Positions 1 to 64,000 of a DNA stretch of 64,000 nucleotides are shown here, piece by piece. The notes beneath the pieces are model-generated. The model worked only from the letters and a program-made list of their open reading frames with translations, had not been told where the DNA came from and made no database searches. The translations under genes and the position numbers were made by a program. How positions within the stretch are numbered: the stretch's first letter is position 1; each line of letters begins with the position of its first letter. The DNA comes from a virus, in the IMG/VR virus record IMGVR_UViG_3300007535_000003, positions 1 through 64,000 of that record. One strand, given 5' to 3'.

Positions 1-3000
1 GAATTAACAAGAAGCTTAATAGTAGAATCATAGGTAGTACCATAAAACTTACCGTAGTAAGCACTATCAGTACTGTAAATATAAAAATTTCTACCATCTT
101 TAGTGGATAAAAGCTCCCTATTAACATTAATATAATAAGTAGCATCTATACTATATAAGGACTGGAATAAGCCTAAGCGCTCATTATAAACTAAAGTTTT
201 AGTATCTGCCCCATTTGAAAGTGTAAATAGAATCTCATTACGCTTTTCATCTTTACCAGATACACAGCTAGTAAAATCGTATTGATTCATAAAAGGCTGC
301 ATAGCTTTTTCCTTAGTCAAGCTAGTTACTTTAAGCTTACCGTATTGATCCCTATACATATGCACTATAGTATTAGTGTATGAATCAAACCAGTATAAAC
401 CTGTAGATGTATTCACTATAGAATATTTATTAGTGCAGCCATAGTCTGTAGTAATATAATCAAATCTAGATAATAAAGTACCAGTACCTAAAACAAGTTG
501 TTGGCCTGAATTATCTTGTACTAAAGAACGTTCATTAACTGAAACTACGCCTATAGCCCTCTCTTGTAGATAGTATAGCTTATCCTCAAACTTGTATAAA
601 CTCACTATATCCCCATATGAAGAGTCTACATCAATATAATCATTAGCTGGATATAATAGCCAGCTATCGTATTTTTCCCCATTAATCTTATTACTAGATG
701 CTACTATCCTATTTTTGAATATATTAGTAGAATCGCTTTGTTGCTCCTCAGTGATTACAGCTTCCTTTTTAATATCATTATCTTTAGAATAAACCGTGTT
801 GTATACATACAGCGGCTCTAAGTTCTGATCAGAATCCTCATCTTCATTGAGGTATTTAATATTTGAAGTTATATCACTGAATTTAGTAGCATAGTCTCCT
901 TGTCTTAGTTCCATGTTTATACTAGATTCTAATGGGACTATGTCTACCTCTGCAAATGATCTATCATTCCTACTTTCTACTTCAGGTATAAAGCTTTCGT
1001 ATGTTATAGGTTGTAAATCAGCAGCATTTATAAATATATCCCCGTTATAAGGAGCTGTACTACCTGTACCTGTCTGTACACCAGTTATAGCTATATATTT
1101 GTTATTATTCCTTACAGAGTTAGTATTACCCCCATACATAGTACTGTAATTATAACGCTTGTAGTTAGCGATATATGGAGATTTATAATCTACACTCCCC
1201 CCATAATTGAAAGGTGCGTAACCTGTACCTCCTTGTTTAGTAATATGCTCTGAGTACAGAGGCCTTAATAACATCGAACTCACTGTACGTGCAATTTTAT
1301 CATACTTAACATTAGGAGACATCATATAAGACCAATAATCATATTTACCTATAGTATGTTTATCAGCTGTAACATTTGTATTCCAGTCAGAACCTGAGAA
1401 ATAAGGTTCCCCTACACTACGTATAATCTTAGAATCATCTATAGAAGCTACTGATATATCTTCTGTAATACCATTGTACCACTTATACATAGAAGAAATA
1501 ACAAGACCATCATCTAATATATGTGTACCCCTATTATCAGATAGTATACTGTTTAAAAACCCTATACATTCTATATAATCACCATCTAGACTGAATCCAC
1601 CCTCTTTGTAAAAAACTGTTTCAGGAGAAATAAACTGAAGTAGGTAATAATTAATGTAGCTATCTGTATAGCTAGCATCTAGATCTCTAGAATTAGACCT
1701 AGCTGGAAATGCTTGATACCCAGTATCATCCCCCTCCCTAGCTTCGTCCCCCCTATTATTGGGGAATGTAGGTTTAACTATACCTTGACTAAGTACACTC
1801 TTATCTGAAGTAGTTCGTTCAGTCCTAAGTATTTGATAAGCCGTTGCACCGGTAGGTAACGATGTTACTTCAAACACAGGGCTTAGTATATTACCAAAAG
1901 CACTACTACCATTTGTACTGTGTATAGGTTCCTCTATTATATGAGGCATCCTTAAATCACATATCCACTGGGGAGATGTTTCATGCCCTTCATTATTCAA
2001 GAACTTTATAGAGAAACGGTATATCTCATCCCTTTGATAGGATTGGAAATTAGCTGTATAATATGGACTAGCGTAGTTTTTAAAGCCGTACTTAGCTACT
2101 CTAGTAGATACAGAGGCTTTCTTGCTATCACCTGAATCCTCTAATACTATCTCTTTAGTCTCAAACGATATATTTATATTAGGACCTGAAGCACCCAAAG
2201 TATCACCATCTTTTTGATACTTATAATGATCATAATCGTTCATGGGATTATCATAGCCAGCATCGCCAAGAGACCCATCATAAGTACCATAATATGGTAT
2301 GTAGTTAAATGAATTGATTGCATCTAAATCAGTATCTGTAGGCCATGAAGGGCTAGTACCATCTATAGTAGCTTCTACAGTGGTATTACTATTGTATATT
2401 GTAGCTGATTGATCTGAAGTAAACCTATAAGCCCTAGAGTCATAACCACTTAAATCTATACCTTCAGTACTAGTAGTCTCTACATCAGCTAAAAATAGCC
2501 TATTATCTTTACTCTCTAATAACCTAGCTTTGCTTATTATGCTGGAAGCACTAGTAGTAGTACTAGATTCTACTAGTAATTCCTCTAAAGTTATAGTACC
2601 TTCGTAGCTAGAACCTGTATCTGTAAACTTGTAACTAGTAGTCCCTGAAGACATACTTACCTGACTAATCCTGTTTATTAAGGGAGTACCAGTAATAGAA
2701 TCGTAGTGTACAGAGTAAGGTATAATTTTATCATATAATTTAACTATAGAATCAGTAACTGTAACTTCCATAATGAATGCCTTACCACAGTTTTCATCTA
2801 CGTCTGAGCCTGTATATGTCCTAGTATTAGATGCAAATTCATTCGATTTAGATATGTGATATAGTCCAGTTAAGTTAGATATAGGAGATTGACTACCGCT
2901 ATTTGATACAAATCTATAAGCGTATTGAACAGTACCCGCTAATAAAGACCCATTACCTATAGAAGACAATTCTATACTAGAGTCCGTAAAAGGAAATGAA

Positions 3001-3581
3001 GGTGAAGAAGATAGACTACTTGGTGATACATAGTATCCTGAATCATCTTTAACACCTTCAGGAGCATCTAATACATTAAAACGCCTTATACCAGAAGTAC
3101 CGTCAAGCCAATATAGGTTTTCAACATTATCAGTTTCAGCCCTCAGTATAGCAGATATATTAGTACTGGTATCCCAGCCAAAACCCTCATAACCAGAATA
3201 GCTATATATAGCGTCATAATCACTATACAGCTCTTTATGAGAACTTACAGTGCTACCATCAAATACTACTTCATATATTGAAGAGTGGTCAGAACCATCT
3301 GCAACTAGAAATAGTATTACTCTGCTACCATTAACAGTATAGCCTATAAGATCGTAGTAATAGGAGCTTTCAACACTATTAAGCCTAATATCTGTATTAG
3401 CTAAAGACAGCGTATTACCTTTTATATTCTCTAGTGCGCCAGTAGAGTTATATTCATCAGCAATGAGCCTTAGATTCTCAGCATGGAGATACATATTAGG
3501 CTTCATGACGCTATAGTCCAAATCTTTATTCATGCCGCCTGAAAAAGTACTGGCGTGCTGTTGTTGTTGTTGTTTAGGCAT
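1..3581 (-). CDS. Tail stabilization/muzzle protein (crAss-like, P22 gp10-like); runs off the left edge
   Basis: ATG at 3581, read as MPKQQQQQHASTFSGGMNKDLDYSVMKPNMYLHAENLRL...GALENIKGN. This N-terminus is typical of crAss-like muzzle proteins, and the gene follows the ring protein. Absent from the ORF track because it is truncated. Confidence 0.75.
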   Translation of the reverse strand, partial: MPKQQQQQHASTFSGGMNKDLDYSVMKPNMYLHAENLRLIADEYNSTGALENIKGNTLSLANTDIRLNSVESSYYYDLIGYTVNGSRVILFLVADGSDHSSIYEVVFDGSTVSSHKELYSDYDAIYSYSGYEGFGWDTSTNISAILRAETDNVENLYWLDGTSGIRRFNVLDAPEGVKDDSGYYVSPSSLSSSPSFPFTDSSIELSSIGNGSLLAGTVQYAYRFVSNSGSQSPISNLTGLYHISKSNEFASNTRTYTGSDVDENCGKAFIMEVTVTDSIVKLYDKIIPYSVHYDSITGTPLINRISQVSMSSGTTSYKFTDTGSSYEGTITLEELLVESSTTTSASSIISKARLLESKDNRLFLADVETTSTEGIDLSGYDSRAYRFTSDQSATIYNSNTTVEATIDGTSPSWPTDTDLDAINSFNYIPYYGTYDGSLGDAGYDNPMNDYDHYKYQKDGDTLGASGPNINISFETKEIVLEDSGDSKKASVSTRVAKYGFKNYASPYYTANFQSYQRDEIYRFSIKFLNNEGHETSPQWICDLRMPHIIEEPIHSTNGSSAFGNILSPVFEVTSLPTGATAYQILRTERTTSDKSVLSQGIVKPTFPNNRGDEAREGDDTGYQAFPARSNSRDLDASYTDSYINYYLLQFISPETVFYKEGGFSLDGDYIECIGFLNSILSDNRGTHILDDGLVISSMYKWYNGITEDISVASIDDSKIIRSVGEPYFSGSDWNTNVTADKHTIGKYDYWSYMMSPNVKYDKIARTVSSMLLRPLYSEHITKQGGTGYAPFNYGGSVDYKSPYIANYKRYNYSTMYGGNTNSVRNNNKYIAITGVQTGTGSTAPYNGDIFINAADLQPITYESFIPEVESRNDRSFAEVDIVPLESSINMELRQGDYATKFSDITSNIKYLNEDEDSDQNLEPLYVYNTVYSKDNDIKKEAVITEEQQSDSTNIFKNRIVASSNKINGEKYDSWLLYPANDYIDVDSSYGDIVSLYKFEDKLYYLQERAIGVVSVNERSLVQDNSGQQLVLGTGTLLSRFDYITTDYGCTNKYSIVNTSTGLYWFDSYTNTIVHMYRDQYGKLKVTSLTKEKAMQPFMNQYDFTSCVSGKDEKRNEILFTLSNGADTKTLVYNERLGLFQSLYSIDATYYINVNRELLSTKDGRNFYIYSTDSAYYGKFYGTTYDSTIKLLVN

Positions 3582-3583
3582 AA

Positions 3584-4519
3584 TTAGCTAAAATTCCTCA
3601 GTTGTTGTTGTTGATTAAGATTCTGCATAAACTTCTCCCCTTCATTTATCTTAGGGATAAGTCTTATCCAACTGTTCTTAAGTGACTCTAGTTCATCTAT
3701 AGATTTAGGACCTACAGATTTACCATACGCCTGTTTGACATAGAAGCGCCATTTACTGGCAGCGTGTACATATATTTCTTTATCCTTTAGCTCACCTCGT
3801 ATCCATTGCAAATAGAATATCTTAGTAGCTATATACCAAAAGATAGCATCTATAAAGCTTTGATTATCTGATACCATTGGATAACCATAGTAGTCTAAGG
3901 GGATGGCTAGGTATGAAATCATCAAGTACCCAGTCTTAACATTAGTTTTAATATACCCTGGTACTATCTTATACTCCAACAAATCTGTATTAACTGTACC
4001 CCCATCACTAGACATTTGTATTACCCCCTCATCTAGTAAAGTCCTTAATATAGATTCAGTTTCTTCGTCAGTATTAAGCTTTGTCACTGCTTCTTCATAG
4101 GTTAAATCAAATAACCTCATAGTAAGATCTATAAGGTCTGATGTGGCTACATTACTTAAGTCTACAGCCCCATCTAAATGCTCATGGTCTATATCTTTAG
4201 TTAGACCATAATTACCTGAGAAACTGCCCGAAGCATACTTCATTGGATAGAAGTTATCAGAACTCTCTTCTAGAGCATATGCAACTTGAATTACCTGTTT
4301 ACAGTCATACGGTAAAGGAGCTTGGTAATCTGTTATTTTCTTTAGTGGTACACCAGCTTTACCTGTAACCTTTTGTACATAAGAATTTGGGGCTTCTATC
4401 TTCTCTAAAGCTTCTGCAGCCCATTCAACCATATCGTTTATAGGTACATCAGATTCACCTAAGCCTAAATCTGCATATACTTTAGATATGATACTCTTCA
4501 ATGATATTAAATTATTCAT
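3584..4519 (-). CDS. Tail ring/tubular protein (P22 gp4-like)
   Basis: SIISKVYADL...EWAAEALEKI and ISYLAIPLD..GYPMV..FIDAIFWYI motifs; position next to the muzzle gene. Confidence 0.65.
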   Translation of the reverse strand: MNNLISLKSIISKVYADLGLGESDVPINDMVEWAAEALEKIEAPNSYVQKVTGKAGVPLKKITDYQAPLPYDCKQVIQVAYALEESSDNFYPMKYASGSFSGNYGLTKDIDHEHLDGAVDLSNVATSDLIDLTMRLFDLTYEEAVTKLNTDEETESILRTLLDEGVIQMSSDGGTVNTDLLEYKIVPGYIKTNVKTGYLMISYLAIPLDYYGYPMVSDNQSFIDAIFWYIATKIFYLQWIRGELKDKEIYVHAASKWRFYVKQAYGKSVGPKSIDELESLKNSWIRLIPKINEGEKFMQNLNQQQQLRNFS

Positions 4520-4524
4520 ATAAA

Positions 4525-5013
4525 TTAGTTTTCAAAGTAGTCAGCCAGTTTATTTTTTATAATGTGAGCTAACCTACGCTTATTACCCCTTGAGGGTATA
4601 AATCTGTAAAAACTCTTATGTTTAACTACAGCCTTCCTTTTATCCCATTTGAACATATACTTATATCCATCACTATGTTCGTTAAAATGGTATATAGTTT
4701 TGCCATACTTCTTTGTTAAATTAAAATCTACCGATAGCCTTTTCTTCCTACCCATGCTAGACTTTAGTTTAATTATTCTAAGGCTACCTAACCTATAAGG
4801 CATCTTAAAAGTACCAGCTTCATATAGCATATAGTCTACCATACTAAGTACAAAGTCCTTGTTTATATCTGCATATTCTTCTTTAGATATAGCATAGGGG
4901 GAATTATTAAACTTATCAGCTATATAATCTTCATACATGTTAATAAAAGTGTACGAATCTTTAACTATATTTTCGCCTCTTTTACTCATTACTAACCGGC
5001 TGTTTTTCAACAT
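4525..5013 (-). CDS. IHF/HU-like DNA-binding protein of crAss-like phages
   Basis: Basic protein with FKMPYRLGSLRIIK and HFNEHSDGYKYMFKW; conserved slot in the tail module. Confidence 0.65.
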   Translation of the reverse strand: MLKNSRLVMSKRGENIVKDSYTFINMYEDYIADKFNNSPYAISKEEYADINKDFVLSMVDYMLYEAGTFKMPYRLGSLRIIKLKSSMGRKKRLSVDFNLTKKYGKTIYHFNEHSDGYKYMFKWDKRKAVVKHKSFYRFIPSRGNKRRLAHIIKNKLADYFEN

Positions 5014-5668
5014 TAGGACTTAAATTAAACTGGGCATCATTAGAGGTATCACTAGGTGCTCTAGAGATAATACCCAGCTCCTTGCTTAATATCATCTGTT
5101 TTAATATAGGTACTTTATCTTGCGGTAAAGGATAGTTAGCGTACCAATTTGTATCGTTACTATCTTCAACTTCTAATGGATTCTCAAATATACCACGTAT
5201 ATTGATATACTCTAATTCTTCAGAACCTTTGATGTATATACGCTGATTGCGTAGTGCAGCTGTCTCATCCTTACCAGTGTATTTCCTATACTTCTGCCAA
5301 TGTAATCTACTGTAAGGTACTACTTGTATTTGTTTACCAAGAACAGTACCAACATACTTAATACCACTACCTAGTGGTAAATCCAATGTTTTAGGCAATT
5401 GGTTTTTAGTCCTAAGTATATAATAATCAGAGTCTATACTATTATCTTCAGCTTCATCAACAAACTCAAGCTCTTCATTATCTAATTCCTGTAAGTAATC
5501 TGGATTAAGACTATAACCCTTAGTTAAGTCCCTACGAATTAGTAAAGCCCTGTATTGATGTACCCAATCTTCTATCTGTCTGATAGAAACTGGCTCACTT
5601 TGATTAACTATAGATCCCCTGATTATAGTAAGTAAATCTTTAGTAAGTTTTTCTAGATCTATACCCAT
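4982..5668 (-). CDS. Tail ring protein (putative)
   Basis: RQIEDWVHQYRALLIRR...INIRGIFENP motifs; synteny. Confidence 0.6.
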   Translation of the reverse strand: MGIDLEKLTKDLLTIIRGSIVNQSEPVSIRQIEDWVHQYRALLIRRDLTKGYSLNPDYLQELDNEELEFVDEAEDNSIDSDYYILRTKNQLPKTLDLPLGSGIKYVGTVLGKQIQVVPYSRLHWQKYRKYTGKDETAALRNQRIYIKGSEELEYINIRGIFENPLEVEDSNDTNWYANYPLPQDKVPILKQMILSKELGIISRAPSDTSNDAQFNLSPNVEKQPVSNE

Positions 5669-5678
5669 TTTATATTAA

Positions 5679-5954
5679 TTAATATTTTACAGAATCCAGT
5701 ACTATATATTTACTTTGGACTATTGTATAAATATCAGTACCATCAGTAATATTTATTTCGTATATATACGTTCCAGCTGATATATCATTATCATCAGGAT
5801 CTACTTTAAAAGTAACATTCAGCCCATCTACGCTACCAGTTATTTCAAATGTTGTACTGCCACCATAATCATCCTTTACAGTCAGGGATGGAGTATAGCC
5901 GCTTAGGGATGAAAGACCTGACACGGTACATACTATCTCTGCTGCTCGACCCAT
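5679..5954 (-). CDS. Small beta-rich virion protein (BppU-N-like)
   Basis: AGTYIYEINITDG motif; located in the tail module. Confidence 0.4.
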   Translation of the reverse strand: MGRAAEIVCTVSGLSSLSGYTPSLTVKDDYGGSTTFEITGSVDGLNVTFKVDPDDNDISAGTYIYEINITDGTDIYTIVQSKYIVLDSVKY

Positions 5955-6142
5955 TCATTATATACCGCCTCCGCTTCTTTATCATTTAAGGTCTTGGTTT
6001 CGGGCATAGCTTCAAGACTGTCAATAATCTGCTTTGCCCTGCCCCACATTTCATCTACTTTCACGGTACGCCACCGAGTATACTCGTGTTTGATGGTGTT
6101 ATCGTCTATCCGCTCAAATGTTCCTATGTTGCTTTCTGCCAT
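5933..6142 (-). CDS. Hypothetical protein
   Basis: 69-aa ORF overlapping its neighbour. Confidence 0.5.
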   Translation of the reverse strand: MAESNIGTFERIDDNTIKHEYTRWRTVKVDEMWGRAKQIIDSLEAMPETKTLNDKEAEAVYNEWVEQQR

Positions 6143-6158
6143 AATTAACTGGTTGTCT

Positions 6159-6875
6159 CTATAATAGTATAAGTATTGCTATACCTTCAGCTATAGCTAC
6201 ACCATAACCTACAAGTTTCCTATTCTTTTGTTTAGTAATTTCTTCTTCATACTCTGAGGCTAAATCTCTATACATATTTTTTACTTCACTTATTTTCTCA
6301 ACTTGTAACTCAAGATTATCATTCCTTCTAGTTAAAGTAGCTATCTCATCTTCTCTCAGCCTATTTATACTTTTTAGATGCTGTATCTGATTTTGCTGAT
6401 TGTCTATAATCTCGCCTCTTTCCCTATAATCTATATGAGTATCTACTATATCTTTAGCTGTAATATCTTGAAAAGCTATATAAATAGAGCTATCACCTCC
6501 AACAAACCCTACATCTAAAAGCTCGTAATTATCGCCAGCATAATGATCTACAATGTATTGAGCTATAGAATCTATAGGCATGCTATCTACTTCAGCTTTT
6601 AAACTATCGTATTTAGCTGCTATCTCTTCTTTAGCTTCTTTCTCTAACCACCATAATTTTTTGTACCTCTCTACTTCTTCGGATAAGCTATCGCTCCTAT
6701 CAGATTCTTTAGTATAAGCTTCCTCAAGCATATTAATACTATCCTGTTGAAATTCTATACTATCCTTCAAATTTATATTCTTTTCCTGAAGAGCTTGTTT
6801 ATCTTGCCTGTCCCCATGCCACATAATAGCGACAAATATAAGTGCAGCTGCACCTACTATATTAAGAATTTTCAT
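6159..6875 (-). CDS. Membrane-anchored coiled-coil protein, possible spanin
   Basis: N-terminal TM, long coiled coil, C-terminal hydrophobic segment; directly downstream of endolysin and holin-like genes. Confidence 0.45.
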   Translation of the reverse strand: MKILNIVGAAALIFVAIMWHGDRQDKQALQEKNINLKDSIEFQQDSINMLEEAYTKESDRSDSLSEEVERYKKLWWLEKEAKEEIAAKYDSLKAEVDSMPIDSIAQYIVDHYAGDNYELLDVGFVGGDSSIYIAFQDITAKDIVDTHIDYRERGEIIDNQQNQIQHLKSINRLREDEIATLTRRNDNLELQVEKISEVKNMYRDLASEYEEEITKQKNRKLVGYGVAIAEGIAILILL

Positions 6876-7068
6876 GACTATTGTTTTTATTGTTATTATT
6901 CTTACCAAACTTTCTACCAGCTTCTTCTGTTATTATCGCACTCATACCAGAAGGTATGCCTACAGACCAATAAGTACTATCCTCAGTATAAAAACTTAAA
7001 ACTGCTGATAAAAGTATGACAATGTATCCAGCTATCCTAGGAGCTGTTAAAAATTGTTTACCCTTCAT
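6862..7068 (-). CDS. Holin-like small membrane protein
   Basis: Two short hydrophobic segments and a basic C-terminus; adjacent to the endolysin; likely start ATG 7068. Confidence 0.4.
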   Translation of the reverse strand: MKGKQFLTAPRIAGYIVILLSAVLSFYTEDSTYWSVGIPSGMSAIITEEAGRKFGKNNNNKNNSHENS

Positions 7069-7531
7069 AGTATCTGTATTTAGTCTTGTTACCTTTCTTA
7101 TATGCAACTAAAGCTTCATTCCTATTATCTTCAGTAGATACATAACTTACATGAACCCAGTCAGGTTCTTCCTCATTACCATGCTCCCAAACTAACTGGT
7201 CATAGTCTAAGTTTCTATAGATATAATTAAATATTTGACTGTTATTTATAAAGCCGTACATATCTGCATCTAGATCTACAGCTTCCCCGAATAGGTGCTG
7301 ACTATTTTTAGAGCCACCTATACGCTTATTTAGCTTCTTAGATCTGTAGAAACTAGCTATACCTATAGGCCTACCATAATAGCTCCTTAGAGGCTCAAAA
7401 ATACGCTGAGCCACTCTCTTCATGTTATCCTCTATACAATAACAATACACGTTATTATCTATCCCATATTTAACAGCTGTGTAGGATTTAGTAGCTTCTT
7501 TATAACTTATATGTTCACTGATTCTATCCAT
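7058..7531 (-). CDS. Endolysin, peptidase M15A family
   Basis: SFYRSKKLNKRIGGSKNSQHLFGEAVD and DQLVWEH...WVHVSY zinc peptidase motifs. Confidence 0.9.
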   Translation of the reverse strand: MDRISEHISYKEATKSYTAVKYGIDNNVYCYCIEDNMKRVAQRIFEPLRSYYGRPIGIASFYRSKKLNKRIGGSKNSQHLFGEAVDLDADMYGFINNSQIFNYIYRNLDYDQLVWEHGNEEEPDWVHVSYVSTEDNRNEALVAYKKGNKTKYRYYEG

Positions 7532-7543
7532 AGTACAATTTTA

Positions 7544-7834
7544 TTAAGCTGATATCCACAGTAGTACACCTACTGCAATAGATACTACTGATGCAGCACC
7601 ATATACAGTCCATCTAAATCTTTCTAATTTCTCTACTCTTTTTTCAAGTTCTTTAGTCTTTTTCTCTTCAAGGTCCCTTACTCTTTCTATCCAACCTTTT
7701 TCATGATACTCACTGCCAAGCAAAGCTGTAGCCATATCATTAACTCTTTCCTTAAGCCAATTTACATCTTCTTTCAAAGCTTTAAACTCTCCATTTGGTA
7801 TCTTGTATTCTACTCTTTTAGTATTTTCTTGCAT
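7544..7834 (-). CDS. Holin-like protein (coiled coil plus C-terminal TM)
   Basis: KRVEKLERFRWTVYGAASVVSIAVGVLLW; immediately upstream of the endolysin. Confidence 0.5.
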   Translation of the reverse strand: MQENTKRVEYKIPNGEFKALKEDVNWLKERVNDMATALLGSEYHEKGWIERVRDLEEKKTKELEKRVEKLERFRWTVYGAASVVSIAVGVLLWISA

Positions 7835-7854
7835 AGTTTATATTTATAGACTTA

Positions 7855-8157
7855 TTAAACTTCTAGCTTTAGATTAAGATTGTATTGAGTACCACATATA
7901 TCATTTATATGTGTAATTATATCTTCCATCTCATCCCTGGTAAAAAAGTTTATATTCTCATCTTCTTCATCAGCCTCATCATAGTCCTGTAGTACATATT
8001 CATTAACTATATCTATATAGGCATTAAGTAACATTAGGTTAACCATATCTTTAGTGGAATCTTTACCTAACGCTTTATCTTTGGCTAACCTTTCAGCCTG
8101 CTGGGATGAGTACCAATAGATTTGTAATTTATAGTTATTAAATTCTGATTGAGTCAT
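7855..8157 (-). CDS. Tail hub-like structural protein (putative)
   Basis: NFFTRDEMEDIITHINDICG C-terminus; synteny. Confidence 0.4.
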   Translation of the reverse strand: MTQSEFNNYKLQIYWYSSQQAERLAKDKALGKDSTKDMVNLMLLNAYIDIVNEYVLQDYDEADEEDENINFFTRDEMEDIITHINDICGTQYNLNLKLEV

Positions 8158-8483
8158 TACTCTTTAGGTTTTAATGGGTTATTCTTTCCCTCTAAGATAG
8201 AATTAATCTGACCATAGATAAGTATACCGTATATCTTAGGTAGTTTATTTTGAAGCCTGACTAATTCCTCATTTGTAAGATCTATTTCTTTTTTAGCTTC
8301 ATTCAACTTCATGAATATATCAAAGTCTTTAGCTTTATTAGTCTCTTCCTTCTCTAGCTCTGTTAAAGCTATATTCTTTAGAAGTACGCCTAATTGAGGA
8401 GCTTCTTGTTTACCAGCATCATTACTGATAGTTAGCTTTTCACCATTGGCGTTATAGAGGTTCTGTGTTAAATCTATTTTCAT
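8157..8483 (-). CDS. Hypothetical protein (possible fibre assembly chaperone)
   Basis: 108-aa ORF after the fibre genes, preceded by the late-type promoter motif. Confidence 0.5.
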   Translation of the reverse strand: MKIDLTQNLYNANGEKLTISNDAGKQEAPQLGVLLKNIALTELEKEETNKAKDFDIFMKLNEAKKEIDLTNEELVRLQNKLPKIYGILIYGQINSILEGKNNPLKPKE

Positions 8484-8514
8484 ATTTATTTGATTTTAGT
8501 ATATTCTTATAGTC

Positions 8515-8539
8515 TACGTATAACTGTAAAAATTGTTAC
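8515..8539 (-). promoter_or_regulatory. Putative late promoter GTAAC-N16-CGTA
   Basis: Minus strand GTAAC-AATTTTTACAGTTATA-CGTA in the intergenic gap upstream of the lysis/tail genes; motif recurs elsewhere. Confidence 0.6.
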
Positions 8540-8560
8540 CCTATTATTTATTTAACAAAA

Positions 8561-10081
8561 TTATGGTATCGGAGGTAAACTTATATCTTCATAGCTATCA
8601 TTAGAGGGAGTAGCATTATCCCATACAACCTTTATTATGTATATACCATACCTGTAAGTATCGTCAGCAGCAGCCATTAAATATATAATATCTTTACTAC
8701 TATCAGTATCTGTTTCACTAGAAGTTACGCTTTCTATGATAAAATTTGAATTGAGCCCAGCTTTAGTATTTACAGTATGACTACTTTTATATGTAAGACT
8801 TGTAGAGGTATAAGAGAATCTATGTATTACAAATAAATCATTATTATCTTCGTATCTAATAACATATAAATTATCTTCACTAGCACACATAGTATGCCCC
8901 ATCCAACCTTTTTCGCCTGTAATTTCATCGCTATATCTAACAGATCCAAACGTATTTATACCAGGATTGTTATAATCAAACTTATATCCTACAACTTCTT
9001 GATTTTCATTATAACCATCTGAATAATAAGCATTAATTGTATTACGTACAGCAAATATCTCGTTCCAAGAAGGATAAGGTCTTGCATAAAACGGTGTAGC
9101 CATTTCTTCCCTAAAATTATTCCCAGGATCTAAATTAGATGTCTCCCATTCCTGTCCCCAATTAGTTCCAGGAGTTGTATCAAGTTCCCTAATCCTAAGT
9201 TTTACAGGGTCTCCACTCCCGTCAAGTACTATAGCTGCAAAATAAGAAGTGTTTGTAAATCCTTCTCTATCTATCAACTTATGATGTATTTCTTCCCAAT
9301 CTTTGTTGGATGCTTCAGAATGATACTGAACTTCATCTTTTATAGATCCATCATTCTTAGAACCATCTAAATGATAGAAAAATGACCACACCTCTATATC
9401 ATCACCAGGACCTTCTTGTAAATCACTCATAAGGACAACAGTCCTGGGAGAGCCGGTAGAATCATAATCTGATACCATTATACTCTTTACTTTTGAATTC
9501 ATGGTATAATAATAATCACCTGTACCGTAGTCAAAAAAAGTAATATTAGCGTCAACACCATCTCTATCCTCTATTTTAAGCTCATGCCACCATACTTTTC
9601 CCTCAACATCATCTAATGTGTATATAAAAGGTATAAACAAATAAGCGCTAGAAGTGTTAGAGTTATAGTATAAGTCTATGTCTCTAAGATTACTATATGT
9701 TTCTGTGGTACTAGTATTGGGATTGTAGTAACTATTAAAAGAACTTATTAATGCAATATCGCCAGTATCCCATATTTTAAAAATAAAAATATAATCTGTA
9801 TCTGTCACAGCTACCAGATAAGGTCCAGCAGTATACATACATACAAAATAGCTATAAATAGCTGTTATAGATGAAGCTTGATCATCTCCATAATTTCTAA
9901 AATACAGTTGTTCATATCCGCTTTTATCATCTTTATGAGGATCAAAACCGGAAGGAATGTATGAAGTATCAAAATTATCTGCAATAGACTCCTCAAAAGA
10001 TTGATAAAGATTATCTGTACTAGGATTTACTTCATCTACTATATTTAATAATGTAAAACTATCTGTATTTGGTACTGCCAT
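8561..10081 (-). CDS. Tail fibre/receptor-binding associated protein
   Basis: Follows the S74 fibre; acidic and beta-rich, possibly a propeller. Confidence 0.5.
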   Translation of the reverse strand: MAVPNTDSFTLLNIVDEVNPSTDNLYQSFEESIADNFDTSYIPSGFDPHKDDKSGYEQLYFRNYGDDQASSITAIYSYFVCMYTAGPYLVAVTDTDYIFIFKIWDTGDIALISSFNSYYNPNTSTTETYSNLRDIDLYYNSNTSSAYLFIPFIYTLDDVEGKVWWHELKIEDRDGVDANITFFDYGTGDYYYTMNSKVKSIMVSDYDSTGSPRTVVLMSDLQEGPGDDIEVWSFFYHLDGSKNDGSIKDEVQYHSEASNKDWEEIHHKLIDREGFTNTSYFAAIVLDGSGDPVKLRIRELDTTPGTNWGQEWETSNLDPGNNFREEMATPFYARPYPSWNEIFAVRNTINAYYSDGYNENQEVVGYKFDYNNPGINTFGSVRYSDEITGEKGWMGHTMCASEDNLYVIRYEDNNDLFVIHRFSYTSTSLTYKSSHTVNTKAGLNSNFIIESVTSSETDTDSSKDIIYLMAAADDTYRYGIYIIKVVWDNATPSNDSYEDISLPPIP

Positions 10082-10082
10082 A

Positions 10083-13000
10083 TTAAATTTCCTTTAATTC
10101 TTTGATTTGTTGTTCTAATCTAACTACTTTAGCTAATAATAAGTCTATATAAGCAACCTGTTTATACCCTTCTTTATTCTCACTAACAAACTCAGGATTG
10201 ATCTTTTCAACCTGTTGAGCTGATACACCATATCTTAGATTATCACTGTCTTTAAAATTAAATGAAAATATATTAATGTCATCAATACTATCCTGGATAG
10301 CATAACAAACATTTTCTTTTAACCTCATATCTGAAGATAGTATAAAATTATTTGCTGTAATATTACTAGATACAGTCAAAGCACCTGTCATAGAAACATT
10401 ACCCAATGTATCTATAGATATGCCTTCAGAATCTCCATCTCCAGATAAATAATTACCATTAAGGTCTATATTCTGCGTAGCAATATGATTTCCGAGATTA
10501 TCACCATCTCCAGTAGCAGTACCACAATCTTCTGATTTAGCTCTAACTATGCCGTCTCCATCTACATATAAGCACCTATTACCTCCTGAAGGATCCGTTA
10601 AATTTCCAAGTTTAAGACCTGAAGATGTAAATTCGTTTACATAGGCTGTATTGGTAGAAGGCGAATCATCTGCATCTAAATTATAATAACTTTTAGTTAT
10701 ACTAGCAAATGCAGTAGTGACAGTTTTTACATATCCGTACCCTTTCCAACTTGAACCATCATTAGATTCATCTAAATATACTTTATAAGATACCGCACCA
10801 GTTACATCTGTCCACGATGATTCTAATTCACCAAAAGTTTCTTCTAAAGAAGGTATATCAAGAGTAGGTGAAGCGGATGAAGCTACTGTTTCACCTAATT
10901 TTGATTTGGCAACTATTTTAACACGATAATAAGAATCATACGTACTACCTGACGAAGTATTATAATTAGGAGATAAACTAACATTTGAAGGTACAGACAT
11001 TTGATTTATACCAACATTAGTACTATTTATATATATAGCATTAGTTGTAATATTGCCATTATCTGTAACATCTTGTAAATCTAAACCACTAGATGTTACA
11101 TACCTACCATCCAAATCCTGAGTAATTGTACCACTATCCTGTCTAGTCAGAGTTAATATACCTGTCGATGTATCAAAAGACATCAAATTTATCTTATCTC
11201 CATAGGCAGTATCCCAATTAGATATATTAAGATTAGATCCTATAACTGTACCTGATGCAGCTATATTTCCTGATACATCTAAGGCTTCTGAGGGGTAGAT
11301 GTTTTGATTAACTCCTGTATAAAAATTGCTTCCTGATCTAACTATTGTTAATGCTGTTTCAGCTATAGTTCCTTCTCTTTGTATATAGAAAGAATGATTG
11401 CTTTTACTTCTATCAAATTGGATGCGATTATCACCATCAAGATTAAAATATAATCTTCCTTGTAATGCAATACTCCCATCCACATCCAACGCCTCCGCCG
11501 CCGCTGTGGTTTTGCCTACTGAGAGATTGCCTGCAAAATAACTATTTTCTCCATCAACTCCTATTCGTACATCTCTAGTGCTGGTTCCATCTCCTTTATA
11601 GAATTCTACTGCTTTGGTTCCTGTAGTATTAGTTAACCTGAAGAATCTCATTGTTGCTGAAGACGCAGATAAATCAGGGAAATCAAAATCAGAGAATGTA
11701 GGATTATCAGACCCTCTTGAAAACTTCAATCCTCGTGGAGAACCTATCATCTTAATAGATCCCATGATATCTAAAAATTCGTCCGCCGCTGTAGTTTTGC
11801 CTATTGAAAGTCTGTCAGAAAAGTAGGAATACCCTGTGCCATCAACTTGTAAAACCCCGTCTGTGATGTTGACGTTGCCTTGTGAAAAATTATGCGTCAA
11901 TGCCCTGTAATTAATTGTTTTCCAGTCAGCAACCCCATCATCATAACTCCCTATGTTAAGGTTTTTGTCCTGATTTGAAAGTGGGGCAAGGTATCCTGAA
12001 CCCCTGTTGATGTAAATACCAGCCGATCTTAATTCTGTATATTCATCTGTCCCTGTAGTTCTAATGTATTTATCCGTACTATTCCCCTGATCAGTCACAT
12101 TTTGCAGGGTAGGAACAGATTCCAAAGGCTGGCCTGACATAGCTCCCAGATAGCCCCATTGTGTATTTGAAATAGTCTCTGTATTAATATTCTCTAACTG
12201 AGTAACCTCTGCATCCGTAAGATTTTGAAGGTTACTGCTCAAGCTCAAATCTGATAATACTTCTGAATAGCTCCTGCCTTCCAACCCATTTGCAGTAAAC
12301 TTAGCATAGTCGTTATCTGCTGCATCCGCGTCATCTATTTGAACTATCTTATTATCGGCTATACCCACATCTACATCGAATGTCCTGTTGGCAGATATAT
12401 CGCCTCCCCCAGTTAATCCTGTGCCTGCTGTTAGGGTTACGCTTGTATGATCTATATGTTCATTTGAAACATAATTGCTAAGAGAGTTATGGTCCACACC
12501 AGCTTCTAATACGCTTGCTGTTATACTATTACCAGCATCATCATATGTAAGATCAATTGAAGTAGTGTCAGTTAATATAGTTCCTACTGCATCTTGGGCT
12601 CTTTCGCCAGTGAAGTACTGATTACTAGCTCCCTCGCTTAAATCGTCAGTTGTTTTACCAGAAAAATCTGTATCAAAATCTGATGAATCATAGGTTGTCC
12701 AGCCTACATCATTTGTATAGTTTGAAAGATTAGGTTCAACCTCAAAATCCACCTCATTGTTTGTATCATCATAGGTAACAGTAATTAAGGTTTGTGTACC
12801 AGTTAGCACATCCCAGGCATAATCCTGTACAGTTTCTTTATAATTTGAAATAACAGTCAAATCGTTTGGAACAGACAATGTTATTTTGTTGTTGGTATTA
12901 TCAGGAGTTATAGTAACATTTCCACCATTAACTAAATCTACATTTCCACCAGCATTTGAAACCCCATCAATACTAACCAAGGCACTTACCTGGGTTGCTG

Positions 13001-14915
13001 TAACTGAGTGTGGATTATTCGTTAAAGCAGAATGGCTCTCCCCAATTGTTAAGGTGTTGCCTATGTCATCATAAGAAAGAGTAATTGCATCAGATGAGGC
13101 TAATAAGTTGTTTACCCTGTCATCCACCCTTTCGTTTGTATAATAAAGATTAGTCCCTTCTGACAAATCCCCTGTATCATAATTACTTAATAGAGTTGAA
13201 TGATAAGGAAGTGTATTGACAAAATCAATCCAACTGTTAGTTGTGTCCCATATACCTATATAGTTATCAGAAGGACTGTCTGGTCTTGTAGCTACAGCTT
13301 GTAAACTGCCAACTTCACCTAATCTCCAAAGATCGGTAGTTTCATCAAAACCCCAGCGATAGTTCGTCAATGTTCCCCTGTCAGCCTCCCAGCCTGCAAA
13401 ACCCGCTGTAATACCTGAACCTGTTTCACCTGAATTAATAATTGCCAGATTATCTTCTATCTCTACAGTCTCCGTATTGGTAATAAATTCAGTACCATTA
13501 ACTGTCAAATCCCCAGAAATAGTAATACTATCATCTATATATTGTCCAGATCTACCAGCTAAAAGAAGATACTGAGAATGATCATCATCCCCTAATCCTG
13601 CTAAATTACCGTGATCAGTGACACCTGATGAAGTAAATCTATCTACAAAGGGACTTTCTACACTATATAATGTAGTAGAGCTTTTCTGTACTATAATTTT
13701 CCCTATCAAAGTACTATAAGCAGAAAGAAGTCCTGGAATATCAGGTGGAGGTGTTGCGGTTTGAGCATCTTTCAGTTGATAATTACCCCTACCATACACA
13801 GTGTGTATAGAGGAATCATGTACTGCATAAACCCAATGCACCCCATACCTATTTGTAGTTAATGCAGCTAAAGTACCTGACCCATCATCATAATTTGTAT
13901 TATCAATTTCTGAGTTACTTAACACTCTTGTATGACCACCAGCACCATCCCTATACCAATAATTAAAAGTATCTGTACCAGAACTATCAAAAGAATCTAC
14001 ACTGAAACGATTAACAAGTTCAGCCCATAACACACCCTCTGTCGTTGATATATAAAGCCCAGAAGGATTGCCTATCATTAACCCTGTAGCACGCTCCACA
14101 GGAAATCGCTCTTCCCCAAAAAGTTGAACACGCCTGTTAAAATTCCAGTTGTTTGTACCACAAAGACGTATTGCAACCTCACCACCATATTTATATACCC
14201 TACCGACTGTAAAATCACGAGTGAAAGATATTGAATAAAAAGAAGTAGTGTGAGTTATTATACCTGCACTACCATCGTAAAAAATATAATTATACGCATT
14301 ATCAGTAGGCGTTAGTGTTGTCGATGACCATGTAACATGACTAAGCTTACTACCTTGTCCTTCATTCAAAGATGTAGGTACAGATTCTAAGGCAGTATCA
14401 TCATTTTTTACAACACCACCGCCTTCTGCTACAGTAACTGTTCCATCACCATTATTAGTGATTTCACCACCCCATAGCCTGCCTGCCATGCTAATATTAT
14501 CTAACCAATTTATACGTTGCCATATAATCAGATTATCCTGATAATTAATAGCATCCCTAGCTGATCCATGTAACCTACGAAGTTGAAATACAGAGAGACC
14601 TATACCAGCTCCAGTAAGTTGGCATACAAAGCCTATCATATCTTGATATGGCGCCTTGAATGAAGCCTGAGGATATTGTTGCCCTTCATTAATGTCGTAC
14701 ACCTCTACCCTATTAGTAGCTGAATCAATGATTGTAACAATTTCATAAAAATAACCTAAATAATCAATCAAGTACAAGTCCGTATTAAGCGTGCCTGCAC
14801 CCTTGTCATTTAGGTTTTTTACTGGGAGATTACACTCGTAGTAGTGATCACCTGTGGATGATAAATTAACTTGTCCTACCCTAGTTTCCCAACTTACGTT
14901 AGGTACGTATGACAT
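10083..14915 (-). CDS. Long tail fibre with C-terminal intramolecular chaperone (peptidase S74)
   Basis: C-terminal ANNFILSSDMRLKEN...YGVSAQQVE...VAYIDLL plus coiled coil; repeated fibre motifs. Confidence 0.85.
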   Translation of the reverse strand: MSYVPNVSWETRVGQVNLSSTGDHYYECNLPVKNLNDKGAGTLNTDLYLIDYLGYFYEIVTIIDSATNRVEVYDINEGQQYPQASFKAPYQDMIGFVCQLTGAGIGLSVFQLRRLHGSARDAINYQDNLIIWQRINWLDNISMAGRLWGGEITNNGDGTVTVAEGGGVVKNDDTALESVPTSLNEGQGSKLSHVTWSSTTLTPTDNAYNYIFYDGSAGIITHTTSFYSISFTRDFTVGRVYKYGGEVAIRLCGTNNWNFNRRVQLFGEERFPVERATGLMIGNPSGLYISTTEGVLWAELVNRFSVDSFDSSGTDTFNYWYRDGAGGHTRVLSNSEIDNTNYDDGSGTLAALTTNRYGVHWVYAVHDSSIHTVYGRGNYQLKDAQTATPPPDIPGLLSAYSTLIGKIIVQKSSTTLYSVESPFVDRFTSSGVTDHGNLAGLGDDDHSQYLLLAGRSGQYIDDSITISGDLTVNGTEFITNTETVEIEDNLAIINSGETGSGITAGFAGWEADRGTLTNYRWGFDETTDLWRLGEVGSLQAVATRPDSPSDNYIGIWDTTNSWIDFVNTLPYHSTLLSNYDTGDLSEGTNLYYTNERVDDRVNNLLASSDAITLSYDDIGNTLTIGESHSALTNNPHSVTATQVSALVSIDGVSNAGGNVDLVNGGNVTITPDNTNNKITLSVPNDLTVISNYKETVQDYAWDVLTGTQTLITVTYDDTNNEVDFEVEPNLSNYTNDVGWTTYDSSDFDTDFSGKTTDDLSEGASNQYFTGERAQDAVGTILTDTTSIDLTYDDAGNSITASVLEAGVDHNSLSNYVSNEHIDHTSVTLTAGTGLTGGGDISANRTFDVDVGIADNKIVQIDDADAADNDYAKFTANGLEGRSYSEVLSDLSLSSNLQNLTDAEVTQLENINTETISNTQWGYLGAMSGQPLESVPTLQNVTDQGNSTDKYIRTTGTDEYTELRSAGIYINRGSGYLAPLSNQDKNLNIGSYDDGVADWKTINYRALTHNFSQGNVNITDGVLQVDGTGYSYFSDRLSIGKTTAADEFLDIMGSIKMIGSPRGLKFSRGSDNPTFSDFDFPDLSASSATMRFFRLTNTTGTKAVEFYKGDGTSTRDVRIGVDGENSYFAGNLSVGKTTAAAEALDVDGSIALQGRLYFNLDGDNRIQFDRSKSNHSFYIQREGTIAETALTIVRSGSNFYTGVNQNIYPSEALDVSGNIAASGTVIGSNLNISNWDTAYGDKINLMSFDTSTGILTLTRQDSGTITQDLDGRYVTSSGLDLQDVTDNGNITTNAIYINSTNVGINQMSVPSNVSLSPNYNTSSGSTYDSYYRVKIVAKSKLGETVASSASPTLDIPSLEETFGELESSWTDVTGAVSYKVYLDESNDGSSWKGYGYVKTVTTAFASITKSYYNLDADDSPSTNTAYVNEFTSSGLKLGNLTDPSGGNRCLYVDGDGIVRAKSEDCGTATGDGDNLGNHIATQNIDLNGNYLSGDGDSEGISIDTLGNVSMTGALTVSSNITANNFILSSDMRLKENVCYAIQDSIDDINIFSFNFKDSDNLRYGVSAQQVEKINPEFVSENKEGYKQVAYIDLLLAKVVRLEQQIKELKEI

Positions 14916-14916
14916 A

Positions 14917-16434
14917 TTAAGCGAATGTTAAATGTATCTTTATTAAGTAATTTTCTGTAGTTAATGATGCTAATTCTACTTTACCATTGGTAGTGTCATT
15001 AGCTAGTTTAGTATATGCTGCGTCACCAACAAAACTTACATATGTATCAGGACTACTACCAGCTTTATACATAATCCTAGCATCGAATACAGGCCTATAA
15101 TTCCCATTAGAGTCAGTAACATTATGGTTTATAATTAAATCATCTGGATCATTTTGTGTTACTCCCCCGCTAGAACCATCAGTTAAAGTCCAACCATCTG
15201 GTTTAACTGGAGTTAAAGAAAGCCTACCAGAGACAGTAGTAGCTGCATCTAATTCTATTTCAAATACTTGACCAGCAGCTGTCTCATCTTGTGTATATGG
15301 TACACCTGATAGATTTAAGTCCCAACTAGAATGACTTGTAGAACCTGTTATATGGGTTATAGTGAGATCTATAGTAGTATTACCAGCATAACTTGCTACT
15401 TCAGCATAAAATTTAGCTGTATTAGAATTGGCTACTGTTAGTACCTGACCTACTGTATAACTCATACCACTATCAGCAATGTTCATAGTAAACGTACTAC
15501 CAACTGATTTAGCTGATAGATCTATAGTATCTGTACTTGTTGTAGTATATAATGCCCCGGTTAGTGTACTTATTTGAGACCAAGTAGTAGTACCAGAAGC
15601 CTTATAATGTACACTATTATCATCAGTATTTATATAGTAAGTATCATATGTTTGGCTAGTAGTATTTGTAGGAGCCCCAGACCCATAAGTCCATTGATCC
15701 CCGTCTATGCCATCACTACCATCAGCTCCTGCAGCTCCATCTTCAACTACAGTCTGCCAAGCAGCCCCATCATATACATATGATTTATTATCTGTAGTGT
15801 TGTAATAAGCATCATTCTCTGAAGGACTTAAAGGATGACTAGATGCATCTGCAAGCCAATTAAGTGATATACCTTGAGGCCCTGTATCTCCAGTATCACC
15901 TGTAGCTCCTTTGATATTACCTATAGTGGACCAAGACCCGGAAGATTTTTTATATAAATCGTATGTATCAGTATCTATATATAGATCCCCATCATTACCC
16001 CCTGTAGGAGCCCCAGAACCTGTGGTTATAGTAGCACCATCAGTACCGTCAGTACCATCAGCACCATTGTATACAGGAAAGGTATCTGTAGAACTATCAG
16101 AATAAGTAATAGTATATGTATCAGTAGTACCTGCACTACCATCGCCAGATGTCTTGCTAACATCTGTTATACTTACACCCTGAGCTCCTGTGTCGCCTTT
16201 AAGACCAGTGTCGCCTTTGTCACCCCTGTCACCTTCAGGCCCTTGTGGTCCTTCAGGACCTATGGGACCAGAAGTAGTACCAGTAGGGGAATAATAAACA
16301 ATGTCCCACTCATAAGAGGAGACATAATTAGATTCATACTGTACAGCTTGATTTATATCATCTATATCTATGTTACTCGTAGGAACGCCATAATTATAAT
16401 TAGGCTCTGTAGTACTAACTACTATAACACTCAT
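14917..16434 (-). CDS. Collagen-like tail fibre protein
   Basis: Gly-X-Y runs (GPIGPEGPQGPEGDRGDKGDTG) and GSGAP..G..GDLYID motifs. Confidence 0.8.
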   Translation of the reverse strand: MSVIVVSTTEPNYNYGVPTSNIDIDDINQAVQYESNYVSSYEWDIVYYSPTGTTSGPIGPEGPQGPEGDRGDKGDTGLKGDTGAQGVSITDVSKTSGDGSAGTTDTYTITYSDSSTDTFPVYNGADGTDGTDGATITTGSGAPTGGNDGDLYIDTDTYDLYKKSSGSWSTIGNIKGATGDTGDTGPQGISLNWLADASSHPLSPSENDAYYNTTDNKSYVYDGAAWQTVVEDGAAGADGSDGIDGDQWTYGSGAPTNTTSQTYDTYYINTDDNSVHYKASGTTTWSQISTLTGALYTTTSTDTIDLSAKSVGSTFTMNIADSGMSYTVGQVLTVANSNTAKFYAEVASYAGNTTIDLTITHITGSTSHSSWDLNLSGVPYTQDETAAGQVFEIELDAATTVSGRLSLTPVKPDGWTLTDGSSGGVTQNDPDDLIINHNVTDSNGNYRPVFDARIMYKAGSSPDTYVSFVGDAAYTKLANDTTNGKVELASLTTENYLIKIHLTFA

Positions 16435-16951
16435 TTATATAAGGATTTTTGCATAAATTCTGTAATGACAGTAATATGCGTTTGATTTCAGTTATTTGTC
16501 CTGCAGCTGCTGAATACTCCATAGACTTAAGGTAAGTGAACATAAATATAGCACGTTGTACGTAGCTATTACTGCATACATTACAGTTATGAACATCAGG
16601 TACTAACCTCAGTATATTATAAGTACACAACCTCACATTATAGTCTAACAGTGTATTATATGTTACTTTATCTTCATTAGTCGCATTGTATTCTACTTTG
16701 TATACACCGTCCATAAATTTATCACCAGACTGCCCTACATCACTAGGTTTAACATCTATATAATCACCTATACTCCAATCTCCACTGCTATCTACGTCGG
16801 TACTATCTGCTGAAAGATCCAAACTGTAAGCAGTATCATCCCAAGTTACTGACAGACTAGCCCCAGTTAAATTAGTATCAGCATCAGAAGCTTCTGTAAT
16901 TCTAAAGGTCTCCCCGTTATCTATTTGTTCAAATGTTAATTTTAACGCCAT
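16415..16951 (-). CDS. Tail hub-like structural protein (putative)
   Basis: DGVYKVEY plus Cys-rich C-terminus; precedes the fibre genes. Confidence 0.45.
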   Translation of the reverse strand: MALKLTFEQIDNGETFRITEASDADTNLTGASLSVTWDDTAYSLDLSADSTDVDSSGDWSIGDYIDVKPSDVGQSGDKFMDGVYKVEYNATNEDKVTYNTLLDYNVRLCTYNILRLVPDVHNCNVCSNSYVQRAIFMFTYLKSMEYSAAAGQITEIKRILLSLQNLCKNPYINECYSS

Positions 16952-17586
16952 TATTTTTTAGGTTTCTTAGTTAAATCCATAATAATATCTTCTATAGAGT
17001 TTATATCGTGTTTAAATGCTTGTTGTCTAACCTCTTCAGATTTTAAAGTTAGTTCATTTGAGATAAGATAAGAAATTTTCGCATCAAAGTCACATTCAAA
17101 ACCCATGTGCTCTAAATTATTATTCTCCCTCCACTCTTTATCTACATATAAAAATGTCCAATCACATATACTCCTAGTATGAGTTGGATCACCGTATGCT
17201 CTTATAGAAGAATAATATGGAGAAACTATCTTAATTTTTCCATCCGGTTTTAATATCCTATATACTTCATTGAAAAATTTTATAAGACCATCCATTGGAT
17301 ACAAAAACTCTTCCTTATTTACCTTCTCCTTAAATTCTTCAAAACTATTAGACTCATTAACTATCTTTTGCAAATCTGTTGCTACATTAGTATGCGGTAT
17401 ATGTTCTATGTAGTGTCCACAATATATCTCTTCAGCACTATCCGATTCTATCGGCCAAGGAAACTTTTGCAAATTTACTACATAATCAGCAGAATCTGTA
17501 TTACTTATATCTATACCTACAAACCCTTCCTTTTTATTATTACCACACGCAAGATCTAATTTTGGTTCGTTTATTAATTTCTCCAT
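16951..17586 (-). CDS. Class I SAM-dependent methyltransferase
   Basis: KLDLACG motif I; HYIEHI; EVYRILKPDG; DPTH. Confidence 0.85.
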   Translation of the reverse strand: MEKLINEPKLDLACGNNKKEGFVGIDISNTDSADYVVNLQKFPWPIESDSAEEIYCGHYIEHIPHTNVATDLQKIVNESNSFEEFKEKVNKEEFLYPMDGLIKFFNEVYRILKPDGKIKIVSPYYSSIRAYGDPTHTRSICDWTFLYVDKEWRENNNLEHMGFECDFDAKISYLISNELTLKSEEVRQQAFKHDINSIEDIIMDLTKKPKK

Positions 17587-17608
17587 CCTATAATTTTTTA
17601 ATATACTC

Positions 17609-18106
17609 TTATTGTAAATACTCAGTTATACTTTCTATAAATGCTTCATACCAACCCAATTTAGTATTGCAAGACCCACATAAAAGTCCTCGCACTTCTC
17701 CTGTGTTATGGTCATGATCTACATGTGGTTGTTTTTTCAATTCGTTAAAATCTTTATTACAAATTAAACATTTATTATTTTGAACATTTTTCATTTCCTC
17801 AAAAGCATCTATAGACAACCCATAATTTACTTTTAATGCATAAGTTCTCTGTTTTTCTTTATATTCTTTGCTATCTTTTTTATTCTCATAAGACTTCTTA
17901 GCATTTGCCTTAACTTTTTCAGGATTATTTTTAACCCATTCCCTCATATATTCTCTACGCTTCTTTCTTTGACTTTCAGTTTTAGCCCATTCTCTTTTTC
18001 TTTTTCTATAAGCCTCCACATCTTTAAGTCTATATCTATCATATTTTGTTAAGCCATTTTCATCCCTTTTTTCCACTCTAGTAAACCTCATCGTTCCTTT
18101 GATCAT
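17609..18106 (-). CDS. Free-standing endonuclease VII-type HNH (homing) endonuclease
   Basis: CLIC...HVDHDHNTGEVRGLLCGSCNTKLG. Confidence 0.9.
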   Translation of the reverse strand: MIKGTMRFTRVEKRDENGLTKYDRYRLKDVEAYRKRKREWAKTESQRKKRREYMREWVKNNPEKVKANAKKSYENKKDSKEYKEKQRTYALKVNYGLSIDAFEEMKNVQNNKCLICNKDFNELKKQPHVDHDHNTGEVRGLLCGSCNTKLGWYEAFIESITEYLQ

Positions 18107-18800
18107 AATGACCTACTAATATAGAAGTGTCACAGGCAAACTTATACCCTTCTTTTGCAGCCTTCTTATAAAAGTAGAGATCTTGTGTATTAGATATATC
18201 TCTACCTTCTTCATCTTTACCCTGCAAAGTTTTAAACCAAGGTTTAGGTATATGTCTGAACATATCTAGTTTAAATAAGTTGAATCCCATACCAAGACCG
18301 TTAACTTGCTGTACTGTTCCTGGCTCTGGTTTAGCAGGCTTAAAGTCTTTTGGGTTTTTAGTATCCCCAAAGATCATAGGAAATCCCTTGTCACCTTTAG
18401 CCCAGTACAAACCACTGACAACATCATAATCATCCATAGATTCATATAACTTAATTAAACCATCAGAAGGTGGTAAATTATCCTCTTCTATAGTTAAAAC
18501 ATACTTAAACTTACTTAGATACTCATTATCTAATATATAGCCTATTAAAGTTTCATAAGCTTCATCCACTCTCATAGACTCTGCAAAAATAGGACCAGCT
18601 ACTGTTTGATTGGTAGGTTTCATTAATTTCATCCAAGATTGGACTACCCTAGTAGGAAAAGTTCCCCTAGTAGGACAGATTATAATAGTTGAATTATCTT
18701 TATACATTTTAGACTTTTCAACTCGCTTTACTGCTTTATCTAAATCTTCATTATTCTTACCTACACTGTCGCCTATTACTATACGTGGTTCGTGTTCCAT
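18078..18800 (-). CDS. GT-A fold (GT2-like) glycosyltransferase
   Basis: IIICPTRG, LTIEEDN, DVVSGLY, GMGFNLF, QDLYFY..A...GY....DTSILVGH. Confidence 0.75.
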   Translation of the reverse strand: MEHEPRIVIGDSVGKNNEDLDKAVKRVEKSKMYKDNSTIIICPTRGTFPTRVVQSWMKLMKPTNQTVAGPIFAESMRVDEAYETLIGYILDNEYLSKFKYVLTIEEDNLPPSDGLIKLYESMDDYDVVSGLYWAKGDKGFPMIFGDTKNPKDFKPAKPEPGTVQQVNGLGMGFNLFKLDMFRHIPKPWFKTLQGKDEEGRDISNTQDLYFYKKAAKEGYKFACDTSILVGHYDQRNDEVY

Positions 18801-18870
18801 ACATTAATATTTGATTATAAAGAGTAGGGGCACCTTTTACAGTACCCCACCCTAAAATTTTAAAAAACTA

Positions 18871-19299
18871 TTACGCAGTATCTCTTTCAGCACAGTAGAT
18901 ATAATCTACATATACATCAGAATCTGCCTCTATGCCTGTTCTAGCACTATCGCTGGAAGCAATATGAATCTCTAGATCACCGCCTGAAACAACAAATACG
19001 CCGTCTGTATCAGCCAGACCTATTTGGCCTACGGCTGTCTCTGCTACGACGTTAGACATTATAACGTTACTAGTGCCTAAAGCTTGCCCCCCAACTTTAG
19101 CATTGACAGTACCGTTCTTCATATTAGACATGTTAGTCAATGCGCCTGCTGGATAGAGTCTTATACCAGATACAATAGCTCCCTTTGGAATACTTACACC
19201 TGCACTTGCACTAAGTGTAGAAGCAGTATTATCACTAGTATTATCTGGAAAAACCCAATTTCCAAAGGCTACTCGTCTTATATTAAATGGATTAGCCAT
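18871..19299 (-). CDS. Head decoration/fibre protein (putative)
   Basis: SIPKGAIVSG beta-sandwich motif; downstream of the auxiliary capsid gene. Confidence 0.45.
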   Translation of the reverse strand: MANPFNIRRVAFGNWVFPDNTSDNTASTLSASAGVSIPKGAIVSGIRLYPAGALTNMSNMKNGTVNAKVGGQALGTSNVIMSNVVAETAVGQIGLADTDGVFVVSGGDLEIHIASSDSARTGIEADSDVYVDYIYCAERDTA

Positions 19300-19320
19300 A
19301 ATTATTATCTCTTTTTATTA

Positions 19321-20343
19321 TTAAACACTAACGTTATCAAAAGCCCTAGGTAGCGATGCCATCCAAGGATTCAACACATTCAACACTGCATCATGCCCAG
19401 ATGAAGGAGCTGTATCAGTTTGTCCTGCACCGTCAGGAATGTAAATCTCAGTAGTAAGTGACATTTCTTCTTTAAAGTCCATTGCAGTAGAAACATAAGA
19501 ATTATCATGTTCAATTACAATAGCGTCATACCACTTATCCATATTTACATTCAAATCAGGTTTATTAACAGGGAATTTCCACTGGTTAGTAATACCTTCA
19601 TAACCTTGAGCGTATTTCTCTTTATCTCGTACTAATTTAGGATTACCTACTCCTGGATGTGGATTGCTATTAACAGTAACCTCTACATCGTCAAAATTAT
19701 CTGAACTAAGGAATGCATAGAACTGCACCTGCCTATACTCATCAATAGCATCAGCACCGTCAGCAGATACATCTTTAGCTACAATAACCAGATCATCACC
19801 ACTATTACTAGCAGTAACTAACGAAGGCTTATAATTATTGATTACTTTTACAAATGCATCAGTAAGATCCCCAGTTCCAGTACCATCAGCAGTTACCCTG
19901 TAGTCCTGTACAAATTGTCCAGGATGTTCAGATACACTACTAAATACGAGACGGATTACATACTCTTCACCATCGGTAACAGTAAAACCAGATGCATCAT
20001 TAATATCTATAGTTACTTGCTTCTCTGTAGCAGAACTATCTGCATCCAATCCTTTGTAATTCTTAACGCCTTTACCTTCAATAGGATTAGACCAAATTAT
20101 CTTACGTATGCCAGTTACTGCGCTACCACTAGGATCTGTATAATCATACGTCTCGCTAGATCCCATACCGATATAAATCACACCTGAATCAGATATTGTA
20201 GAACCTGAAGCAAGTAACTGTTTATTCTTATCAGCTACAAATACTTCACCTTCCTCAAGATTCCGACTAGCAGTAGGATCTATAACGAGATCGGTTGTAC
20301 GAGCAATATCCGTACCAACTAGTACGTTGTTAACTCTTTTCAT
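19321..20343 (-). CDS. Auxiliary capsid protein (crAss-like)
   Basis: MKRVNNVLVG...PGVGNPKLVRDKEKYAQGYEG; synteny after MCP. Confidence 0.6.
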   Translation of the reverse strand: MKRVNNVLVGTDIARTTDLVIDPTASRNLEEGEVFVADKNKQLLASGSTISDSGVIYIGMGSSETYDYTDPSGSAVTGIRKIIWSNPIEGKGVKNYKGLDADSSATEKQVTIDINDASGFTVTDGEEYVIRLVFSSVSEHPGQFVQDYRVTADGTGTGDLTDAFVKVINNYKPSLVTASNSGDDLVIVAKDVSADGADAIDEYRQVQFYAFLSSDNFDDVEVTVNSNPHPGVGNPKLVRDKEKYAQGYEGITNQWKFPVNKPDLNVNMDKWYDAIVIEHDNSYVSTAMDFKEEMSLTTEIYIPDGAGQTDTAPSSGHDAVLNVLNPWMASLPRAFDNVSV

Positions 20344-20363
20344 ATTAAATTAATATTTTAATG

Positions 20364-21386
20364 TTATTCACTTTGTCTTGTTTCTATAGTATGAGTTTGA
20401 TATCTTGGGTCTTGAGCATTCTCTAACATCATATTAGCGGCTTCTTTTATTATTTCATCAAGTACTACATCAGCTAAATCAGCTGTCTTCCTTACTTCAC
20501 CACTGCCTGAAAAAGTAGTCTCAGTAGTGCCGAGAAATACATCTCCAGGATTATATGTAGTACCATCGTAAGTTATATCATTAACACTTACATCGTAGTA
20601 TATACCTTCTTCAATATCGCCGCTGTCAACTGTATCTATAGAAATATACTGGGGTATTTTTAAATACTTTATATAGTAATAGGCCACCCCATAATTGCCA
20701 TCTGTTGTAAGCATTACATCACTCTCCTCAAATAATCTCAAGGGGTGTGCACGCTTCCTGTAGAAATTATGTTCACTATAGGGATTCTCTGCCTGAAAAG
20801 CGTATGTAGCAGCAGTAGCTTCAGTTATACCTTGGCGCTTCCTAACACACTCATAAACTTCAGTATTAGCTGCAGTACTTTCACTGTAACTAGTAGAAGC
20901 AGCTTCAAAATAATCACCATTAGAATAAGCGGTACCATCATGTGTTACAGTATCTCCACTACCACTGACTTGTACTACTTTATACCAAGTACCAGTTACC
21001 AAACTAGTATTACCTACATCTGTAGGAGAATCTATTAAATAAACTATATCTACTTCTTCGCTAATACCGATCCAGTAGGAAGATGGAAGAGAAGCTTTAT
21101 ATACAGAGTTTCTATCGTAGCTATCCGAACTTCTTTCTACAGTTATTTGGGTAGCCCTTACTAGAGATCTAAGATCATCTATACGTTTTTGGCTCTGCTC
21201 AAAAGCTTCCCCCTTAACACCCGAACCACTAAACTTTCTTTTTACCTTTTCTCTTATAGCAGAGTTAATCCAATAGTCATATTCCTCAGGTTTAAACCCA
21301 ACAGAATCTAAAGAATCAGTTTTATCAATCTCAAACTTGACACCCATGTGCAAGTCCAAAACTGTATATTTCCTATTTCCTAACAT
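20364..21386 (-). CDS. Neck/ring protein
   Basis: FEQSQKRIDDLRSLV motif typical of crAss-like ring proteins. Confidence 0.65.
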   Translation of the reverse strand: MLGNRKYTVLDLHMGVKFEIDKTDSLDSVGFKPEEYDYWINSAIREKVKRKFSGSGVKGEAFEQSQKRIDDLRSLVRATQITVERSSDSYDRNSVYKASLPSSYWIGISEEVDIVYLIDSPTDVGNTSLVTGTWYKVVQVSGSGDTVTHDGTAYSNGDYFEAASTSYSESTAANTEVYECVRKRQGITEATAATYAFQAENPYSEHNFYRKRAHPLRLFEESDVMLTTDGNYGVAYYYIKYLKIPQYISIDTVDSGDIEEGIYYDVSVNDITYDGTTYNPGDVFLGTTETTFSGSGEVRKTADLADVVLDEIIKEAANMMLENAQDPRYQTHTIETRQSE

Positions 21387-22138
21387 TATTCTTTACTGTC
21401 AATTTCGTTGACTATAATTTGTTTAATTTCTTGATTTTGCTTGTCGTCTAAGAAAGCTATTGCATCTTCTAAATCCCTACCTATAGTTTCAGTACCATAC
21501 ATGTAGTTATTTCTATTCTTCCTTATAACATTCTTAGCTATAGCTTCCTCAATTAGGAATTGAGTTTCTTTATTCTTGTTGTTGACCCAAGTATCTAAGA
21601 ACTTCTGTGGATCATTTTCAACAAATTCAAATAATTTATTTTCAGCTTGTTCGCTGCTTGTACTATCAGCTTTTATACCGTAAAGCCTTAATGCTTTCCT
21701 AATTTCAGTAGAAGACATCTTATCAAATTCTTTAAAAGCTCTACGTTTAAGTCTTGCTGTAGTATTTTCCTTTTTAGCCTCTTCATCTCTATCTATAAGT
21801 ACATAATCTGCTGTAGCTTTACTCTGAGAAAGACCATCTTTAACTCTCCTATGATTCTTAAGAAATAAATATTTCAGTTCATCCATAGGACTATTTAAGT
21901 TCAATATGATAGGATCAGCCCCTACCCTTATAAAAAATGTATCCCAAAACTCAGAGTCTGGATGTAAGTCTTTCCTTACTTCTTTACTTAGTCTTTTTTC
22001 AGCTTCTTTACTCAGACCAGTATATCTTGAACCATCCCTTTTCAAGTACGGAGCAAGATCTTCATGGCAGTTTTTGTACCTTATAATATTAGCCCAAGGC
22101 TTTGCTTGTAGCGGTTCTAGTGTAATAGTTCTTTCCAT
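21386..22138 (-). CDS. Conserved crAss-like capsid-module protein (portal vertex/assembly)
   Basis: Directly downstream of MCP; YTGLSKEAEKRL, FWDTF, DELKYLFL motifs. Confidence 0.6.
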   Translation of the reverse strand: MERTITLEPLQAKPWANIIRYKNCHEDLAPYLKRDGSRYTGLSKEAEKRLSKEVRKDLHPDSEFWDTFFIRVGADPIILNLNSPMDELKYLFLKNHRRVKDGLSQSKATADYVLIDRDEEAKKENTTARLKRRAFKEFDKMSSTEIRKALRLYGIKADSTSSEQAENKLFEFVENDPQKFLDTWVNNKNKETQFLIEEAIAKNVIRKNRNNYMYGTETIGRDLEDAIAFLDDKQNQEIKQIIVNEIDSKE

Positions 22139-22169
22139 CTGTATTAATTTTTTTGTATTAAAAGACTTA

Positions 22170-22197
22170 AAGGGTAGAGCTAAACCCTACCCTAAGC
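22170..22197 (-). terminator. Hairpin/terminator after the major capsid gene
   Basis: AGGGTAG...CTACCCT inverted repeat in the intergenic gap. Confidence 0.5.
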
Positions 22198-22210
22198 CTA
22201 TTAGATTTTA

Positions 22211-23671
22211 TTATTCTGCATCAAGTATTAACTCACCAGAGCTTGTAGGATCTTTCAACATAAGACCTTGTTCTGCTAAAAAGTTAACCGTATAACCATC
22301 TTTGCCATTAGCTCTAAAAGTACTAATAGATTTGGCATGGCCAGAACCAGGTGCAACTGCACCAGATACGTGCCACATAACCATCTCTCTATCTTTCCTT
22401 ACTACCTTAACGAGATTAGGTTCGCCATCCCTAGAACCAATATCGAGGAATGTCATCCTATAAGACTCAAGAGGCTTACCTGAGACAGGATGAAGTTTAC
22501 GATTATAAGTTGTATTATCATATAAAGGCATATGCTTAAGTGTGAGCACAATACCATTAAGCATCTTATAAGTGGTAAATTGCCCACCAAGTGTAAGATT
22601 CTGACCCGAACCAGTTACAAATTTGGTATCTACCAGAGTATAGCTAGATGCTTTCTCTTTGAGCACCCTATCAAACTCTTTCATACCCATTTCACCAGTC
22701 AAGGCTACAAACCTACGCTCGTTTGTACCTAGTATATTATACGACAGATCAAACAAGAAATCTTCTAGTAAATCTGCTGTAAGTGTAGTATAATACCTTC
22801 TATTTGCGGGAGAAATTTGTTGCAATAGCCCTGCGCCTGTAAATACAGGACGACCACTGGTACCTTTCAACGAAGTAGTACCATTTTTATCTTGATTAGA
22901 TTCAGAATAGACCATCCAACGGTCAATAGTTTCATACCACTGACGAAGAGCTACCCACTCCTGATAATCTGACCACAGATAAGAAGTCTTATTAGACTGT
23001 GGATCTTTCATTGCAATTACCATAACAGAACTATAGGCACTTCCGGTAATATCGTAACGGAGCCTAAGAGTATTAAGGTGATTGCGCAGTTTAAAGGGAG
23101 TTTGATAATTAACGATATCAGCCTCGTCACTTCCCTCTTCATAAGCTGATCCTTCTCTACTAACTTTACGTCCAGCAGTAAGCATCGTTGGGTCAATGTA
23201 GTCATTAGACTGACCTACTACCTGTACAGTATATACCCAGTCAGTACCATCTTGGTAAGGCTCGCCCATTACACGAGCTTTAAATTGCCTATCATCAAAA
23301 GCCAAAATAGCTCCAGGTCCAAACCACTTCTCGGCTAACCAGAGTTTTACAGGAGTACCATCAATACCTGGTGTATCTGAAGAACTAATAGAACTACCTT
23401 GATACTTAGCATCTTTAATAGTAATAGCTCTATCTTGTTCAATAGCCACCGGCCATTCGTACTCTCTGTTTTGGATTGTGATAGTCTTACCCATACCACT
23501 GGTTAAAAAGTCAATGGTATTAGTTTCGTACCTTCCAAATATATAAGACAGGACGTTAGATACTTGGTGAGGTTCAGTCATCAATGCATTTGACAACATA
23601 TTTTCATCTGTCAACCCTGAGAAAAATTTAGTCTTGTAAAGTTGTAGATCATTTAAAACAGTAACGTCCAT
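22211..23671 (-). CDS. Major capsid protein
   Basis: 486 aa; LQLYKTKFFSGLTDENML, NREYEW, GAGLLQQI, TGEMGMKEFD; follows portal and scaffold. Confidence 0.9.
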   Translation of the reverse strand: MDVTVLNDLQLYKTKFFSGLTDENMLSNALMTEPHQVSNVLSYIFGRYETNTIDFLTSGMGKTITIQNREYEWPVAIEQDRAITIKDAKYQGSSISSSDTPGIDGTPVKLWLAEKWFGPGAILAFDDRQFKARVMGEPYQDGTDWVYTVQVVGQSNDYIDPTMLTAGRKVSREGSAYEEGSDEADIVNYQTPFKLRNHLNTLRLRYDITGSAYSSVMVIAMKDPQSNKTSYLWSDYQEWVALRQWYETIDRWMVYSESNQDKNGTTSLKGTSGRPVFTGAGLLQQISPANRRYYTTLTADLLEDFLFDLSYNILGTNERRFVALTGEMGMKEFDRVLKEKASSYTLVDTKFVTGSGQNLTLGGQFTTYKMLNGIVLTLKHMPLYDNTTYNRKLHPVSGKPLESYRMTFLDIGSRDGEPNLVKVVRKDREMVMWHVSGAVAPGSGHAKSISTFRANGKDGYTVNFLAEQGLMLKDPTSSGELILDAE

Positions 23672-23703
23672 TTCAATTTATTATTTAATTTATACTTTAT
23701 TTC

Positions 23704-24960
23704 TTAACCTTCGGACAAGATTTTAGATAACCTTCTTACCGTATCTAAGGATGAATTTTTGCCTCCAGAAACTCCTGAATTACCTGAGGATTGTCCTTTA
23801 GATCTTTTATTCTTACCTTTGCTTAACTTATTCTTAAGATTCTTAGTAGCATCGGTATTTGCTTTTCTTTGCAAATATTTAACTATATCATCCCCTTGCA
23901 TTGTAAAGAAAGCAGATTCTATCAAACTGTTATAAGACTTAGAATAATCTCTTTGATAGCCTGTCATTCCTTCCTTGTCCACCTCAAATAGGTAAGATTT
24001 CAAATCTTCCTTTTGTTTCTTTGTTAGAGGAATGCCTTTGACAGTATTCATACTATCTATAGTCCCCTTTACGTCCTCTATTACTTTTTGTTGCTGCTGT
24101 TCTTGCTCCTTACGTCGATTTTCCTGCTCTTTTAATAGCTTGTCCGTTTCCTTCTCGTCATACTTTTTCAATAACTCCTGAGACTCTGTAGCCTCCTCAG
24201 AAAGTACACCAGTATCTTCGTATCTTTCTATCTTATTATTTATACTATCTTCAGATAAACCTAACCTGCTTAATTGCTCCCGTATTACTTTCTTTTGAGT
24301 TTCAGTATCCCCTTCCAAGTCCACTTCACTAAGATTAGTATCTTTACTATATGCATCTAAATAGTCTTCTAACTTACCACCGTTAGCCACATAATCATTC
24401 ATCTTCTGTACATCTTCATTAGCAAAATTAGGCTGTGAACTCTGGTCTACTAGGTTATTCATAAAATCTACAAGACCTGATATAGACTTAGGCTTATCTT
24501 TATCTTCATAATCCCAACCAAGCTCTTGAGCAAATAGGTCAAAGAAAGAATCTACTATTTCTTCTTCATCTGACTCACTATCCTCTGGAGAGCCATCGCC
24601 CTCTTCAGATTCTTCAGATGATTCTTCCTCTGAAGTTTCTTCTGCGGACTGTTCCTCCTCAGATTCCTCAGCCTCCTCTTCTCCCTTTTGGCTTGAAGCC
24701 TCTGAGCTTTCTTCAGTTGTTTCTTCCTGTTCCTCTTCTGACGGTTCACCTGTTTCATTTTCATCCTCATTTTCTACATTATATTCCTCAGGTTGAGGCG
24801 GAGCCACCCCGCCTGTAGGTTCAGTTATAGTGGTAGTGGGGGAAGAAATTGAGCTTCCAGTATCGCCTAGTCCGAATACCTGCTTAAAGCCGTCCAGGAA
24901 GTCGCCTTTATCCCCATAATCCTTATAATTCAAATTACTTGTATCCTGTAACTCTTCCAT
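23704..24960 (-). CDS. Scaffold-like acidic protein
   Basis: Glu/Ser-rich low-complexity region; lies between portal and MCP. Confidence 0.65.
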   Translation of the reverse strand: MEELQDTSNLNYKDYGDKGDFLDGFKQVFGLGDTGSSISSPTTTITEPTGGVAPPQPEEYNVENEDENETGEPSEEEQEETTEESSEASSQKGEEEAEESEEEQSAEETSEEESSEESEEGDGSPEDSESDEEEIVDSFFDLFAQELGWDYEDKDKPKSISGLVDFMNNLVDQSSQPNFANEDVQKMNDYVANGGKLEDYLDAYSKDTNLSEVDLEGDTETQKKVIREQLSRLGLSEDSINNKIERYEDTGVLSEEATESQELLKKYDEKETDKLLKEQENRRKEQEQQQQKVIEDVKGTIDSMNTVKGIPLTKKQKEDLKSYLFEVDKEGMTGYQRDYSKSYNSLIESAFFTMQGDDIVKYLQRKANTDATKNLKNKLSKGKNKRSKGQSSGNSGVSGGKNSSLDTVRRLSKILSEG

Positions 24961-24971
24961 CTCTAAAATAT

Positions 24972-27320
24972 TTAACTATTATTACTTTGATTATTCTTCA
25001 TTTGCTTAGCTTTCAGCTCTAGCTCCTTTCCCTTAAGTTCTTCTTGTACTCTATTCTGCCTTTTCTCCTCTTCTAGCTTCTCTTGTTTCATCCTAGCTTC
25101 TTGAGCTTTCAATTCTGACTGTTGCATATCTAATTCAGACTTATAACCAGAATCAGATTGTTTATCCTCAGATCCAATAAGAGCTACTTCAATATCGGTT
25201 CTAGCCTTCCTTATAGAATCTTCTTCTTTAATCCTATCCTCGTTATACTTTTGCTTAAGTTCCATCTGAATCTTCCTAAGTTCAGCTTGTTGCTCATTCC
25301 CCTGACTTTGTTCACTAGCCTTTTGTCTAGCAGAATCTATATCCTTCAATTTATTATTAATCTCTGGTATGCTGTTAGACTTAAGCATCTCTGCAACTTC
25401 AGATAGACTAGCTCCTTGGCTAAGTGCGGACTCCGCAAGATTGTGCATAACTTGTACTTTCCTATGCTCCTCAGTAGAATTACTTACAAATACATCAAAG
25501 TCAGCGTATTGGAAATCTTCAGTAATATTAATAAATGATCTTTTCATATCATCCATAATAAACTGCAGTTTCTTCTTATCACTATCAGCCCAAGCTACCT
25601 TAGCAGTATTAAGTACAGCAGTATATAACCTTCGTTTTATATCGTTATGTCTCCAGAACAAAGGTTCTGTAATATGTGAAGATTGAACCACAGATCTTTC
25701 AACATTGCCTACTAACTCTCGTTGAGATATAGAACCCTGTCTTTGTTTAGATATACCTGATAACTCACTTACCATCTGTTCAATCTTATCTAGTAACTGT
25801 ATATACTCGCTTATTACTTTTGACATAGTTAAATCTACGCTAGACATTTGATTAAAAGCAGCAGCTTGGCCGCCTTCTCTGCCTGGTATATCCCACCCCT
25901 CTTCATAGGGATTTATAAAGTTTACACCAAAAGAACTAAGGTAGTGAAGCCAACTTTGTATATCTAAGCCCTGACTTTTAGGTATTTGAGTTATATCCAT
26001 ATTCAGTATTCTACCCTTATTCTGAGCCATAGCTAATTCAAGTCTATACCAAATAATAATATACATGTACTGTAGGGGCTTCATAATATCAACTAATGAA
26101 GTTGACTCTGAGTTATCATCACTATATACGGAACCGATATAAGGTAGCTTGTTGGAACTAGGTTCATCTATTGAAAATTCTTGGTTAGGTATAGGTTCAA
26201 TACCAACATAGATATCATTGCCTATTTTATATCCTTCCCATACTTCAGTAACCCATTCCCACTTTATTTCAGCACCTTTCTGTTTCTCTTCTTCACTAAC
26301 CTTATAGGTTTCATCTACTGTCTCTTCAATCTCTTCACCAGTCTCATCATCTATATAAGTCAGGAACCCTATTTTCTTAAACGACTTCCATACTACATGA
26401 TAAACATCTATATTATTAATACCAGAGTCCCCTAAATCTTTAGGATTATCAGCTAAATTAGTTCTATAAACAACTTTATTATAGTTAACATCACTAGCTT
26501 TACCTGTAGCAGGTTGTCCACCAGACAGCTCTATAAGCCTGTCTAAATAATCACTTTCTTTAAGCAAATCATAAAACCTATCATATATAGCTGCTGGAGA
26601 CATTGACATATGCCTTATAGCATAATCACCATCTTCTATTCTATATATATCAGGGCTTTTATCATAATAAAACCCTACAGGATTAACACGTTCAGCTATA
26701 GGCTCCCCGTTTATTATACCGTTATAATAAATCTCTATACCAGCTATAATACCATCCTTGAGACCCTTTAAAGTTTCATCAGTTAAATTCAATTTGGACT
26801 TTAAATATTGAAGAGTACCATAAGCAGTCATTTCAGCTATATCGCTAAAATCTTGTTCTATATAATCTTGAATATTATCAGGGGTTATAGATTCTACAGA
26901 ATCTTCCCCTCCACCAGACTGTAACTTTCCAATTACTGATTGAAATAACATTTCCTTAGCAGCTTCCTCTGCTGCAGAACTACTATCTCTATTAGTCTGA
27001 ATAACTTTAAATGTATCAGGTCTCTTAGAAGCTTCACCTATAAGTAAGTCAACTTTAGGCTTAACTATATTATAATTTTGGGGAGAAGCTGGAAATCCTT
27101 CCTCAGTCTTATAAGGATCGATAACGTATTCTATATCTTTTTCGTGGAATTTACTATTATACAAATCGTACTTTATCTTCAATTCCATATCATCTGAGCC
27201 ATCTATAGCAGCTACCCCTACCCAATAATCTAAATTGGATTCTTTCCACTCTTTATCCTTTTGACTAAGTGGTAATTTTTGTATAGGTAGTACTGACCCA
27301 CTGTTGTTATGTGTAGCCAT
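24972..27320 (-). CDS. Portal protein
   Basis: LPIQKLPLSQKDKEWK, YNIVKPKVDLLIGE, WVTEVWEGYKIG, SLVDIMKPLQY; follows TerL. Confidence 0.9.
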   Translation of the reverse strand: MATHNNSGSVLPIQKLPLSQKDKEWKESNLDYWVGVAAIDGSDDMELKIKYDLYNSKFHEKDIEYVIDPYKTEEGFPASPQNYNIVKPKVDLLIGEASKRPDTFKVIQTNRDSSSAAEEAAKEMLFQSVIGKLQSGGGEDSVESITPDNIQDYIEQDFSDIAEMTAYGTLQYLKSKLNLTDETLKGLKDGIIAGIEIYYNGIINGEPIAERVNPVGFYYDKSPDIYRIEDGDYAIRHMSMSPAAIYDRFYDLLKESDYLDRLIELSGGQPATGKASDVNYNKVVYRTNLADNPKDLGDSGINNIDVYHVVWKSFKKIGFLTYIDDETGEEIEETVDETYKVSEEEKQKGAEIKWEWVTEVWEGYKIGNDIYVGIEPIPNQEFSIDEPSSNKLPYIGSVYSDDNSESTSLVDIMKPLQYMYIIIWYRLELAMAQNKGRILNMDITQIPKSQGLDIQSWLHYLSSFGVNFINPYEEGWDIPGREGGQAAAFNQMSSVDLTMSKVISEYIQLLDKIEQMVSELSGISKQRQGSISQRELVGNVERSVVQSSHITEPLFWRHNDIKRRLYTAVLNTAKVAWADSDKKKLQFIMDDMKRSFINITEDFQYADFDVFVSNSTEEHRKVQVMHNLAESALSQGASLSEVAEMLKSNSIPEINNKLKDIDSARQKASEQSQGNEQQAELRKIQMELKQKYNEDRIKEEDSIRKARTDIEVALIGSEDKQSDSGYKSELDMQQSELKAQEARMKQEKLEEEKRQNRVQEELKGKELELKAKQMKNNQSNNS

Positions 27321-27324
27321 ATTT

Positions 27325-30300
27325 TTATCTTAACCGGTTAAAATTATATTTTCTATCTTCAGTGAAAAACCTAGTTTGAAAGAACTTATCAATAGTTTTC
27401 TCACTCCTTTTCTTATCCTTAACATGTACATTATGTAATTCTTTTTTATACAACATTACCATCATTAATGAAATTACTCGGTCAAAGTTGCCCTTATCGT
27501 TATAAGATATTAACTCATCTAACAATGGTAATGAGAATATTTTCTCCAAATTCTTATGGCCTGGTGAATATTCTTCATTAAGCCAATCTCGTATTTCTCG
27601 TTCAGCCCAATCTTTTATACCTTTAGTCATATGAATACCCTTCTTACGTTGTACCTTAGATACTTGCACAATGTCATGTATAATATCAGGCTGATTAGCT
27701 AACATATAATCAACACCCTTATTAGCAAAATAAGCGTACATACCTTTACGCTCATTCTCGTATAAAGCCCTTGCATTATAGTATTTAAGTAGCCTGTAGA
27801 CATTTTCATAATACTCATTAGCCGTATCTGGTCTACCTGTATATTCAGCTACTATTATATCATAGTACTGTTCAAATGACTGAAATCTTTTATATATAAT
27901 AGTGCTCCCTAAAGAAGAAGTACCAGAATCATCATGGTCATAAGGGTCAATACCAGCTATATATAGACCATACGGAGGATCTTCAACAGGATGCTCCCAT
28001 ATAACTATAGCCCCTTCTTTGCTATCATTTTTATCTAAAGGAAACTTCTCTATATCTTTAGCTCCAGATAGCTGGTTCCACCTTAGTCTACCAGCCCCAT
28101 CATACTCAAGACTACCCACCTGTTTATAGTTTTTCAGCTTCTTATCCCCCATTATCCTAGCTTTCTGTGCCTGTAGTTCTTTCTTAGGGAATATATTACC
28201 AGTCAACTGTAAGGTAGCTTCTCTAGGCGTATTTGGGTGTTCCGCAATATACCTATCTACAGAATTCTTATCACCAGAATGCTCTTCTACCTCCTTACGT
28301 TGCCTATTAGATTCTTCTATAGCTTCATCTATTGAGGAATTACCATCCTCATTCATAAAGCCTTGCATATTCATATAGTTAGGTACAAAAAAGCCACATG
28401 CTGTTTCATAAGCACCATCATCCCATACATTCCTTATAGGTAGAACATTATAAGCCCTAGGTTTATAAAACAACTCTTTTAAGCTAGAATAGTCTGCCTC
28501 TTCTGTATTATGCGTAATTACACCATTACCTAAATAAGTATTAGTATTTGAAGCTGTTAAATTATAAACAGGATTAATACCAGTATGTTTAATAGATATA
28601 ACTTTCTCATGCCTTAGTCCATTATATTTTCTTTGGGGTTTTTTGTCTTTATTATAATCCCAAATATTATTTAATTTTTCTTGCTTATTTTTTATAAGTA
28701 AATTAAAATTTTCAACAAACAAAGTTAAACTTCTACAATCACTGATATTAAATTCATGCCAAGCATTGACATCTTTTGGATTATTATCTCTAGGTTGCCT
28801 GGTTCTTAATTTACCATGTATGCCAAATTTTTGTAATATTAGTTGTAACTCTTTTAATATCTCTAAATTATTTTGGCTCAAACTTATTTCAGATAAATAT
28901 TTACCTTTTCTTTTATTATTTACTCTAAAACTTATATACCCATCAGCATCATACAATCCAGCAACAAACTCTGAAATAGATTTTTTATTCCATTTATGTA
29001 CATCTTTTGGCAATCTTTTATCAGATTTAGTTTGTCCAAATATACCATGATATCTAAGAGTATCATTAAAGTTTAATATACCAGCTTCTTTATATATTCT
29101 CTTATCTTTATTTTCCCTCTCTAAATATACAGCATTGGAATAATTATCATCTATATAATCCCAAAGCTCTTTGTCACAATTAGCAAATTTAGGAGTACTA
29201 TTACCATAAGTACCATCCCCTACTAGCATGCCTAATAGTCTAGCGTCTTCTACCTCTTTATCGCCAAATATTGGTAATTTGTCTATAACTGATATTAAAT
29301 CACCTTCAGCTATATTACCAGCTTCTTTCCAGTCATGTCCTATTATTCTTCTATTCTGCCTTTTGTGATATTTATTCCATCCTTTATCTTTAAATATTGG
29401 AGAATAAATAGGATGATCCGTACTGCACTCTATTGTTCTACCAGAATCAGTAGTTAATTTAATAGTTTCTTTTTCAGTATATGGTTGTTGATAAGCTATA
29501 TCTTCTTTACTATAATTACCAGACATTTCATCAAAACCAATTATACCTTCATTTTTAACTAAATCTTCTATATTTATTAATTCACCTTTATTATTAAATA
29601 CTTTGTTCCCAGCTGTTAAACAACCTCCCGTACCAAAAGAAATCATTGTACCAAAAGCCACACCATCCTGTTCTACCGAAGGTTGAGCTATCTGCCACGA
29701 TTGAAGCAAATTTGGAAATTTACCTGATTCTTCCCAGACAATTAGTTTAGCTGCTTTACCTCTAGCTTTTTGAGGATCATTCTTTAGAGTAACACCTATA
29801 ATTTCAGATTTATATCCCTTCTCTATTTTACTGCCTCCCTTAGTAGTATAGAAAGAAGCCCTTCTATGCATATTGGTGTCTATTGCTTGTCTCTTCTTAG
29901 TCCAAGCTGTATTATCATCTATCCAACTCATCATATCCCAAGCCTTGGACAGTACACCATCTTTCGTTAAAAATTCCTTTTCTGAGGCTATAGCATAAGA
30001 TATCGATTCGGGTATAAGGAAGAAATTTCTATTCAACATTGCAGCAACTTTATACGAATAACCTGACCTACGCTTTTTAAGCACAGCCATATGACTACCC
30101 CTATTTTCTGCTTCTTCTACTGCGTCAAAATACTCCTTATCATAGTCCCAGAAATTTGGAAATCCCCTGTCCCTAGTAGGTATAACCTTAGTACCACCAC
30201 TACCATCAGGAACTTCTTTCTCAACTACTTTCATTATGGGGCAATAATTTAAATAAAAATAGTGATAGCCTGTAATACTATCACCATCTTCAGCAGTAAA

Positions 30301-30465
30301 GCCATCGGTACTACGTTTCATTTCTCTGTCCCAATAACGCTTATATTCTGTAGTACCTGGGGGAGCTGCAGTATACATGCTGTTTTCTTCAAAATACTTA
30401 GCAGCTGGCCTAAATTTATCAGTATTTTTAAATTTTCTAACCCTTACTTCGTATGTATCTTCCAT
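27325..30465 (-). CDS. terL: Terminase large subunit containing an intein
   Basis: LKKRRSGYSY Walker A-like, VWEESG Walker B, YIAGIDPYD nuclease, NFDRV. Confidence 0.93.
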   Translation of the reverse strand: MEDTYEVRVRKFKNTDKFRPAAKYFEENSMYTAAPPGTTEYKRYWDREMKRSTDGFTAEDGDSITGYHYFYLNYCPIMKVVEKEVPDGSGGTKVIPTRDRGFPNFWDYDKEYFDAVEEAENRGSHMAVLKKRRSGYSYKVAAMLNRNFFLIPESISYAIASEKEFLTKDGVLSKAWDMMSWIDDNTAWTKKRQAIDTNMHRRASFYTTKGGSKIEKGYKSEIIGVTLKNDPQKARGKAAKLIVWEESGKFPNLLQSWQIAQPSVEQDGVAFGTMISFGTGGCLTAGNKVFNNKGELINIEDLVKNEGIIGFDEMSGNYSKEDIAYQQPYTEKETIKLTTDSGRTIECSTDHPIYSPIFKDKGWNKYHKRQNRRIIGHDWKEAGNIAEGDLISVIDKLPIFGDKEVEDARLLGMLVGDGTYGNSTPKFANCDKELWDYIDDNYSNAVYLERENKDKRIYKEAGILNFNDTLRYHGIFGQTKSDKRLPKDVHKWNKKSISEFVAGLYDADGYISFRVNNKRKGKYLSEISLSQNNLEILKELQLILQKFGIHGKLRTRQPRDNNPKDVNAWHEFNISDCRSLTLFVENFNLLIKNKQEKLNNIWDYNKDKKPQRKYNGLRHEKVISIKHTGINPVYNLTASNTNTYLGNGVITHNTEEADYSSLKELFYKPRAYNVLPIRNVWDDGAYETACGFFVPNYMNMQGFMNEDGNSSIDEAIEESNRQRKEVEEHSGDKNSVDRYIAEHPNTPREATLQLTGNIFPKKELQAQKARIMGDKKLKNYKQVGSLEYDGAGRLRWNQLSGAKDIEKFPLDKNDSKEGAIVIWEHPVEDPPYGLYIAGIDPYDHDDSGTSSLGSTIIYKRFQSFEQYYDIIVAEYTGRPDTANEYYENVYRLLKYYNARALYENERKGMYAYFANKGVDYMLANQPDIIHDIVQVSKVQRKKGIHMTKGIKDWAEREIRDWLNEEYSPGHKNLEKIFSLPLLDELISYNDKGNFDRVISLMMVMLYKKELHNVHVKDKKRSEKTIDKFFQTRFFTEDRKYNFNRLR
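28507..29622 (-). mobile_element. Intein with LAGLIDADG endonuclease (372 aa) in TerL
   Basis: Starts GTGG|CLTAGNKV and ends GVITHN|TEE (Thr +1); CSTDHPI block B; LLGMLVGDG and FVAGLYDADG motifs. Confidence 0.93.
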
Positions 30466-31031
30466 TATTCTGATGATTGTTTATCAGGTATCTCGTATAT
30501 ACCAATTTCACTTCCACCCCTAGCTTCACTTAATTCCATCTGTTCTTTCTCTACTTGCTTCTCTAACTGTGTCAAAGACTTAACTATATTGCCTACTTCT
30601 TTAAGATTAAATGCATAGTCCCTAGCTGAATACTTAGGTTTACCATAATTGTCTATAGCTTCAAAATCTACCCTATCAAAATAATTAGCTAGCTTCTGCG
30701 CACCGTTTTTAGCAGATTGCAGCAGTCTAGAGTTAGTAGTTTTCTGCATCTCATTATACTTCTCTATAGCCTCTTGCACTAAGTTATTAGGCTCCCAATC
30801 GGGACTACCAAATAGATCTTCCCTTATCTTTTTATCTTTATCAAAATCAGAGTAAGCATTGTATGGATTCTTCCTAGACATATTACAAAGAAATGTAACA
30901 TAAGCAATCTCATTGTATGCTTTACTCTTACCTTTAGATTTGTCCCTATCCCATATCTTTTTAAAAGGTGGTATATAAAGATTTGTGGGATTGAGTACTA
31001 ACCTATCATTCTCTATATCAAATAATTCCAT
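30465..31031 (-). CDS. Conserved protein upstream of TerL (terminase small subunit candidate)
   Basis: FKKIWDRDKSKGK..AYNEIAY; abuts terL. Confidence 0.5.
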   Translation of the reverse strand: MELFDIENDRLVLNPTNLYIPPFKKIWDRDKSKGKSKAYNEIAYVTFLCNMSRKNPYNAYSDFDKDKKIREDLFGSPDWEPNNLVQEAIEKYNEMQKTTNSRLLQSAKNGAQKLANYFDRVDFEAIDNYGKPKYSARDYAFNLKEVGNIVKSLTQLEKQVEKEQMELSEARGGSEIGIYEIPDKQSSE

Positions 31032-31106
31032 AGGACGTTATATTATCTGTAAAACGTATTAATAAGCATTCAAGTTACGTACACAGTTATGTTTGTTACA
31101 TAACCC

Positions 31107-31337
31107 TTATCTTCTTAATACTTTTTTAGCTAATGTTTTAGAATAATACTTATTTTTATTCATCTTCTCCTTCTGTATAAAAGCCCCTAAGTATGTGATC
31201 CTAACAGGATAATTGTCAGTCTGATGTTCCATTACATCACGCAAAAACTTAAAGGGATGCTTGGTAACAGCCTCTATTACTCTAACATCCCTATTGTATT
31301 TTTTAGCTAATTCCTTCCTAACTCTCTTCTCCTTCAT
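31107..31337 (-). CDS. Small HU/IHF-like DNA-binding protein
   Basis: Basic; HPFKF...PVRITYLGAF. Confidence 0.55.
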   Translation of the reverse strand: MKEKRVRKELAKKYNRDVRVIEAVTKHPFKFLRDVMEHQTDNYPVRITYLGAFIQKEKMNKNKYYSKTLAKKVLRR

Positions 31338-31605
31338 CTAATAACATTTCTTTTCCGTATTTACCATTAAGATCTTTATTCATCTTATATCCATCTGAAA
31401 GAAATATACCATCTGGCTGTCCACCCATACTATCTCCATGAGAGTACTCTATTACACTGTTACAATCTTTACATTTAAAATAATAATTCCACCAACCTTT
31501 ATTAGTAAGTAGCACTACCCTACGGGATTCACATACAGGACACTTTTTACCGTTATAATCGTTATCCCATGCCTTGCTAAAACTATTCATTAACTCTTTT
31601 TTCAT
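31318..31605 (-). CDS. Zinc-ribbon protein
   Basis: CPVC...CKDC. Confidence 0.55.
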   Translation of the reverse strand: MKKELMNSFSKAWDNDYNGKKCPVCESRRVVLLTNKGWWNYYFKCKDCNSVIEYSHGDSMGGQPDGIFLSDGYKMNKDLNGKYGKEMLLDEGEES

Positions 31606-31880
31606 ACCAAAGACTCTTTTTGTTCCAAACTGTCAAATATATGTAAATGACTTGGTAAATTTTCAGCAGTATGAGTAGATTCATTTTCTGTTACAAGCCT
31701 ATAAGCATGTTCAAATACTTCTTTAGGAGACCAACTCCTATATCCATCCCCATAAACCACCATATAACCTTCCATATCCGTATCAGCCCTTGTCTCAAAA
31801 CCTTCTGCTTCTTGGAATTGGTTGAAACTCAATGGCTCTGCTAATACTATTTTTGTACCTATATATGCTTTCATAATCAA
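31602..31880 (-). CDS. Conserved phage protein
   Basis: YIGTKIVLAEP...GYMVVYGDGYRSWSPKEVFEHAY motif. Confidence 0.6.
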   Translation of the reverse strand: MIMKAYIGTKIVLAEPLSFNQFQEAEGFETRADTDMEGYMVVYGDGYRSWSPKEVFEHAYRLVTENESTHTAENLPSHLHIFDSLEQKESLV

Positions 31881-31899
31881 AAGTTTAGTAGTTCTACCC

Positions 31900-32169
31900 C
31901 TAAGTAAATATCTTACCTAGCGCCCAATCTAATTCTCTGGGGGTCTCTATAACGCTAAAATGCCTTAATGCTTTACCTTTCCTAATTGTAATAGTATCAT
32001 TAAATGTATTCCACTTTAAGCTGTGTTCGTCCCTTAAGAACCTCCTAGCGGAACCTTGCTTTGTTACAAATACAAATCCCCTATCTTCTATATCTTTTAA
32101 TTCTAATTTGTCCATACCGAATACATCTCTTACCCATGATATGAACCTTGCTTTAATTTTTTTAAACAT
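31900..32169 (-). CDS. Hypothetical protein
   Basis: ORF in tightly packed operon. Confidence 0.5.
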   Translation of the reverse strand: MFKKIKARFISWVRDVFGMDKLELKDIEDRGFVFVTKQGSARRFLRDEHSLKWNTFNDTITIRKGKALRHFSVIETPRELDWALGKIFT

Positions 32170-32198
32170 TCCCTTAAATTTTAATTAATTTTATTCCC

Positions 32199-32549
32199 TT
32201 ATTGCATATCTAAAATAAATACTGTCTCGCTTATATTACCAGATACATCTGGTATAAATAGGCTGTTAATATAATAACCATTATTATCTTCCCTTAATAC
32301 ACCTTTAAACTTAAGCTTGGAGAGGTATTTGCTTAAGTTAGATTTCTTAAGGTTCATTTCACTCATTATATAGCGCCTATTCTCAGTACTGAGTATATCC
32401 TCTTCATCATTGCTACGATTGTTCTCCAGTGCTAGTAATAAAGAAAGTACCTCAGCTTCTTTACCTGTTAACTGTAACAAGCCGTTAAGTATCTTAACGT
32501 ATTCACTATACAACTTGTCTTTTGATATAACCTTTTTAAATGCTTTCAT
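32199..32549 (-). CDS. Winged-HTH protein (RepL-like)
   Basis: LTGKEAEVL...NLKKSNLSKYLSKLKFKGVL...INSLFIP. Confidence 0.6.
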   Translation of the reverse strand: MKAFKKVISKDKLYSEYVKILNGLLQLTGKEAEVLSLLLALENNRSNDEEDILSTENRRYIMSEMNLKKSNLSKYLSKLKFKGVLREDNNGYYINSLFIPDVSGNISETVFILDMQ

Positions 32550-32769
32550 TGACTAACATTTCACGTATTGTTTTTACTCGCTCATTAAGGTTTGTAAGAA
32601 AGGCCACATATTCTTTATATAATTCATCCATAAAAATAGTCTCTGGGTAACCCATTATATTCTTAGAGTATTCATCTATTTGATCATCTAAAGACTCCAT
32701 TACCCTAACTAGTTCTTCATGCATCTTAAGCCTATCTGTTGCCTTAGGCTCTTTACCTCTCCTTTTCAT
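32536..32769 (-). CDS. Hypothetical protein
   Basis: Overlapping-operon ORF. Confidence 0.5.
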   Translation of the reverse strand: MKRRGKEPKATDRLKMHEELVRVMESLDDQIDEYSKNIMGYPETIFMDELYKEYVAFLTNLNERVKTIREMLVNESI

Positions 32770-32772
32770 AGC

Positions 32773-32940
32773 CTATTTATTAGTAATTAATCTCCTTATC
32801 TCTTCAATCTTTTTACGCCTTATATTCTTGAATTCATCTGCTATATGATGTGCATCTTCCTTTTCAGCTTTCCTTATATTCTTCCTTAGATCGCTGAGTT
32901 CCCTGAGTCTCTCCTTGACCCTCTCTTCATTTGAACCCAT
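32773..32940 (-). CDS. Small hypothetical protein (55 aa, below the ORF-track cutoff)
   Basis: MGSNEERVKERLRELSDLRKNIRK... fills the gap between neighbours. Confidence 0.45.
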   Translation of the reverse strand: MGSNEERVKERLRELSDLRKNIRKAEKEDAHHIADEFKNIRRKKIEEIRRLITNK

Positions 32941-32955
32941 TTAAATATTTATTAA

Positions 32956-33315
32956 CTATTCAACTAAGTATTTGTCATTCTTATCTTCAGATTCTACAGC
33001 ATCATAGTCCCAAGTACCATCATTGTATACTTTAAGATCTGAAGACTTCCTATGTCTGTATATAAGCTCCTTTTGCTCAAAAGGTTTAATAACTGAGAAG
33101 CTAATATTAAACCTACGCTTACGTTTATCCCCTACTGATTTAGTGGGTTTATTAGCTTTAAAGTCTTCAGCTATAAGAGCTCTAACATAGTCCCTCTCCT
33201 CTTTAGACTCTGGAGTACGTGTATAGTAGTCTTTAGAATCTACATTATCAACATTCACACCTGCAGTACCCCATGTACCATCTGTCCTTAATACGTTTAT
33301 TTGCCTATTTAACAT
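32956..33315 (-). CDS. Hypothetical protein
   Basis: 119-aa ORF. Confidence 0.55.
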   Translation of the reverse strand: MLNRQINVLRTDGTWGTAGVNVDNVDSKDYYTRTPESKEERDYVRALIAEDFKANKPTKSVGDKRKRRFNISFSVIKPFEQKELIYRHRKSSDLKVYNDGTWDYDAVESEDKNDKYLVE

Positions 33316-33329
33316 AATTACCTTTTTAT

Positions 33330-33473
33330 TTATTCTGTTACAAATTTAGCAAATTTCTTTGCTGTCCTGACTATCTCTGTGTCAGTTACTTCTTTATCGC
33401 CTTTAAGAAAGAATAAAGCCTCCCTAAGGCATTCTAGCCTAAACTGTTCAACTGCTTTCTGTTGTTCATCCAT
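33330..33473 (-). CDS. Small hypothetical protein (47 aa)
   Basis: MDEQQKAVEQFRLECLREALFF...; preceded by the late promoter motif at 33494-33518. Confidence 0.5.
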   Translation of the reverse strand: MDEQQKAVEQFRLECLREALFFLKGDKEVTDTEIVRTAKKFAKFVTE

Positions 33474-33612
33474 AATTAATAATTTAGTACTGATACGTAT
33501 ATTTAGTTAAAAGGTTATATAATACTGATAATAAAAAAACCCCAGCCTTACTGGGGTTAGACTGGAGTTAATAACCATAGTCCATACATAAGCAAACTGA
33601 TTAAGTTAGTAA

Positions 33613-33912
33613 CTACTCAACTTTAACTTGCTTACCTAGGTCTTCCAATTCAATCTTTGATATACTTATACTTAGGATACCATTTTCATATTTAGCTCTT
33701 ACATTGTCAAGGTCTAGATTCCTAGGTAAAGCATACCATTCATTAAATAATACCTTACGTGCCATAGCTTCACTTTCATGACTAGCCTTAACATGCAACT
33801 AACCTAACTCGGTAATAACTTTAATATCTGATTTGTCAACGCCAGGGAGTACAACATCAACTACAAAATTACCTTTATCATCTTCACGCTTATAAATCTT
33901 TTCTATCAACAT
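33613..33912 (-). pseudogene. Hsp20 small heat-shock protein with one in-frame TAG (33799-33801)
   Basis: MLIEKIYKREDDKGNFVVDVVLPGVDKSDIKVITELG*LHVKAS...ALPRNLDLDNVRAKYENGILSISI; alpha-crystallin motifs on both sides of the stop. Confidence 0.8.
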
Positions 33913-33981
33913 ATTTACTATCTCCCCTTTTTAGTTTTACTCTTTGATTTACGCCCAGTTTTATATGATTGCCCATAGGCA

Positions 33982-34224
33982 TTACTCTGGGGGCCTTTTA
34001 TTATCTAACCTATAAATTAATTCTTCAGGGCTTGATATACTGCCTTTAAACTTATAAAATACTTCATCATCTTCAGTACCAGTCTCTTCATCAACTATTT
34101 CAGCTGCTTTTATGTTACGCCTAAACATAACATCAACTCCTGACTTATTTTCTGTACCTAAGTTAAACCTAGCTACATCAGTCCTATTATGGAGAATATC
34201 CCTAAATTCATCTTTTAAACTCAT
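33982..34224 (-). CDS. Hypothetical protein
   Basis: 80-aa ORF. Confidence 0.5.
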   Translation of the reverse strand: MSLKDEFRDILHNRTDVARFNLGTENKSGVDVMFRRNIKAAEIVDEETGTEDDEVFYKFKGSISSPEELIYRLDNKRPPE

Positions 34225-34279
34225 AAGCTAAATAAGCTATTTTATTAATTTTTAGATATACCTATCCCCTATAATCGTA

Positions 34280-34500
34280 AAATTTGCCCTAAGTTTTCGC
34301 TAAACCAGTTCGTCACCTCTTGTTGGCTACACCCACCCCTATTTTTTCCATTCTATATAGACCTGTTGGGTCATAGGGTGCTTAGCTTATACTTAGGGTG
34401 TTTTTGGCACTATCGGGGACAATATACTTACTAACCCAACTTCTGACCCCCTAACTACCTCTCGGCCCTCGGGGGCGATCTACCTCTCGGTAGGTGCCTA
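34280..34500 (-). ncRNA. Putative structured ncRNA
   Basis: ORF-free, GC-richer; several nested stems, a GAGA tetraloop and a possible pseudoknot. Confidence 0.45.
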
Positions 34501-34509
34501 TTAGTTAGA

Positions 34510-34761
34510 CTACCTGCCTAACCAATTACGGTACTTATACTTATATTGGGTTGAAAAGGTTTCATTTTCACCCTCAAAATTTAACCTGGTTTGCCCAGAT
34601 TGTTCTTGGTTAAGGTTATGTACACTTTCATCATATTTATACAAAGACCTCACATGTTCGCCTAATTCCTGATCATTAGGCATATTCCTAACAGCACTAC
34701 TTACTTGCTTGTTCCTTGCTATCGCTCTCCTTATATATTCTCCCGTAGATGTCATTATCAT
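34510..34761 (-). CDS. Hypothetical protein
   Basis: 83-aa ORF overlapping the GroES-like gene. Confidence 0.45.
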   Translation of the reverse strand: MIMTSTGEYIRRAIARNKQVSSAVRNMPNDQELGEHVRSLYKYDESVHNLNQEQSGQTRLNFEGENETFSTQYKYKYRNWLGR

Positions 34762-35188
34762 TCTCTTTAGTTATATTCCACATACCTAATATATCATATA
34801 TATTTAACAAAACTGAGTCCCTATATAAGTCAAATTGAAATACACTAGGCCTCTCATGATAAACTATTACATCCCCTTCTTCAAGGTCAAATTTATCCTT
34901 ATTACTATTAGATATGGATAGAACTACACCACGCCTAACATTAGCTTTAACTTCTTTCGTAATAGTTTCAGTTTCAGTCTTAGGGCCCTTCTCAATTTCC
35001 TTTAGAGACTTCTTCTTACTAACCCTATCATCCTCCTTAAATACTATCTCTTCTCGTTTCAAATGTATAGGTTCCATCGGCTTTACTAACACCTTGTCGT
35101 CTAAAGGGGTAAATGGTATCTCTAGACGTTGTATCGCTTGTTTGTCTTGTTCTTTCAATTCTGTTGATGTTTTCACTGCTTCCGCCAT
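34697..35188 (-). CDS. GroES-like co-chaperonin
   Basis: FTPLDDKVLVKP...RRGVVLSI...LEEGDVIVY...LLNIYDILG. Confidence 0.75.
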   Translation of the reverse strand: MAEAVKTSTELKEQDKQAIQRLEIPFTPLDDKVLVKPMEPIHLKREEIVFKEDDRVSKKKSLKEIEKGPKTETETITKEVKANVRRGVVLSISNSNKDKFDLEEGDVIVYHERPSVFQFDLYRDSVLLNIYDILGMWNITKENDNDIYGRIYKESDSKEQASK

Positions 35189-35789
35189 AATAATTATTTA
35201 TAAGTTTAGTGATTACTACCACTGTTATTAATATCATTGTGAACTTTAATAAAGCTTCAAATATTGTATCTTCTGCCTTATTTTTCATACCCTATTATAC
35301 TCAAATTATAACAAATAGTTTCAAAAAATTTTTTATATTATATATAGTCAAGTGAAGGTATCACTACTCTGTGTATACACCCCTCCCGCATAATATATAG
35401 CTGAGTACGGGTTCCACCTTGTATCAACCTCCCCTATGCAGTTTTGAGGGGAAAAGGGGGGCACCTTTAACTTTTATTCCCCAAAGCCAAGGTAAGTTAA
35501 TAAGTCTAAATATTACCTTAGGAGGCTTTGTAAAACGGCAACAAAGAATAACTCCTTAACCCGCCGTGTTTATTTTATGATTCTCAAATCACTATCAGGC
35601 TTTAAAAAAGTCTGGGAGTGGTTCTTTTGCTGAAGTATCTCATAGCACTGATAGTGTTACTATGAGAAATGGTACTTATCTTCAGCTTTTCTTACACTCC
35701 CTTCATGACAGTAAGTAAAATAAGGTACCCTTGCCAATATTCTCATAGGACTGATAGTAAGTTATAAACCTTTAAAATAATCAACAGTT

Positions 35790-36404
35790 ATGGAAAAAAA
35801 AGTCTATGAAATTGCTGGTGTCAACCGGCACAGCAAGACCACAGTACGTGGTGAAGAGATAGAATATGTCTCACTTGCCCTGCAAGAAAAAGGTCGTAAC
35901 ATATTCAAAAGCTCTAACACTGACCCATTTGTCAACATCTTTGGTAGCAATGCCAACGACAAACGCAAGATCGAACTTGTCAAAGCTTGCAAAGATGACA
36001 ACGATAAGTACGATCCAGCTAAGCTTAAAGCGCTAGGTGATGTCGAAGGTTATTTTGCTACCCTCAGTGTGTCACCGTACTACGTCAAAGATCGGGAAGG
36101 TAACTATATGAAGTACCCCGATGGGCACCCTGACAAAGGGAAGCCTATGATCTCTACTCGTATCAGCGTGTTTGTTTGGGCTGGTGACGAGTCATCTCTG
36201 GAGGAGATCAAGACCATGAACATGGGTAATCGTGAGTTAGTGCCAACAACTGAACTTGACCCTAACCGATACGCATCTGCTAGTGCCAAACTGGTACTGC
36301 GTAAGGCTCAGGCTGAAGAAACAGCAAGAGGTAAGCCAGTTGATGACGAGTCCATTGGTGAGTCAGAGACTGAAGATCAGCAACAGCAAGGTCAAAAGAT
36401 CTAA
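35790..36404 (+). CDS. First gene of the rightward (early) block, hypothetical
   Basis: 204-aa ORF, GC-richer codons than its neighbours, followed by a terminator. Confidence 0.75.
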   Translation: MEKKVYEIAGVNRHSKTTVRGEEIEYVSLALQEKGRNIFKSSNTDPFVNIFGSNANDKRKIELVKACKDDNDKYDPAKLKALGDVEGYFATLSVSPYYVKDREGNYMKYPDGHPDKGKPMISTRISVFVWAGDESSLEEIKTMNMGNRELVPTTELDPNRYASASAKLVLRKAQAEETARGKPVDDESIGESETEDQQQQGQKI

Positions 36405-36410
36405 AGTACT

Positions 36411-36439
36411 AGGGGTTACAGTGTGTAGCCCCTTTTTTC
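36411..36439 (+). terminator. Rho-independent terminator
   Basis: AGGGGTTACA-GTG-TGTAGCCCCT followed by a T-tract. Confidence 0.75.
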
Positions 36440-36497
36440 ACTAAGCTAAATCATGGTATTCCTACAAAATAAGTACCAATAACTAAATTAATTAATC

Positions 36498-36581
36498 ATG
36501 GAATTAGAAACAGCTGTTATAATTATGACATTATTTGCCATGCTTATAATAGTAATTATAAAAGGCAATAAGGATAAATAG
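36498..36581 (+). CDS. 27-aa membrane peptide
   Basis: MELETAVIIMTLFAMLIIVIIKGNKDK; flanked by near-identical TAAGTACnnATAACTAAATT repeats. Confidence 0.4.
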   Translation: MELETAVIIMTLFAMLIIVIIKGNKDK

Positions 36582-36882
36582 TAAGTACTGATAACTAAAT
36601 TGAGTACTATCAGATCTGAAAGTTTAGTCCAAATTTGGACTGTCTGAAGTATGTTGGCATATCCCCAAATAAAGCCATATAAGCTGTTTATAGTCTAAAT
36701 AGACCTGTAGTACCTAAACTACCCTATGAAGGCTTTAAATCGCTTAAAAAGGGCATTTATGGGCAAATGAGGGAGAGTGTTATAGGTCGTCTAAACTCAC
36801 GCCTCAATCAGCCCTAATTTCACATAATCAATAACCCAACCTATATAATACTAATAGCTATAAACCACAAAAATATACAACT

Positions 36883-37266
36883 ATGAATAAAATTGAATTA
36901 ATTGGAAGAGGTACAATAATTAACATTGATGATATTAATTATTGTATTGAATCTCACAGCCATAATGACCCTGAATTAACAAGCTCAGTCTATCCCAGTA
37001 GGTACCTTTGCGTATTTGTCATTAAAGATGGGATAAAGTTTAGGATAGGATATATTAACTACAACGAACTAACCTGGTTTGATACACAAGCAAGGGAACA
37101 ACTTATAGAGCATCCTAGTGATATAAAACAAGTTACTGTTATTAATGTCTTAAATTCGGTAGAGTTTAGTGTAAAAAGACTCCACACACCTTTACATGAA
37201 TTTGATAGGCTGGATGAAGAGAACAGGGAAATGGTATTTGAAAGATTAGTTGACACTGAACTTTAA
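36883..37266 (+). CDS. Hypothetical early protein
   Basis: ORF preceded by the motif. Confidence 0.6.
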   Translation: MNKIELIGRGTIINIDDINYCIESHSHNDPELTSSVYPSRYLCVFVIKDGIKFRIGYINYNELTWFDTQAREQLIEHPSDIKQVTVINVLNSVEFSVKRLHTPLHEFDRLDEENREMVFERLVDTEL

Positions 37267-37277
37267 ACCACAAAACT

Positions 37278-37538
37278 ATGAAAATAATAAAAATAGTATT
37301 TAGGGTATTGTTAGTACCTATAATAATAGCAGCTGAATTAGCAATCACAGCTGTATGTGGGTGGGGTATAGGGAAACTAATCCTATACTTTACACATGTA
37401 GATGAAATAGATTTGTTAGCATGCGACAGTTCAGTCCTTGAAACTATGTACTTAGGGGTAATCATTATAGTAGCATTTGTAACAGTATGTTTACTATTAT
37501 ATATAATATACTTATTAATTAAAGAATTTATTATATAA
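37278..37538 (+). CDS. Small membrane protein
   Basis: Two TM segments; preceded by the motif. Confidence 0.6.
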   Translation: MKIIKIVFRVLLVPIIIAAELAITAVCGWGIGKLILYFTHVDEIDLLACDSSVLETMYLGVIIIVAFVTVCLLLYIIYLLIKEFII

Positions 37539-37551
37539 TCAAATCAATAGT

Positions 37552-37758
37552 ATGACTAGAGAGCAAATAACATTAGTAATAAAGAAACGTGAGGATTTAT
37601 TAGAACAAAATCCTAATTTAAGGAAGGGTCAAGCATTCTACCTAATGTTAAGTACATACTTCTATCACAAAGCAATGGAAATTACAGCTACAAAATTTGA
37701 CCCATTCTATGAAGATAAGAAGATTCCCAAGTGTATTAACTATCTTTTAAATCATTAA
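37552..37758 (+). CDS. Hypothetical early protein
   Basis: LRKGQAF...DPFYED. Confidence 0.55.
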   Translation: MTREQITLVIKKREDLLEQNPNLRKGQAFYLMLSTYFYHKAMEITATKFDPFYEDKKIPKCINYLLNH

Positions 37759-37786
37759 ATACTATTAACTACAAAACTATAAGATT

Positions 37787-38308
37787 ATGAAGATTTACAG
37801 ATTTAAAACTAAGGAAGAACTCATGAAAGAGTTTGGTTCTAATTTTAGAACTAAAGCACGTTTTAACAGTGAAGGTGAGATGGATTACCTATTCGGTACA
37901 CCAGTGACAAAAGACTTCTATGAAGAAGTTGCAAACCAAGGTATTGCTATGATAGACAATGTAAATCCACATGCTTATCCCACCTTGTGGTCTGTCAACA
38001 ATAAAATGTTAACCTGGAACTATAAACCTAAAAGGGGGGAAATAGTTGTAATTACACATTACCACAGTGGTAATATTGAAGGTACAGTTACTAAAATATT
38101 GGAAGCAAAATGGTACAGTGATTTAATATTATGTGAAGCCTTTACTGGTGATCCAATTAGAAATTTAAGACACCTAAACAAGCCTGCTTGGTTTGAAGCA
38201 GAGTATAGACCTGCTACTGAAGAAGAGAAAGAATTCTACAGACTTGCTAAGAAAAAGGGGCGAGTTGCCATAGTAGGGCAAAGTAGTGGAAAACCACACA
38301 TCTGTTAA
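37787..38308 (+). CDS. Hypothetical early protein
   Basis: YRFKTKEE...MDYLFG, RPATEEEK. Confidence 0.6.
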   Translation: MKIYRFKTKEELMKEFGSNFRTKARFNSEGEMDYLFGTPVTKDFYEEVANQGIAMIDNVNPHAYPTLWSVNNKMLTWNYKPKRGEIVVITHYHSGNIEGTVTKILEAKWYSDLILCEAFTGDPIRNLRHLNKPAWFEAEYRPATEEEKEFYRLAKKKGRVAIVGQSSGKPHIC

Positions 38309-38363
38309 ACTAAACCACAAAGCTACAAAGTTATAAATAAGTTAAATTAAACCACAAAATAAA

Positions 38364-38606
38364 GTGATTGAAAAAGGATTAGAAAGACTTAATAATCGTA
38401 AAGCCAAGCTTCTCAGGGATAGGGAAGCAATCAGTACAGGTAGAATAGTATTTAGGAATAATAGGTTGTTAAACAACAAAAACTACAACCCATTGTTTGC
38501 AGAAGAATACAGATTCTCCCTCATCAGCTACATTGACAAGAAAGTAGTGGAAATTGATGAAGAGATTGCAAAAAGTGAAGCTCCCCAGTTAGGTATGGGG
38601 AGCTGA
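38364..38606 (+). CDS. Hypothetical early protein
   Basis: GTG start after the motif. Confidence 0.5.
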   Translation: MIEKGLERLNNRKAKLLRDREAISTGRIVFRNNRLLNNKNYNPLFAEEYRFSLISYIDKKVVEIDEEIAKSEAPQLGMGS

Positions 38607-38630
38607 TTATTAACCACAAAATATAGATGT

Positions 38631-39035
38631 ATGACATCAAAAGCATTAGTATGGTTAAATTCCAACAAAGTACAGATTGGGGATCGAGTATTATTACTAC
38701 CTGACGTACTCAAGGACAACCCTACAGAAGAATTAGCAGGACATGCTGTAGTAATTACTGGGTTAATACCTACAAAGGATTATAAGACAGCCTATGTAGA
38801 AGTAGGTAAACGTCTTCCTATTGGTGTAATAGGCTATTGCCAACCTAATTATTATAGGCTGCTTAAAGCTACTCATTACAAGGTTAAGCAAACAGGTACA
38901 AAATGGCCTAAGTCAACTAATTGGCACAAGATCACAGATTTCTTTGTGATGCTAAAAGGTTGGGAATACCAATTTGCTATCAAGGAAGATGGTTATATGA
39001 TCCCATTGCAAACCAGGAAGTGGTGGAGATTATGA
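38631..39035 (+). CDS. Hypothetical early protein
   Basis: ORF after the motif. Confidence 0.55.
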   Translation: MTSKALVWLNSNKVQIGDRVLLLPDVLKDNPTEELAGHAVVITGLIPTKDYKTAYVEVGKRLPIGVIGYCQPNYYRLLKATHYKVKQTGTKWPKSTNWHKITDFFVMLKGWEYQFAIKEDGYMIPLQTRKWWRL

Positions 39036-39361
39036 TAAGTAGGTGGCAAATATCCGGCAAGACCTTGGATAATAAGCTACTAGTCTCGTTTTTAAAGAAA
39101 GAGAGTTTATTAAATAGGTTTATTGATCTAACATACTTCTTTGCTTCTAAAACATCTAAGTTAAAAGCATCAAAGAGTGACCCATTTACGAGTACTAACA
39201 GCCCATTAAATATAAACGGGGATCTAAATGCTATATCACAAGCATTTCCATGGGCAGCATCAATCGAAAGGGAACTATTCTGGTGTTCTATTGACAAAAA
39301 GTACAGAAAGTATGTAAAAACTAAAAAAAGGGAGGCTAAATATGAAAACCAGGTTAGATAG
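39032..39361 (+). CDS. Hypothetical early protein
   Basis: ATGA overlap with the previous gene; AFPWAASIE...FW. Confidence 0.5.
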   Translation: MISRWQISGKTLDNKLLVSFLKKESLLNRFIDLTYFFASKTSKLKASKSDPFTSTNSPLNINGDLNAISQAFPWAASIERELFWCSIDKKYRKYVKTKKREAKYENQVR

Positions 39362-39524
39362 AGCTAAAACTAGGCTTTCAGGTCAGCTGAATAGGCCTAA
39401 GTCCAAAAATATGCGAACTCGTGGAAAGAAAGTAATTGATAAGCGAGTACCAAGGGATGAAGAGCGTATAGTTGAACTGCAACAACGGATTAGCAGGCTA
39501 AAACGAGAGCAACATACGCAGTAG
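39342..39524 (+). CDS. Small basic protein
   Basis: 60-aa Arg/Lys-rich ORF. Confidence 0.45.
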   Translation: MKTRLDRAKTRLSGQLNRPKSKNMRTRGKKVIDKRVPRDEERIVELQQRISRLKREQHTQ

Positions 39525-39828
39525 AACCACAAACAACAGAACTGTAGTAACCCATGTAGGATTAAGCCAGATGGTTGCTGCACAAACAGTAGGTCTTTAA
39601 ATAAAACTATACAGACAACACCATAAATAGTTGTCACCCCAAAGAAAGGGTATGAATGCTGAAGTACAGCTGATACAGCTCTTTCCCTACTGTTTTCCAA
39701 TAACAGGTATTTTTTTGAGGACTTTTGTCCACCAGATTATAACAAATAGTTTAAATACCGTAATTATGAGAGTACTTAAGCCACCTTAATTAACAACAAC
39801 TAAAATTTATTTATTATTATTTTAGAGA

Positions 39829-39872
39829 TTAAATTATTAAAACTAAACAGTTAAATTATTAAAACTAAACAG
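39829..39872. repeat. 22-bp perfect tandem duplication
   Basis: TTAAATTATTAAAACTAAACAG x2. Confidence 0.9.
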
Positions 39873-39957
39873 GTAGATCTATTCTGACAGATACGCGCTC
39901 ATTGAGGGTGGGATCTACCTGTTTATCTTATACAATAAACCACAAAAATTAAGTAAG

Positions 39958-40578
39958 ATGAAAAAAAACTTTAACAAAGAAATAGACATACTTAGACAGC
40001 TTCTCATATATAAGGAAAACTGTCAGTACGAAATGAGCTTAAGACAGCCGATAGGTGACGGACCTATGGCGCTTGTAAGTAGAGCCAGGTATGTTACAGG
40101 GTATATGTCTACAAGGTGGTTTGATCTATTTGACATATACAAAGAGTTACAACTAACAGTTGGTTGGAATTTAAGTGATTTATTAAGTAAAAGCATAATT
40201 GACTTAGGATGTGGAACAGGATTACTTGTAGACTTATTCAGCATAATATTTAAGAAAACTTATGGAATAGAAGCTGATTGGAATCTTTGTAAGATAGCTA
40301 CAATAATGAGGCCTCATCTAGAAATATACAATGGATATGTACAGGAAAGAGTAGACTTAATACTCAGGTTAGATCCTGACATTATTTATGCTTTTAATAT
40401 CACAGGTGAACCAAGAGAAACATTTGATGAGTTATTCAGGAAGATGCGCAAGGGACAAGTATTTGTACATCTAGGGGGCTCAACAGAGATAGAAGAGTTA
40501 ATAGATGAACACAAGTTTAATACATCTAACAAAGAGGAAGATAGGCAATCAGCCAGAGTACTGATAGCTATTAAATAA
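39958..40578 (+). CDS. Class I SAM-dependent methyltransferase
   Basis: IIDLGCGTG, YGIEAD. Confidence 0.8.
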   Translation: MKKNFNKEIDILRQLLIYKENCQYEMSLRQPIGDGPMALVSRARYVTGYMSTRWFDLFDIYKELQLTVGWNLSDLLSKSIIDLGCGTGLLVDLFSIIFKKTYGIEADWNLCKIATIMRPHLEIYNGYVQERVDLILRLDPDIIYAFNITGEPRETFDELFRKMRKGQVFVHLGGSTEIEELIDEHKFNTSNKEEDRQSARVLIAIK

Positions 40579-40596
40579 AACCACAAAATTAAAAAT

Positions 40597-40725
40597 ATGG
40601 ATTGGGAACAATCAAGAGACGAAGATAGAGAATTTGATCCTAATGATGGACAAGATATCTACGGATGCATACTAGGAGCAATTATGTGGATAGCACTAAT
40701 AGCACTAGCGATTTTCTGTAGATAA
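40597..40725 (+). CDS. 42-aa membrane peptide
   Basis: Acidic N-terminus plus TM (GCILGAIMWIALIALAIFC); motif upstream. Confidence 0.5.
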   Translation: MDWEQSRDEDREFDPNDGQDIYGCILGAIMWIALIALAIFCR

Positions 40726-40845
40726 ACCACAAAAATGAAATTGTTAAAAATATAGAGAGATCTTGGAGCCCAATCAGGGCTATCGGCGACGACACGGTGG
40801 TAACCAGCCCATACAGCAGTCGTACTTCAGGTCTCCCTAACTTAT

Positions 40846-40965
40846 GGTCCGTTCGTCTAGTGGTAGGACGCCGAGCTGTTAATACTTTATACATGCACTA
40901 GCTATGTTAGAGTATCAACCATGGTTTGCCCCACGGAAACGGAGGTTCGACTCCTCCACGGACTG
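40846..40965 (+). tRNA. tRNA-like RNA (Glu/Asp-type body) with the anticodon arm extended into a long hairpin
   Basis: Acceptor GGTCCGT/ACGGACT; D-arm GTCTAGTGGTAGGAC; T-arm GGAGG-TTCGACT-CCTCC; about 45-50 extra nt in the anticodon arm. Confidence 0.7.
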
Positions 40966-40970
40966 CTGTT

Positions 40971-41163
40971 AGCCATATAGCTCAAAAGTGTTACACTCAA
41001 GTTCCTAGGAATCGGCTGTAACCCCCAAGGATATGCAGAGGAGAATGGAACTTATTTGGACTTAAAATCCAATCCATTCTAGGCCACCTCACGCAGAGTC
41101 CGAGTAGCGGAAGAGCCCCTAATAAATTATAGGGAGATCTGGGTTCGAGTCCCAGTATGGCTA
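40971..41163 (+). tRNA. tRNA-like RNA with ~120-nt structured insertion in the D-loop
   Basis: Acceptor AGCCATA/TATGGCT; D-stem GCTC/GAGC; CCCTA/TAGGG arm with an 8-nt loop; T-arm CTGGG-TTCGAGT-CCCAG. Confidence 0.7.
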
Positions 41164-41198
41164 CTATTTTTATTTACAAACCACAAAAATTAAATATT

Positions 41199-41366
41199 AT
41201 GTCAGCATTAATTGCATTCCTTGTAACAATGGCATTCCTAAGTTTAATGGGCTATGCCTTATTACCTTACGGGACTAAGGAGGAAGCCTCAACGAGAAAA
41301 GTAGTAGGTATTGTAGCAATTTTAGCTACAGTAGTAATACTAATATTAACTTTAATAATATCCTAA
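41199..41366 (+). CDS. Small two-TM membrane protein
   Basis: Likely start ATG 41199 after the motif. Confidence 0.55.
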   Translation: MSALIAFLVTMAFLSLMGYALLPYGTKEEASTRKVVGIVAILATVVILILTLIIS

Positions 41367-41369
41367 AGT

Positions 41370-41627
41370 ATGGAAAAACGTTATGCCCTTAACAGGGGAG
41401 ACATCTTAGTCTTACTGTTAAATGGGAAGAAAAAGACATTTAGGGTCTTATCCTCAAAAGATAGCATGGGAAAAGACGCCGACAGTAGTAATAAGAAAGA
41501 GCCTTTGGATCTCAATATAAGTAGCGAGCTATTCAAAGAGATCGAAAAGAAACTGCCTGAAGTATTTTTTAAGAAAATCCGATGGAAATCTAACTCAGTA
41601 AGATTATTAAGCGTTAAAAGGAGCTAA
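41370..41627 (+). CDS. Hypothetical protein
   Basis: ORF in operon. Confidence 0.55.
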   Translation: MEKRYALNRGDILVLLLNGKKKTFRVLSSKDSMGKDADSSNKKEPLDLNISSELFKEIEKKLPEVFFKKIRWKSNSVRLLSVKRS

Positions 41628-41630
41628 GAC

Positions 41631-42074
41631 ATGTGGAAATCTAACTCAAAGCAAAGCAAAGACAAAATAAGTAAGGGCAGTTTAGTAATTATTGACATGC
41701 CCGACTTTATTGGAGAATATGTACCTTCAATAAGTAAGGTAGCGTGTAGCTACAAAGAAAAGATGCTACATTTCTCTAATGTTAGCAATGCTTTTGGTAG
41801 CTTATTTGGTGAAGAACACCATTTAATAGAAGTACCAAGAGCAGTCATACTCTATAACAAGACACATTTTCTTAAGAGTGTATTAGAGCTATCTGAAGCA
41901 TATAAAGAAGATAGCTTAGATTCTTTATTCTTTTACGGTCGTAAAATAGTACTACCAGTCCATGAGGGATACTTAATGCCGGTAAGTAAAATAAAGGATC
42001 CACACAAAAGAGGACTATGTTATAGAGAATGGGAAATGTTAAAGACTAAGGGATATAGTAACCTTATAACCTAA
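41631..42074 (+). CDS. Hypothetical protein
   Basis: ORF in operon. Confidence 0.55.
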   Translation: MWKSNSKQSKDKISKGSLVIIDMPDFIGEYVPSISKVACSYKEKMLHFSNVSNAFGSLFGEEHHLIEVPRAVILYNKTHFLKSVLELSEAYKEDSLDSLFFYGRKIVLPVHEGYLMPVSKIKDPHKRGLCYREWEMLKTKGYSNLIT

Positions 42075-42135
42075 CTTAACTAACAAACGATTTACTTACG
42101 CTGCTAGCTAGGGCTTTAGCGGACTCGGGTTCGAT

Positions 42136-42756
42136 CAAAAGGTCGAAGTTAAACTGGGTGAATTCAGGGAAACCTAAGTCACAATGATAAGGCAACCCTG
42201 AGCCAAGCCCTTAAGAGGGAAGGTGCAGAGACTACCTGAATACAGGCTAGAGCGCCCAGCACTTAAAAGTGAAGAGATAGTCCGATACTCCTGAGAAATT
42301 AGGAGAAGAAGCGAGATGTAAATTCTTGACGTTTTGATAAGGTTTCTTTTGTATATTTACCATTACGAGGTGTTATACTCTTCAATTCGTTAAGTATCAT
42401 ATCTATACGTCTACGCTTCTTGGGATGTCTGGAATTTATGTAAGATAGTACGTTTATACATTTAGGTAAATAAGTATACCTCAGCTCATAATTAGTAAAA
42501 TCACCTGATTTTTTAGTACAAATGAATCCATTATGACCTGTTTCAAGTTTAATAAATTTTTCTATTTCCACAAGTAGGTCATATTCGTTATTACTAAAAG
42601 AAATAACAGGTGATCTTTCGCAATTCTTATGTAAACGTAAAAATGTTATCGTGCCGTCAGCATCAAAGAAACCTGTAATATATTCCCAACCCATATTTTT
42701 ATTGAATATACGGACGCAGGTTTGAAATGTTACTGTTCCAGATGTTTTAACTATTG
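42136..42756 (+). mobile_element. Group I intron in the tmRNA T-loop
   Basis: P1 TTCGAT|C-AAAA-GGTCGAA with U:G at the splice site; P3 CTGGGTG/CGCCCAG; P4 TTCAGGG/CCCTGAG; GCAGAGACT and AGATAGTC (P7); P9 CTCCT/AGGAG; terminal G at 42756. Confidence 0.9.
42299..42694 (-). CDS. Single-motif LAGLIDADG homing endonuclease, antisense inside the intron
   Basis: WEYITGFFDADGTI; TPRNGKYT; lies in the intron 3' (P9) region. Confidence 0.88.
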   Translation of the reverse strand: MGWEYITGFFDADGTITFLRLHKNCERSPVISFSNNEYDLLVEIEKFIKLETGHNGFICTKKSGDFTNYELRYTYLPKCINVLSYINSRHPKKRRRIDMILNELKSITPRNGKYTKETLSKRQEFTSRFFS

Positions 42757-42789
42757 TCCCGAAGGCTCCACTTATCTAAACACTGTATT

Positions 42790-42930
42790 ATGAAAGCATT
42801 AAAACTACCACGGAAGGAGAAAAAGAGACGTAAGAAGGAGATACAAAAGTATCTAAGAAATGTTCTTAAGGTAGAAGCTAATACTAAAAACATCCGATTA
42901 TCGGAAATAGGATACAGGCTAGTAAAATAG
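42790..42930 (+). CDS. 46-aa basic peptide in the tmRNA intervening segment
   Basis: MKALKLPRKEKKRRKKEIQKYLRNVLKVEANTKNIRLSEIGYRLVK. Confidence 0.45.
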   Translation: MKALKLPRKEKKRRKKEIQKYLRNVLKVEANTKNIRLSEIGYRLVK

Positions 42931-43168
42931 CCCGTTGCCAATGATAGCAGTAGGGCAGGTGAGGAGAAAATATTATAATTTCACGGAGGTTGGTAACTCA
43001 GGTAGCCCCTGGGGTGTAACCTGCCCTTTGTTTTCAACGTTAAAAATATGGGGCCTAATTGGTTTTGACGTTATGGTACCCAGTTAGCACGAAAGGTGTA
43101 AGTAATTTTTAAATGGCGAATCTGAAATGATGCAATTGCTTAGAGCAGCTGCTTAATCGGTGAGTCTT

Positions 43169-43195
43169 GGGGGACATTAATAGTCCCCCTTTTTC
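43169..43195 (+). terminator. Terminator after the tmRNA coding piece
   Basis: GGGGGAC-ATTAATA-GTCCCCC-TTTTT. Confidence 0.8.
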
Positions 43196-43219
43196 TTTAA
43201 CCATTAAAACTAACCAAAC

Positions 43220-43768
43220 ATGGATAACTTATTTAGGAAGACACTACTCCAAGATCTTAAAGATCAATATTTGGAGTTACGGAAAGACTTCTTTAGGGCT
43301 AAAAAAAGAGGCAACAAAAGGGAAGCAAATTCCCTGCGAGAACAGCTTTCAACACTTTCCGCCTTAATCGGAGAAATTGAGAATATGGAAAAGAAGAAAG
43401 CATCATCCAGCTTTGAAGGAGACAAAAAGTACTTAAGGAAATACTTATTTGATACACTAACTGCTTCTTTGACTGAATCCAAAGATAGTCGTAAAGGTAG
43501 ACTTTTCAGAGATAAGTGTATCAACGAAGTTGCAACTATAACGAAAGCTTCTCATAAGCACTTGTTTGAAGAAGATGATAAGTTAAGTCCAGAAGAGGCG
43601 TATAATATCATTAATACGCTTAGTAAGTTTGGTATGAAGGAATTCAGGGAAAGAATCAGTGAAGCAAGAAAAGACGACAGGGGTAGAGACAGAATTGTCA
43701 AGTTTGTCTTTTCAAATTCACCTGAAGATCGAAATAAAATCGATATGGTGATTAAGAAAGTTCTATAA
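43220..43768 (+). CDS. Hypothetical protein
   Basis: 182-aa ORF. Confidence 0.65.
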   Translation: MDNLFRKTLLQDLKDQYLELRKDFFRAKKRGNKREANSLREQLSTLSALIGEIENMEKKKASSSFEGDKKYLRKYLFDTLTASLTESKDSRKGRLFRDKCINEVATITKASHKHLFEEDDKLSPEEAYNIINTLSKFGMKEFRERISEARKDDRGRDRIVKFVFSNSPEDRNKIDMVIKKVL

Positions 43769-43789
43769 ACCCTGAAAAAACCGATTAAA

Positions 43790-44848
43790 ATGAACAAATA
43801 CAATGCTTCTGCATCGGAATTATTTGATGCAGCCGAATACTTTTACAAAATGGCTGTCCGTTTTGAAGACAGGTATTGGAATCATGGCAACAACCAAAGT
43901 GATATGAGTGCCATGCATATGTACAAACTGAAAGCTGCTGAAGCTGAAAGCTACGCTGAATTGCTTATTCAAGAGGGGTTAAGCAATACCCTAGGATTTG
44001 GTCCTGAATGGATTAAAAAGAATTTTGTAGCTCTTAATCCAGCTAATATTAAAAGTGAGGTAAGTAAAGCTAAAGAAGCTGGTAAAAGTGAAATCCCTAA
44101 TGCTGAAATAGTTAATGATGAAGCTGAATTCATTAGCAAAAAAGTAGGTATGAAATTACGGGAAGAAGAAGCAGCTGTACTTAGCAAAAAAAGGCAAATA
44201 CGTGAAAGTGAACCTCCATTTGTAACTAGCTTACGTTCTGAAATTATAGAACTACTTGAAAAAGGTCTAAGGGGCGAATTGGTTACATTATTAACTAAGT
44301 TCCATTTTAGGGATGTTGAATATCCTGCAGAAAGAGCTTACAGGTTTATCAACTTAGTTAAAGAGCAATTCAATATATTAGAACCCTCAAGTTCTTTAAA
44401 AGAAGCTAAAACAGCCAGAAGGGTAGCTGAACTAAAAACTCAGCTGCTTAATAAAAAGAGAAGAGAATTCAGGAAAAAGTACACTAAAAAGCATGGTAAA
44501 TTGCCTAAGCCCGAATTACTCAATGCTATACAACTAAGCGATCAGGAAATAGCTCCTTTAGTTGAAAAAGCTAATAAATGGGGCACAGAAAAGATACCTG
44601 TAAATACCTATGTTTATGCTAGATACACGGTACATAATTGTAATGGTGTAGATGTAGAAGAGGGCTATGCCAAAAGACATAAGAATAAGCCTAATGAGCT
44701 ATGGCATAGCAATAGGTTTGTATGCTTCTTAAGTGATGTAGAGAAGTGGAGACCTATCTACGATATCATTCACAACAAAGAAAGGGAGATGAAGTGGTAT
44801 TTCAATAACAACCCTGTATCAGGCAAATATCAAAGAAATAAAGTTTAA
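43790..44848 (+). CDS. Hypothetical protein
   Basis: 352-aa ORF. Confidence 0.7.
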   Translation: MNKYNASASELFDAAEYFYKMAVRFEDRYWNHGNNQSDMSAMHMYKLKAAEAESYAELLIQEGLSNTLGFGPEWIKKNFVALNPANIKSEVSKAKEAGKSEIPNAEIVNDEAEFISKKVGMKLREEEAAVLSKKRQIRESEPPFVTSLRSEIIELLEKGLRGELVTLLTKFHFRDVEYPAERAYRFINLVKEQFNILEPSSSLKEAKTARRVAELKTQLLNKKRREFRKKYTKKHGKLPKPELLNAIQLSDQEIAPLVEKANKWGTEKIPVNTYVYARYTVHNCNGVDVEEGYAKRHKNKPNELWHSNRFVCFLSDVEKWRPIYDIIHNKEREMKWYFNNNPVSGKYQRNKV

Positions 44849-44863
44849 CCTAAGTAACATATT

Positions 44864-45388
44864 ATGTCAAAAAGTAAAAAAGAAAGAAACACTTCACACG
44901 ACGCAATAGAGTTAATACTCGTAAGCGTGCGTATCAACGAGCTCAGGAGCTTAAGGTTACGGTTATTTAACGACATTTATTTAATACGTTCAACCTGTCA
45001 AAACTCCAAGTTTACAAGAGCTTCTAGTACTATCAACAATATGAGTTTACTCATAAGCGAGATAGATGCTAGAAGAAAAAGCTTAACAAGGAGAAGTAGA
45101 TCCTTGATGGTAAGAATGATTAAGCTAACCAATAAAACATTTCAAGAAAAACCATCAGAGCTAGTGCCCTTACACAATAAAGATATTGAAACTGGGTATG
45201 TAGAACTGACGGAAGTAACTGAACAAGGTGAACTTATACCCCATTTACTACTACTTGATAGTGGTAAAATAGAACCAGCTAACAATGTAAGAGCTAAACA
45301 GATCATGGCAAGAGGTCCCAGCTATACCGGGTTCACCTTCGATAAAATAAAAGCCTTGGCTATAATGTCTGAAACCTGGCCAAGGTAG
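44864..45388 (+). CDS. Hypothetical protein
   Basis: 174-aa ORF. Confidence 0.65.
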   Translation: MSKSKKERNTSHDAIELILVSVRINELRSLRLRLFNDIYLIRSTCQNSKFTRASSTINNMSLLISEIDARRKSLTRRSRSLMVRMIKLTNKTFQEKPSELVPLHNKDIETGYVELTEVTEQGELIPHLLLLDSGKIEPANNVRAKQIMARGPSYTGFTFDKIKALAIMSETWPR

Positions 45389-45390
45389 CA

Positions 45391-46690
45391 CATAATATTT
45401 TTTGTGGTTTGAGTCGATTTAGGTGCGAGCCTATTTCGGCTTCAATTTTTGTAGCAGTTCTTGAGAGAACCTTCACCCTACCGCCTTTGGATTCGGCAAT
45501 GTTGGGAATACCAAGGACAATGCCTACTACCTATTAGCTACTCAATATCTACAAAACTACTCTCCTTATGAAGTATCCTAGGAAGATGGGTTCCAATTAT
45601 TGATTTAAGCGCACTCTGAGGAACTGGCAGACCCGATGGATACATTAAGGTAAATAGGTCTAACGCAACCCATGGTCAAATCCGTACTCTTAAGTGTGTG
45701 GGTATTACCCTTAAGAGCTTATGCATGCTCGCACTTCCCTTTACGAAAAGGTTGAACTAAGAAGTAACTGAATACGGGGCTGTATATACTGTATACAGTG
45801 GGGCTGGAAACACCAGAAGACTACGATGATGCTACCTAGTAAATAGGCCAAGTGAACACTTAACTTTGAATTAAGTTAGTAACGGGGGGTCCAAATTCCT
45901 TAGAGTCGTTGTATAGACCTTGAGTACCGAGTACAGAGTAGATAATTTATCCCCCAGTAAAGTGGTGTAGTTCAAGCCGCAGTAGCGAAATATGAACTGT
46001 CGTCTGTGATTTCGGCTGGGGTAAGAGGAGGAGGGATGGATACGTGTGCTTCACCGTTTGTATGGTAAGAAGCTACATGTTATACGCCCTAGCCAAGATC
46101 TGAAGCATGAATCGTCAAGTTGGGGCTTAGGAATAAGTTTGATAAATAGCCTGCGATAGGTCGCAATCCCTATCAGTTTCAACCATCGAGTAATGTGGAG
46201 GATACATACATCAATGAGGCGGTAATGCCGCCCAGTATCATGGTAGTGCGCTTTATAACTGATGCAGCCATTTCCAGTTATATTTGCTTGGAGCTACTTA
46301 TGATGCGATACTCTGTAGGACAGAGGGTCTTTAAACTTAGCAGGTAACCGTAAGTGTGGAGAACAAAGTTAAGTCCCTAGAGTAGAACAGACCTCTAACA
46401 GTTCTACAAAATTCAAATAGTAAACAAGGGTTTACAACGGAGCCGTTAGGCTGTTGTATAATATATACCCAAATAAATGTCAGTGTATTTCTTGCCTAAC
46501 CACAGCAAGAGACTGACTAATAGTGACTATAAGAGTATTAAGCTAAGGAGGTTGTGAGTGGATGTGGTTCATGAGGTACCAAGTGCATTTTAAAAGCTTG
46601 GGTGGATGACTTCATTGAATCATAGCTTAATATTAAGTAAGGAAATAGGACTGGGGCTTAAGAAAGTCCCAGCTCCCCAGTCCTTTTAAA
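45391..46690 (+). ncRNA. Large structured non-coding region (one or more ncRNAs)
   Basis: 1.3 kb without a 60-aa ORF in any frame; GC-richer; many hairpins, GNRA loops and long-range complementarities; ends in a terminator at 46647-46687. Confidence 0.65.
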
Positions 46691-46700
46691 CTATTAAAAA

Positions 46701-47015
46701 ATGAAGGTAAAAAAGTATAAATATCTAATACCTATAATAAGCATAAAAGCTGAAGGTACCTTAGTACATTTGATACAGCGCAATATTCTGTACAAAGCTA
46801 AAAAAGTACTAGGGATCAAAATACCAATAGAAAAGATCTTTCAAAAAGACAGGGGGATCTCAGCTTGGAAAGAGACAGCGGGTCATAAGCAGACTAAATG
46901 GAGAATAGTCTACATAAAAGATGAAGATAATAACATCAGATTAGGGCCCGTTATTCAAGACAAGAAACTTTTAAAGTTTTTAAACAAGATTACTAACCAA
47001 AATTATGCAAAATGA
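46701..47015 (+). CDS. Hypothetical basic protein
   Basis: 104-aa ORF. Confidence 0.55.
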   Translation: MKVKKYKYLIPIISIKAEGTLVHLIQRNILYKAKKVLGIKIPIEKIFQKDRGISAWKETAGHKQTKWRIVYIKDEDNNIRLGPVIQDKKLLKFLNKITNQNYAK

Positions 47016-47512
47016 AAAGAGGAGCTAGCAAACCCAGTAGTGTTTTATCGCTTGGAGAAATAGTATATTTTCTACAAGAAGAGGTTGTAGACAATGACAA
47101 CAAGTTGATAAGGACTACCTGGTATGATCCAAAGGGTATAAGAGTAGTATCTGTTGTCTTAGACGGCAACAAAGTTGTAGTAAATCGAAAAGATATCGTC
47201 GAGTCTATTATGTCTAAAGGAGAGATAGAAGGAGACCATAAGATATTTGAAATGTCTTTCGATATCAACAAAGAATCGATTTACACAGACAAAGATTCCG
47301 CAATAGAAGATGCGTGGGATCTCAATGAGAAGTCCCTGGAACAAAACAGGTATGCAGTATCTGAAAAGAAAAAGGAGTTATCTGACCTTGAAGAAAAAGT
47401 TAAAATGGTCAAAGTTCAGATAGATGCTGGAAATAAAGTATCTCAATTTCTCGAAGATTGGCTTGAAAAATTAGGTGATGGGGAAACCTACACTGATGAT
47501 CAAGCTGTTTAA
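47012..47512 (+). CDS. Hypothetical protein
   Basis: 166-aa ORF. Confidence 0.6.
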   Translation: MKRGASKPSSVLSLGEIVYFLQEEVVDNDNKLIRTTWYDPKGIRVVSVVLDGNKVVVNRKDIVESIMSKGEIEGDHKIFEMSFDINKESIYTDKDSAIEDAWDLNEKSLEQNRYAVSEKKKELSDLEEKVKMVKVQIDAGNKVSQFLEDWLEKLGDGETYTDDQAV

Positions 47513-47549
47513 CCTTAAGAATTATTAACCAACTAAACAATTTAAAAAA

Positions 47550-47972
47550 ATGGCTAAAAGCAAAAAGAAAGTACAAGATGAAGTACAGGAACAAGAAACT
47601 GCAACTACAGTGGAAAATGAAGCTACAGAAGCTTCTGGTTCAGACAACACCCAAACTGCTAACGCTGAGGATGATACGGTCTTTGGTACGGTAGTATGGA
47701 ACGACAAAAAGAAGAAAGGATTTGGTTTTATCCAGATGGATGGTGAAAAGCAAGAAGAAGGTAATGATATCTTTATGCACCATTCCCAAATTATGGCTTA
47801 CAAAGATGGTAAGGTACCAAATCTTGAAGCTGGTGATAGGGTATCCTTTATACTTGTAGATCCCCCGGAGAGCAATAGCAAACAAAAACCTATTGCTTCT
47901 GAAGTAGTTCTCGAGGAAAAAGCTCCCAAAGAGGATAAACCCAAAGAGGAAAGCAAATCTGAAAATAAGTAG
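47550..47972 (+). CDS. Cold-shock domain (CspA-like) protein with acidic extensions
   Basis: GTVVWNDKKKKGFGFI (RNP1), DIFMHHSQI (RNP2), LEAGDRVSF. Confidence 0.85.
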   Translation: MAKSKKKVQDEVQEQETATTVENEATEASGSDNTQTANAEDDTVFGTVVWNDKKKKGFGFIQMDGEKQEEGNDIFMHHSQIMAYKDGKVPNLEAGDRVSFILVDPPESNSKQKPIASEVVLEEKAPKEDKPKEESKSENK

Positions 47973-48003
47973 TGTTAAACTCTAAAAACTAAAAAGCTAA
48001 CCA

Positions 48004-48459
48004 ATGGGTAAAAATAATCAGGAAAAACAGCAACAGAATAAAGGTAATTCTCTTACTGATCCTATCAAAACTAAGAGCGGTAAGGAAATCAAGGGTTTAG
48101 AAACTGATGTTAACAAAGAAGTAAGCAGTATCATCAGTAATAGAAAGACTGAACCTTATGAAACAGTCAAAGGTAAATTGGCTGAAAAAGAGTTACAAAG
48201 AAGGGCAGATGTTTTAATGAATGCCCTTTATACGGAGTACCCAAAGGTGGTTAATATGGTCAAAGAAATAGGGCCGGATCTTGATCCAGAATACAACGAG
48301 GATGACAAGGAAGTAAAACCTAAACGTTATTCTGCTGAAGCCTGGAAAAAGAAGACCAAGACTCTAGAGAGATTTGAATCTCTTAAAAAGGCTATTGAGA
48401 CTGTCAGAAAAGATGGCAACTATGAATTGCTGGACAAGTATTTTAATCAGTACAAATAA
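48004..48459 (+). CDS. Hypothetical protein
   Basis: 151-aa ORF. Confidence 0.65.
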   Translation: MGKNNQEKQQQNKGNSLTDPIKTKSGKEIKGLETDVNKEVSSIISNRKTEPYETVKGKLAEKELQRRADVLMNALYTEYPKVVNMVKEIGPDLDPEYNEDDKEVKPKRYSAEAWKKKTKTLERFESLKKAIETVRKDGNYELLDKYFNQYK

Positions 48460-48467
48460 TAAGGCGT

Positions 48468-48854
48468 ATGGAAGACAAATTAAAGCTTCCAACCAGCATA
48501 CAAAGAGAAATAGATGAGATAGCTTCATCAAGAAATGATGAGGTAATGTCTCTAGTACACATCTGGCGCAACAGGCAAATAAAGTATAAGTTTGATCCTG
48601 TAGTTCATGATGGTAAGAGCAACAATCAATTAATAAGAGGAGGGTGCCAATGTTCATACTGTAAACACCTTAAACTCTATGTCCAAAAGAAGTTGGAACA
48701 TCACAGATTGAAGAAGTTTATAGATAAGTGTGATATGTACGGCATAGAAGTAAGTGAACTGGATGATTTATTAAAAACCCTTGATGAGATTAAAATTAAA
48801 GTTCAGTATGAGAAATCTATTAAAGATAAAGTTAAACAAGAACTAAAACTCTAG
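48468..48854 (+). CDS. Hypothetical protein
   Basis: CQCSYC motif. Confidence 0.6.
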   Translation: MEDKLKLPTSIQREIDEIASSRNDEVMSLVHIWRNRQIKYKFDPVVHDGKSNNQLIRGGCQCSYCKHLKLYVQKKLEHHRLKKFIDKCDMYGIEVSELDDLLKTLDEIKIKVQYEKSIKDKVKQELKL

Positions 48855-48862
48855 CAACCACT

Positions 48863-49891
48863 ATGAAGATTTCAAAGGTAATTAAGACTATCCTATTTGT
48901 AATGATTGTTATGTCTTGTGCCTCTTTTTACACTCTATACAGCTTTTATAAAAATAATAATGATAAACTTGAATCCGCTGAAAATATTCAGGGACAAGAG
49001 TCATTAGATGCTAAAATTCTAAAAATAATCTATTTCAATAGAGCTTTAGAATTAGCTAAAAGTACAGAGTGTATAGAAGAAGTAGAGGTAGATAATACTA
49101 ACTACAGACGGGAATCAGTCGAGAGCTTTATAGGAAAATCTATTCCTTCTAATAATAGTATAACCGTTTCTAACCTGCTCATTTACAGGAAGGAAACCCT
49201 GGTTATATATGCAGGGAATAGCAAGACTCAATTTTTCTATAAGACTCTTACAGAAAGTTACAAAGGCGCTATAAACGTCTACAAACCACTAATCCAAGTA
49301 CCGGAATATTTAGGTTACTCTATAAGAGGACCTACCAGAGCAGCTATAAATAAAACTGCTAATAAACCTGACAATCAACTAAATACTATGAAGAAATGTG
49401 AATTTTCAAAGGAACAGAAAAAGAAAGTTGAAAGGGTAGCAAAGGTATTATTCGACTATAAGTACATATACATTGAGGGTAATAATCTTGTTTTCTCTCA
49501 ATTTAGAAAGAGCTCGTTAGTTAGCTTATTAGCTCCCAACGAAGCTACCAAAGTACCTATATTTGAGTTGATAGTAAACGAAATCCCTAAAAAGCTAAGT
49601 ACTTTTGCTTATGGGAACCAATCCTTTGCTCCTCTTTATATGGCTGGTATTGTGTACCTCTTAAATATGCACCCGCCAGCTATAGCTGATTATGTATATC
49701 ATAAGTTTATAAGGATTAGTAATAATTACAATCCCCAAGCTACGGCAAGATCAGCTATAAAAAATATCATTGATGAAGAAGAAAAAGTGAACAATAGTTC
49801 GATACTTATGAGTAAAAGGGCTAGAGATGCTGTTAACATGGGTGAAAGCAGTAAACTTGAAGTTGAAAGTATACTTAACATGATGCCATAG
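48863..49891 (+). CDS. Hypothetical protein with N-terminal TM
   Basis: 342-aa ORF. Confidence 0.55.
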   Translation: MKISKVIKTILFVMIVMSCASFYTLYSFYKNNNDKLESAENIQGQESLDAKILKIIYFNRALELAKSTECIEEVEVDNTNYRRESVESFIGKSIPSNNSITVSNLLIYRKETLVIYAGNSKTQFFYKTLTESYKGAINVYKPLIQVPEYLGYSIRGPTRAAINKTANKPDNQLNTMKKCEFSKEQKKKVERVAKVLFDYKYIYIEGNNLVFSQFRKSSLVSLLAPNEATKVPIFELIVNEIPKKLSTFAYGNQSFAPLYMAGIVYLLNMHPPAIADYVYHKFIRISNNYNPQATARSAIKNIIDEEEKVNNSSILMSKRARDAVNMGESSKLEVESILNMMP

Positions 49892-50005
49892 TATACTAAA
49901 GCCCTTACCTAAACCTTTTATAGTTTATAACGTAAAAGGCCTCATAAGTTATAAGTAAAGGGCGAGTTAAGTTAACTTGCCCTATGTTTAACTAAACTAC
50001 TATTT

Positions 50006-50668
50006 ATGAATAAGTTTTTTATAATCATAGCTTCTGTGATTACTATGTTTTTGCTATGTAGTCCAAAGCTAAACAAGGGCTCTTCTATACCGATAGACAA
50101 AGAAAAATCTATGGCTACTTATGAAAGATTAGTAGCTAAAGAGCAACTAAACCTAAGTAACAAGGATACAGAAATGGTCAAAGCGCTTAAAATAGCGTTA
50201 AAAGGCAAAACTCATTTATTCAATGATTCTGTTACAAACAGGTTAAATAGGATAGCATCCACACATGGTATTAAACCTTCTTGGATTGTTTATGTCATGG
50301 TTAAAGAAAGTGGTGCCGATCCTACTAAGCAGAATGAAATATCAAATGCTACTGGCATTATTCAATTTATGCCTAGTACAGCTAGGGCACTAGGCACATC
50401 TACTAAAGAACTACTCTCTATGAATATTTATGAGCAGCTTCATTACGTAGATAAATACCTCAGTGCTATAGGAAAGTCTCATCTTATAAGATCCTATGAA
50501 GACTTATACTTAGCTATATTCTGGCCCAGAGCTTTGGGCAAGAGCCCTGATTATGTGATAAGTTCTAAGAAAAGTCTTGTAAGTAAACAAAATCCAACTA
50601 TCTCTGGCGAAAGAAGGGATGGTTCTATTACAGTAAAGAGTTTTAAGAAGTATGCACTAAAATTGTAA
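50006..50668 (+). CDS. Lytic transglycosylase (SLT), N-terminal signal/anchor
   Basis: VMVKESG, ATGIIQFMPSTARALG, DLYLAIFWP. Confidence 0.88.
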   Translation: MNKFFIIIASVITMFLLCSPKLNKGSSIPIDKEKSMATYERLVAKEQLNLSNKDTEMVKALKIALKGKTHLFNDSVTNRLNRIASTHGIKPSWIVYVMVKESGADPTKQNEISNATGIIQFMPSTARALGTSTKELLSMNIYEQLHYVDKYLSAIGKSHLIRSYEDLYLAIFWPRALGKSPDYVISSKKSLVSKQNPTISGERRDGSITVKSFKKYALKL

Positions 50669-50689
50669 CAAATATTGTTTATTAATAAG

Positions 50690-50728
50690 AAAATACCCGC
50701 TCAATTTAAAAGTTGGACGGGTATTTTA
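50690..50728. terminator. Bidirectional-type terminator
   Basis: AAAATACCCG...CGGGTATTTT. Confidence 0.65.
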
Positions 50729-50745
50729 CTTAAAAACTTTTTATT

Positions 50746-51147
50746 ATGGAGATTACCCTAGATCTAAATGAAGCTATCAACTTTCAAAAAAAATTAAACA
50801 GCGAACTAGGTAAATTAAGGAAAAAATTACTTTGTTCCAAGGATGAAGAGGAAAGAGATAAACTGTTAGATGAATATGAATATATTTCTAACTCTCTTGT
50901 AAAGATAAAAGTTAAAATAAGGGAGAAGAATATTCAAGAAAATATATCAGAGAATATCTATAAGTTATCTGAACTGAAATCCCTAAAAGAGATTTTAGTA
51001 AAAACGAGAAAAGTAAATAGAATTAGAGAAATTGAAAAAGAAATTATAAGGTTGGAAAGATTATTAAGGGTATCTAACTCATTTACTACCATTGCTATTG
51101 ATAAAGAAATGAAAAAACTTGTAAATATTTTAAATAATACAAAATGA
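50746..51147 (+). CDS. Coiled-coil hypothetical protein
   Basis: 133-aa ORF. Confidence 0.6.
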   Translation: MEITLDLNEAINFQKKLNSELGKLRKKLLCSKDEEERDKLLDEYEYISNSLVKIKVKIREKNIQENISENIYKLSELKSLKEILVKTRKVNRIREIEKEIIRLERLLRVSNSFTTIAIDKEMKKLVNILNNTK

Positions 51148-52349
51148 ACATACAAAATAGTAAGTTGGTAATACTACACGATAGAACTGGGAAAGAAATA
51201 CAGTTTAATGATAGGAGAATGATAGAATATACTATAATCTCCATGATTAACAGTGTTGTAAATAGACCTCTAAGTGTCATAGATGCAGGCAAAGAATACT
51301 ATGGATTATTGAATTTAGCTGCAGGAAAACCTCTATTAGAAGGAGTAGATATAGGCTCTACTTTAAGTAGAAATCCTATCAAACTAGTTAAGATGCTTGA
51401 AGGTACAGATGGTACAGTAATTAAGGAAGCTGAGAATAAAGCTTCTCAAATAGCTAATATAATTATGGACAAAGGTGATAAAGACACTAGTTTAACTTCT
51501 TCCTTTTTTAGCTATTTTTTAGGAGAATTAACACCCTATATGCTAAACAACAATATCCTTATTCCTTGTTATGATTATAGAAGCCCTGCAGTTGTTATCC
51601 ATAACTTAGTAGGTAAAGAAGATTCACTAGATACATCCAGTATTGATAAGATTATAAATACTTTTAAGAAAATAGAAGTATATTTAGCTTGTCTACATAA
51701 TACTAATAAAATTGAAGAAAAAAGAACAGTTGGGAAAGTTGGAGAAAAGTACAGATCTAAGTTCAAGGATATATTAAAGAACATTGCACGTGATAAAGTA
51801 CCTAAGAGAGCTGATATGTACGACCCTAAAAATATTAAACATATATTAGATTTGTACTCATTATCTGAGGAATTCCTTAGGGAACAATGTATAGAAGCAA
51901 ACAAAGTAAATATAGAAGAAATTGATAAATCTATAAATAAGATTGATAAACAAGAGAACATATCAAAGGTACTATTAACATCTGAAGAAGGGTCAGAGGA
52001 TAATAAAGATGACTACAACCTTACAATTAATTTAACAGATACTTTTAAAGAAGACTTAAGGACAATATATGAAAGTATTGAAGATAAAGAACAGGCATTT
52101 GATTTAAGTCTTTTTATTATTAATTATTTGAGAATTAATTCCTTGATGGGAGATTATACTGATACAACAACGTTATTTTCTAAGTTAGATACAGGTAAGA
52201 GTATTACTACATATTCAGACTTATATGAAATGTTAACTTCTGTAACTAGGGATTATTTAGATACAAAGTCCTATTTAAATGAAGTATCTAACAAAATCCC
52301 AAAAAGTATTTTACAATTCTCTAAAAACTTATTGAAACAAAATACGTAA
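51144..52349 (+). CDS. Hypothetical protein
   Basis: 401-aa ORF. Confidence 0.7.
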   Translation: MNIQNSKLVILHDRTGKEIQFNDRRMIEYTIISMINSVVNRPLSVIDAGKEYYGLLNLAAGKPLLEGVDIGSTLSRNPIKLVKMLEGTDGTVIKEAENKASQIANIIMDKGDKDTSLTSSFFSYFLGELTPYMLNNNILIPCYDYRSPAVVIHNLVGKEDSLDTSSIDKIINTFKKIEVYLACLHNTNKIEEKRTVGKVGEKYRSKFKDILKNIARDKVPKRADMYDPKNIKHILDLYSLSEEFLREQCIEANKVNIEEIDKSINKIDKQENISKVLLTSEEGSEDNKDDYNLTINLTDTFKEDLRTIYESIEDKEQAFDLSLFIINYLRINSLMGDYTDTTTLFSKLDTGKSITTYSDLYEMLTSVTRDYLDTKSYLNEVSNKIPKSILQFSKNLLKQNT

Positions 52350-52531
52350 TGTATATAAAAGCATATAGGAAAGTTTCAAACAAATGTAAGACATGTGGGG
52401 GTGAAGGAAAAATTACCAACAAAAGGTATAGTTGGCATAAAAATACTTGTCCTACATGTAGAGGTGAAGGAATAACGACTAGAGAAGAGGAAGTAAAGAT
52501 TCCTCTTAGTCATCTTAATGATTATACCTAA
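52349..52531 (+). CDS. DnaJ-type zinc-finger mini protein
   Basis: CKTCGGEG...CPTCRGEG. Confidence 0.65.
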   Translation: MYIKAYRKVSNKCKTCGGEGKITNKRYSWHKNTCPTCRGEGITTREEEVKIPLSHLNDYT

Positions 52532-52984
52532 ATGGTAATTTGTGTAATTGATAAAACTCACAGTAGAAGTAAAGATTTATATGAAAGATTGAAAGAGGAG
52601 TATACTGAAGGTAGGGTACTCTATTTAGCTTCTATCGATAAGGTAGAAGAAGTCGCTACGATGCTAAAGATGTCAAAGAACTTTGGCTTAGCTAAAGAAG
52701 TAGAAAAAATTTGGCAAAGTTATAACGAAGCTATAGCAGATAATATCATAGACTATATTAAACATTTTAAGAACGAAGAAGATATAGTACTAGTCAATGT
52801 AACAAGTGAAAAGGATAGAGCTCTGTTTGTTGAAAGATGCTCATTTGATGTGCATTCTATATTCTTGGAAGGAGCTCCTAAGAGCTACATACATGACACT
52901 GTACTAAACATAAGGATGAATATGACTTTACAAACTAGTAAGTACGATGATATATCTGCTAACAAAGAAGAAAGTACTGTTTAA
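52532..52984 (+). CDS. Hypothetical protein
   Basis: 150-aa ORF. Confidence 0.55.
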   Translation: MVICVIDKTHSRSKDLYERLKEEYTEGRVLYLASIDKVEEVATMLKMSKNFGLAKEVEKIWQSYNEAIADNIIDYIKHFKNEEDIVLVNVTSEKDRALFVERCSFDVHSIFLEGAPKSYIHDTVLNIRMNMTLQTSKYDDISANKEESTV

Positions 52985-54920
52985 AGATGGTGATATTAAC
53001 TACAGTACTAAAATATCAGAGGTTATATCTGATTTAAAGGAACAGAAAGTAATTGCCCTAGATATAGAAACTAATGGATTTGATACCTTGACTAACAAAG
53101 TATTAATGCTCCAGTTAGGTACTAGAGAAGGTAACCAATATGTTATAGATTCTAGGGATTATGATATAAGTAAATTCAAGGAAATATTAGAGGATAGTAG
53201 TAAAGTATTTGTAGGCCATAATATAAAGTTTGATTATAATTCCTTAAAGAAGCACAATATAGTATTAAGTAGGGTATATGATACTATGCTGTCAGATATT
53301 GTAATATATAACGGCTATTACTCTAAAGATTATATTAAGAAAAACAAGAGATTCTCATTAGCAGGTGTGTACAAACATCACTTTAATAAAGCCATTGAGA
53401 AAGAAACTAGGGATACTTTTAAAACAATAGGCAGCACACCATTTAGCTACTCTCAAGTACTCTACGGAGCTAATGATGTTAAGTACCCATTAGAGATAAT
53501 GAAGGTTCAAAGAAATTTACTAAATGAATTTGATTTGGTAGAATGTGCTAAGTTAGAGAATAAAGTTACTTTGGCTTTAGCTGATATAGAGTATAATGGT
53601 TTTTATCTCAATAGGGACAAGTGGGGAAAAGTAGCTAAGGAGTATAGTAGAAAAGTTAAGGAAACTACTGACAAATTAGATAGAATACTGATAAGTAAGG
53701 ATAAATCATATAAGAAAAAGTATTACCAAAAAGATTTATTCGATGAACAGTATGAAGATAAGAGGTTCACAGTAGTTAATTGGGATAGTCCCCAACAGGT
53801 ATATGAAATATTAACAAATGTATTTGACATATATCTTGTAGATAAGCATGGTAAACCTTCTACTAGTACTAAAGCTATAGAATATTTAACAAGTACCCAT
53901 GAAATTACTGATAAACTATTACAATATAGGCAAGAAAGTAAGGCTTTAAATGCTTTTGGGGAAAACTTTGCTAGAGATTCTACAGATAAGGAAGGTAGGA
54001 TACACACTAAATTTACTCAAATTGTGGAGACTGGTAGAGTTAGTTCTAGCAAACCTAATTTACAACAGATTCCTAGCTCTAAATTATTTAGGGAATGCTT
54101 TGAAGCCCCTAAAGGTAGGAAGATAATTACTGCAGACTATAGTACTCAAGAGGGCCGTATTATGGCTGATCAGTCCAAAGATGAAGCTTATGTAGATTTC
54201 TTTAAGAATGGGGGCGGTGACGCCCACAGTTTTGTAGCAACTAAGATGTTTTCAGCTAAATTTGGTAAAGAATTCATAGTAACTAAGTACAATGAGAATA
54301 AGGAGTATAGACAACAAGGTAAGAAATTAAACTTCTCTATATCTTATGGTGGTACTGCCTTTTCTTTATCAAAGAGTTTGAAGATATCGGTGGAGGAAGC
54401 TCAGGAGCTCATAAACGCCTTTTTTAGAGGATTTAAGCAACTCAAAGAGTATTTTGATACTAACTCCCGTTTCGGCCTAAACAACGGCTATATTCGCACT
54501 AATACGATCACTAAGCGTAGGAGGTGGTTTCAAGAATATGAAGATTATTTAGTGTATAAGGAAAGAGCTAATCAGTCTGATAGATCTTTAGATTATTATA
54601 AGAGGTATAAGACTCTAGAGGGATCTATTGGTAGGAAGTCACAAAATACACCTGTTCAGGGTACTGCAGGGGATATGACTAAACAAGCTTTAGTGTATAT
54701 TAGGGATAAACTATTAGAGAACGGTGTAAAACCACTGTCTAGTGCTGAAGCTAAGTTGGTTAGTGTGGTACACGATGAATGTAGCTTAGAGGTAGTAGAA
54801 GGTAAAGCTGAATTCTACGCTAAGATACAAAGGGAAGCTATGGAGAAAGCTGCTAATCTACTCACTGAAGATCTAGATATTCCTGTAGATCAAGAGATAG
54901 GAGATCATTGGTCTCATTAA
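52947..54920 (+). CDS. polA: Family A DNA polymerase with 3'-5' exonuclease
   Basis: ExoI LDIET, ExoII GHNIKFD, TGRVSSSKPNLQQIP, motif A ADYSTQE, motif B RQQGKKLNFSISYG, motif C VHDE. Confidence 0.95.
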   Translation: MIYLLTKKKVLFKDGDINYSTKISEVISDLKEQKVIALDIETNGFDTLTNKVLMLQLGTREGNQYVIDSRDYDISKFKEILEDSSKVFVGHNIKFDYNSLKKHNIVLSRVYDTMLSDIVIYNGYYSKDYIKKNKRFSLAGVYKHHFNKAIEKETRDTFKTIGSTPFSYSQVLYGANDVKYPLEIMKVQRNLLNEFDLVECAKLENKVTLALADIEYNGFYLNRDKWGKVAKEYSRKVKETTDKLDRILISKDKSYKKKYYQKDLFDEQYEDKRFTVVNWDSPQQVYEILTNVFDIYLVDKHGKPSTSTKAIEYLTSTHEITDKLLQYRQESKALNAFGENFARDSTDKEGRIHTKFTQIVETGRVSSSKPNLQQIPSSKLFRECFEAPKGRKIITADYSTQEGRIMADQSKDEAYVDFFKNGGGDAHSFVATKMFSAKFGKEFIVTKYNENKEYRQQGKKLNFSISYGGTAFSLSKSLKISVEEAQELINAFFRGFKQLKEYFDTNSRFGLNNGYIRTNTITKRRRWFQEYEDYLVYKERANQSDRSLDYYKRYKTLEGSIGRKSQNTPVQGTAGDMTKQALVYIRDKLLENGVKPLSSAEAKLVSVVHDECSLEVVEGKAEFYAKIQREAMEKAANLLTEDLDIPVDQEIGDHWSH

Positions 54921-54932
54921 TTTAAACTTATT

Positions 54933-55358
54933 ATGAATAAAATTAAAATTAGATATAAAAATACATTTACAAAGCCTATCAGTTATCATAGTTTATCAAA
55001 AGAATGGTATATATTCTTACCTAATAATTTAATTAAGCTATTTAAATATGGAATAAAATATCCCATTTTATATTGGTTTAATAAAAAGCATTATACAGGT
55101 ATATGTGAATGTGGCCATAATTTCAGTGAACATCACCATGGTGTTATTATGAATGTAGATTCGTTATACTACCCATTACAAGTAAATGGGGTTATAGGTC
55201 AAGAATGTGAGCATAACGGCTTTAATGGTGAAAAATGGGCTGATGAAGATGGTAGTATCTGTAGGTGTAATAGCTACGTAGACAAAGGCTGGATATTCAG
55301 GAAGAATAAAGATTATAAATTCAGATTGCATGGAAAAATTGGACGATCTAAAACCTAA
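54933..55358 (+). CDS. Hypothetical Cys/His-rich protein
   Basis: CECGHNFSEHH...CRC. Confidence 0.55.
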   Translation: MNKIKIRYKNTFTKPISYHSLSKEWYIFLPNNLIKLFKYGIKYPILYWFNKKHYTGICECGHNFSEHHHGVIMNVDSLYYPLQVNGVIGQECEHNGFNGEKWADEDGSICRCNSYVDKGWIFRKNKDYKFRLHGKIGRSKT

Positions 55359-55644
55359 GCAGATAAAGGAAGAGGACTTTGATGCTTATGTAGATATATA
55401 TGATAAAAAGTATACATGGTTCTACAAAAATAAGGTATTGCTTATAGAGAAAAAAGGAGGTGAATTTGAATTTCTTGAGTGGCATGCCCACAATGGACCT
55501 GTATATGATTTAAGCTTGTCTACAGTAAGGTGGCTTGTAGATAAAAAGAAGATAAATTCAAAACGTATCAAATTAGTATTAAAATTAGCAGGAAATGAAC
55601 AATCAGACTCTAACAGAACCAGTATCAGAAATAGGGGCAACTAG
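55330..55644 (+). CDS. Hypothetical protein
   Basis: Overlapping ORF. Confidence 0.5.
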   Translation: MEKLDDLKPKQIKEEDFDAYVDIYDKKYTWFYKNKVLLIEKKGGEFEFLEWHAHNGPVYDLSLSTVRWLVDKKKINSKRIKLVLKLAGNEQSDSNRTSIRNRGN

Positions 55645-55981
55645 ATTGTTATTGGATATAGTAAGGGATAATCTACCTAAGGAATATAATAAAGACTATG
55701 AGTCATTGAACAATGCTGTAGATAAGATAACACCTGAAAGACTATCTTCTACAAGACATTTAAAGACTTGTGATGAACTGTTTAGACGAAGAATCTTACT
55801 TACTATTCATACACCTTATAACAGCTCCTATGACAATCTCTTGCTTAAACAAGAGAAAGTTAAAAGAAATGCACTTCCTCGATTTATAGAGGAATATGTG
55901 AGAAAGAGAGGTACTAAGCATAAAAGGCTTTCACATTTTGAAAGAGAAGGTAAGGTCTTTTGTGTTAAACACTACAAGTAG
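55595..55981 (+). CDS. Hypothetical protein
   Basis: Overlapping ORF. Confidence 0.5.
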   Translation: MNNQTLTEPVSEIGATRLLLDIVRDNLPKEYNKDYESLNNAVDKITPERLSSTRHLKTCDELFRRRILLTIHTPYNSSYDNLLLKQEKVKRNALPRFIEEYVRKRGTKHKRLSHFEREGKVFCVKHYK

Positions 55982-55983
55982 AT

Positions 55984-56547
55984 ATGAATATTGATATTGA
56001 AGTACTTAAAGATTACAAACTTACCCCTAATGAATACGTAGTAGCACACACAGTGCAGAATAAAAACTACAAGGACTTTAGGGCATTAAGTAAATTAATA
56101 CAAATGGATGATATTCTTCGTAGCTTAGAGAAAAAGGGATTTATTAAAGTTCCTGAAGAAGAAGGCATAAGCTTAGATGATATCACAGTGAGAAATAAGT
56201 TACTATTTGTATTTGACGAAAGAGACTATTTTGATGATATATATGAAGAATACCCTGTCAAGGTTATAAGACCTGATGGTGTAAAAGATTATCTTAGAGC
56301 AGATGTAAAAAGGAGTAGAAAGATATACTATAATAAGGTAAATAGCTCTAGAAAAAGACATGAGAAAATATTGAAAGCCCTAAGATTTGAAAAAGAAATT
56401 AGGGAAAAAGAAAACTCGTGGAAATACATGAAAAAATTGCCTAAATGGCTCTCATCTGAAGAATGGAAAGTATTTGAAGAGAGGATGAGAGATGAACAGC
56501 AGGAAAAAAGTAATAAAAAACCTGAGTATGGCCAACAACTCAAATAG
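55984..56547 (+). CDS. Replication initiation/helicase-loader-like protein (putative)
   Basis: FDDIYEEYPVKV...YMKKLPKWL; immediately upstream of the helicase. Confidence 0.5.
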   Translation: MNIDIEVLKDYKLTPNEYVVAHTVQNKNYKDFRALSKLIQMDDILRSLEKKGFIKVPEEEGISLDDITVRNKLLFVFDERDYFDDIYEEYPVKVIRPDGVKDYLRADVKRSRKIYYNKVNSSRKRHEKILKALRFEKEIREKENSWKYMKKLPKWLSSEEWKVFEERMRDEQQEKSNKKPEYGQQLK

Positions 56548-57478
56548 AGTGTTGCATTATAAACAAATTGCCCTACCCGCCAGGGAAATTATTCAGTATA
56601 TGGATAAAAGACGGAAAGGGGATATTACTTCGTTAAAGACTAAGTGGAAAAAGTTTAATGATCAGTGTATGGGAGGTATTGAGCCAAATAGTATCTACAC
56701 TATAGCAGGCATATCAGGAAGTGGTAAATCAGCATTTGCCAACAGTCTAGAAACTGACCTATTCGACCAGAATCCCAATGAAAACTTTGTTGTACTTTCC
56801 TTCAATTTCGAGATGTTAGCTTCAAAGCAAGTGGGGAGGAAGCTGTCATACAAATTAGATAAAACAACACAAGAGCTTTATAGCGGCTTGTCCAACCACA
56901 AACTATCAGAATTTGACTACCACAAAGCTATTGAAGAAGCTAAAAAAATTAAAGATCTACCTATATATTATGTAGATACCCCTGGAACGGTCTCTCAGAT
57001 TAGAGAGACTATCACTGATTTTTCCAATAGAGTCGCTAAAGATAGGTGGCTCATAATATTACTCGATCACACCTTGTTAACAAGAGGTAAACAAGGTGAA
57101 AAAGAAAGGGAGACATTAGCTGAATTACAGTATATGTTCATGGAAATTAAGAAGTATGACCAAAATACTATAATTCAGTTGTCTCAAATGAACAGAGAGA
57201 TAGAAGCTAAAGAAAGGATTATGGTTAATACTATGCATTTTCCGGTGCGTAGGGATATATTTGGTGGTGATTCTGTATTTCAAGCATCAGATTATCTTTT
57301 AGTGCTGCATAGGCCAGAAATGCTTAATATCTCCTCGTATGGGCCTGAAGGTTGGCCTACCAAAGATCTCATTTACATGCACTTTTTAAAAGTGCGAGAA
57401 GGAAACCCAAGTATTTTAGTTTTTAAGAATAACTTAAAGTACAATAAGATTGAAGATTATAACCTTAAAGATTCGTAA
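56528..57478 (+). CDS. dnaB: DnaB-like (SF4) replicative helicase
   Basis: AGISGSGKS, FNFEM, LLDH, QLSQMNR, LHRPE, KVREG. Confidence 0.9.
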   Translation: MANNSNRVLHYKQIALPAREIIQYMDKRRKGDITSLKTKWKKFNDQCMGGIEPNSIYTIAGISGSGKSAFANSLETDLFDQNPNENFVVLSFNFEMLASKQVGRKLSYKLDKTTQELYSGLSNHKLSEFDYHKAIEEAKKIKDLPIYYVDTPGTVSQIRETITDFSNRVAKDRWLIILLDHTLLTRGKQGEKERETLAELQYMFMEIKKYDQNTIIQLSQMNREIEAKERIMVNTMHFPVRRDIFGGDSVFQASDYLLVLHRPEMLNISSYGPEGWPTKDLIYMHFLKVREGNPSILVFKNNLKYNKIEDYNLKDS

Positions 57479-57534
57479 TACTGACTGTATCAAAAAACAG
57501 AAGTATTACTAGTCGAATTTCTAAATTTGAGACA

Positions 57535-58020
57535 ATGAACAAAAAATTGTCATTTGTAGTCGATATGACTAAGCCCGTTAGTAACAACTTTGCTGAAAAC
57601 GAAGGCACTTTCGACTATTATAAGCGAGCTTTAGTACGTAACGTAAAGAAACTCGGACTTACTATTTCTGGTGAAGATCGCCCAGAAATACGTCGGGGTG
57701 TTGACCAGGCAGGATTCGGTAATGTACTTACCGTTGGTACCTCCCGCACCCACGATATGGAATGGATCGAACGCATGGATTACGTGTGCGAAAAAGGATA
57801 TACTCCCGTATTGAATCTGATTAAGGACTGGGACTTAATCAGCAGGAAGCTGGTAGAGTATTACAAAGACAAATACCAGATGGATCTCAAATATGGTTCT
57901 ACCGTCTCATTCCACGACGGTTTTGTCAAGATTGGGACTGAACTGGTAACCAATCGTGAGCTTGATAAGATCATTGACAAGCTTGATGATATGGTACGTA
58001 GGGGATATCTCTACAGATAG
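57535..58020 (+). CDS. Hypothetical protein
   Basis: 161-aa ORF with GC-richer codons; followed by a hairpin at 58044-58075. Confidence 0.65.
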   Translation: MNKKLSFVVDMTKPVSNNFAENEGTFDYYKRALVRNVKKLGLTISGEDRPEIRRGVDQAGFGNVLTVGTSRTHDMEWIERMDYVCEKGYTPVLNLIKDWDLISRKLVEYYKDKYQMDLKYGSTVSFHDGFVKIGTELVTNRELDKIIDKLDDMVRRGYLYR

Positions 58021-58096
58021 TAAGTGATTAAAGATATAATATGCTTAGGGGTTGTATATCTTCCCCTAAGCTTATTTAACTATAAAACATATTAAT

Positions 58097-58531
58097 ATGA
58101 TTGAACAAGGAACTACTAAAGAAGATCTTATAGGTAAAAAGCTCAGAGTAGAGAAAAACACTGGTATGCATAACTATGGCCCAAAAGGAGCTATCTTATA
58201 TGTAAACAAGAGTACCGCTGTTAATAACAACACTATAACAGGAGCTATAAAAGAAGACGGAACGAAGGGAAACTCTATTCTTTTCAGTGAAGTATCAATA
58301 GTAGACGAATCTATAAGTGGCCTAAAAAAAGATAAAGATAAACTTATTGAAGATAAAATAGATATTGAAGATAAAATATGTAACATAGACGAAAAAATTG
58401 AGTTTATGAAAGTACAAGGATTATCTAAATTCAATGAAGAAGAGTATAAAGTATTTAAAGTTCTACAAGAGTTAAAGACCTATAAAACAGATATGGAATT
58501 AGCTAAATCCGTAGCTAAAATAATAAAATAA
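58097..58531 (+). CDS. Hypothetical protein
   Basis: 144-aa ORF. Confidence 0.6.
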   Translation: MIEQGTTKEDLIGKKLRVEKNTGMHNYGPKGAILYVNKSTAVNNNTITGAIKEDGTKGNSILFSEVSIVDESISGLKKDKDKLIEDKIDIEDKICNIDEKIEFMKVQGLSKFNEEEYKVFKVLQELKTYKTDMELAKSVAKIIK

Positions 58532-58532
58532 T

Positions 58533-59180
58533 ATGGCTAGAGAAGCTTATAATATTGCAGTTACAGGTAATAGTGGGAGAGGTAAAAGTTATTCTCTGCG
58601 AAATTTAGATCCTGAAACAACTGGTTTTATAAATATGGAAGCAAAGCCTCTACCATTTAAGAACAACTTCAAATTTTATTACGTCCCAAAAGATTGGAAC
58701 GACGCTTATAATAAATTAATAGAATATGCCAAAAATGACAGTGTAAAAACAGTTGTACTTGAAAGTTTCACTCAGTATATGGACAGTGTACTAAAAGCAT
58801 CTAGGGAGATTAAGAAAGGTTTCGATATATGGAACTTCTACAATCAAAAAATAGGTGAATTAAACTATATAATAAAAAGGTATCCTAAAGATATTATAGT
58901 TACTGCACATACTGAGAAAGTTGAAACTGACAATGGAGTGGTAGAAGAACGCATATTCGTAAAAGGAAAGGAATGGAAAAGCGATATAGAAAAAGACTAT
59001 ACAATTGTACTATACGCCGATGCCAAAATATCAGATTCTTCCAAACGTGACTACTTCTTCAGATTAAATACGGATGGTATAATTAATGCAAAGACTCCGC
59101 CTATGTTGTTTGAGGATCAGGAAACAATCCCCAATGACGTCAAAGAAGTATTAGACGAATTAGACAGAGTATTTAATTAA
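58533..59180 (+). CDS. P-loop ATPase (AAA_24/Sak4-like recombination protein)
   Basis: GNSGRGKSYSLRNL, AKTPP, IPND. Confidence 0.8.
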   Translation: MAREAYNIAVTGNSGRGKSYSLRNLDPETTGFINMEAKPLPFKNNFKFYYVPKDWNDAYNKLIEYAKNDSVKTVVLESFTQYMDSVLKASREIKKGFDIWNFYNQKIGELNYIIKRYPKDIIVTAHTEKVETDNGVVEERIFVKGKEWKSDIEKDYTIVLYADAKISDSSKRDYFFRLNTDGIINAKTPPMLFEDQETIPNDVKEVLDELDRVFN

Positions 59181-59199
59181 TTAAACACAGATATATATT

Positions 59200-59808
59200 A
59201 TGCCATTATACGACATGACCAAAGATGTTCAAAAAGAGGGTAACGGTAGTGCTTATTTGGAAGCTGGTATTCATGAAAACATCGTGCTAAGTGATGTATC
59301 ATATAACGAATCTAGGAATGGTAACAAATTTCTAGCTTTCTATTTCTCCGATGAGAATGGGAATCAAGTACCTAAAACAGAATGGGAACCCAATGGAGAG
59401 AATCAAGAAAGCAAAGTTAATAAACAACTAGCTAGAATAAAGCATATTGCCGTAAACTCAGGTATTTTGAGCGAAGATGAGTTCGTCTTCAAAGCAGAAG
59501 ATTTTGAGAGTTTCGCTAAACAAGTAGTTGAGAAACTAAAATCTAAACAAGATCAATGGAAAGATCATAAGCTTAGGGTAAAAGTAGTATATGATTTTAA
59601 CAACTATACAACTTTGCCTAGCTACGCTAAATTTGATTGGCTAGAAAATATGAATATACCTGCGGATCAATCAAAGATTAAGATCTTGCCTATAGATAAA
59701 ATGGAGAGAGATAAACCTGATTCTACTCAGACTTCATCTAACCCATTTGATAGTAATACCCAGGAACAGGGTAAGAGTTCAAAGACTGATGAAAATGTTC
59801 CATTCTAA
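59200..59808 (+). CDS. Single-stranded DNA-binding protein (putative)
   Basis: Follows the ATPase; acidic tail ending DENVPF. Confidence 0.6.
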   Translation: MPLYDMTKDVQKEGNGSAYLEAGIHENIVLSDVSYNESRNGNKFLAFYFSDENGNQVPKTEWEPNGENQESKVNKQLARIKHIAVNSGILSEDEFVFKAEDFESFAKQVVEKLKSKQDQWKDHKLRVKVVYDFNNYTTLPSYAKFDWLENMNIPADQSKIKILPIDKMERDKPDSTQTSSNPFDSNTQEQGKSSKTDENVPF

Positions 59809-59906
59809 ATTAGCATATAATATCCCTCTTCGGAGGGTACATATATATACCCAGGGCTTTGTTTTACAACAAGGCCCTATTTTTTGCTAGCTCAAGTATA
59901 ATAACA

Positions 59907-60297
59907 AGCTCGATAGCGGAACCAGAAGACGCACTGATTAGCCTTGACCCCTAAGGCTTGAAATTGGGGGGAGGCCTTGCTATCCTAAGAAACTGAATCT
60001 TTTTATATCAATGACAAGATATAAAGATAGCAACGCTCGTGGGCGTAGAATAACGAGCAAAGGTACAACTGTGCACTAAGTATTATATACCTGCAAAGAA
60101 TATTAAATACGTATAGTTGATTACCGGTCAGGACGCACTAAATGGTAGTAATAGAATCCATTCAAAGAATCTATTGACCCGATAAATACTAAGTTATAGT
60201 GCAATATCCAGTAATAGACACGTTGAATTGAAGTTCGACTTAATACTACTAACAAGTAAAGTAAGTAAGTGTTGCAGGTTCAAGCCCTGCTCGAGCT
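59907..60297 (+). ncRNA. tRNA-framed ~390-nt structured RNA
   Basis: Acceptor AGCTCGA/TCGAGCT; D-arm GCG...CGC; T-arm GCAGG-TTCAAGC-CCTGC; ~320-nt structured insert at the anticodon position. Confidence 0.65.
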
Positions 60298-60305
60298 TGT
60301 TACTA

Positions 60306-60375
60306 GCCGGGTAGCTCAACGGTAGAGCCTAGGATTTTACCCTAGAGAAGCGAGGTTCGAGTCCTTGCCCCGGCA
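60306..60375 (+). tRNA. Atypical tRNA, anticodon TTT (Lys-like)
   Basis: GCCGGG/CCCGGC, GCTCAACGGTAGAGC, CTAGG-ATTTTAC-CCTAG, GCGAGG-TTCGAGT-CCTTGC. Confidence 0.65.
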
Positions 60376-60389
60376 CTAAATTAATAAGC

Positions 60390-60641
60390 ATGAAAAAATA
60401 TAATACATTTGTAACATACGCAACTAACGACAAGGGCGAAGATATCACAGAAGATAACAAATTAATATGGCATAAGTATAAAAAGGGTAGTAGAAAAGAA
60501 TATGTAAGCGTATCTAAAAGAGCTCAAGATGGGGATATACCTCAATTGAATGAACCTAATAGTAGAACTGTTTCATACTACACGAGAAATATACCTAAAT
60601 TCGGCGAAGAGAGAACTGAGTTCATTATTTTTGAAAGCTAG
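60390..60641 (+). CDS. Hypothetical protein
   Basis: 83-aa ORF. Confidence 0.55.
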   Translation: MKKYNTFVTYATNDKGEDITEDNKLIWHKYKKGSRKEYVSVSKRAQDGDIPQLNEPNSRTVSYYTRNIPKFGEERTEFIIFES

Positions 60642-60645
60642 TACT

Positions 60646-61623
60646 ATGCTATACGACACTGATAAACTTACACCTGTTACAGAGGAAAATATTTTAAAGA
60701 GAACTACTGAGTATGATATTTACTCTTACTATATAGGAAGAAAAGTACCAATAAATACTAAATTTAATAGTCCCCTAAGAAAAGATGATGATCCTTCATT
60801 TGGTTTATTTATGGCCAAAAAGACCAGGAGTCTATTATTTAAAGATCAGGGTACTGGTATAGTAGGTAACTGTTTTAAGTTTGTACAATTATATAAACAA
60901 TTAGCTACTTATAGAGATGCCTTAAATAAAATAAATAAGGATTTAAGTTTAGGCTTGTTAGAAAGGTCACAAAAAGGCTTACTAGTAAGGGACAAGTACA
61001 AGCCTAGTAGGACTAAGATAGCTGTAAAGAAAAGGAATTTTACAAAATTTGATTTGGATTATTGGTCTCAGTTCTGTATTACAAGAGAGACGCTAAGGAA
61101 GTTTAATATATTCCCTATAAGTAAATTATGGATAAATGATGCGGTATCCAAGTATTTTTATAGTAAAAGAGAGCCTATGTATGCTTATAGGATATATAAT
61201 AAGTTTAAAATATATAGGCCACATAGTTCTAAAGATAACAAGTTCCTAAATAACTGTAACAAGCACGATATACAAGGGTTCCAGCAGTTGAAAAAATCTG
61301 GGGAACTAGTTATTGTAACCAAATCCTTAAAGGATGTTATGGTTCTATACGAACTGGATTTTAGTTCTATAGCTGCTAACAGTGAATCTACTCCAATACC
61401 TAAAGATGTAATGTTAGATCTAAAGAAGAGGTTTAATAGGGTGGTAGTGTTATATGATAATGATAGCACTGGTGTAAAGGGTATGATTGATATGAAGAAG
61501 GCATACAACTTAAAATGTATCTTTATACCCTTAGGGTATAGAGCTAAAGATATAAGTGATCTTATAAAAAAAGTAGGTTTTAACAAAACTTATACAATAT
61601 TAAACAAGCTACTTTATGGATAA
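60646..61623 (+). CDS. DNA primase (crAss-like, TOPRIM)
   Basis: SPLRKDDDPSFG, KIYRP, IVTKSLKDVM, LYDNDSTG, KDISD. Confidence 0.85.
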   Translation: MLYDTDKLTPVTEENILKRTTEYDIYSYYIGRKVPINTKFNSPLRKDDDPSFGLFMAKKTRSLLFKDQGTGIVGNCFKFVQLYKQLATYRDALNKINKDLSLGLLERSQKGLLVRDKYKPSRTKIAVKKRNFTKFDLDYWSQFCITRETLRKFNIFPISKLWINDAVSKYFYSKREPMYAYRIYNKFKIYRPHSSKDNKFLNNCNKHDIQGFQQLKKSGELVIVTKSLKDVMVLYELDFSSIAANSESTPIPKDVMLDLKKRFNRVVVLYDNDSTGVKGMIDMKKAYNLKCIFIPLGYRAKDISDLIKKVGFNKTYTILNKLLYG

Positions 61624-63664
61624 ATGTATCAAAAAAGAGGAAATAGCAATTAGTCTAGAGCACTTAAATGCTATAACAGCAACCAGAACAGCTGTACTAG
61701 ATCAAGGCCACACATATACATATATTTCTAATTCAGCTGTAGATCTTTTTAACAGGGTGATATCTTCATTAGCTAATAAGCTTACAAAAGATAAACAGGA
61801 CTTATCAGAATTTAAAGCTAAAGAAGTTAAATCTGATTTAGATTTAGATAGTATTAATAGGTTAGAAAGAAGAATAAAGATTACTTCAGAGGCTATAGAT
61901 GTAAGTAAATACCTTAAAGGCAGGCCGTTCTCCAACGGCTATAAAATAACAACTGACCATACAGTAAATGAAACTAAACTTAGTGAAATACCTTTAAGTT
62001 TGCATATAGACAATAAAGGGAAAGCTCTTATATTTACTAGAGCTTTATTGGGGAAATCAATAATACAGATATTAGAAGAGAGTGGGCATATTGGTCCAGT
62101 TAATATGAGATGTGCAGTGGAGGTTCTGCTAAATAATTCTGATCTGATTACAATACCAAAGAACTATAAGGATCTATTGCCCCCAATATCCACACACTAT
62201 GGGATAATTTCAATATCCACATACTATGGGATAATTTGTCGTTCAGAACAACAATCTATATGGACCTACATAGCAAAAGTTATAAAAATGTCTTCTGAGG
62301 ACCTTGATTATCAACCCTATTTTAAAGAGATTAAGCTTGGTAGAGCTATAACAGCTATAATGGGCAGTGCTGTACCTAGTGCAGTAGTAGAAAAAATAGT
62401 GCAAGAAGTTAAGGACTTGGCAGATTCTGCTAATACTAACCTAGAAAAAGCTGTTAGTATAGTAGAAGGTCATGATATATTATTTTATTACAATAGGCAT
62501 AATAATCTATTCTTAGAAAAATTGCCAGAAGGAGTTGTAGAAAGTGCCAATATTAATGCTCAAGAAAAAGGCGGATCATTAGCAGGTAGTTGTATGAACG
62601 GCTATTCTAATTATAGTAAGTTGAATTTTTATGCCTATAATCCTGATAGAATTAAGTTGCTAGTTTTAAAGAGTAAAGTACCTAATAAAATCTTAGCTAG
62701 GAGTATTCTATGGTTACCAGATGATGGTAAGGTATATATGGATAGAATATATTCTATTTCAGAGACATGTGCTAGAATACTTAGGAAATATGCTAAGGAT
62801 AAAGGGTTCATAGGTATACATCACAGCTCTGTGATATCTGATACTGGGTATGATGCCAAATTTGTATTAGAAGACTTGTACGCACCTAATATTAAGCACT
62901 ATAGACTCCCTTATTTAGACTCTCTAAACAGGAGAGGTTTTGTACTCACCAAGGATAACAAAGTCAAAGTTACATTATCTTATGGTCCATTTAATACCCC
63001 TGAGAAAGATAAATGGGTAAAAAGAAAAGTAGAAGATGATGAAGTTAAGTATATTGATGAGTCGGATATTTCAAATAAGAATAGTCTTAATGTAGATAAA
63101 GATAAAATAGCAACTCTTACAAAAATAATAAATACTTCTAAAACAGAAGATCTGGATAATGAGGTAAGTTTTAACACTGATGCTAATATTAAAGCAAAAA
63201 AGGTAAGCTCTGATCCTAATTTAGAAGGCGTTATCAGTGATATTAATAAAATACTGTCAACAAGGTATGGGGTAAAGAGTCCACTACGGTCTAAAAACAT
63301 GGGTATCAAAAGAATATTTAGTCAATACATGACTTTAAACAGTGTAACAAACAGAAACTTTTTTAACCGTATTAATGTAGACGAAGCAGTAAATACAAAA
63401 ACATTCAATAACACAATTTGCTCTGTAGAAATTGGCAGCAAGGATGTTATATATAAGGATAAGCACTTAGTAAAGAATTTACTATTAAATCCTGATATAG
63501 ATTTTTATGTAACAAAAAAGAATATTGTGACAGATCCTAATTATCTAAATGTGACTCAGTCAGGTCCCTATTGTATCATATTACATAAAAATAATATCTT
63601 TAAAGTTTTTGGTAAGAACAATATAAAAGAAGTAAGTACCAATTATTACAAACATACGGCCTAA
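61616..63664 (+). CDS. Large hypothetical protein
   Basis: GSCM...LARSILW...YMDRIYS...PYLDS conserved-looking phage domain. Confidence 0.65.
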   Translation: MDKCIKKEEIAISLEHLNAITATRTAVLDQGHTYTYISNSAVDLFNRVISSLANKLTKDKQDLSEFKAKEVKSDLDLDSINRLERRIKITSEAIDVSKYLKGRPFSNGYKITTDHTVNETKLSEIPLSLHIDNKGKALIFTRALLGKSIIQILEESGHIGPVNMRCAVEVLLNNSDLITIPKNYKDLLPPISTHYGIISISTYYGIICRSEQQSIWTYIAKVIKMSSEDLDYQPYFKEIKLGRAITAIMGSAVPSAVVEKIVQEVKDLADSANTNLEKAVSIVEGHDILFYYNRHNNLFLEKLPEGVVESANINAQEKGGSLAGSCMNGYSNYSKLNFYAYNPDRIKLLVLKSKVPNKILARSILWLPDDGKVYMDRIYSISETCARILRKYAKDKGFIGIHHSSVISDTGYDAKFVLEDLYAPNIKHYRLPYLDSLNRRGFVLTKDNKVKVTLSYGPFNTPEKDKWVKRKVEDDEVKYIDESDISNKNSLNVDKDKIATLTKIINTSKTEDLDNEVSFNTDANIKAKKVSSDPNLEGVISDINKILSTRYGVKSPLRSKNMGIKRIFSQYMTLNSVTNRNFFNRINVDEAVNTKTFNNTICSVEIGSKDVIYKDKHLVKNLLLNPDIDFYVTKKNIVTDPNYLNVTQSGPYCIILHKNNIFKVFGKNNIKEVSTNYYKHTA

Positions 63665-63675
63665 ATTTTCAAAAT

Positions 63676-64000
63676 ATGCCAGATATAAGCTTGAGAATGT
63701 TAAAGAATGTGCTGTCTATACAATCTAAATCTACTTACAGCAAAGATAGTAAAGACAATGATTTGCAGATAAGGAGGTACATAAAGTCTGTGCTGTCTTC
63801 TAATAATATTAAACATTTTGAAGATGGGTACGGCAACATATATGCTGTAAAAGGCAAAACAGAACTGTACGATTGTATAGTAGCTCATGTTGATACAGTA
63901 CACAACATTAACAACAACGTAGAAGTGAATAGAAATGGGGATTACCTATATGCCTTTGACCCTATAAATGTTAAACAAGCAGGTATAGGGGGTGATGATC
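63676..64000 (+). CDS. M20/M28-type zinc peptidase (partial, runs off the right edge)
   Basis: DGYGNIYAVKG...VAHVDTVH...GIGGDD. Confidence 0.8.
   Translation, partial: MPDISLRMLKNVLSIQSKSTYSKDSKDNDLQIRRYIKSVLSSNNIKHFEDGYGNIYAVKGKTELYDCIVAHVDTVHNINNNVEVNRNGDYLYAFDPINVKQAGIGGDD

Follow-up and report, generated by a model that had tools for sequence, protein, structure and literature searches.

A gene in a soil phage genome that has the body of a tRNA, and that carries an exact copy of a tRNA-Leu(UAA) anticodon arm at the tip of a branch growing out of its D-loop, raises the question of what such an RNA could be for. The gene, referred to below as the element, was found in a stretch of 64,000 nucleotides (the window), which covers positions 1-64000 of an IMG/VR virus record; the record is 97,237 bp long, with a completeness rating of 94%. 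The phage is a soil crAss-like phage: its major head protein matched phrog_11589 (E = 1e-127), its portal protein matched phrog_6547 (E = 1e-145), and a search with the head protein returned 136 relatives at 63-86% identity. Phages of the crAss-like group are known to have their hosts in the phylum Bacteroidota. The element-bearing stretch was present in four soil metagenome DNA runs, with contigs identical to the record and no RNA run among the holders. In a second soil run, a contig of 749 nt spans 40480-41228 with zero differences from the record, so the DNA of the element is not an assembly artefact. Since the four runs are identical, microdiversity is uninformative for the element. The features of the locus on which the following argument is based are:

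40724-40734, + strand: AAACCACAAAA, the leader motif of early genes, ahead of the tRNA pair; another copy, at 41178-88, lies ahead of the next ORF
40846-40965, + strand: tandem partner, a tRNA-Asn(GUU)-type gene (Rfam, 44.6 bits; ARAGORN with introns allowed)
40971-40987, + strand: 5' part of the tRNA body (Rfam tRNA alignment; cloverleaf called by ARAGORN once the insert was deleted in silico)
40988-41108, + strand: insert of 121 nt in the variable (alpha) part of the D-loop, consisting of hairpin 1, a linker and a long hairpin
41029-41101, + strand: long imperfect hairpin (MFE and centroid structure the same, 69% of the ensemble)
41056-41072, + strand: apical arm of 17 nt, UUGGA-CUUAAAA-UCCAA, identical to the tRNA-Leu(UAA) anticodon arm of the Bacteroidota type
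41109-41116, + strand: 3' part of the D-loop (G18 G19 A20 A21) and 3' strand of the D-stem (GAGC) (Rfam, ARAGORN)
41117-41134, + strand: aberrant native anticodon arm (sequence, Rfam, ARAGORN)
41135-41163, + strand: variable loop AGAU, T-arm, 3' strand of the acceptor stem and discriminator (sequence, Rfam, ARAGORN)

An earlier, sequence-only reading of this DNA had described the acceptor, D-stem and T-arm as intact, and this description was confirmed. The Rfam tRNA model (RF00005) aligns end to end with 40971-41163 (+ strand) at 30.4 bits, against a gathering cut-off of 29, and assigns 126 nt to the D-loop of the element. All 16 pairs of the three stems are Watson-Crick: seven in the acceptor stem (40971-77/41156-62, AGCCAUA/UAUGGCU), four in the D-stem (40980-83/41113-16, GCUC/GAGC) and five in the T-arm (41139-55, CUGGG-UUCGAGU-CCCAG), which has a consensus T-loop. 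The 5' part also supplies U8, A9 and the D-loop nucleotides A14-A17, and the 3' end consists of the acceptor strand and a discriminator A (41163), with CCA not encoded. The nucleotides used for tertiary contacts are kept, namely U8, A14, G18G19 (41109-10), A21, G53-C61 and the UUCGA of the T-loop. The MFE fold pairs GCUC with GAGU at 41102-05 in place of the D-stem partner GAGC, and thus folding alone does not settle the register of the D-stem. The element is 193 nt long, compared with the 70-95 nt of canonical tRNAs without large insertions. ARAGORN with default settings missed both the element and the tRNA-Asn-type gene upstream of it. The comparison proposed with the earlier reading, ARAGORN with and without the insert, was made: when 40988-41107 were deleted in silico, the default program called a tRNA of 74 nt, with an anticodon arm that was still abnormal. 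The recovery of a tRNA upon removal of the insert places the insert between A17 and G18, a part of the D-loop that varies naturally in length and in which the elbow may accommodate an additional helix. No isotype parent could be assigned to the body, as the best scores, 19 for Thr and 17 for the phage's own Lys, were both near background.

The native anticodon arm of this body is defective in either of the two ways in which it can be drawn. In one, five base pairs, CCCUA/UAGGG, close a loop of 8 nt, AUAAAUUA, and nucleotide 26 is missing. In the other, a forced 7-nt loop has A33 and U37, and the stem contains U.G and A.A. A canonical arm has a 5-bp stem and a 7-nt loop with U33 and a purine at position 37, and this combination was found in neither drawing. 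The non-canonical 8-nt loop noticed earlier at the native anticodon position was therefore confirmed, with the defective 7-nt arrangement as its alternative, and the anatomy supports the earlier view that this is not a decoding tRNA. The Leu arm itself is located about 24 bp out along the D-loop branch, where, judging from the predicted structure, the ribosome could not use it. Pairing between the apical and the native loops was also looked for by eye; it amounted to 3 bp at most and was treated as due to chance.

The D-loop insert had been described as about 120 nt long with a long hairpin in it, and both the length (121 nt) and the hairpin were verified. Folding of the whole insert gave a z of -1.56. 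Hairpin 1 (40990-41022) was no more stable than its shuffles (z = -0.98). The long hairpin, folded as 41029-41103, gave a z of -3.88, with none of 200 shuffles as stable, and its apical 40 nt a z of -4.10. It is composed of four helical segments, an internal loop and a 6-nt bulge, with the Leu arm at its end: the lower helices GGAU/GUCC, UGC/GCA and GAGG/CCUC lead to an 8-bp helix, AGAAUGGA/UCCAUUCU (41042-49/41073-80), which is followed on the 5' side by the bulge ACUUAU (41050-55) and then by the apical arm. A second, Tyr-like anticodon arm that had been suspected in the insert (GG-CU-GUA-AC-CC, 41014-24) did not survive inspection, having a stem of only 2 bp, lying inside the stem of the weak hairpin 1 and matching no host tRNA-Tyr arm. 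Internal repeats and antisense targets of the element in the phage genome were searched for as well, and yielded only 10-12-mers of the kind expected by chance.

The apical arm, with its 5-bp stem and its 7-nt loop CUUAAAA, had been taken for a textbook Leu(UAA) anticodon arm, and it is indeed identical to the arms of real tRNA-Leu(UAA) genes. Among the matches listed, from 120 genome loci, 117 of the 125 occurrences of the 17-mer coincided with the anticodon arm of a gene that ARAGORN identified as tRNA-Leu(UAA). The 17-mer occurs in at least 120 species genomes, mostly of Bacteroidota and including Chitinophagaceae and Chitinophagales MAGs. A set of 86 distinct host-type anticodon arms was assembled from the loci of the 17-mer and from two Chitinophagales genomes. 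In the 97-kb phage genome, the apical arm was the only match to any of these 86 arms with one mismatch or none, and for a random set of 17-mers of that size about 0.001 exact matches are expected by chance. No match of this kind was found in four related phage genomes. A simple loop-pattern check of the + strand of the phage at 45.4-46.7 kb gave no copy of a tRNA-Trp arm, which leaves the Leu arm without a companion case in this genome. Structures having only the general shape of an anticodon arm (counted as a 5-bp stem and a 7-nt loop with Y32, U33 and R37) are frequent: the + strand of the phage genome has 49 of them and the - strand 45. It is exact sequence identity, and not the shape of the arm, that exceeds chance.

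The extent of the resemblance was defined with a covariance model built from 50 tRNA-Leu(UAA) genes. The model matched the window over its positions 28-44 only, that is, over the anticodon arm, with 15.4 bits; the class II tRNA-Leu(UAA) was not matched as a whole molecule. Identity to tRNA-Leu(UAA) is limited to 17-19 nt, and the flanks of the arm, which pair with each other, are not tRNA-Leu-like when compared with shuffles (p = 0.24-0.78). The possibility that the insert is a decayed whole tRNA-Leu gene was considered and rejected: remnants of a D-arm, a variable arm and an acceptor that could be picked out by eye were not significant against shuffles, and the covariance model stops at the arm. 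The confinement of the match to the arm, together with the non-Leu flanks, indicates that the phage carries exactly the anticodon-arm unit of tRNA-Leu(UAA) and no other part of that tRNA. Such exact boundaries within a helix that looks made for the purpose argue for selection on the arm, as opposed to capture of a gene fragment.

The element is oriented with the early-gene array on the + strand. The leader motif AAACCACAAAA is present in 11 copies where 2.4 are expected, and none of 100 shuffles reached 11. Copies of the motif flank the tRNA pair (40724 and 41178), which places both RNA genes in one cassette of the early array. No sigma-70-like promoter was found directly upstream of the pair. 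The tRNA-Asn(GUU)-type partner is situated 5 nt upstream of the element; it contains an insert of 49-51 nt at the 3' edge of its anticodon loop and an A.A mismatch in its anticodon stem. The tmRNA gene is interrupted too: about 0.9 kb downstream of the element it contains a group I intron (RF00028, 97 bits) at 42011-42305, which is accompanied by a LAGLIDADG gene in antisense orientation. In whole-genome tblastx, the early region at 32-48 kb showed no protein match to four relatives. The neighbouring ORFs of 206 and 352 amino acids had no homologues in IMG/VR, in the relatives or among 5.8 billion proteins. The 206-aa product resembles methyltransferases and was considered as a tRNA enzyme, which was rejected as the similarity is weak and generic to class I methyltransferases.

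Homologues of the element were sought widely. None was found in IMG/VR with exact and degenerate DNA patterns, none by BLASTN in 14 related phage genomes or in the INPHARED phages, and none in JGI metagenome contigs with pattern searches. The JGI search gave nine matches, which had no matching 5' acceptor strand except for two: an ordinary tRNA-Leu(UAA), and a tRNA-like gene with an insert in the anticodon loop, of doubtful kinship. When IMG/VR was searched for the Leu arm at a distance of 57-87 nt ahead of a T-loop, no display on a D-loop was present among the matches listed, which were ordinary tRNA-Leu genes with other tRNAs or fragments behind them. Among the collections searched, the element is a singleton.

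Codon use gives an indication of what the Leu arm could mean for the phage. UUA is its main leucine codon (41% of Leu codons, 32 per 1000), and this heavy use fits a dependence of the phage on the real tRNA-Leu(UAA). The codons AAA and AAU, which correspond to the Lys(UUU)- and Asn(GUU)-type genes of the phage, are likewise among its commonest, and the arms of these working-looking tRNA-Lys and tRNA-Asn differ from host-type arms at three positions or more. Replacement phage tRNAs evade anticodon nucleases by differing from the host arm (PMC10264068). A bait, unlike a replacement tRNA, must match it.

We tentatively favour, at somewhat less than even confidence, the reading that the element mimics a tRNA without decoding and lures a protein by which the anticodon arm of tRNA-Leu(UAA) is recognised, a defence nuclease being the most plausible candidate. 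A decoy for host anticodon nucleases had already been suggested in the sequence-only reading, and both the exact copy of the host arm and the frequent UUA codons fit it. The fully specified form of this proposal, in which the scaffold displays the exact host arm as a competitive bait and so neutralises a host defence nuclease aimed at tRNA-Leu(UAA), is possible but doubtful. The bait was ranked first because of the dependence on UUA, because the displayed arm is identical to that of the host while the Lys and Asn arms are divergent, and because nucleases that attack anticodon arms are established. Bacterial Schlafens are defence nucleases cutting anticodon arms (bioRxiv 10.1101/2025.07.24.666596), and the AriB of PARIS is an anti-phage nuclease that cuts within the anticodon arm (PMC12409363). 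An intact body, a disabled loop of its own and a host-identical arm on a rigid branch would fit a mimic selected for the arm that it displays. We know of no nuclease specific for bacterial tRNA-Leu(UAA).

The steps by which such a bait might act can be outlined as follows. The early-region gene would be transcribed into a tRNA-shaped, non-decoding RNA. Since the cloverleaf is a complete class-I one, RNase P, RNase Z and the CCA-adding enzyme should mature and stabilise the RNA, so that both of its ends would be produced by the usual tRNA-end enzymes and the body would presumably take up the L-shaped fold. The extra helix at the A17/G18 site is perhaps tolerated without breaking the contacts of G18 and G19 with the T-loop. 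This stable scaffold, which could not be translated with, may then offer the tRNA-Leu(UAA) arm to an arm-recognising protein, the most plausible partner being a nuclease that acts on anticodon arms and belongs to an anti-phage system of the host. The real tRNA-Leu(UAA), needed by an A/T-rich phage, would thereby be spared. Titration of another arm-binding enzyme, for example a modification enzyme, is a weaker variant of the same idea. The singleton status of the element among the collections searched counts against the bait. Recognition by RNase P might also suffer from an insertion at the elbow, and the interrupted tRNA-Asn-type gene next to the element could equally well be read as a sign that insertions have struck the cluster and that it is in decay.

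That last consideration leads to another explanation, namely that a phage tRNA was hit by an insertion or a recombination event that brought in a piece of tRNA-Leu(UAA), and that the product is a functionless chimera not yet purged. We consider this unlikely, though by no means negligible. It would account for the absence of homologues in the collections searched and for the defective anticodon loop; the interruption of both the tRNA-Asn-type and the tmRNA gene would mark the cluster as prone to insertion, and the lack of protein matches at 32-48 kb would mark the early region as hypervariable. However, the damage is limited to the anticodon loop, with all stem pairs and tertiary contacts spared, which uniform decay would not bring about. 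The identity to tRNA-Leu ends exactly at the ends of the arm, with no tRNA-Leu signal in the flanks, and a captured fragment is not expected to be equal to a structural unit, or to cap an exceptionally stable helix (z = -3.9). Phage genomes also usually lose dead DNA fast. Alternatively, the tRNA units could punctuate a polycistronic early transcript as a cis-acting processing or stability module, giving the adjoining mRNAs protective ends or sites at which RNase P and RNase Z enter, the Leu arm being incidental. The position of the pair between two copies of the leader motif in a same-strand array is in agreement with this, as are a body of just the kind that RNase P and RNase Z require and the lack of a sigma-70-like promoter immediately upstream. 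Such a module leaves both the 17/17 copy of a host arm and the arm of about 73 nt that carries it unexplained, since plain tRNAs or hairpins would suffice, and we regard it as improbable.

The sequence-only reading had also suggested a precursor needing unusual processing. In this case, the insert or inserts would be removed by an unknown route to give either a tRNA formed from the outer body or, by way of the apical arm, a tRNA-Leu(UAA). The three tRNA-type genes do match the commonest A/U-rich codons, AAA, AAU and UUA, in the manner of codon-compensating phage tRNAs, and the insert of the neighbouring gene is at the classical 37/38 region. There is, moreover, an alternative Rfam alignment, 41029-41163, in which the Leu arm serves as the anticodon arm, but it reaches only 24.9 bits, under the cut-off of 29, and demands an acceptor with three G.U pairs and a mismatch as well as a variable region of 64 nt. 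The 3' strand of the D-stem follows the Leu arm, so simple excision cannot give a canonical tRNA-Leu, and the product obtained by splicing in silico keeps the defective anticodon loop with A33 and U37. No trace of a splicing mechanism was found either. A group I intron gave no RF00028 match in 40971-41163 (E <= 10) in the same search that found the tmRNA intron, and 121 nt is too short for one. No other ribozyme family was found in the insert (Rfam, E <= 10), and no 3-4-3 bulge-helix-bulge (BHB) could be drawn by eye at either border of the insert. Catalogued tRNA-like non-coding RNAs, including YrlA, gave no match in 40500-42500 (Rfam 15, E <= 10), where RF00005 alone reached significance. 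Profile searches of the phage gave no match to the tRNA splicing endonuclease PF01974, whose endonuclease-family control matched archaea only, to RtcB or to the Rnl2-type RNA_ligase. The profile of the T4 Rnl1-type ligase had no match in the phage, but its control matched nothing either, so that this blank is weak. The precursor thus found no support, and we judge it quite unlikely. Very improbable, finally, is that the arm is the core of an attP-like integration site copying the anticodon arm of tRNA-Leu, or a decoy for T-box leaders, the earlier reading having named T-box-like sensors as a possible target of a decoy. Tyrosine integrases often cross over at the symmetric anticodon arm of a tRNA, and T-boxes do read anticodons. 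However, neither a tyrosine integrase (PF00589) nor a serine recombinase (PF00239) was found in the phage record (94% complete), so the attP reading fails, and an attP would share identity from the crossover site to the 3' end of the tRNA, whereas the 17-19 nt present here would not restore the 3' half. T-boxes were absent from five Bacteroidota genomes of the candidate host phylum and from a B. thetaiotaomicron control, which makes a T-box decoy unlikely.

Compared with known systems, the element, non-decoding and preferably read as a bait, has its closest characterised counterparts in the stable RNAs C and D of T4 (rnaC/rnaD, species 1 and 2), in phage replacement tRNAs that defeat anticodon nucleases and in mimics of anticodon arms such as the thrS operator. 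Like the T4 RNAs, it is phage-encoded, located beside tRNA genes, provided with a tRNA-like acceptor and T domain and incompetent for decoding; the T4 genes are in tandem with tRNA genes, and their RNAs have no known function. The T-arm and acceptor of rnaC were picked up only weakly by tRNA-type models, with 17.5 bits. The T4 RNA differs in having no full cloverleaf, no known copy of a host anticodon arm and no sequence relation to the element. Hairpins that mimic an anticodon arm are known from the thrS operator of E. coli, bound by ThrRS, and from the tRNA-like element of HIV-1, bound by LysRS. In both, as proposed here, a hairpin copy of a given anticodon arm captures the protein that recognises it, but those mimics are part of an mRNA or a genomic RNA, have no tRNA body and have an aminoacyl-tRNA synthetase as partner. 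Bacterial LeuRS, for its part, generally recognises its tRNA without reading the anticodon. A phage copy of a host RNA directed against a defence endoribonuclease is exemplified by the pseudo-ToxI of PhiTE, an RNA antitoxin mimic that was shown experimentally to neutralise the abortive-infection nuclease ToxN; it consists of repeats and is not a tRNA, and for the element the role as bait is a proposal. A tRNA body carrying a structured RNA has a counterpart in the engineered 'tRNA scaffold' of Ponchon and Dardel, which reportedly gives its RNA cargo processing and stability. That scaffold is artificial and its cargo replaces the anticodon arm, whereas the branch of the element leaves from the D-loop. 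Tied to the present case by a tRNA-type RNA in a conflict over the anticodon arm are the tRNA-Lys of T5 against PARIS/AriB and the loop-mutated tRNAs of mycobacteriophages (PMC10264068, PMC12409363). They are decoding replacements whose arm has diverged to evade cleavage, while the element has the exact arm of the host and does not decode. What is new is that an exact copy of a host anticodon arm is presented at the end of a tRNA D-loop arm.

Anticodon arms are a main battlefield between bacteria and phages, as seen with PrrC, PARIS, retron-associated nucleases, bacterial Schlafens and Cas13. To our knowledge, phages have so far been described as answering with replacement tRNAs and with repair enzymes. 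If the bait reading is true, an anti-defence made of RNA only, acting as bait and not as replacement tRNA, would be a third answer, which was not found described in the literature searched. A nuclease against tRNA-Leu(UAA) would be especially harmful to an A/T-rich phage that uses UUA as this one does, and the element would then suggest that soil Bacteroidota possess an unrecognised defence directed at tRNA-Leu(UAA). If the element is merely a decaying chimera, there is little consequence. In either case, default ARAGORN is blind to both interrupted genes of the pair, so tRNA-like repertoires of phages may be under-counted.

The tRNA-shaped RNA gene that carries the insert in its D-loop (here, the target) is preceded by a second gene of tRNA type, and the pair in turn by a leader region.

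Window 40724-40845, + strand: leader motif, 6-codon mini-ORF and G+C-rich stretch
Window 40846-40965, + strand: tRNA-Asn(GUU)-type gene (Rfam 44.6 bits, G73)

Next after the leader motif at 40724 comes the mini-ORF (MKLLKI), and then a G+C-rich stretch of 108 nt, which lies 5' of the tRNA pair. The fold of this stretch was better than that of its shuffles (z = -2.05), and it contains a GGGCU segment that could pair with an AGCCC to either side of it. The Asn(GUU)-type gene was not called by ARAGORN at default settings. It retains the whole anticodon loop sequence, CUGUUAA, on a stem with an A.A mismatch, and the loop is interrupted on its 3' edge by an insert of 49-51 nt. A palindrome, AACCATGGTT, was found inside the insert, the stability of which was not above that of shuffles (z = -0.6).

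The phage record (G000) has three tRNA-type genes: the Asn GUU type, the Leu UAA arm of the target, and a tRNA-Lys.

Phage record 60306-60376: tRNA-Lys UUU gene

Together they match three of the most used A/U-rich codons over the whole record, with frequencies per 1000 of 50 for AAA, 49 for AAU and 32 for UUA.

Window 32000-48000, the entire early region, gave no tblastx match with E <= 1e-8 in four related phage genomes; the same four genomes have structural and replication modules in common with this phage. A methyltransferase-like ORF of 206 aa (39958-40578) had no homologue in 5.8 billion proteins. A single-pattern search of the + strand of window 45400-46750 for a tRNA-Trp-type loop, [CU]UCCA[AG]N, with a flanking 5-bp stem found none.

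Genes of tRNA type were also seen in related phages; those in the crAss-like phages G003 and G004 are versions of one tRNA-like gene.

G003:39613-39747 (L092 1501-1635), - strand: tRNA-like gene
G004:22219-22332 (L091 1501-1614), - strand: tRNA-like gene
G001:C1:10856-10931 (in L100/L112): tRNA with leucine anticodon CAA, 76 nt (Rfam 36.6 bits)

The G003 and G004 genes are identical in the 5' 18 nt and the 3' ~30 nt. Their anticodon-region inserts are wholly different, and the D-loop in G003 has an additional small hairpin. Neither carries a copy of a host anticodon arm, and an IMG/VR search gave no more members. Their genomic place differs from that of the target, and they have an extra, His-like G-1:C73 pair. 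The G001 tRNA has a short variable loop and is class I shaped, which is unusual for a Leu anticodon.

An ordinary tRNA and further tRNA-like elements were seen on metagenome contigs.

L416 about 8275-8360, + strand: ordinary class II tRNA-Leu(UAA)
L412 about 6160-6445, + strand: two adjacent tRNA-like elements

A tRNA-Gln lies upstream of the L416 tRNA, whose acceptor stem (GGCCAUA/UAUGGCU) and discriminator (A) are almost equal to those of the target body. This likeness may be a coincidence, since the search pattern by which L416 was found fixed the 3' acceptor strand. ARAGORN called no tRNA at the L412 elements, both of which have good T-arms and acceptor ends without a canonical anticodon arm. 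On L417, a tRNA-like gene has a hairpin inserted into the anticodon loop, and its 5' end resembles that of the target (AGCAAUAUAGCUCA).

Follow-up and report, generated by a model that had tools for sequence, protein, structure and literature searches.

Background

Genes for tmRNA in which a group I intron sits inside the T-psi-C loop, known as the intron form, were reportedly described by Williams in 2002. The intron form has since been catalogued in 883 sequences, which keep the standard gene order and are nearly all bacterial, and the table of forms in this catalogue, the largest for tmRNA, holds no class that is permuted and also carries an intron (PMC11915505). Permuted tmRNA genes are known in phages, and the marine phage Melnitz carries ssrA (PMC9004378). 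For the removal of a spacer the analogue is the two-piece tmRNA of Caulobacter (cited in PMC9004378, PMC11915505). In the literature we found no paper on a permuted tmRNA with an intron, nor on the tmRNAs of crAss-like phages as such.

The stretch of DNA analysed here (the window, 64,000 nucleotides) covers the opening 64 kb of the 97-kb genome of a soil phage belonging to the Crassvirales, an assignment which follows from PHROG matches to head, portal and terminase proteins; its major capsid protein (MCP) is 60-63% identical to those of crAss-like phages. The window very probably contains a functional-looking tmRNA (ssrA) gene, as judged from its sequence, which is circularly permuted and split by a mobile group I intron.

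Anatomy of the gene

An earlier note on this DNA, made from the letters alone, had described a permuted, two-piece tmRNA gene, and this observation is confirmed. The 3' tRNA-like half, read directly in the sequence, shares the strand of the 5' half and precedes it (42092-42770 before 43050), with a 279-nt spacer between them (Table 1). The acceptor stem of 7 bp is paired at 7/7 positions, including G43052:T42767, which is the G3:U70 pair, and it is followed by a discriminator A, as had been claimed. The tRNA-like domain is completed by a T-loop of the type TTCRANY and by a D-loop analogue GG.UU.GAC. CCA is not encoded, since the bases after A42770 are CTT.

Between the two pieces, the helices CGTTA/TAGCG, CCC-AGTTAGC/GCTAGCT-A-GGG and GTGTAAGTAA/TTACTTACGC, all put forward in the earlier note, were recovered in the minimum-energy structure of RNAcofold, which is the proposed architecture at -50.2 kcal/mol; compared with sequences in which the 5' part of the acceptor piece was shuffled, z is -4.1. 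The segment 43069..43105 leaves no room for pk1, and pk2-pk4 are likewise absent. The terminator comes 12 nt after the stop codon of the tag. One detail did not survive: the GAAA-capped mini-hairpin that had been placed where pk1 would be is not predicted, and ACGAAAG (43089-43095) is more plausibly a bulge or internal loop of 6-7 nt in the long P2 helix. The start that had been given for the feature, 42091, is about right, the first paired base being 42092, while the true 5' end of the acceptor piece may differ.

Table 1. Features of the permuted tmRNA gene, its intron and its spacer (positions in the window)
Feature	Position	Strand	Basis or remark
Acceptor piece, exon 1	42092..42135	+	Sequence, cofold, ARAGORN 3' domain after in-silico splicing, family alignment
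P2c 3' strand, TTACTTACGC	42092-42101	+	Within exon 1
P2b 3' strand, GCTAGCT-A-GGG	42103-42113	+	Within exon 1
P2a 3' strand, TAGCG	42117-42121	+	Within exon 1
GGAC	42121-42124	+	Exon 1, T-arm
T-stem 5' strand, TCGGG	42125-42129	+	Exon 1
T-loop nt 1-6, TTCGAT	42130-42135	+	Exon 1
Group I intron, 621 nt, at T-loop position 7	42136..42756	+	Rfam RF00028, 97.3 bits
Putative gene for a homing endonuclease of LAGLIDADG type (131 aa, with the motif GFFDADG)	42299..42694	-	Pfam LAGLIDADG_1, just below the cut-off
Acceptor piece, exon 2	42757..42770	+	Sequence, intron-less allele, cofold, ARAGORN
T-loop nt 7 (T)	42757	+	Exon 2
T-stem 3' strand, CCCGA	42758-42762	+	Exon 2
Acceptor 3' strand, AGGCTCC	42763-42769	+	Exon 2
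Discriminator A	42770	+	Exon 2; CTT comes next
Intervening spacer, 279 nt	42771..43049	+	Removal presumed in maturation
5' tRNA-like half, GGGGCCT..TGGTTTTGAC	43050..43069	+	ARAGORN 5' domain; motif common to Bacteroidota tmRNAs
Acceptor 5' strand GGGGCCT, then D-loop analogue AATTGGTTTTGAC	within 43050..43069	+	
P2 5' strands CGTTA, CCC-AGTTAGC, GTGTAAGTAA; internal loops TGGTA, ACGAAAG	43069..43105	+	Cofold
Reading frame of the tag (A)GESEMMQLLRAAA, GGC..GCT TAA	43115..43156	+	ARAGORN resume site and tag
Intrinsic terminator GGGGGAC..GTCCCCC (hairpin 43169-43189) and T run	43169..43198	+	

The tag frame GGC..GCT TAA, with the tag GESEMMQLLRAAA also given by ARAGORN, stood as described, and only the position of the resume codon had to be corrected, to 43115. 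This codon is preceded by TTTTTAAAT, an A/U-rich context, and the frame ends with small hydrophobic residues and a stop codon. The distance from the 5' end to the resume codon is 65 nt here and 58-66 nt in most members of the family presented below, in which tags and resume contexts are similar and the terminator has an equal layout; as had been noted, the frame is followed by the terminator, a hairpin plus a T run. The tag ends in AAA and not in the host-like LAA, so that targeting to a protease is uncertain.

The spacer, longer than that of every family member seen (4-241 nt), contains a basic ORF of 46 codons (42790-42930) and a long hairpin (GGGCAGGT from 42953, paired with ACCTGCCC ending at 43026; z of the fold = -2.4). 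A search of 42700-43300 against Rfam with E up to 10 gave nothing relevant, with one chance-level snoRNA match (E 4.2). By analogy with the two-piece tmRNA of Caulobacter, the spacer would be discarded in maturation. As to a promoter, sigma-70 consensus sites are no commoner than in shuffled sequences, and no Bacteroidota-type TAnnTTTG box was seen by eye.

The group I intron and its putative endonuclease gene

The P1 helix of the intron pairs TTCGAT(C) (42130-42136) with (G)GTCGAA (42141-47), with U42135.G42142 as the splice-site pair; the P3-P9 core spans 42151-42305 and the 3' tail 42695-42756, with omega-G 42756 as the last base. The RF00028 alignment opens with ~140 bases from upstream of 42136, where the fit is spurious. 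Both the -1 U.G and the omega-G rules of intron-form genes are obeyed, and the T-loop restored by splicing, TTCGATT, is canonical; the predicted junction of the ligated exons reads ..GGGTTCGAT followed by TCCCGA... We infer that the intron self-splices.

An intron-less allele exists in nature: on a related contig from an independent soil DNA run (X5), 42135 is joined straight to ..CCCGAAGGCTCCAC, exactly at the predicted splice sites, and this supports the predicted bounds of the intron. The intron-bearing form was found in runs X2 and X3; among the runs listed for this stretch there is no RNA run. The X5 variant also has T for C at 42099 and at 42104, and each of the two positions stays paired as G.U. 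As the searches gave no close relative in which both pieces are present, the case for P2b and P2c comes from thermodynamics and from these two G.U-preserving changes in one variant.

The putative endonuclease gene is antisense to the intron and lies after P9, its stop codon overlapping the 3' strand of P9. It matches Pfam LAGLIDADG_1 (PF00961) with E = 4e-4 and 21.7 bits, just below the cut-off of 23.1; its homologues, of equal length and 55-73% identity, include two with PF00961. Homologues were found in 28 viral loci; most of them are encoded on the strand opposite to a group I intron that adjoins a tmRNA. By blastn the intron matches phage group I introns, and its core is homologous to the introns of a standard-order phage tmRNA (L368) and of the permuted tmRNA of crAssphage cr4_1. 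The same intron/nuclease family is present in standard-order and in permuted phage tmRNA genes, at T-loop positions 3, 7 and 8, which makes it a compact system for the study of homing-site drift.

Detection by tmRNA models

With default settings, ARAGORN calls no tmRNA on the native or on the merely spliced sequence, a failure traced to its limit on spacer length. The earlier note had proposed to remove 42136-42756 and to run ARAGORN again, and this gave a positive result once at least 20 nt had also been trimmed from the spacer (spacer <=259 nt): a permuted tmRNA is then called, at default settings, whose 3' domain, 5' domain and tag GESEMMQLLRAAA are those of the note. With the intron kept, nothing was called. 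Rfam RF00023 has no match in the whole phage genome. RF04321 (gathering threshold 47 bits) has none on the native sequence, as is to be expected when a 621-nt intron splits the T-loop; this intron would hide the gene from both RF04321 and ARAGORN. No match to RF01849, RF01850 or RF01851 was found in the window, and the gene is not placed in any of these lineages.

Against a profile built from 12 related phage genes the spliced construct reaches 48.0 bits. The score falls to 14.7 bits if the 3' exon is left out and to 13.4 bits if a rival acceptor element is put in, and shuffles do not exceed 2.2 bits. All 12 acceptor and T-stem pairs form in the spliced construct. As to the covariation that had been suggested as a check, the acceptor and T stems are paired in 13/13 sequences with several pair types; the distal P2 is not reliably alignable across the family.

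A family of permuted phage tmRNAs

At least 16 genes in a scan of IMG/VR are called permuted by ARAGORN, and 12 of these match only Rfam RF04321 (tmRNA_permuted), with 50-73 bits, and are intron-less. None of the 12 matches RF01849, RF01850 or RF01851, models for which one locus of the beta type (L079) and one of the cyano type (L038) served as positive controls. The gene plan of the window is shared by at least 12 IMG/VR contigs and by RefSeq crAss-like phages, in which homologues are annotated as tmRNA. By sequence comparison, the window gene belongs with these permuted tmRNAs, which are short, lack pseudoknots and have a tRNA-like domain of the Bacteroidota type.

Among named genomes, the motif of this domain was seen only in Bacteroidota tmRNAs, and in a genome scan the 17 ARAGORN-called tmRNAs with a listed locus title (17 of the 31 called in 120 loci) are all from Bacteroidota. 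The Bacteroidota-type domain and the Crassvirales affiliation agree with the suggestion of a Bacteroidota phage. The suggested independent permutation holds at best for the phage family and not for this phage.

Pattern scans, exact or degenerate, gave no match for the 5' half in IMG/VR; the T-arm as it reads after splicing had none either, in IMG/VR or in JGI metagenomes. The pattern GGGGCCT..GGTTTTGAC occurs in 119 metagenome loci, with an ARAGORN tmRNA at the pattern in one only (L261), whose gene has the standard order, unlike that of the window. Another locus (L277) has an 18-nt stretch in common with the window, but it is a bacterial intergenic region without T-arm and was rejected as a relative.

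Used as queries, the neighbouring proteins found no relatives, and 41600-43800 gave no blast match to the relatives found through the capsid protein. No tmRNA is present in 4 near-complete related phages (MCP ~72% identical), and the gene is hence dispensable for the group. No gene for SmpB was found in the phage genome, so that host factors are presumably needed.

Proposed function and alternative explanations

We propose the following course of events. Transcription of a single precursor would begin upstream of 42092 and stop with the terminator, at ~43198, and the intron (42136-42756) would excise itself, giving the canonical T-loop TTCGATT. Host RNase P would cleave 5' of G43050, while the end after A42770 would be completed by a 3' nuclease of the host together with the CCA-adding enzyme, the 279-nt spacer being lost. 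The resulting acceptor piece of ~60 nt and coding piece of ~150 nt would be held together by the 7-bp acceptor stem and ~25 bp of P2, with no pseudoknot. The G3:U70 pair would lead to charging by host AlaRS; with host SmpB and EF-Tu, the RNA would enter stalled ribosomes, where translation would resume at GGC 43115 and add AGESEMMQLLRAAA. The intron and its nuclease would belong to a family of selfish elements for which the conserved T-loop of tmRNA genes in phages, of either gene order, is the homing site. The interpretation of the earlier note, a permuted tmRNA gene in a Bacteroidota phage, is supported by folding and comparison; maturation into two pieces, completion with CCA by the host and a role in ribosome rescue or in proteolysis would follow by analogy.

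The gene could instead be decaying or inactive, invaded by intron and nuclease, deprived of a working tRNA-like domain and kept only as a home for the selfish element. This would fit the related phages that manage without a tmRNA, the unusually long spacer (279 against 4-241 nt) and the atypical C-terminus of the tag. We consider it improbable, however, as all stems are intact (7/7 acceptor pairs, canonical T-loop once spliced), the intron follows the splice-site rules and its core reaches 97 bits, the ORF of the nuclease is unbroken and of conserved length, and neither the tag frame nor the resume context nor the terminator is damaged, all three resembling those of the family. We give still less credit to a working tmRNA-like RNA with a role other than quality control, either as a decoy for SmpB or through an AAA/AVA-type tag changing the fate of tagged proteins to the benefit of the phage: the family has kept the tag frame, the resume context and a stop codon, which is what real trans-translation predicts, although the phage is without SmpB, the family tags end in AVA, AAA or LVA as against ALAA in the host, and a CDS-less tRNA-like form from mycobacteriophage DS6A is reported to inhibit host tmRNA (PMC11915505).

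There is hardly any chance that a nearer element, 42976-43011, provides the 3' tRNA-like half and that the upstream, intron-split T-arm is unrelated: ARAGORN reports this element on the native sequence with -ps80 (80% threshold), but picks the upstream one at the default threshold, and the nearer element has no canonical T-loop and no G3:U70, reaches only -28.4 kcal/mol in the cofold with no tRNA-like shape, and owes its 13.4 bits in the family profile entirely to the 5' half. A chance juxtaposition of tRNA-like fragments beside the intron of some other gene, for which nothing speaks except the failure of standard tools on the native sequence, is refuted for practical purposes by the intron-less allele, the cofold, the ARAGORN call and the profile score, and by the upstream ORF, which ends at 42074 and leaves no other exon context.

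Starting from a functional, permuted and intron-split tmRNA gene, one may go further and imagine, though we find it doubtful, that the Crassvirales keep a stripped-down trans-translation RNA of their own (~210 nt, two pieces, no pseudoknots), that its non-host tag (..AAA/..AVA as against ..ALAA) serves the phage and not quality control, and that the T-loop is a hot spot for intron-plus-nuclease elements spreading between phages in any gene order. If so, ribosomes might for example be freed from mRNAs cut by abortive-infection RNases of the host or by phage nucleases, with the tagged products spared by host proteases.

Standard annotation (ARAGORN, Rfam) wholly misses this form of the gene, which means that phage tmRNAs are under-counted; the RefSeq genome of cr4_1 has an equal blind spot. 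These natural tmRNAs of about half the usual size, without pk1-pk4, bear on the minimal needs of trans-translation. The assembly of the tRNA-like domain would here hinge on a ribozyme step, linking intron splicing to ribosome rescue in infection.

Comparison with known systems

The closest genes in order and body are the permuted tmRNAs of the RefSeq crAss-like phages cr114_1, cr125_1, cr60_1, cr52_1, cr115_1 and cr10_1, annotated "transfer-messenger RNA, SsrA". They share with the window gene the order of acceptor piece, spacer and coding piece, the Bacteroidota-type 5' domain GGGG..TGGTTTTGAC, GGAC with the T-arm, a distance of ~60 nt between 5' end and resume codon, the lack of pk1, GGC as the codon of resumption behind a TAAAC/TAACT-like context, and short tags with small end residues and the terminator directly next. 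The window gene differs by its T-loop intron, by its longer spacer of 279 nt and by its source, which is soil and not gut, and outside the tRNA-like domain it has no DNA similarity to them.

With the two-piece tmRNAs of Alphaproteobacteria, Betaproteobacteria and Cyanobacteria (RF01849, RF01850, RF01851) and with the ssrA of the marine phage Melnitz it has in common the permuted order and presumably two base-paired pieces. In contrast to these lineages, the phage family matches only the generic tRNA-domain model (12 members), has a Bacteroidota-type domain and lacks pseudoknots.

As in intron-form tmRNAs, the T-loop intron occupies position 7, the main one, and shows both -1 U.G and omega-G, and a putative LAGLIDADG gene comes after P9, where the catalogue has one of its 2 nuclease sites; here, however, the nuclease gene is antisense and the gene order permuted. 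Both traits meet again in an unannotated tmRNA of the RefSeq crAssphage cr4_1 (NC_055893.1, locus L396), which is permuted and has a homologous group I intron in the T-loop with an antisense ORF. Unlike in the window gene, this intron occupies loop position 8 and includes a P2 hairpin, the tmRNA body is of the gut GNTSY.. lineage and the spacer is ~90 nt long. The combination of permutation and intron looks uncatalogued; for the permuted family as such, annotation in RefSeq already exists.

Anatomy of the gene and predicted fold of its RNA

Reading 41900-43400, we recovered every sequence element that an earlier note had listed for a permuted tmRNA gene in two pieces (see the table): the 3' tRNA-like half (the acceptor piece), split by an intron at 42136-42756, lies upstream of the coding piece, which carries the 5' half and the tag frame. 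The acceptor stem has 7 of its 7 pairs, including G43052:U42767, the alanine identity pair (G3:U70) of that note; the discriminator is A, and since CTT comes next the gene does not encode CCA. At its C-terminus the tag has AAA, versus a host-like LAA. The gap between the predicted P2 helix and the resume codon is 9 nt and that between the stop codon and the terminator is 12 nt. Neither pk1 nor pk2-4 can be accommodated; to the earlier note, too, pk2-4 appeared absent.

Features of the window and of two related RefSeq phages
Feature	Location	Strand	Remarks
Large terminase ORF	27325-30465	-	1045 aa; terminase match at residues 650-1030
tRNA match	40846-40965	+	Rfam, 44.6 bits; 51-nt insertion in anticodon-loop region
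Acceptor piece, exon 1	42092-42135	+	sequence; 3' end ..TAGCG-GAC-TCGGG-TTCGAT
Intron ORF, 131 codons	in intron, after P9	opposite	motif GFFDADG; Pfam LAGLIDADG_1, 21.7 bits vs cut-off 23.1
Acceptor piece, exon 2	42757-42770	+	sequence; T-CCCGA-AGGCTCC-A
Putative spacer ORF, 46 codons	42790-42930	+	very basic (MKALKLPRKEKKRRKKE..); faint Pfam DUF6702 match, E 0.0055
5' half	from 43050	+	sequence; GGGGCCTAATTGGTTTTGAC
Tag frame	GGC 43115 to TAA 43154-43156	+	encodes GESEMMQLLRAAA
Strong intrinsic terminator	43169-43189 and T run	+	3' of tag frame
cr4_1 permuted tmRNA with T-loop intron	L396 locus, 1580-2620		unannotated
cr56_1 permuted tmRNA	NC_055890.1, L398 locus, 1850-2610		unannotated

When the coding piece (43050-43117) is cofolded with the spliced acceptor piece, the predicted minimum-energy structure (RNAcofold, -50.2 kcal/mol; z = -4.1 relative to controls in which the 5' part of the acceptor piece is shuffled) consists of the acceptor stem, the helices P2a, P2b and P2c joining the two pieces, and the T-arm; the pairing that had been proposed between the pieces is that of the model's minimum. 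The GAAA-capped mini-hairpin that had been read where pk1 would be does not appear in it: ACGAAAG (43089-43095) is predicted to bulge out of a helix that is almost continuous.

Neither ARAGORN nor Rfam finds a tmRNA in the native sequence, and ARAGORN makes no call when the intron is merely removed, because of its search-window limit. With the intron out and the spacer shortened from 279 nt to 259 nt or less, ARAGORN at default calls a permuted tmRNA whose 3' domain, 5' domain and tag are exactly those first read by eye, so that intron removal, suggested as a check, gives a positive answer; with the intron kept, nothing is reported. At an 80% threshold ARAGORN offers a weak rival 3' domain at 42976-43011, which we disfavour: it cofolds at -28.4 kcal/mol without a tRNA shape and scores 13.4 bits with the family profile described below, versus 48.0 for the spliced construct.

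The intron and its putative nuclease

The intron belongs to group I (Rfam RF00028, 97.3 bits). The RF00028 alignment is right between about 42151 (P3) and 42305 (P9) and misplaces P1/P2 into the upstream ORF; the actual P1 is the hairpin TTCGATC(AAAA)GGTCGAA at 42130-42147, with U42135.G42142 at the 5' splice site, and the terminal G is G42756. These bounds fall at T-loop position 7, the main intron site in the tmRNA catalogue (PMC11915505), and the spliced loop is the canonical TTCGATT. A natural intron-less allele exists: a 410-nt contig from soil run X5, about 90% identical to 42067-42135, runs straight into ACCCGAAGGCTCCAC.., the junction being exactly at the predicted site. The intron-bearing form recurs, with no difference, in runs X2 and X3.

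Homologues of the intron ORF are of equal length and 55-73% identical, with PF00961 on record for two. Homologues of this putative nuclease occur at 28 IMG/VR loci, where Rfam detects adjoining group I introns, mostly antisense, themselves adjoined by standard-form tmRNAs. At least 14 standard-order phage tmRNAs have a T-loop intron; the window holds the only permuted one in this set. Junctions read by eye lie at position 3 (TT/C..AATG/CGAYT, slashes for junctions) or 8 (locus L368), against 7 in the window, and every cut comes after a U that could form a wobble pair with the G of the guide sequence. Across the window, L368 and the crAssphage cr4_1, the intron cores align well, with the P2 hairpin absent from the window intron. 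Given the homologous cores, the nuclease homologues and the T-loop sites, we therefore propose that intron and nuclease look like one mobile family targeting the conserved tmRNA T-loop in phages, whatever the gene order. Sequence like a group I intron, resembling the core of the window's intron, is found in a related soil crAss-like genome (G001:C1:10041-10212, locus L199) that has no tmRNA.

In RefSeq cr4_1 (NC_055893.1), where no tmRNA is annotated, the match is confined to a coding piece. Upstream it reads ..GGAC-ACGGG-TTCGACT, then a group I intron that RF00028 scores at 75 bits and whose antisense ORF bears the annotation hypothetical protein, then CCCGT-ATGCTCC-A; GGGGCAT.. starts 101 nt past the start of the acceptor 3' strand. 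By contrast, cr56_1 has an antisense gene annotated as endonuclease in a 609-nt spacer; its T-loop looks non-canonical (TATCGTA).

A family of permuted phage tmRNAs

A pattern scan of IMG/VR for GGGG..TGGTTTTGAC returned at least 117 loci and, among the matches listed, at least 16 permuted tmRNAs called by ARAGORN could be placed in them. Most share one plan: 58-66 nt from the 5' end to the resume codon (65 nt in the window), a resume codon GGC, GAC or GCA preceded by ..TAAAC or ..TAACT, and a terminator immediately 3' of the stop. The genes usually do not encode CCA, typical tags are ..APLRAVA, ..FKAAA and ..MKAAA, and spacers measure 4 to 241 nt (279 nt in the window). Twelve members match only the generic model RF04321 (50-73 bits) and none is matched by the alpha, beta or cyano models, the controls being a true beta type (L079) and a true cyano type (L038).

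The spliced construct aligns with these 12 across the entire tRNA-like domain. A profile built without the window gives it 48.0 bits, shuffles at most 2.2 bits (n=200), and the construct with its 3' exon swapped for intron sequence 14.7 bits. In 13/13 sequences every pair of the acceptor and T stems forms, with several pair types, and the CCU/AGG combination of the window is unique among them. For P2b/P2c of the window the sole comparative evidence is the X5 variant, in which C>T changes at 42099 and 42104 each convert a C-G pair to U.G, a third change (42102) touching an unpaired base. The distal part of P2 is not alignable across the family; a long P2 of this kind is predicted by single-sequence cofolds of several members.

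A common motif of some 25 nt, GTTAACCCGTCAC(G/T)TTAGTACGGT, occurs in the spacers of two permuted phage tmRNAs (L040, L099) that otherwise differ; it may be a small structured element. Viral contigs at L091 (3070-3130), L016 (4406..) and L061 (1298..) carry very short tRNA-like look-alikes in standard order (5' domain, short hairpin, T-arm, ..CTCC) without a tag frame, resembling a form without CDS that has been reported from mycobacteriophage DS6A. On gut crAss-like and other viral contigs (L073, L093, L396-L398, L372), tmRNA genes have RAGATH-9, RAGATH-20, several Hatchet ribozymes and a GOLLD RNA as neighbours, no more than a few kb away.

The phage and its host

The source IMG/VR record (97,237 bp; 94% complete by CheckV), of which the window is the first 64 kb, has large ORFs matching the PHROG major head, portal and large terminase families; its head protein is 60-63% identical to those of RefSeq crAss-like phages, whose recorded hosts are Bacteroides, Flavobacterium, Cellulophaga and Azobacteroides, and its DNA is present in soil metagenome runs of several studies. 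We concluded that it is a soil member of Crassvirales. Its host is presumably a Bacteroidota bacterium, in line with the earlier note. The phage genome has no SmpB gene, so that the host would have to charge and deliver the RNA, cut its 5' end and add CCA. Neither a tmRNA nor a match to the locus is present in four near-complete phages related to this one; the gene is therefore accessory.

Residues ~326-551 of the large terminase ORF match primase- or helicase-like PHROGs, and may reflect a fusion or an inserted element. The tRNA match, which lies some 1.1 kb on the 5' side of the tmRNA and is not called by ARAGORN, may be a tRNA with an intron or of some other unusual kind.

Discussion

What the sequences show is the anatomy, the family membership, where the intron is bounded and that an allele without it exists in nature; the feature first noticed is real and its interpretation was essentially right. 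We are highly confident that it is a tmRNA gene, permuted and split by an intron, which every sequence criterion shows to be intact. The gene would be transcribed, the intron spliced out and the RNA matured into two pieces, which, once charged, would tag proteins; it probably acts in ribosome rescue during infection. Its interest lies in annotation, in the definition of a minimal tmRNA and in intron mobility.

Standard tmRNAs called by ARAGORN also begin with GGGG..TGGTTTTGAC in about 30 of at least 120 loci that hold this pattern (scan of one genome per species); among the matches listed, 17/17 such loci with a record title are Bacteroidota, with tags such as GENNYALAA. The tmRNA catalogue (PMC11915505) comprises standard, intron and permuted forms, including 79 phage sequences, and no permuted-plus-intron class figures in its text or phylum table. 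A two-piece tmRNA has been described in the marine phage Melnitz, with 53 two-piece ARAGORN calls among 402 phage tmRNAs (PMC9004378). Locus L073, a member of the permuted family, matches sites annotated "transfer-messenger RNA, SsrA" in RefSeq cr60_1, cr114_1, cr125_1, cr52_1, cr115_1 and cr10_1, the annotated gene of cr114_1 being matched by RF04321; therefore the permuted, pseudoknot-free crAss-phage tmRNA is already in databases, and our literature search found no paper discussing it. The novelty is the combination, within a phage, of the permuted and intron forms and a putative nuclease gene in antisense. It is not new as a category. By its sequence, this combination also sits unannotated in RefSeq (cr4_1).

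Follow-up and report, generated by a model that had tools for sequence, protein, structure and literature searches.

tmRNA genes interrupted by group I introns are the closest described counterparts of the locus analyzed here. A total of 883 intron-form tmRNAs have been reported, with introns at four T-loop subsites of which position 7 is the main one; 23 of them carry LAGLIDADG genes, 4 located after P9 and 19 in P7.1 (PMC11915505). The same 2025 catalogue keeps standard, permuted, and intron forms apart and has no class for genes that are both permuted and intron-containing; it does not mention the orientation of the endonuclease gene, and the text of its supplement contains no phage rows. 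Two-piece tmRNAs, in turn, are known from Alphaproteobacteria, some Cyanobacteria and Betaproteobacteria, and phages such as Melnitz (PMC9004378). Regarding intron-borne endonucleases, internal promoters are known for the intron endonuclease genes of phage T4, and collaborative homing has been described, in which a free-standing endonuclease lies beside a gene with an ORF-less intron (PMC2988022). Additionally, antisense His-Cys box endonuclease genes occur in nuclear rDNA group I introns at position L2066 (PMC9548176).

The locus described here lies in a 64-kb stretch of viral DNA, hereafter the window, which covers positions 1-64,000 of an IMG/VR virus record; the record has a length of 97,237 bp and an estimated completeness of 94%. 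According to the window gene map, minus-strand structural genes occupy 1-35 kb and plus-strand genes occupy 35.8-64 kb. The capsid protein shares 61-63% identity with those of crAss-like phages, and both the portal and the capsid matched crAss-type PHROGs. A crude gene map also revealed a 1.3-kb segment (45389-46700) without any ORF of at least 45 aa in an otherwise dense genome. The phage DNA was present at low depth in four DNA runs from soil metagenomes; no RNA run was listed among those containing it. The contigs from these four runs contained neither joined exons across the intron nor an intron-less allele. Short loose-ended contigs at 42191-42233 were identified as intron cores of other organisms. 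Four exact-pattern scans of viral contigs, covering the spliced junction, the exon-intron junction, and the 5' end of the coding piece, returned no matches.

We consider it likely that this crAss-like phage encodes a minimal permuted two-piece tmRNA whose acceptor piece has been invaded at T-loop position 7 by a mobile group I intron. The intron would self-splice, after which tRNA-processing enzymes would free the two pieces, allowing them to pair and to act with host SmpB. An endonuclease encoded within the intron would be expressed from its own minus-strand promoter, situated in the 62 nt before its start codon, and would, as a homodimer, cut tmRNA genes of competing phages at their near-palindromic T-arm DNA where this lacks an intron; repair would then copy the intron in. 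Since the whole homing target lies inside the acceptor piece, homing would be independent of gene permutation, and a T-loop intron could home whatever the topology of its host gene. The nesting of permutation, intron, and antisense endonuclease gene in one gene had been put forward in the original prediction, and it is borne out by the Rfam match, the ARAGORN and cofold results, and the LAGLIDADG fold detailed below.

The intron extends over 621 nt (42136-42756, + strand). It interrupts a tmRNA-like T-arm at position 7 of the T-loop, directly following loop nucleotide 6. A group I intron CM search, as called for in the original prediction, yielded a match to the full length of Rfam Intron_gpI (RF00028) on the + strand, with 97.3 bits and an E-value of 7e-24 (gathering score 50). 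The part of this alignment at 42011-42135 represents a forced P1/P2, and the real core lies at approximately 42150-42305, where P3, P4-P6, P7, P7.1, P8, and P9 are all found. The last base of exon 1 is T42135 and that of the intron is G42756. U42135 pairs with G42142 within a 6-bp P1 formed by UUCGAU (42130-42135) and the internal guide GUCGAA (42142-42147, + strand), which was assigned from the sequence. The elements listed from the outset (P1 with its U:G pair, P3, P4, P7, P9, and the terminal G) are thus agreed upon by the sequence and the Rfam alignment. P2 is absent from the intron, P10 is weak, and the 3' splice site lies 451 nt past P9, with no obvious closing helix. Removal of 42136-42756 restores a 7-nt T-loop, as originally stated; the joined exons read UCGGG-UUCGAU^U-CCCGA, followed by AGGCUCC-A-C, a T-arm and acceptor strand matching the 3' end of standard tmRNAs. 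The coordinates given in the original prediction were all confirmed.

Comparison with related introns revealed extensive covariation. Across a core alignment of 10 relatives, 13 of the 23 consensus pairs are changed on both sides with pairing kept, and these compensatory changes fall in P3-P6. The closest relative, carried by a 2.2-kb metagenome contig (L002; related loci are designated by L numbers throughout), is 80% identical over exactly 42123-42773. It shares the U:G splice pair and the terminal G, and it differs from the window by compensatory changes in P6, P9, and the T-stem. From this architecture we infer that the intron self-splices from the acceptor-piece precursor.

The tmRNA gene surrounding the intron is encoded in permuted order: the 3' tRNA half (42092-42771) precedes the 5' half and coding piece on the same strand by 278 nt. 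Exon 1 of the acceptor piece (42092-42135, + strand), delimited by sequence, cofold, duplex energy, and the ARAGORN 3' tRNA domain, begins with the 3' strand of an inter-piece helix (approximately 42092-42122, from the cofold with the coding piece), followed by GGAC, the T-stem 5' strand UCGGG (42125-42129), and T-loop nucleotides 1-6, UUCGAU (42130-42135). Exon 2 (42757-42771, + strand) supplies T-loop nucleotide 7, the T-stem strand CCCGA, the acceptor strand AGGCUCC, the discriminator A, and a final C, so that CCA is only partly encoded. After a 278-nt intervening sequence (42772-43049, + strand), the coding piece (43050-43196, + strand) was delimited by an ARAGORN "tmRNA*" call after in-silico splicing and by a terminator scan. 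It starts with the 5' acceptor strand GGGGCCU (43050-43056) and a D-loop analogue, continues with the 5' strand of the inter-piece helix (43069-43105), and contains a resume codon GGC at 43115 that opens the tag frame assigned by ARAGORN (43115-43156; GESEMMQLLRAAA, stop). A terminator hairpin (43169-43189) and a T run close the piece. It is a minimal tmRNA with no PK2-PK4 region. The phage has no SmpB gene, and host SmpB would therefore be needed for trans-translation.

The intervening sequence is unusually long and contains several features of its own. These include hairpins, a possible 46-aa, very basic ORF at 42790-42930, a GTAAC-N17-TGTA motif at 42997-43022, and a terminator-like hairpin at 43011-43027, just 22 nt ahead of the tmRNA 5' end. 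Given this hairpin, the two tmRNA pieces might not share one transcript.

The two pieces are complementary to each other. GGGGCCU (43050-43056) pairs with AGGCUCC to form the acceptor stem, including the G3:U pair associated with alanine identity, and a cofold of the pieces yields this stem together with an interrupted helix of approximately 30 bp. The inter-piece duplex has an energy of -31.1 kcal/mol (z -4.3), a value reached by none of 1000 shuffles. One chance partner elsewhere in the window is as strong for the coding-piece helix (-31.7 versus -31.1); the argument for the acceptor piece is therefore carried by its position beside the T-arm and not by energy alone. No other matching partner T-arm was found in the 97-kb genome.

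ARAGORN reported no tmRNA in the raw window, nor when the intron was removed and the full 278-nt spacer was kept. Once the intron was removed and the spacer shortened to about 250 nt or less, a permuted tmRNA with tag GESEMMQLLRAAA was called; the call disappears with a spacer above about 250 nt, the native one being 278 nt, and it vanishes if other DNA replaces the coding piece. ARAGORN tolerates shifts of 1-3 nt, and the exact junction is thus set by the 7-nt loop together with the -1U/omegaG rule. An Rfam search over 40500-43600 at E <= 1 gave no tmRNA-family match, standard or permuted (RF01849-51), with the T-arm being intron-split in the sequence scanned.

Other phage loci place this permutation in context. 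The 5' end could be seen at seven other position-7 intron loci, and each of these genes is one-piece, with its 5' end 310-385 nt upstream. One of the seven belongs to L059, a crAss-like phage that shares 60% capsid identity with the window. In L002, an ORF ends approximately 40 nt ahead of the T-arm, and no 5' strand occurs within 1.5 kb upstream; by its layout, this locus is probably permuted like the window. A scan for intact T-arms identified at least 119 viral contigs; 80 of these were retrieved, in which ARAGORN predicted 25 permuted and 16 standard tmRNAs. Four of these loci (L115, L142, L125, and L162) encode intron-less permuted tmRNAs of the same minimal design as the window, with a short acceptor piece, a resume GGC after AAA(U/C), and a terminator or tRNA right after the tag. 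L125 and L162 (records G008 and G009) are crAss-like, with portals 49% identical to that of the window, and their T-arm equals the spliced exons of L002; they therefore look like empty sites, and L115 is a further candidate. The occurrence of intron-less permuted tmRNAs in crAss-like phages indicates that permutation pre-existed in this phage group and that the intron is an insertion. In both L125 and L162, a tRNA directly follows the tmRNA tag region, and the portal genes contain six in-frame TAG codons, a sign that late genes may be TAG-recoded.

These relatives bear directly on whether the upstream T-arm belongs to a working gene at all. It could be a decayed or att-like remnant of an ssrA 3' end in which an intron chanced to lie, or a misassembly could have produced the gene order; ssrA 3' pieces do often serve phages as attachment sites (PMC9004378). 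On the left side, only the probable source assembly covers the stretch that joins the upstream ORF to the acceptor piece (42089-42132). Against these readings, the two halves pair in both the acceptor stem and a helix of about 30 bp, and the tag frame, terminator, and resume context (UUUAAAUGGC, common to L162) are intact. Furthermore, the minimal permuted layout recurs in L115, L142, L125, L162, and probably L002. As for misassembly, an independent contig from a second sample bridges 42582-43400 with zero differences, and the order of exon 2, spacer, and coding piece is therefore not an artefact of one assembly. Fragment and misassembly alike thus appear very hard to credit, and the invaded two-piece tmRNA remains our preferred reading.

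The intron carries a homing endonuclease gene on the opposite strand (42299-42694, - strand), between P9 and the 3' splice site, with 62 nt separating its start codon from that site. The ORF is intact and encodes a 131-aa protein with the N-terminus MGWEYITGFFDADG and a single LAGLIDADG motif (ITGFFDADG). Pfam matches fell slightly short of their gathering scores, namely PF00961 (LAGLIDADG_1; E-value 4e-4, 21.6 bits versus 23.1) and PF14528 (19.0 bits versus 22.5), and homologues carry precomputed PF00961 or PF14528 assignments. A 40-member family profile detected LAGLIDADG enzymes in the PDB with an E-value of 6e-6, and residues G8, F9, F10, D11, D13, and G14 (G-F-F-D-x-D-G) are invariant in 40 intact homologues. 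The AlphaFold model has a pLDDT of 94.7 and an alpha-beta-beta-alpha-beta-beta-alpha order, and Foldseek retrieved I-OnuI, I-TnaI, and I-CreI with E-values of about 2e-6 and a probability of 1.00. Family profile, AlphaFold, and Foldseek therefore all agree with the initial assignment of an antisense LAGLIDADG gene at 42299-42694. Judged by its substitution pattern, the gene is under purifying selection: dN/dS is 0.11 against the nearest relative, L002, with synonymous sites near saturation. Nearly all homologues are intact, at 130-140 aa.

The insertion point of the gene can be deduced from its 3' end. The P9 hairpin (42288-42305, + strand), assigned from the CM alignment, overlaps with its 3' strand the stop codon of the antisense gene, an arrangement also found in L061 and L002. 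ORF-less relatives of the intron end approximately 7 nt past P9. Together, these two features indicate that the gene was inserted between P9 and the 3' splice site.

To place this arrangement among its relatives, alignment-based scans with the endonuclease family were conducted, and the resulting 57 metagenome and 28 viral loci, 85 in total, were fetched; the family members either neighbour a phage tmRNA gene or lie within one. Scans that used a single protein as query, either the endonuclease or the product of the neighbouring ORF, gave no matches. Layouts were called by combining Rfam on 40 loci, a splice-site script, and the tree, and the counts are lower bounds. Genes were counted as inside where an intron of 620-750 nt encloses them, and a permissive acceptor/T-loop regular expression gave many false matches. 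The sense orientation inside the intron was found at approximately 12 loci (position 3), and the antisense orientation at 16 or more (positions 3, 7, and 8), the latter distributed over at least two clades; the tree needs at least three state changes. All five loci of the window's clade (the window, WIN; L002; L003; L059; L061) are antisense-inside. On these counts, antisense placement is old, stable, and common in this endonuclease family. The premise that intron endonuclease genes are normally in sense orientation therefore stands in general but does not extend to this family, in which antisense is as common as sense.

The remaining loci include genes outside the intron. Four of them (L018:205-1005, L022:3001-3796, L035:3001-3731, and L019:655-1460) have a free-standing endonuclease gene, convergent with a complete, intron-less tmRNA gene and 4-6 nt from its 3' end, a layout resembling what would precede invasion by a mobile intron. 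In L063 and L024, a free-standing, convergent endonuclease gene lies beside a tmRNA gene containing an ORF-less intron. L063 also encodes a GOLLD RNA (1800-2214, + strand; 328 bits) approximately 1.4 kb from its phage tmRNA gene. L007 (1752-2827) and L015 (538-1583) are one-piece tmRNA genes with an ORF-less position-7 intron of 204-213 nt and an endonuclease gene that follows the tmRNA 3' end directly and in the same orientation, which corresponds to a collaborative-homing layout; the endonuclease copy of L015 has an in-frame stop. The relatives thus form a natural series, in which the endonuclease gene is free-standing by an intron-less tmRNA gene, free-standing by an ORF-less intron, inside in sense, and inside in antisense orientation.

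An antisense gene cannot be carried by the transcript of its host, and the original claim that its transcription is uncoupled from that of the tmRNA follows from the opposite orientation. The endonuclease gene is the sole minus-strand gene in a plus-strand block of more than 28 kb, and would consequently need its own promoter. The motif GTAAC-N16-CGTA, predicted to precede the gene inside the intron, is present at 42733-42709 on the minus strand and represents a candidate promoter (42709-42733) conserved upstream of the endonuclease gene. Three exact copies of the motif occur in the window against 0.13 expected, a number reached by none of 100 shuffles, and all three are intergenic and face the next gene. 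Of the exact copies, the one at 8539 lies in the minus-strand structural block, as do two relaxed ones (31099 and 33518); all three precede structural genes. The third exact copy (40800, + strand) lies 21 nt upstream of a tRNA-model match at 40846-40965. The description of the motif as one found before late genes accordingly fits the three copies in the structural block (one of them exact) but not the exact copy that precedes a + strand tRNA. This tRNA-model match (+ strand; 44.6 bits) has a 51-nt anticodon-loop insert, and a second one at 40971-41163 (+ strand; 30.4 bits, barely above the cut-off) has a 126-nt D-loop insert.

Conservation provides a further line of evidence. Motif and spacing are kept in four of the five loci of the window's clade (WIN, L002, L003, and L059); across these four, 9 of 9 motif positions are invariant, compared with 7 of 16 spacer positions. 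This conservation makes an internal minus-strand promoter for the endonuclease gene plausible. A related element, ATTTAC..C.ATCTCC, is found 13-27 nt upstream of family members in all contexts, including free-standing genes, which suggests that it travels with the gene and not with the ribozyme. The candidate promoter of the window (42709-42733) overlaps a sigma-70-like sequence, GTAACA-17-TATATT, that matches sigma-70 at 9 of 12 positions, a score not above that of shuffles; the sigma-70 scan found 4 sites against 4.0 expected and offers no support for a promoter. The host is probably a soil member of the Bacteroidota, and the candidate promoter bears only a loose resemblance to the -7 box of this group (TAnnTTTG).

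The chance-level sigma-70 score leads to the proposal that the endonuclease gene has no dedicated promoter and is a recent passenger, either silent or served by stray minus-strand transcription, for which T4 segD, an antisense endonuclease gene without its own promoter, offers a precedent (PMC2988022). A recent passenger would hardly show a dN/dS as low as 0.11 with synonymous sites near saturation, and the antisense-inside clades retain intact ORFs down to 35-58% identity. Moreover, more than 20 kb to the right is free of minus-strand genes, and any transcript reading through from that side would be stopped by two terminator-like minus-strand hairpins at 42935-42893. We accordingly regard a promoterless gene as improbable and continue to favor an internal promoter.

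The same region also bears a resemblance to the homing site. In the 3' tail of the intron, CGGACGCAGGTTTGA (42711-42725, + strand) agrees in 12 of 15 positions with the exon-1 half of the homing site, CGGACUCGGGUUCGA, read on the same strand; this score was reached by none of 500 shuffles, and the segment overlaps the candidate promoter. It could be an I-TevI-style operator, an exon-duplication relic, or a P1 mimic. If the first applied, 42709-42733 might be mainly an operator, a non-cleavable left-half copy of the homing site that the endonuclease uses to repress its own gene, as I-TevI does in T4 td, where a 15/20 operator overlaps a late promoter (PMC2988022). Left-half matches also occur in L059 (10/15), L061 (10/15), and L041 (11/15), and 10 of 37 family members score at least 8/12 against GGACNNGGGTTCGA within 70 nt upstream, compared with 5% of random windows. 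In L002, L003, and L036, however, the half-site match is weak or missing, a lone half-site should bind a homodimeric enzyme poorly, and the similarity could equally stem from an old exon duplication or reflect an RNA-level mimic of P1. A predominantly operator role thus seems rather unlikely; moreover, an operator still requires a promoter, and it supplements the promoter reading more than it replaces it. The element may act as a promoter, an operator, or both.

The consequences of minus-strand transcription for the tmRNA itself are more speculative. No minus-strand terminator was predicted downstream of the endonuclease gene, and the transcript may therefore extend, in antisense, as far as the ribozyme core and exon 1. 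A "late" timing of this transcript and an effect of it on splicing, both suggested previously, are purely conjectural. Carried further, a timed antisense transcript might pair with the acceptor-piece precursor and block splicing or trigger cleavage, providing an off-switch for phage trans-translation, and endonuclease bound to the homing-site mimic in its own promoter would possibly fine-tune this switch. We rate such an off-switch as a long shot.

The preferred reading, an intron-invaded two-piece tmRNA, would unite in one gene the permuted and the intron-containing forms, which the tmRNA field treats as alternatives. To mature, its RNA would have to self-splice, undergo tRNA-type processing of its ends, and assemble from two pieces, and the gene is thus a demanding test case for RNA gene finders, all of which missed it in the window. 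The locus could also reveal how an endonuclease gene is expressed when the host transcript cannot carry it.

Comparison with the systems introduced above indicates which features are shared. With intron-form tmRNAs (PMC11915505), the locus shares the loop 6/7 subsite, the -1U/omegaG rule, and a LAGLIDADG gene after P9, whereas the gene of the window is permuted and phage-borne, with the endonuclease gene in antisense orientation. Like two-piece tmRNAs, it has the 3' half upstream of the 5' half and tag, base-paired pieces, and an ARAGORN "tmRNA*" call; unlike the known ones, it belongs to a crAss-like phage and is very small, with a 278-nt spacer and an intron-split T-loop, and its nearer relative, L059, has a one-piece gene. 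The introns of T4 resemble it in being phage group I introns, with a candidate promoter of the endonuclease's own and a possible homing-site-like operator, but the endonuclease genes of these T4 introns are sense, encode GIY-YIG or HNH enzymes, and interrupt protein-coding genes, whereas that of the window is antisense, encodes a LAGLIDADG enzyme, and lies in an RNA gene. L2066 introns (PMC9548176) likewise carry endonuclease genes opposite to the ribozyme, with sense and antisense forms in one family; they are, in contrast, eukaryotic and nucleolar, encode another nuclease family, and rely for expression on Pol II signals and spliceosomal introns.

At the protein level, the closest counterparts are the homodimeric enzymes I-CreI and I-TnaI (PDB 1bp7 and 5gkk), which have one LAGLIDADG motif per chain and the same core fold, with TM scores of about 0.65-0.68 over the query. 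Both are encoded by group I introns that interrupt structural RNA genes, and their targets are pseudo-palindromic, as is predicted here; the protein of the window, in contrast, has 131 aa compared with 150-165 aa, at 12-19% identity. The resemblance to collaborative homing lies in the relatives that are free-standing beside tmRNA genes with ORF-less introns (L007, L015, L063, and L024) or without introns (L018, L022, and L035), whereas the endonuclease gene of the window is already in the intron, and the evolutionary series is inferred from the tree. Each layer (the permutation, the T-loop intron, and the antisense endonuclease gene) was thus already known, and their combination in one gene appears to be new; the novel part is the nesting of all three, in a crAss-like phage.

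Follow-up and report, generated by a model that had tools for sequence, protein, structure and literature searches.

In permuted tmRNA genes, the segment between the two pieces is usually regarded as a short linker that is discarded. In phages, small accessory ORFs are found among the stable-RNA genes of tRNA clusters, where they are cut from a common transcript by RNase P and other nucleases, and a gene-plus-hairpin layout is known from phage "morons". The forms of tmRNA set out in the part of PMC11915505 available to us are the standard form, the permuted form, the intron-containing form and two forms that lack a CDS. Permuted tmRNA genes, represented by the Rfam family RF04321, are described there from Alphaproteobacteria, Betaproteobacteria and cyanobacteria, in which tRNA-processing enzymes remove the intervening segment, and the cargo recorded for such segments in that part of the paper consists of one intact tRNA-Ala gene and, in one gene of 1152 bp, of a repetitive element. 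According to the same source, tmRNA genes have their introns in the T-loop, with position 7 as the usual site, and four of the first 23 homing endonuclease genes (HEGs) found in them are located after P9. A class that is both permuted and intron-containing is not among the tmRNA forms given in the part of PMC11915505 available to us, and neither that part nor a full-text search of a limited literature collection yielded any mention of protein-coding cargo in a tmRNA intervening segment. The portion of its supplement text that was available holds no "phage" rows, and in the limited part of the crAss phage literature that was searched, tmRNA appears only through the citation of ARAGORN.

The window analyzed here, a stretch of 64,000 nucleotides, makes up the initial 64 kb of a virus record that measures 97 kb and is 94% complete. 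The record contains major head, portal and terminase genes of the crAss type, indicating that it derives from a crAss-like phage, and ORFs of at least 100 aa cover 83% of the phage. The locus that we describe in this window is like the genes of RF04321 in its order of acceptor piece, intervening segment and coding piece, and in having a T-arm, a G3:U70 pair, a discriminator A and a tag frame. It is unlike them in being borne by a phage, in having an ORF and a hairpin within a spacer of 279 nt instead of one of about 24 nt, in the splitting of its acceptor piece by an intron, in encoding no CCA in that piece and in a fold in which pseudoknots are not evident. As in the intron-containing form of tmRNA, the intron follows T-loop base 6 ("position 7"), has a U-G pair in P1 and ends with a G, and as in four of the first 23 HEG-bearing tmRNA introns (PMC11915505, in the part available to us), a LAGLIDADG gene is located after P9. 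Unlike in the intron-containing form, the host gene is permuted and the endonuclease gene is antisense. The presence of foreign sequence in the discarded segment is shared with the known cargo, but the window and two related loci (L206 and L354) carry an ORF and not an RNA gene or a repeat. In contrast to the ORFs of tRNA clusters and to morons, the ORF of the window lies inside a single RNA gene, between halves that must pair with one another. The arrangement appears to be new: a two-piece tmRNA gene in a phage combines an intron in its T-loop with a spacer that is long and, in our reading, composite, and it belongs to a group of phages in which the spacer is very probably a cargo slot.

Evidence for a permuted, intron-split tmRNA gene in the window

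The window almost certainly contains a real two-piece (permuted) tmRNA gene, as judged from its sequence and predicted fold (Table 1). The 5' strand of the acceptor stem, which begins at 43050, lies downstream of the 3' strand, indicating that the gene is circularly permuted. When the two pieces were freed of the intron in silico and cofolded, they formed a T-arm, a 7-bp acceptor stem with a G3:U70 pair (G43052 with T42767) and a long P2, and the tRNA-like domain of this cofold has a 5-bp T-stem, a 7-nt T-loop, a 7-bp acceptor stem and a discriminator A. The tag consists of 13 codons, GESEMMQLLRAAA, followed by a stop codon, with GGC as the first codon and Ala-Ala-Ala as the last residues. The tags of relatives called by ARAGORN, GNNFVTDYTQLAVA and GNTFVTDYTALGAA, also begin at a GGC codon, and in tags read from the sequence the AAA ending is common to the window and to three relatives (L012, L005 and L109). 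A terminator scan classed the terminator of the coding piece as a strong intrinsic terminator of the canonical type. A model built solely from the coding-piece sequences of nine relatives, with the window excluded, has a single match in the 64 kb, at 43051-43156 (E = 4.6e-4). The boundaries, the cofold and the relatives described below thus bear out the sequence-only reading made earlier from the letters of the window, which took 42771-43049 to be the spacer that separates the halves of a permuted tmRNA. That reading was also right in considering the segment longer than usual, since it measures 279 nt as compared to about 24 nt in the consensus loop of RF04321 and 17 nt in the shortest relatives. 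Processing into two base-paired RNAs, charging with alanine and trans-translation are predicted for this tmRNA.

Table 1. Coordinates of the features of the tmRNA locus in the window
Feature	Position	Strand	Description
Acceptor piece, exon 1	42075..42135	+	Long P2 strand, GGAC, T-stem 5' strand (42125-29), T-loop bases 1-6 (42130-35); 5' end approximate, upstream ORF stop at 42074
Group I intron	42136..42756	+	621 nt, in T-loop after loop base 6
LAGLIDADG-type homing endonuclease ORF	42299..42694	-	131 aa, antisense in intron after P9
Acceptor piece, exon 2	42757..42770	+	T-loop base 7, T-stem 3' strand (42758-62), acceptor 3' strand (42763-69), discriminator A42770
Intervening segment (spacer)	42771..43049	+	279 nt, between A42770 and G43050
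46-aa basic ORF	42790..42930	+	ATG at 42790, TAG at 42928-30; start is the 20th base after the discriminator
Small hairpin	42914..42935	+	8 bp, spans the ORF stop codon; listed for the minus strand by the terminator scan; present in MFE folds
Extended closed hairpin	42942..43036	+	MFE fold; core 9-bp stem 42952-60 / 43019-27
Coding piece	43050..43195	+	Acceptor 5' strand (43050-56), tag frame (43115-43156), intrinsic terminator (43169-89)

The intron that splits the acceptor piece matches the Rfam family Intron_gpI (RF00028) with 97.3 bits and an E value of 6.9e-24 over a core at 42153-42305. Its P1 is formed by 42130-35 with 42142-47 and has a U-G pair at the splice site, and its terminal G is at 42756. 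Removal of the intron restores a 7-nt T-loop. The element has the features by which group I introns are recognized, and self-splicing is predicted for it. The boundaries given in Table 1 were set from the halves of the T-arm; Rfam places P1 and P2 further upstream. The antisense ORF in the intron matches Pfam LAGLIDADG_1 with an E value of 4e-4 and 21.6 bits, just below the cut-off of 23.1 bits, and LAGLIDADG_3 with an E value of 1.7e-3. A search of IMG/VR with the LAGLIDADG protein found no close relatives of the window, and in a blastn search of the phage collection the only match was to the intron core.

Standard tools do not report this gene. ARAGORN called no tmRNA in the window, only a tRNA-Lys, and it still missed the tmRNA in a copy of the window that had been spliced in silico; it also misses three of five intron-free relatives, and the tag that it gives for L012/L004 differs from the tag read from the sequence. 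Rfam found the group I intron and tRNAs in the window and no tmRNA, neither at the gathering threshold nor at E <= 10 over 40500-43600. The gene does not reach the gathering threshold of RF04321 (47 bits), and a search of the whole record with RF00023 found no tmRNA. We attribute the misses by ARAGORN and Rfam to the 621-nt intron, which splits the T-loop and with it the modelled T-arm, and the failure of RF04321 to score the gene likewise follows from the splitting of the acceptor piece. More generally, standard tmRNA finders miss genes that combine a long spacer with a T-loop intron. SmpB (PF01668) is absent from the whole 97-kb record, which extends the earlier remark that no SmpB gene is visible in the window; the same profile matched in 12 of 14 control genomes.

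Intron-free permuted tmRNA genes in related phages

A 21-nt motif from the 5' part of the tmRNA was used to retrieve viral and metagenome contigs (L012/L004, L005, L001 and L109), and all of these have the tmRNA layout of the window without the intron. L012 and L109 score 64.7 and 64.3 bits with RF04321 (tmRNA_permuted), above its cut-off of 47 bits. In addition, 80 loci were kept from contigs with a major head protein that is 59-86% identical to that of the window. Among 37 related records searched with RF04321, eight match at E <= 2e-9 with scores of 46.1-59.3 bits, six of them above the cut-off, and ARAGORN calls a permuted tmRNA in all five of the RF04321-matching records given to it, with tags that start with Gly. 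The acceptor stems covary in the relatives and the G-U pair is kept; the 5' strand ends in CTG, GAT or AAT in relatives and in CCT in the window. Among the 119 loci listed in a pattern scan of metagenomes, two are permuted tmRNAs according to a screen and inspection, and the others are chance matches or one-piece genes. A second pattern scan yielded at least 16 permuted tmRNAs, as judged by a filter, among the 120 matches listed, and these add spacers of 19-258 nt to the set. The 5' motif of the tmRNA is absent from the five closest large relatives (major head protein 68-75% identical), and searches of IMG/VR with the neighboring proteins encoded at 43220-43765 and 43790-44845 found no close relatives.

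Variation of the spacer among relatives

Sequence comparisons indicate that the spacer is very probably a variable cargo slot in this group of crAss-like phages. Its length in the relatives ranges from 17 to 258 nt, the lower value being found in L207 and L232. In 10 of 15 pairs of relatives that were selected for similar tmRNA pieces, the acceptor pieces are 87-98% identical and the coding pieces 83-99% identical; the spacers of these same pairs are 17, 63, 99, 135 and 216 nt long and align at 25-48%, which is noise. Clustering of the spacers of at least 40 nt produced at least 16 unrelated families among 23 loci, and the spacer of the window belongs to none of them. Given that the spacer works at a length of about 17 nt and varies between conserved arms, it behaves as a replaceable cassette. 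The tmRNA gene of these crAss-like phages is otherwise conserved, and the linker is where it varies most.

The slot is filled in the relatives by hairpins, by one T-arm-like piece and by ORFs. Folding of 19 representative spacers gave a z-score of -1.9 or lower for 12 of them. In folds read by eye, most of the ORF-less representatives are closed by an end-to-end stem, and many ORF-less spacers consist of just one closed hairpin, the stem of which begins 1-9 nt after the discriminator and stops 2-10 nt before G1 (for example in L205, L250, L310, L320 and L264). The predicted hairpin of the window resembles these slot-filling hairpins in architecture and not in sequence. Four of the eight spacer families of at least 130 nt have an ATG ORF of 38-79 codons that starts 4-20 nt after the discriminator, and the other four have no ORF above 14 codons. 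In shuffled spacers, the length of the acidic 38-aa ORF of L206/L365 was reached 4 times in 2000, that of the 73-aa ORF of L012/L005 at most once in 2000 and that of the 79-aa ORF of L254 = L354 never in 1000, as compared to 31 times in 2000 for the 46-aa ORF of the window. The 73-codon ORF of L012 is not preserved in L109, even though the 3' 125 nt of the spacer are shared by the two, and this indicates that long spacer ORFs that appear "significant" by shuffling can be non-coding. The 38-aa ORF of L206 is found only in its own genome among 31 phage records. The L365 spacer equals the L206 spacer with one extra base upstream of the ORF.

By its substitution pattern, the spacer ORF of L354 is a real gene under purifying selection. 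The family of the 79-aa ORF of L254/L354 comprises nine homologous clusters with identities of 51-94%, and it is represented by 15 loci in IMG/VR. The ratio dN/dS is 0.16-0.29 in four full-length pairs and 0.63 when the comparison is with the truncated copy of L368. At 11 of the 15 loci, the gene comes shortly after the tmRNA and a tRNA. Among the other loci, one has only the coding-piece motif upstream, two have no tmRNA, and in L354 the gene is within the spacer, where it still has its usual downstream neighbor. The tmRNA gene of L354 has a compensated acceptor stem and is called by ARAGORN; with RF04321 it scores 36.4 bits (E = 8e-5), below the cut-off. The ORF of the window occupies the same slot as the L354 gene and resembles both it and the L206 ORF in its start offset and A/T-rich leader, the start codon lying 17 nt after the discriminator in L354 and 20 nt after it in the window. 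The L354 gene fills the slot up to 2 nt before the coding piece and has no hairpin, whereas in the window 119 nt of structured RNA lie between the ORF and the coding piece, and the L354 gene has a family under purifying selection, whereas the ORF of the window is without relatives.

The ORF and the hairpin of the window spacer

We place at roughly 0.5 the probability of our main reading, based on the comparisons above, that the 279-nt segment is a slot into which unrelated modules are swapped and that its filling in the window is composite, the first module being the ORF, a putative small gene specific to this lineage, and the second the hairpin. In this reading, the peptide is most likely an ordinary early accessory protein that is located here by chance and has no dedicated role with the tmRNA. 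The basic ORF and the closed hairpin that the sequence-only reading had noticed between the tmRNA halves are both present (Table 1). Each is unusual relative to chance, although not overwhelmingly so. It is possible, if rather less probable, that the spacer is instead non-coding filler that arose as a lineage-specific insertion or a recombination scar, so that the ORF is a chance frame and the hairpin is incidental or merely compacting. Several features of the relatives are consistent with filler, namely that the 17-nt spacers of L207 and L232 are enough, that half of the long spacer families are without an ORF and that the L012 ORF is not conserved in L109. Conversely, L354 has a conserved gene in the same slot at a similar offset, and the dense coding of the phage, with 83% under ORFs of at least 100 aa, also speaks against filler.

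The ORF itself provides evidence in both directions. The encoded peptide has 17 Lys and Arg residues and 4 Asp and Glu residues, and its pI is 10.9. Shuffle statistics are modest and in this respect favor filler: on the + strand, an ATG ORF of at least 46 codons arises in 90 of 5000 and in 31 of 2000 dinucleotide shuffles of the spacer (1.6-1.8%), and on either strand in 359 of 5000 (7%). Adenine makes up 48% of the ORF region, such that an open frame rich in Lys, Glu and Arg is expected there. Codon usage argues against filler. At 0.254 per codon, the codon log-odds of the ORF exceed those of 70 out of 70 spurious ORFs and are in the range of five small neighboring ORFs and the downstream 182-aa gene (0.13-0.30). 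The annotated frame (frame 0) is also the best of the three; its lead over the others amounts to 0.87 bits per codon, a margin that is reached by 10% of spurious ORFs and that corresponds to the 13th percentile of true gene fragments.

Database searches are more easily reconciled with filler. A search of 5.8 billion clustered proteins yielded no homologue of the ORF, only the ORF itself, attributed to three contigs, and a HMMER search of 1.84 billion representatives also recovered only the ORF itself. The highest ESM Atlas scores are at most 0.80, which is the level of shuffled proteins. Pfam gave only sub-threshold matches, with none to SmpB-like proteins or to an RNA-binding family. The ORF is absent from all 37 related phage records, and a relative with the spacer of the window was not found in the collections searched. 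Conservation, by which the sequence-only reading had proposed to check the ORF, was therefore seen neither in the protein collections nor in the related phages. Because the ORF is gene-like in codon usage but has no homologue, its translation is unproven; from these sequence properties we would rate it at slightly less than an even chance. The broader proposal that the segment carries cargo holds up as a pattern of the group, in the form of a hypervariable slot with a conserved gene in L354, and is unproven for the ORF of the window.

The core stem of the hairpin was recovered in a repeat search as two arms of 9 nt that are 100% complementary and 58 nt apart, and a T-rich run (43028-43035) lies directly 3' of it. 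The hairpin is modestly stable; the region from 42940 to 43049 folds with a z-score of -2.34 (3 of 200 shuffles fold as well), and the region from 42773 to 43049 with a z-score of -2.81 (1 of 200 shuffles folds as well). An Rfam search, which had been suggested as a check on the hairpin, matched no family at E <= 10 over 42771-43049. We consider the chances that the hairpin has a structural or processing role to be evenly balanced. The possibility that the 76-nt hairpin is a tRNA was rejected, there being no ARAGORN or Rfam call. Comparison of the spacer with its own genome returned only the spacer itself, and its matches to other spacers are at most 12 nt long. When TGA was read as Trp, no convincing extra + strand ORF was found in the spacer. 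The ORF was also considered as exon 2 of the upstream gene, and this was rejected since the exons of the intron are the two halves of the T-arm.

Predicted processing of the locus and possible roles of its cargo

We infer a series of processing steps by which the RNA would mature, in agreement with what is known of permuted tmRNAs from the part of PMC11915505 available to us. The whole unit would be transcribed as one precursor that extends from the upstream genes to the terminator at 43169-89. The candidate early-start motif AACCACAAA is absent from the + strand over 41187-47700, and no strong terminator is present in the vicinity apart from the one after the coding piece, which makes one precursor the simplest reading. 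The intron would be spliced out, and the acceptor stem and P2 would then form around the spacer. RNase P would cut immediately before G43050, while cleavage after A42770 and the addition of CCA would be the work of the tRNA 3'-end machinery. Together, the two cuts would free a 279-nt RNA composed of a 19-nt leader, the ORF and the 3' hairpins, and the ORF, if expressed, would be translated either before this excision, on the precursor, or after it, on the freed RNA. Close to the 3' end of the spacer, the hairpin may keep the spacer compact so that the ends of the tmRNA meet, and it may shield the 3' end of the upstream RNA. Possibly, it also acts as a weak terminator or as a site for a nuclease such as RNase III.

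In place of one precursor, the two tmRNA pieces might be separate transcription units, with the hairpin and T-run at 42952-43035 terminating an upstream unit made up of the acceptor piece and the ORF, and with a start signal for the coding piece in the final bases of the spacer. This arrangement would suit the terminator-like site with a T-rich tail that the terminator scan reports at 43011-43027, the GC-rich 9-bp stem, which is free of mismatches and has a T-run after it, and the canonical intrinsic terminator that the coding piece has of its own. The 9-bp stem encloses 58 nt where an intrinsic terminator has a short loop. Against separate units, the T-run is paired in the extended fold, just 14-22 nt separate the hairpin from G43050, and no promoter-like site scored between the two. 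The candidate early-start motif is absent, and the 17-nt spacers of relatives are too short for a terminator and a promoter. We therefore regard separate units as improbable.

The slot reading can be taken a step further, although we are doubtful of this extension as a whole. Phage two-piece tmRNA genes might serve as expression slots, with the genes in the spacer being carried on the tmRNA precursor and then excised, by RNase P together with the enzymes that process tRNA 3' ends, as defined small mRNAs. The output of an accessory protein that has no separate promoter would then be tied to the output of tmRNA, recombination between the tmRNA halves, which are conserved, would refill the slot, and the peptide of the window would be one of the products, which might act on ribosomes or RNA in host takeover. 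If the spacer ORFs are expressed, they would be a case of mRNA that matures from a stable-RNA precursor by means of tRNA-processing enzymes. The value of the locus lies mainly in the slot pattern and in the ease with which this pattern lends itself to testing, the ORF and the hairpin of the window being unproven.

It is very improbable that the peptide is a dedicated tmRNA partner or intron chaperone (an SmpB stand-in or helper) and the hairpin a functional small RNA, for although the peptide is very basic (pI 10.9) and is predicted by AF2 to be a single long helix, the shape of many RNA binders and also the result given by any K/E-rich peptide, and although the phage has no SmpB gene and the intron end (42741-55) has a 15-nt, 87% complementary match to the ORF (42880-94), the peptide resembles neither SmpB nor any RNA-binding family, relatives have like tmRNAs with unrelated cargo or none and without this ORF (0 of 37 records), the other spacer ORFs are a very acidic one of 38 aa and one of mixed composition of 79 aa that is normally outside the tmRNA gene, and the hairpin is without an Rfam family. 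The suggestion that the peptide binds the tmRNA or the intron thus gained no supporting link, and Pfam gave no SmpB-like match. The ATG ORF of the peptide is nested in a 58-aa ORF that begins with TTG and spans 42754-42930.

Spacers of permuted tmRNA genes in related contigs

In the related viral and metagenome contigs, the spacer between the two tmRNA pieces holds different contents at different loci. A conserved gene of 79-81 aa usually lies directly 3' of the tmRNA and tRNA, as it does at 11 of 15 loci. At locus L354 (the same as L254), this gene is located within the tmRNA spacer itself (L354:701-940), and its usual site is taken by a 35-aa hydrophobic ORF. At a second locus, L012, the entire spacer (L012:285-510) is covered by a 73-codon ORF whose stop codon overlaps the beginning of the coding piece. 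Cleavage by RNase P would deprive this ORF of its stop codon. The frame of the 73-codon ORF is not preserved in L109. A third kind of content is found in the 99-nt spacers of L229, L230 and L364, which carry a T-arm-like element with a 5-bp stem and a 7-nt loop of the TTCGACT type. This element resembles part of either a tRNA or another acceptor piece; neither Rfam nor ARAGORN makes a call for it in this spacer type.

RNAs neighboring the tmRNA in related contigs

In L205, L206, L207, L229 and L231, the tmRNA is preceded on its own strand, at a distance of approximately 0.7-1.5 kb, by RAGATH-9 (97-99 bits) or RAGATH-22 (185-192 bits) RNAs. On the 3' side of the tmRNA, a tRNA reported by ARAGORN to have a two-base anticodon is present in L205 and L231, and likewise in nine of the loci within L354-L368.

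The tmRNA gene of the window and its intron

The tmRNA gene of the window carries both a circular permutation and a group I intron in the T-loop, and it is detected neither by ARAGORN nor by Rfam. Among the tmRNA forms given in the available portion of PMC11915505, none combines a permutation with an intron. An IMG/VR search with the LAGLIDADG-type ORF of the intron returned no close relative, and a promoter-like site for this ORF was scored within the 3' end of the intron. The final bases of the intron also form an inverted repeat with the middle of the 46-aa spacer ORF, which could be due to chance or could represent a pairing that competes with splicing.

Features of the window discussed in this section
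Feature	Positions	Strand	Remarks
Terminase ORF, 1046 aa	27325-30465	minus	Large-subunit match, residues 651-1031 only
Rfam tRNA match	40846-40965		44.6 bits; 51-nt insertion in anticodon loop
Rfam tRNA match	40971-41163		30.4 bits; 126-nt insertion in D-loop region
Permuted tmRNA gene	42075-43195
LAGLIDADG-type ORF	42299-42694	minus	Antisense to its carrier intron, 3' of intron helix P9
Promoter-like site	42733-42705
Inverted repeat	42741-42755 / 42880-42894		15 nt, 87% complementary

Other features of the window and the whole record

Neither of the two tRNA matches is called by ARAGORN. Their insertions are too short to be group I introns, and the folds of both are unremarkable. The N-terminal half of the terminase ORF gives weak primase- and helicase-like matches. 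Across the whole 97-kb record, the 50 ATG-initiated ORFs of at least 150 aa end in TAA (41) or TAG (9), and none ends in TGA. There seems to be avoidance of TGA, as a stop codon and also in frame, a possible sign of a suppressor tRNA or of a host in which TGA is read differently.
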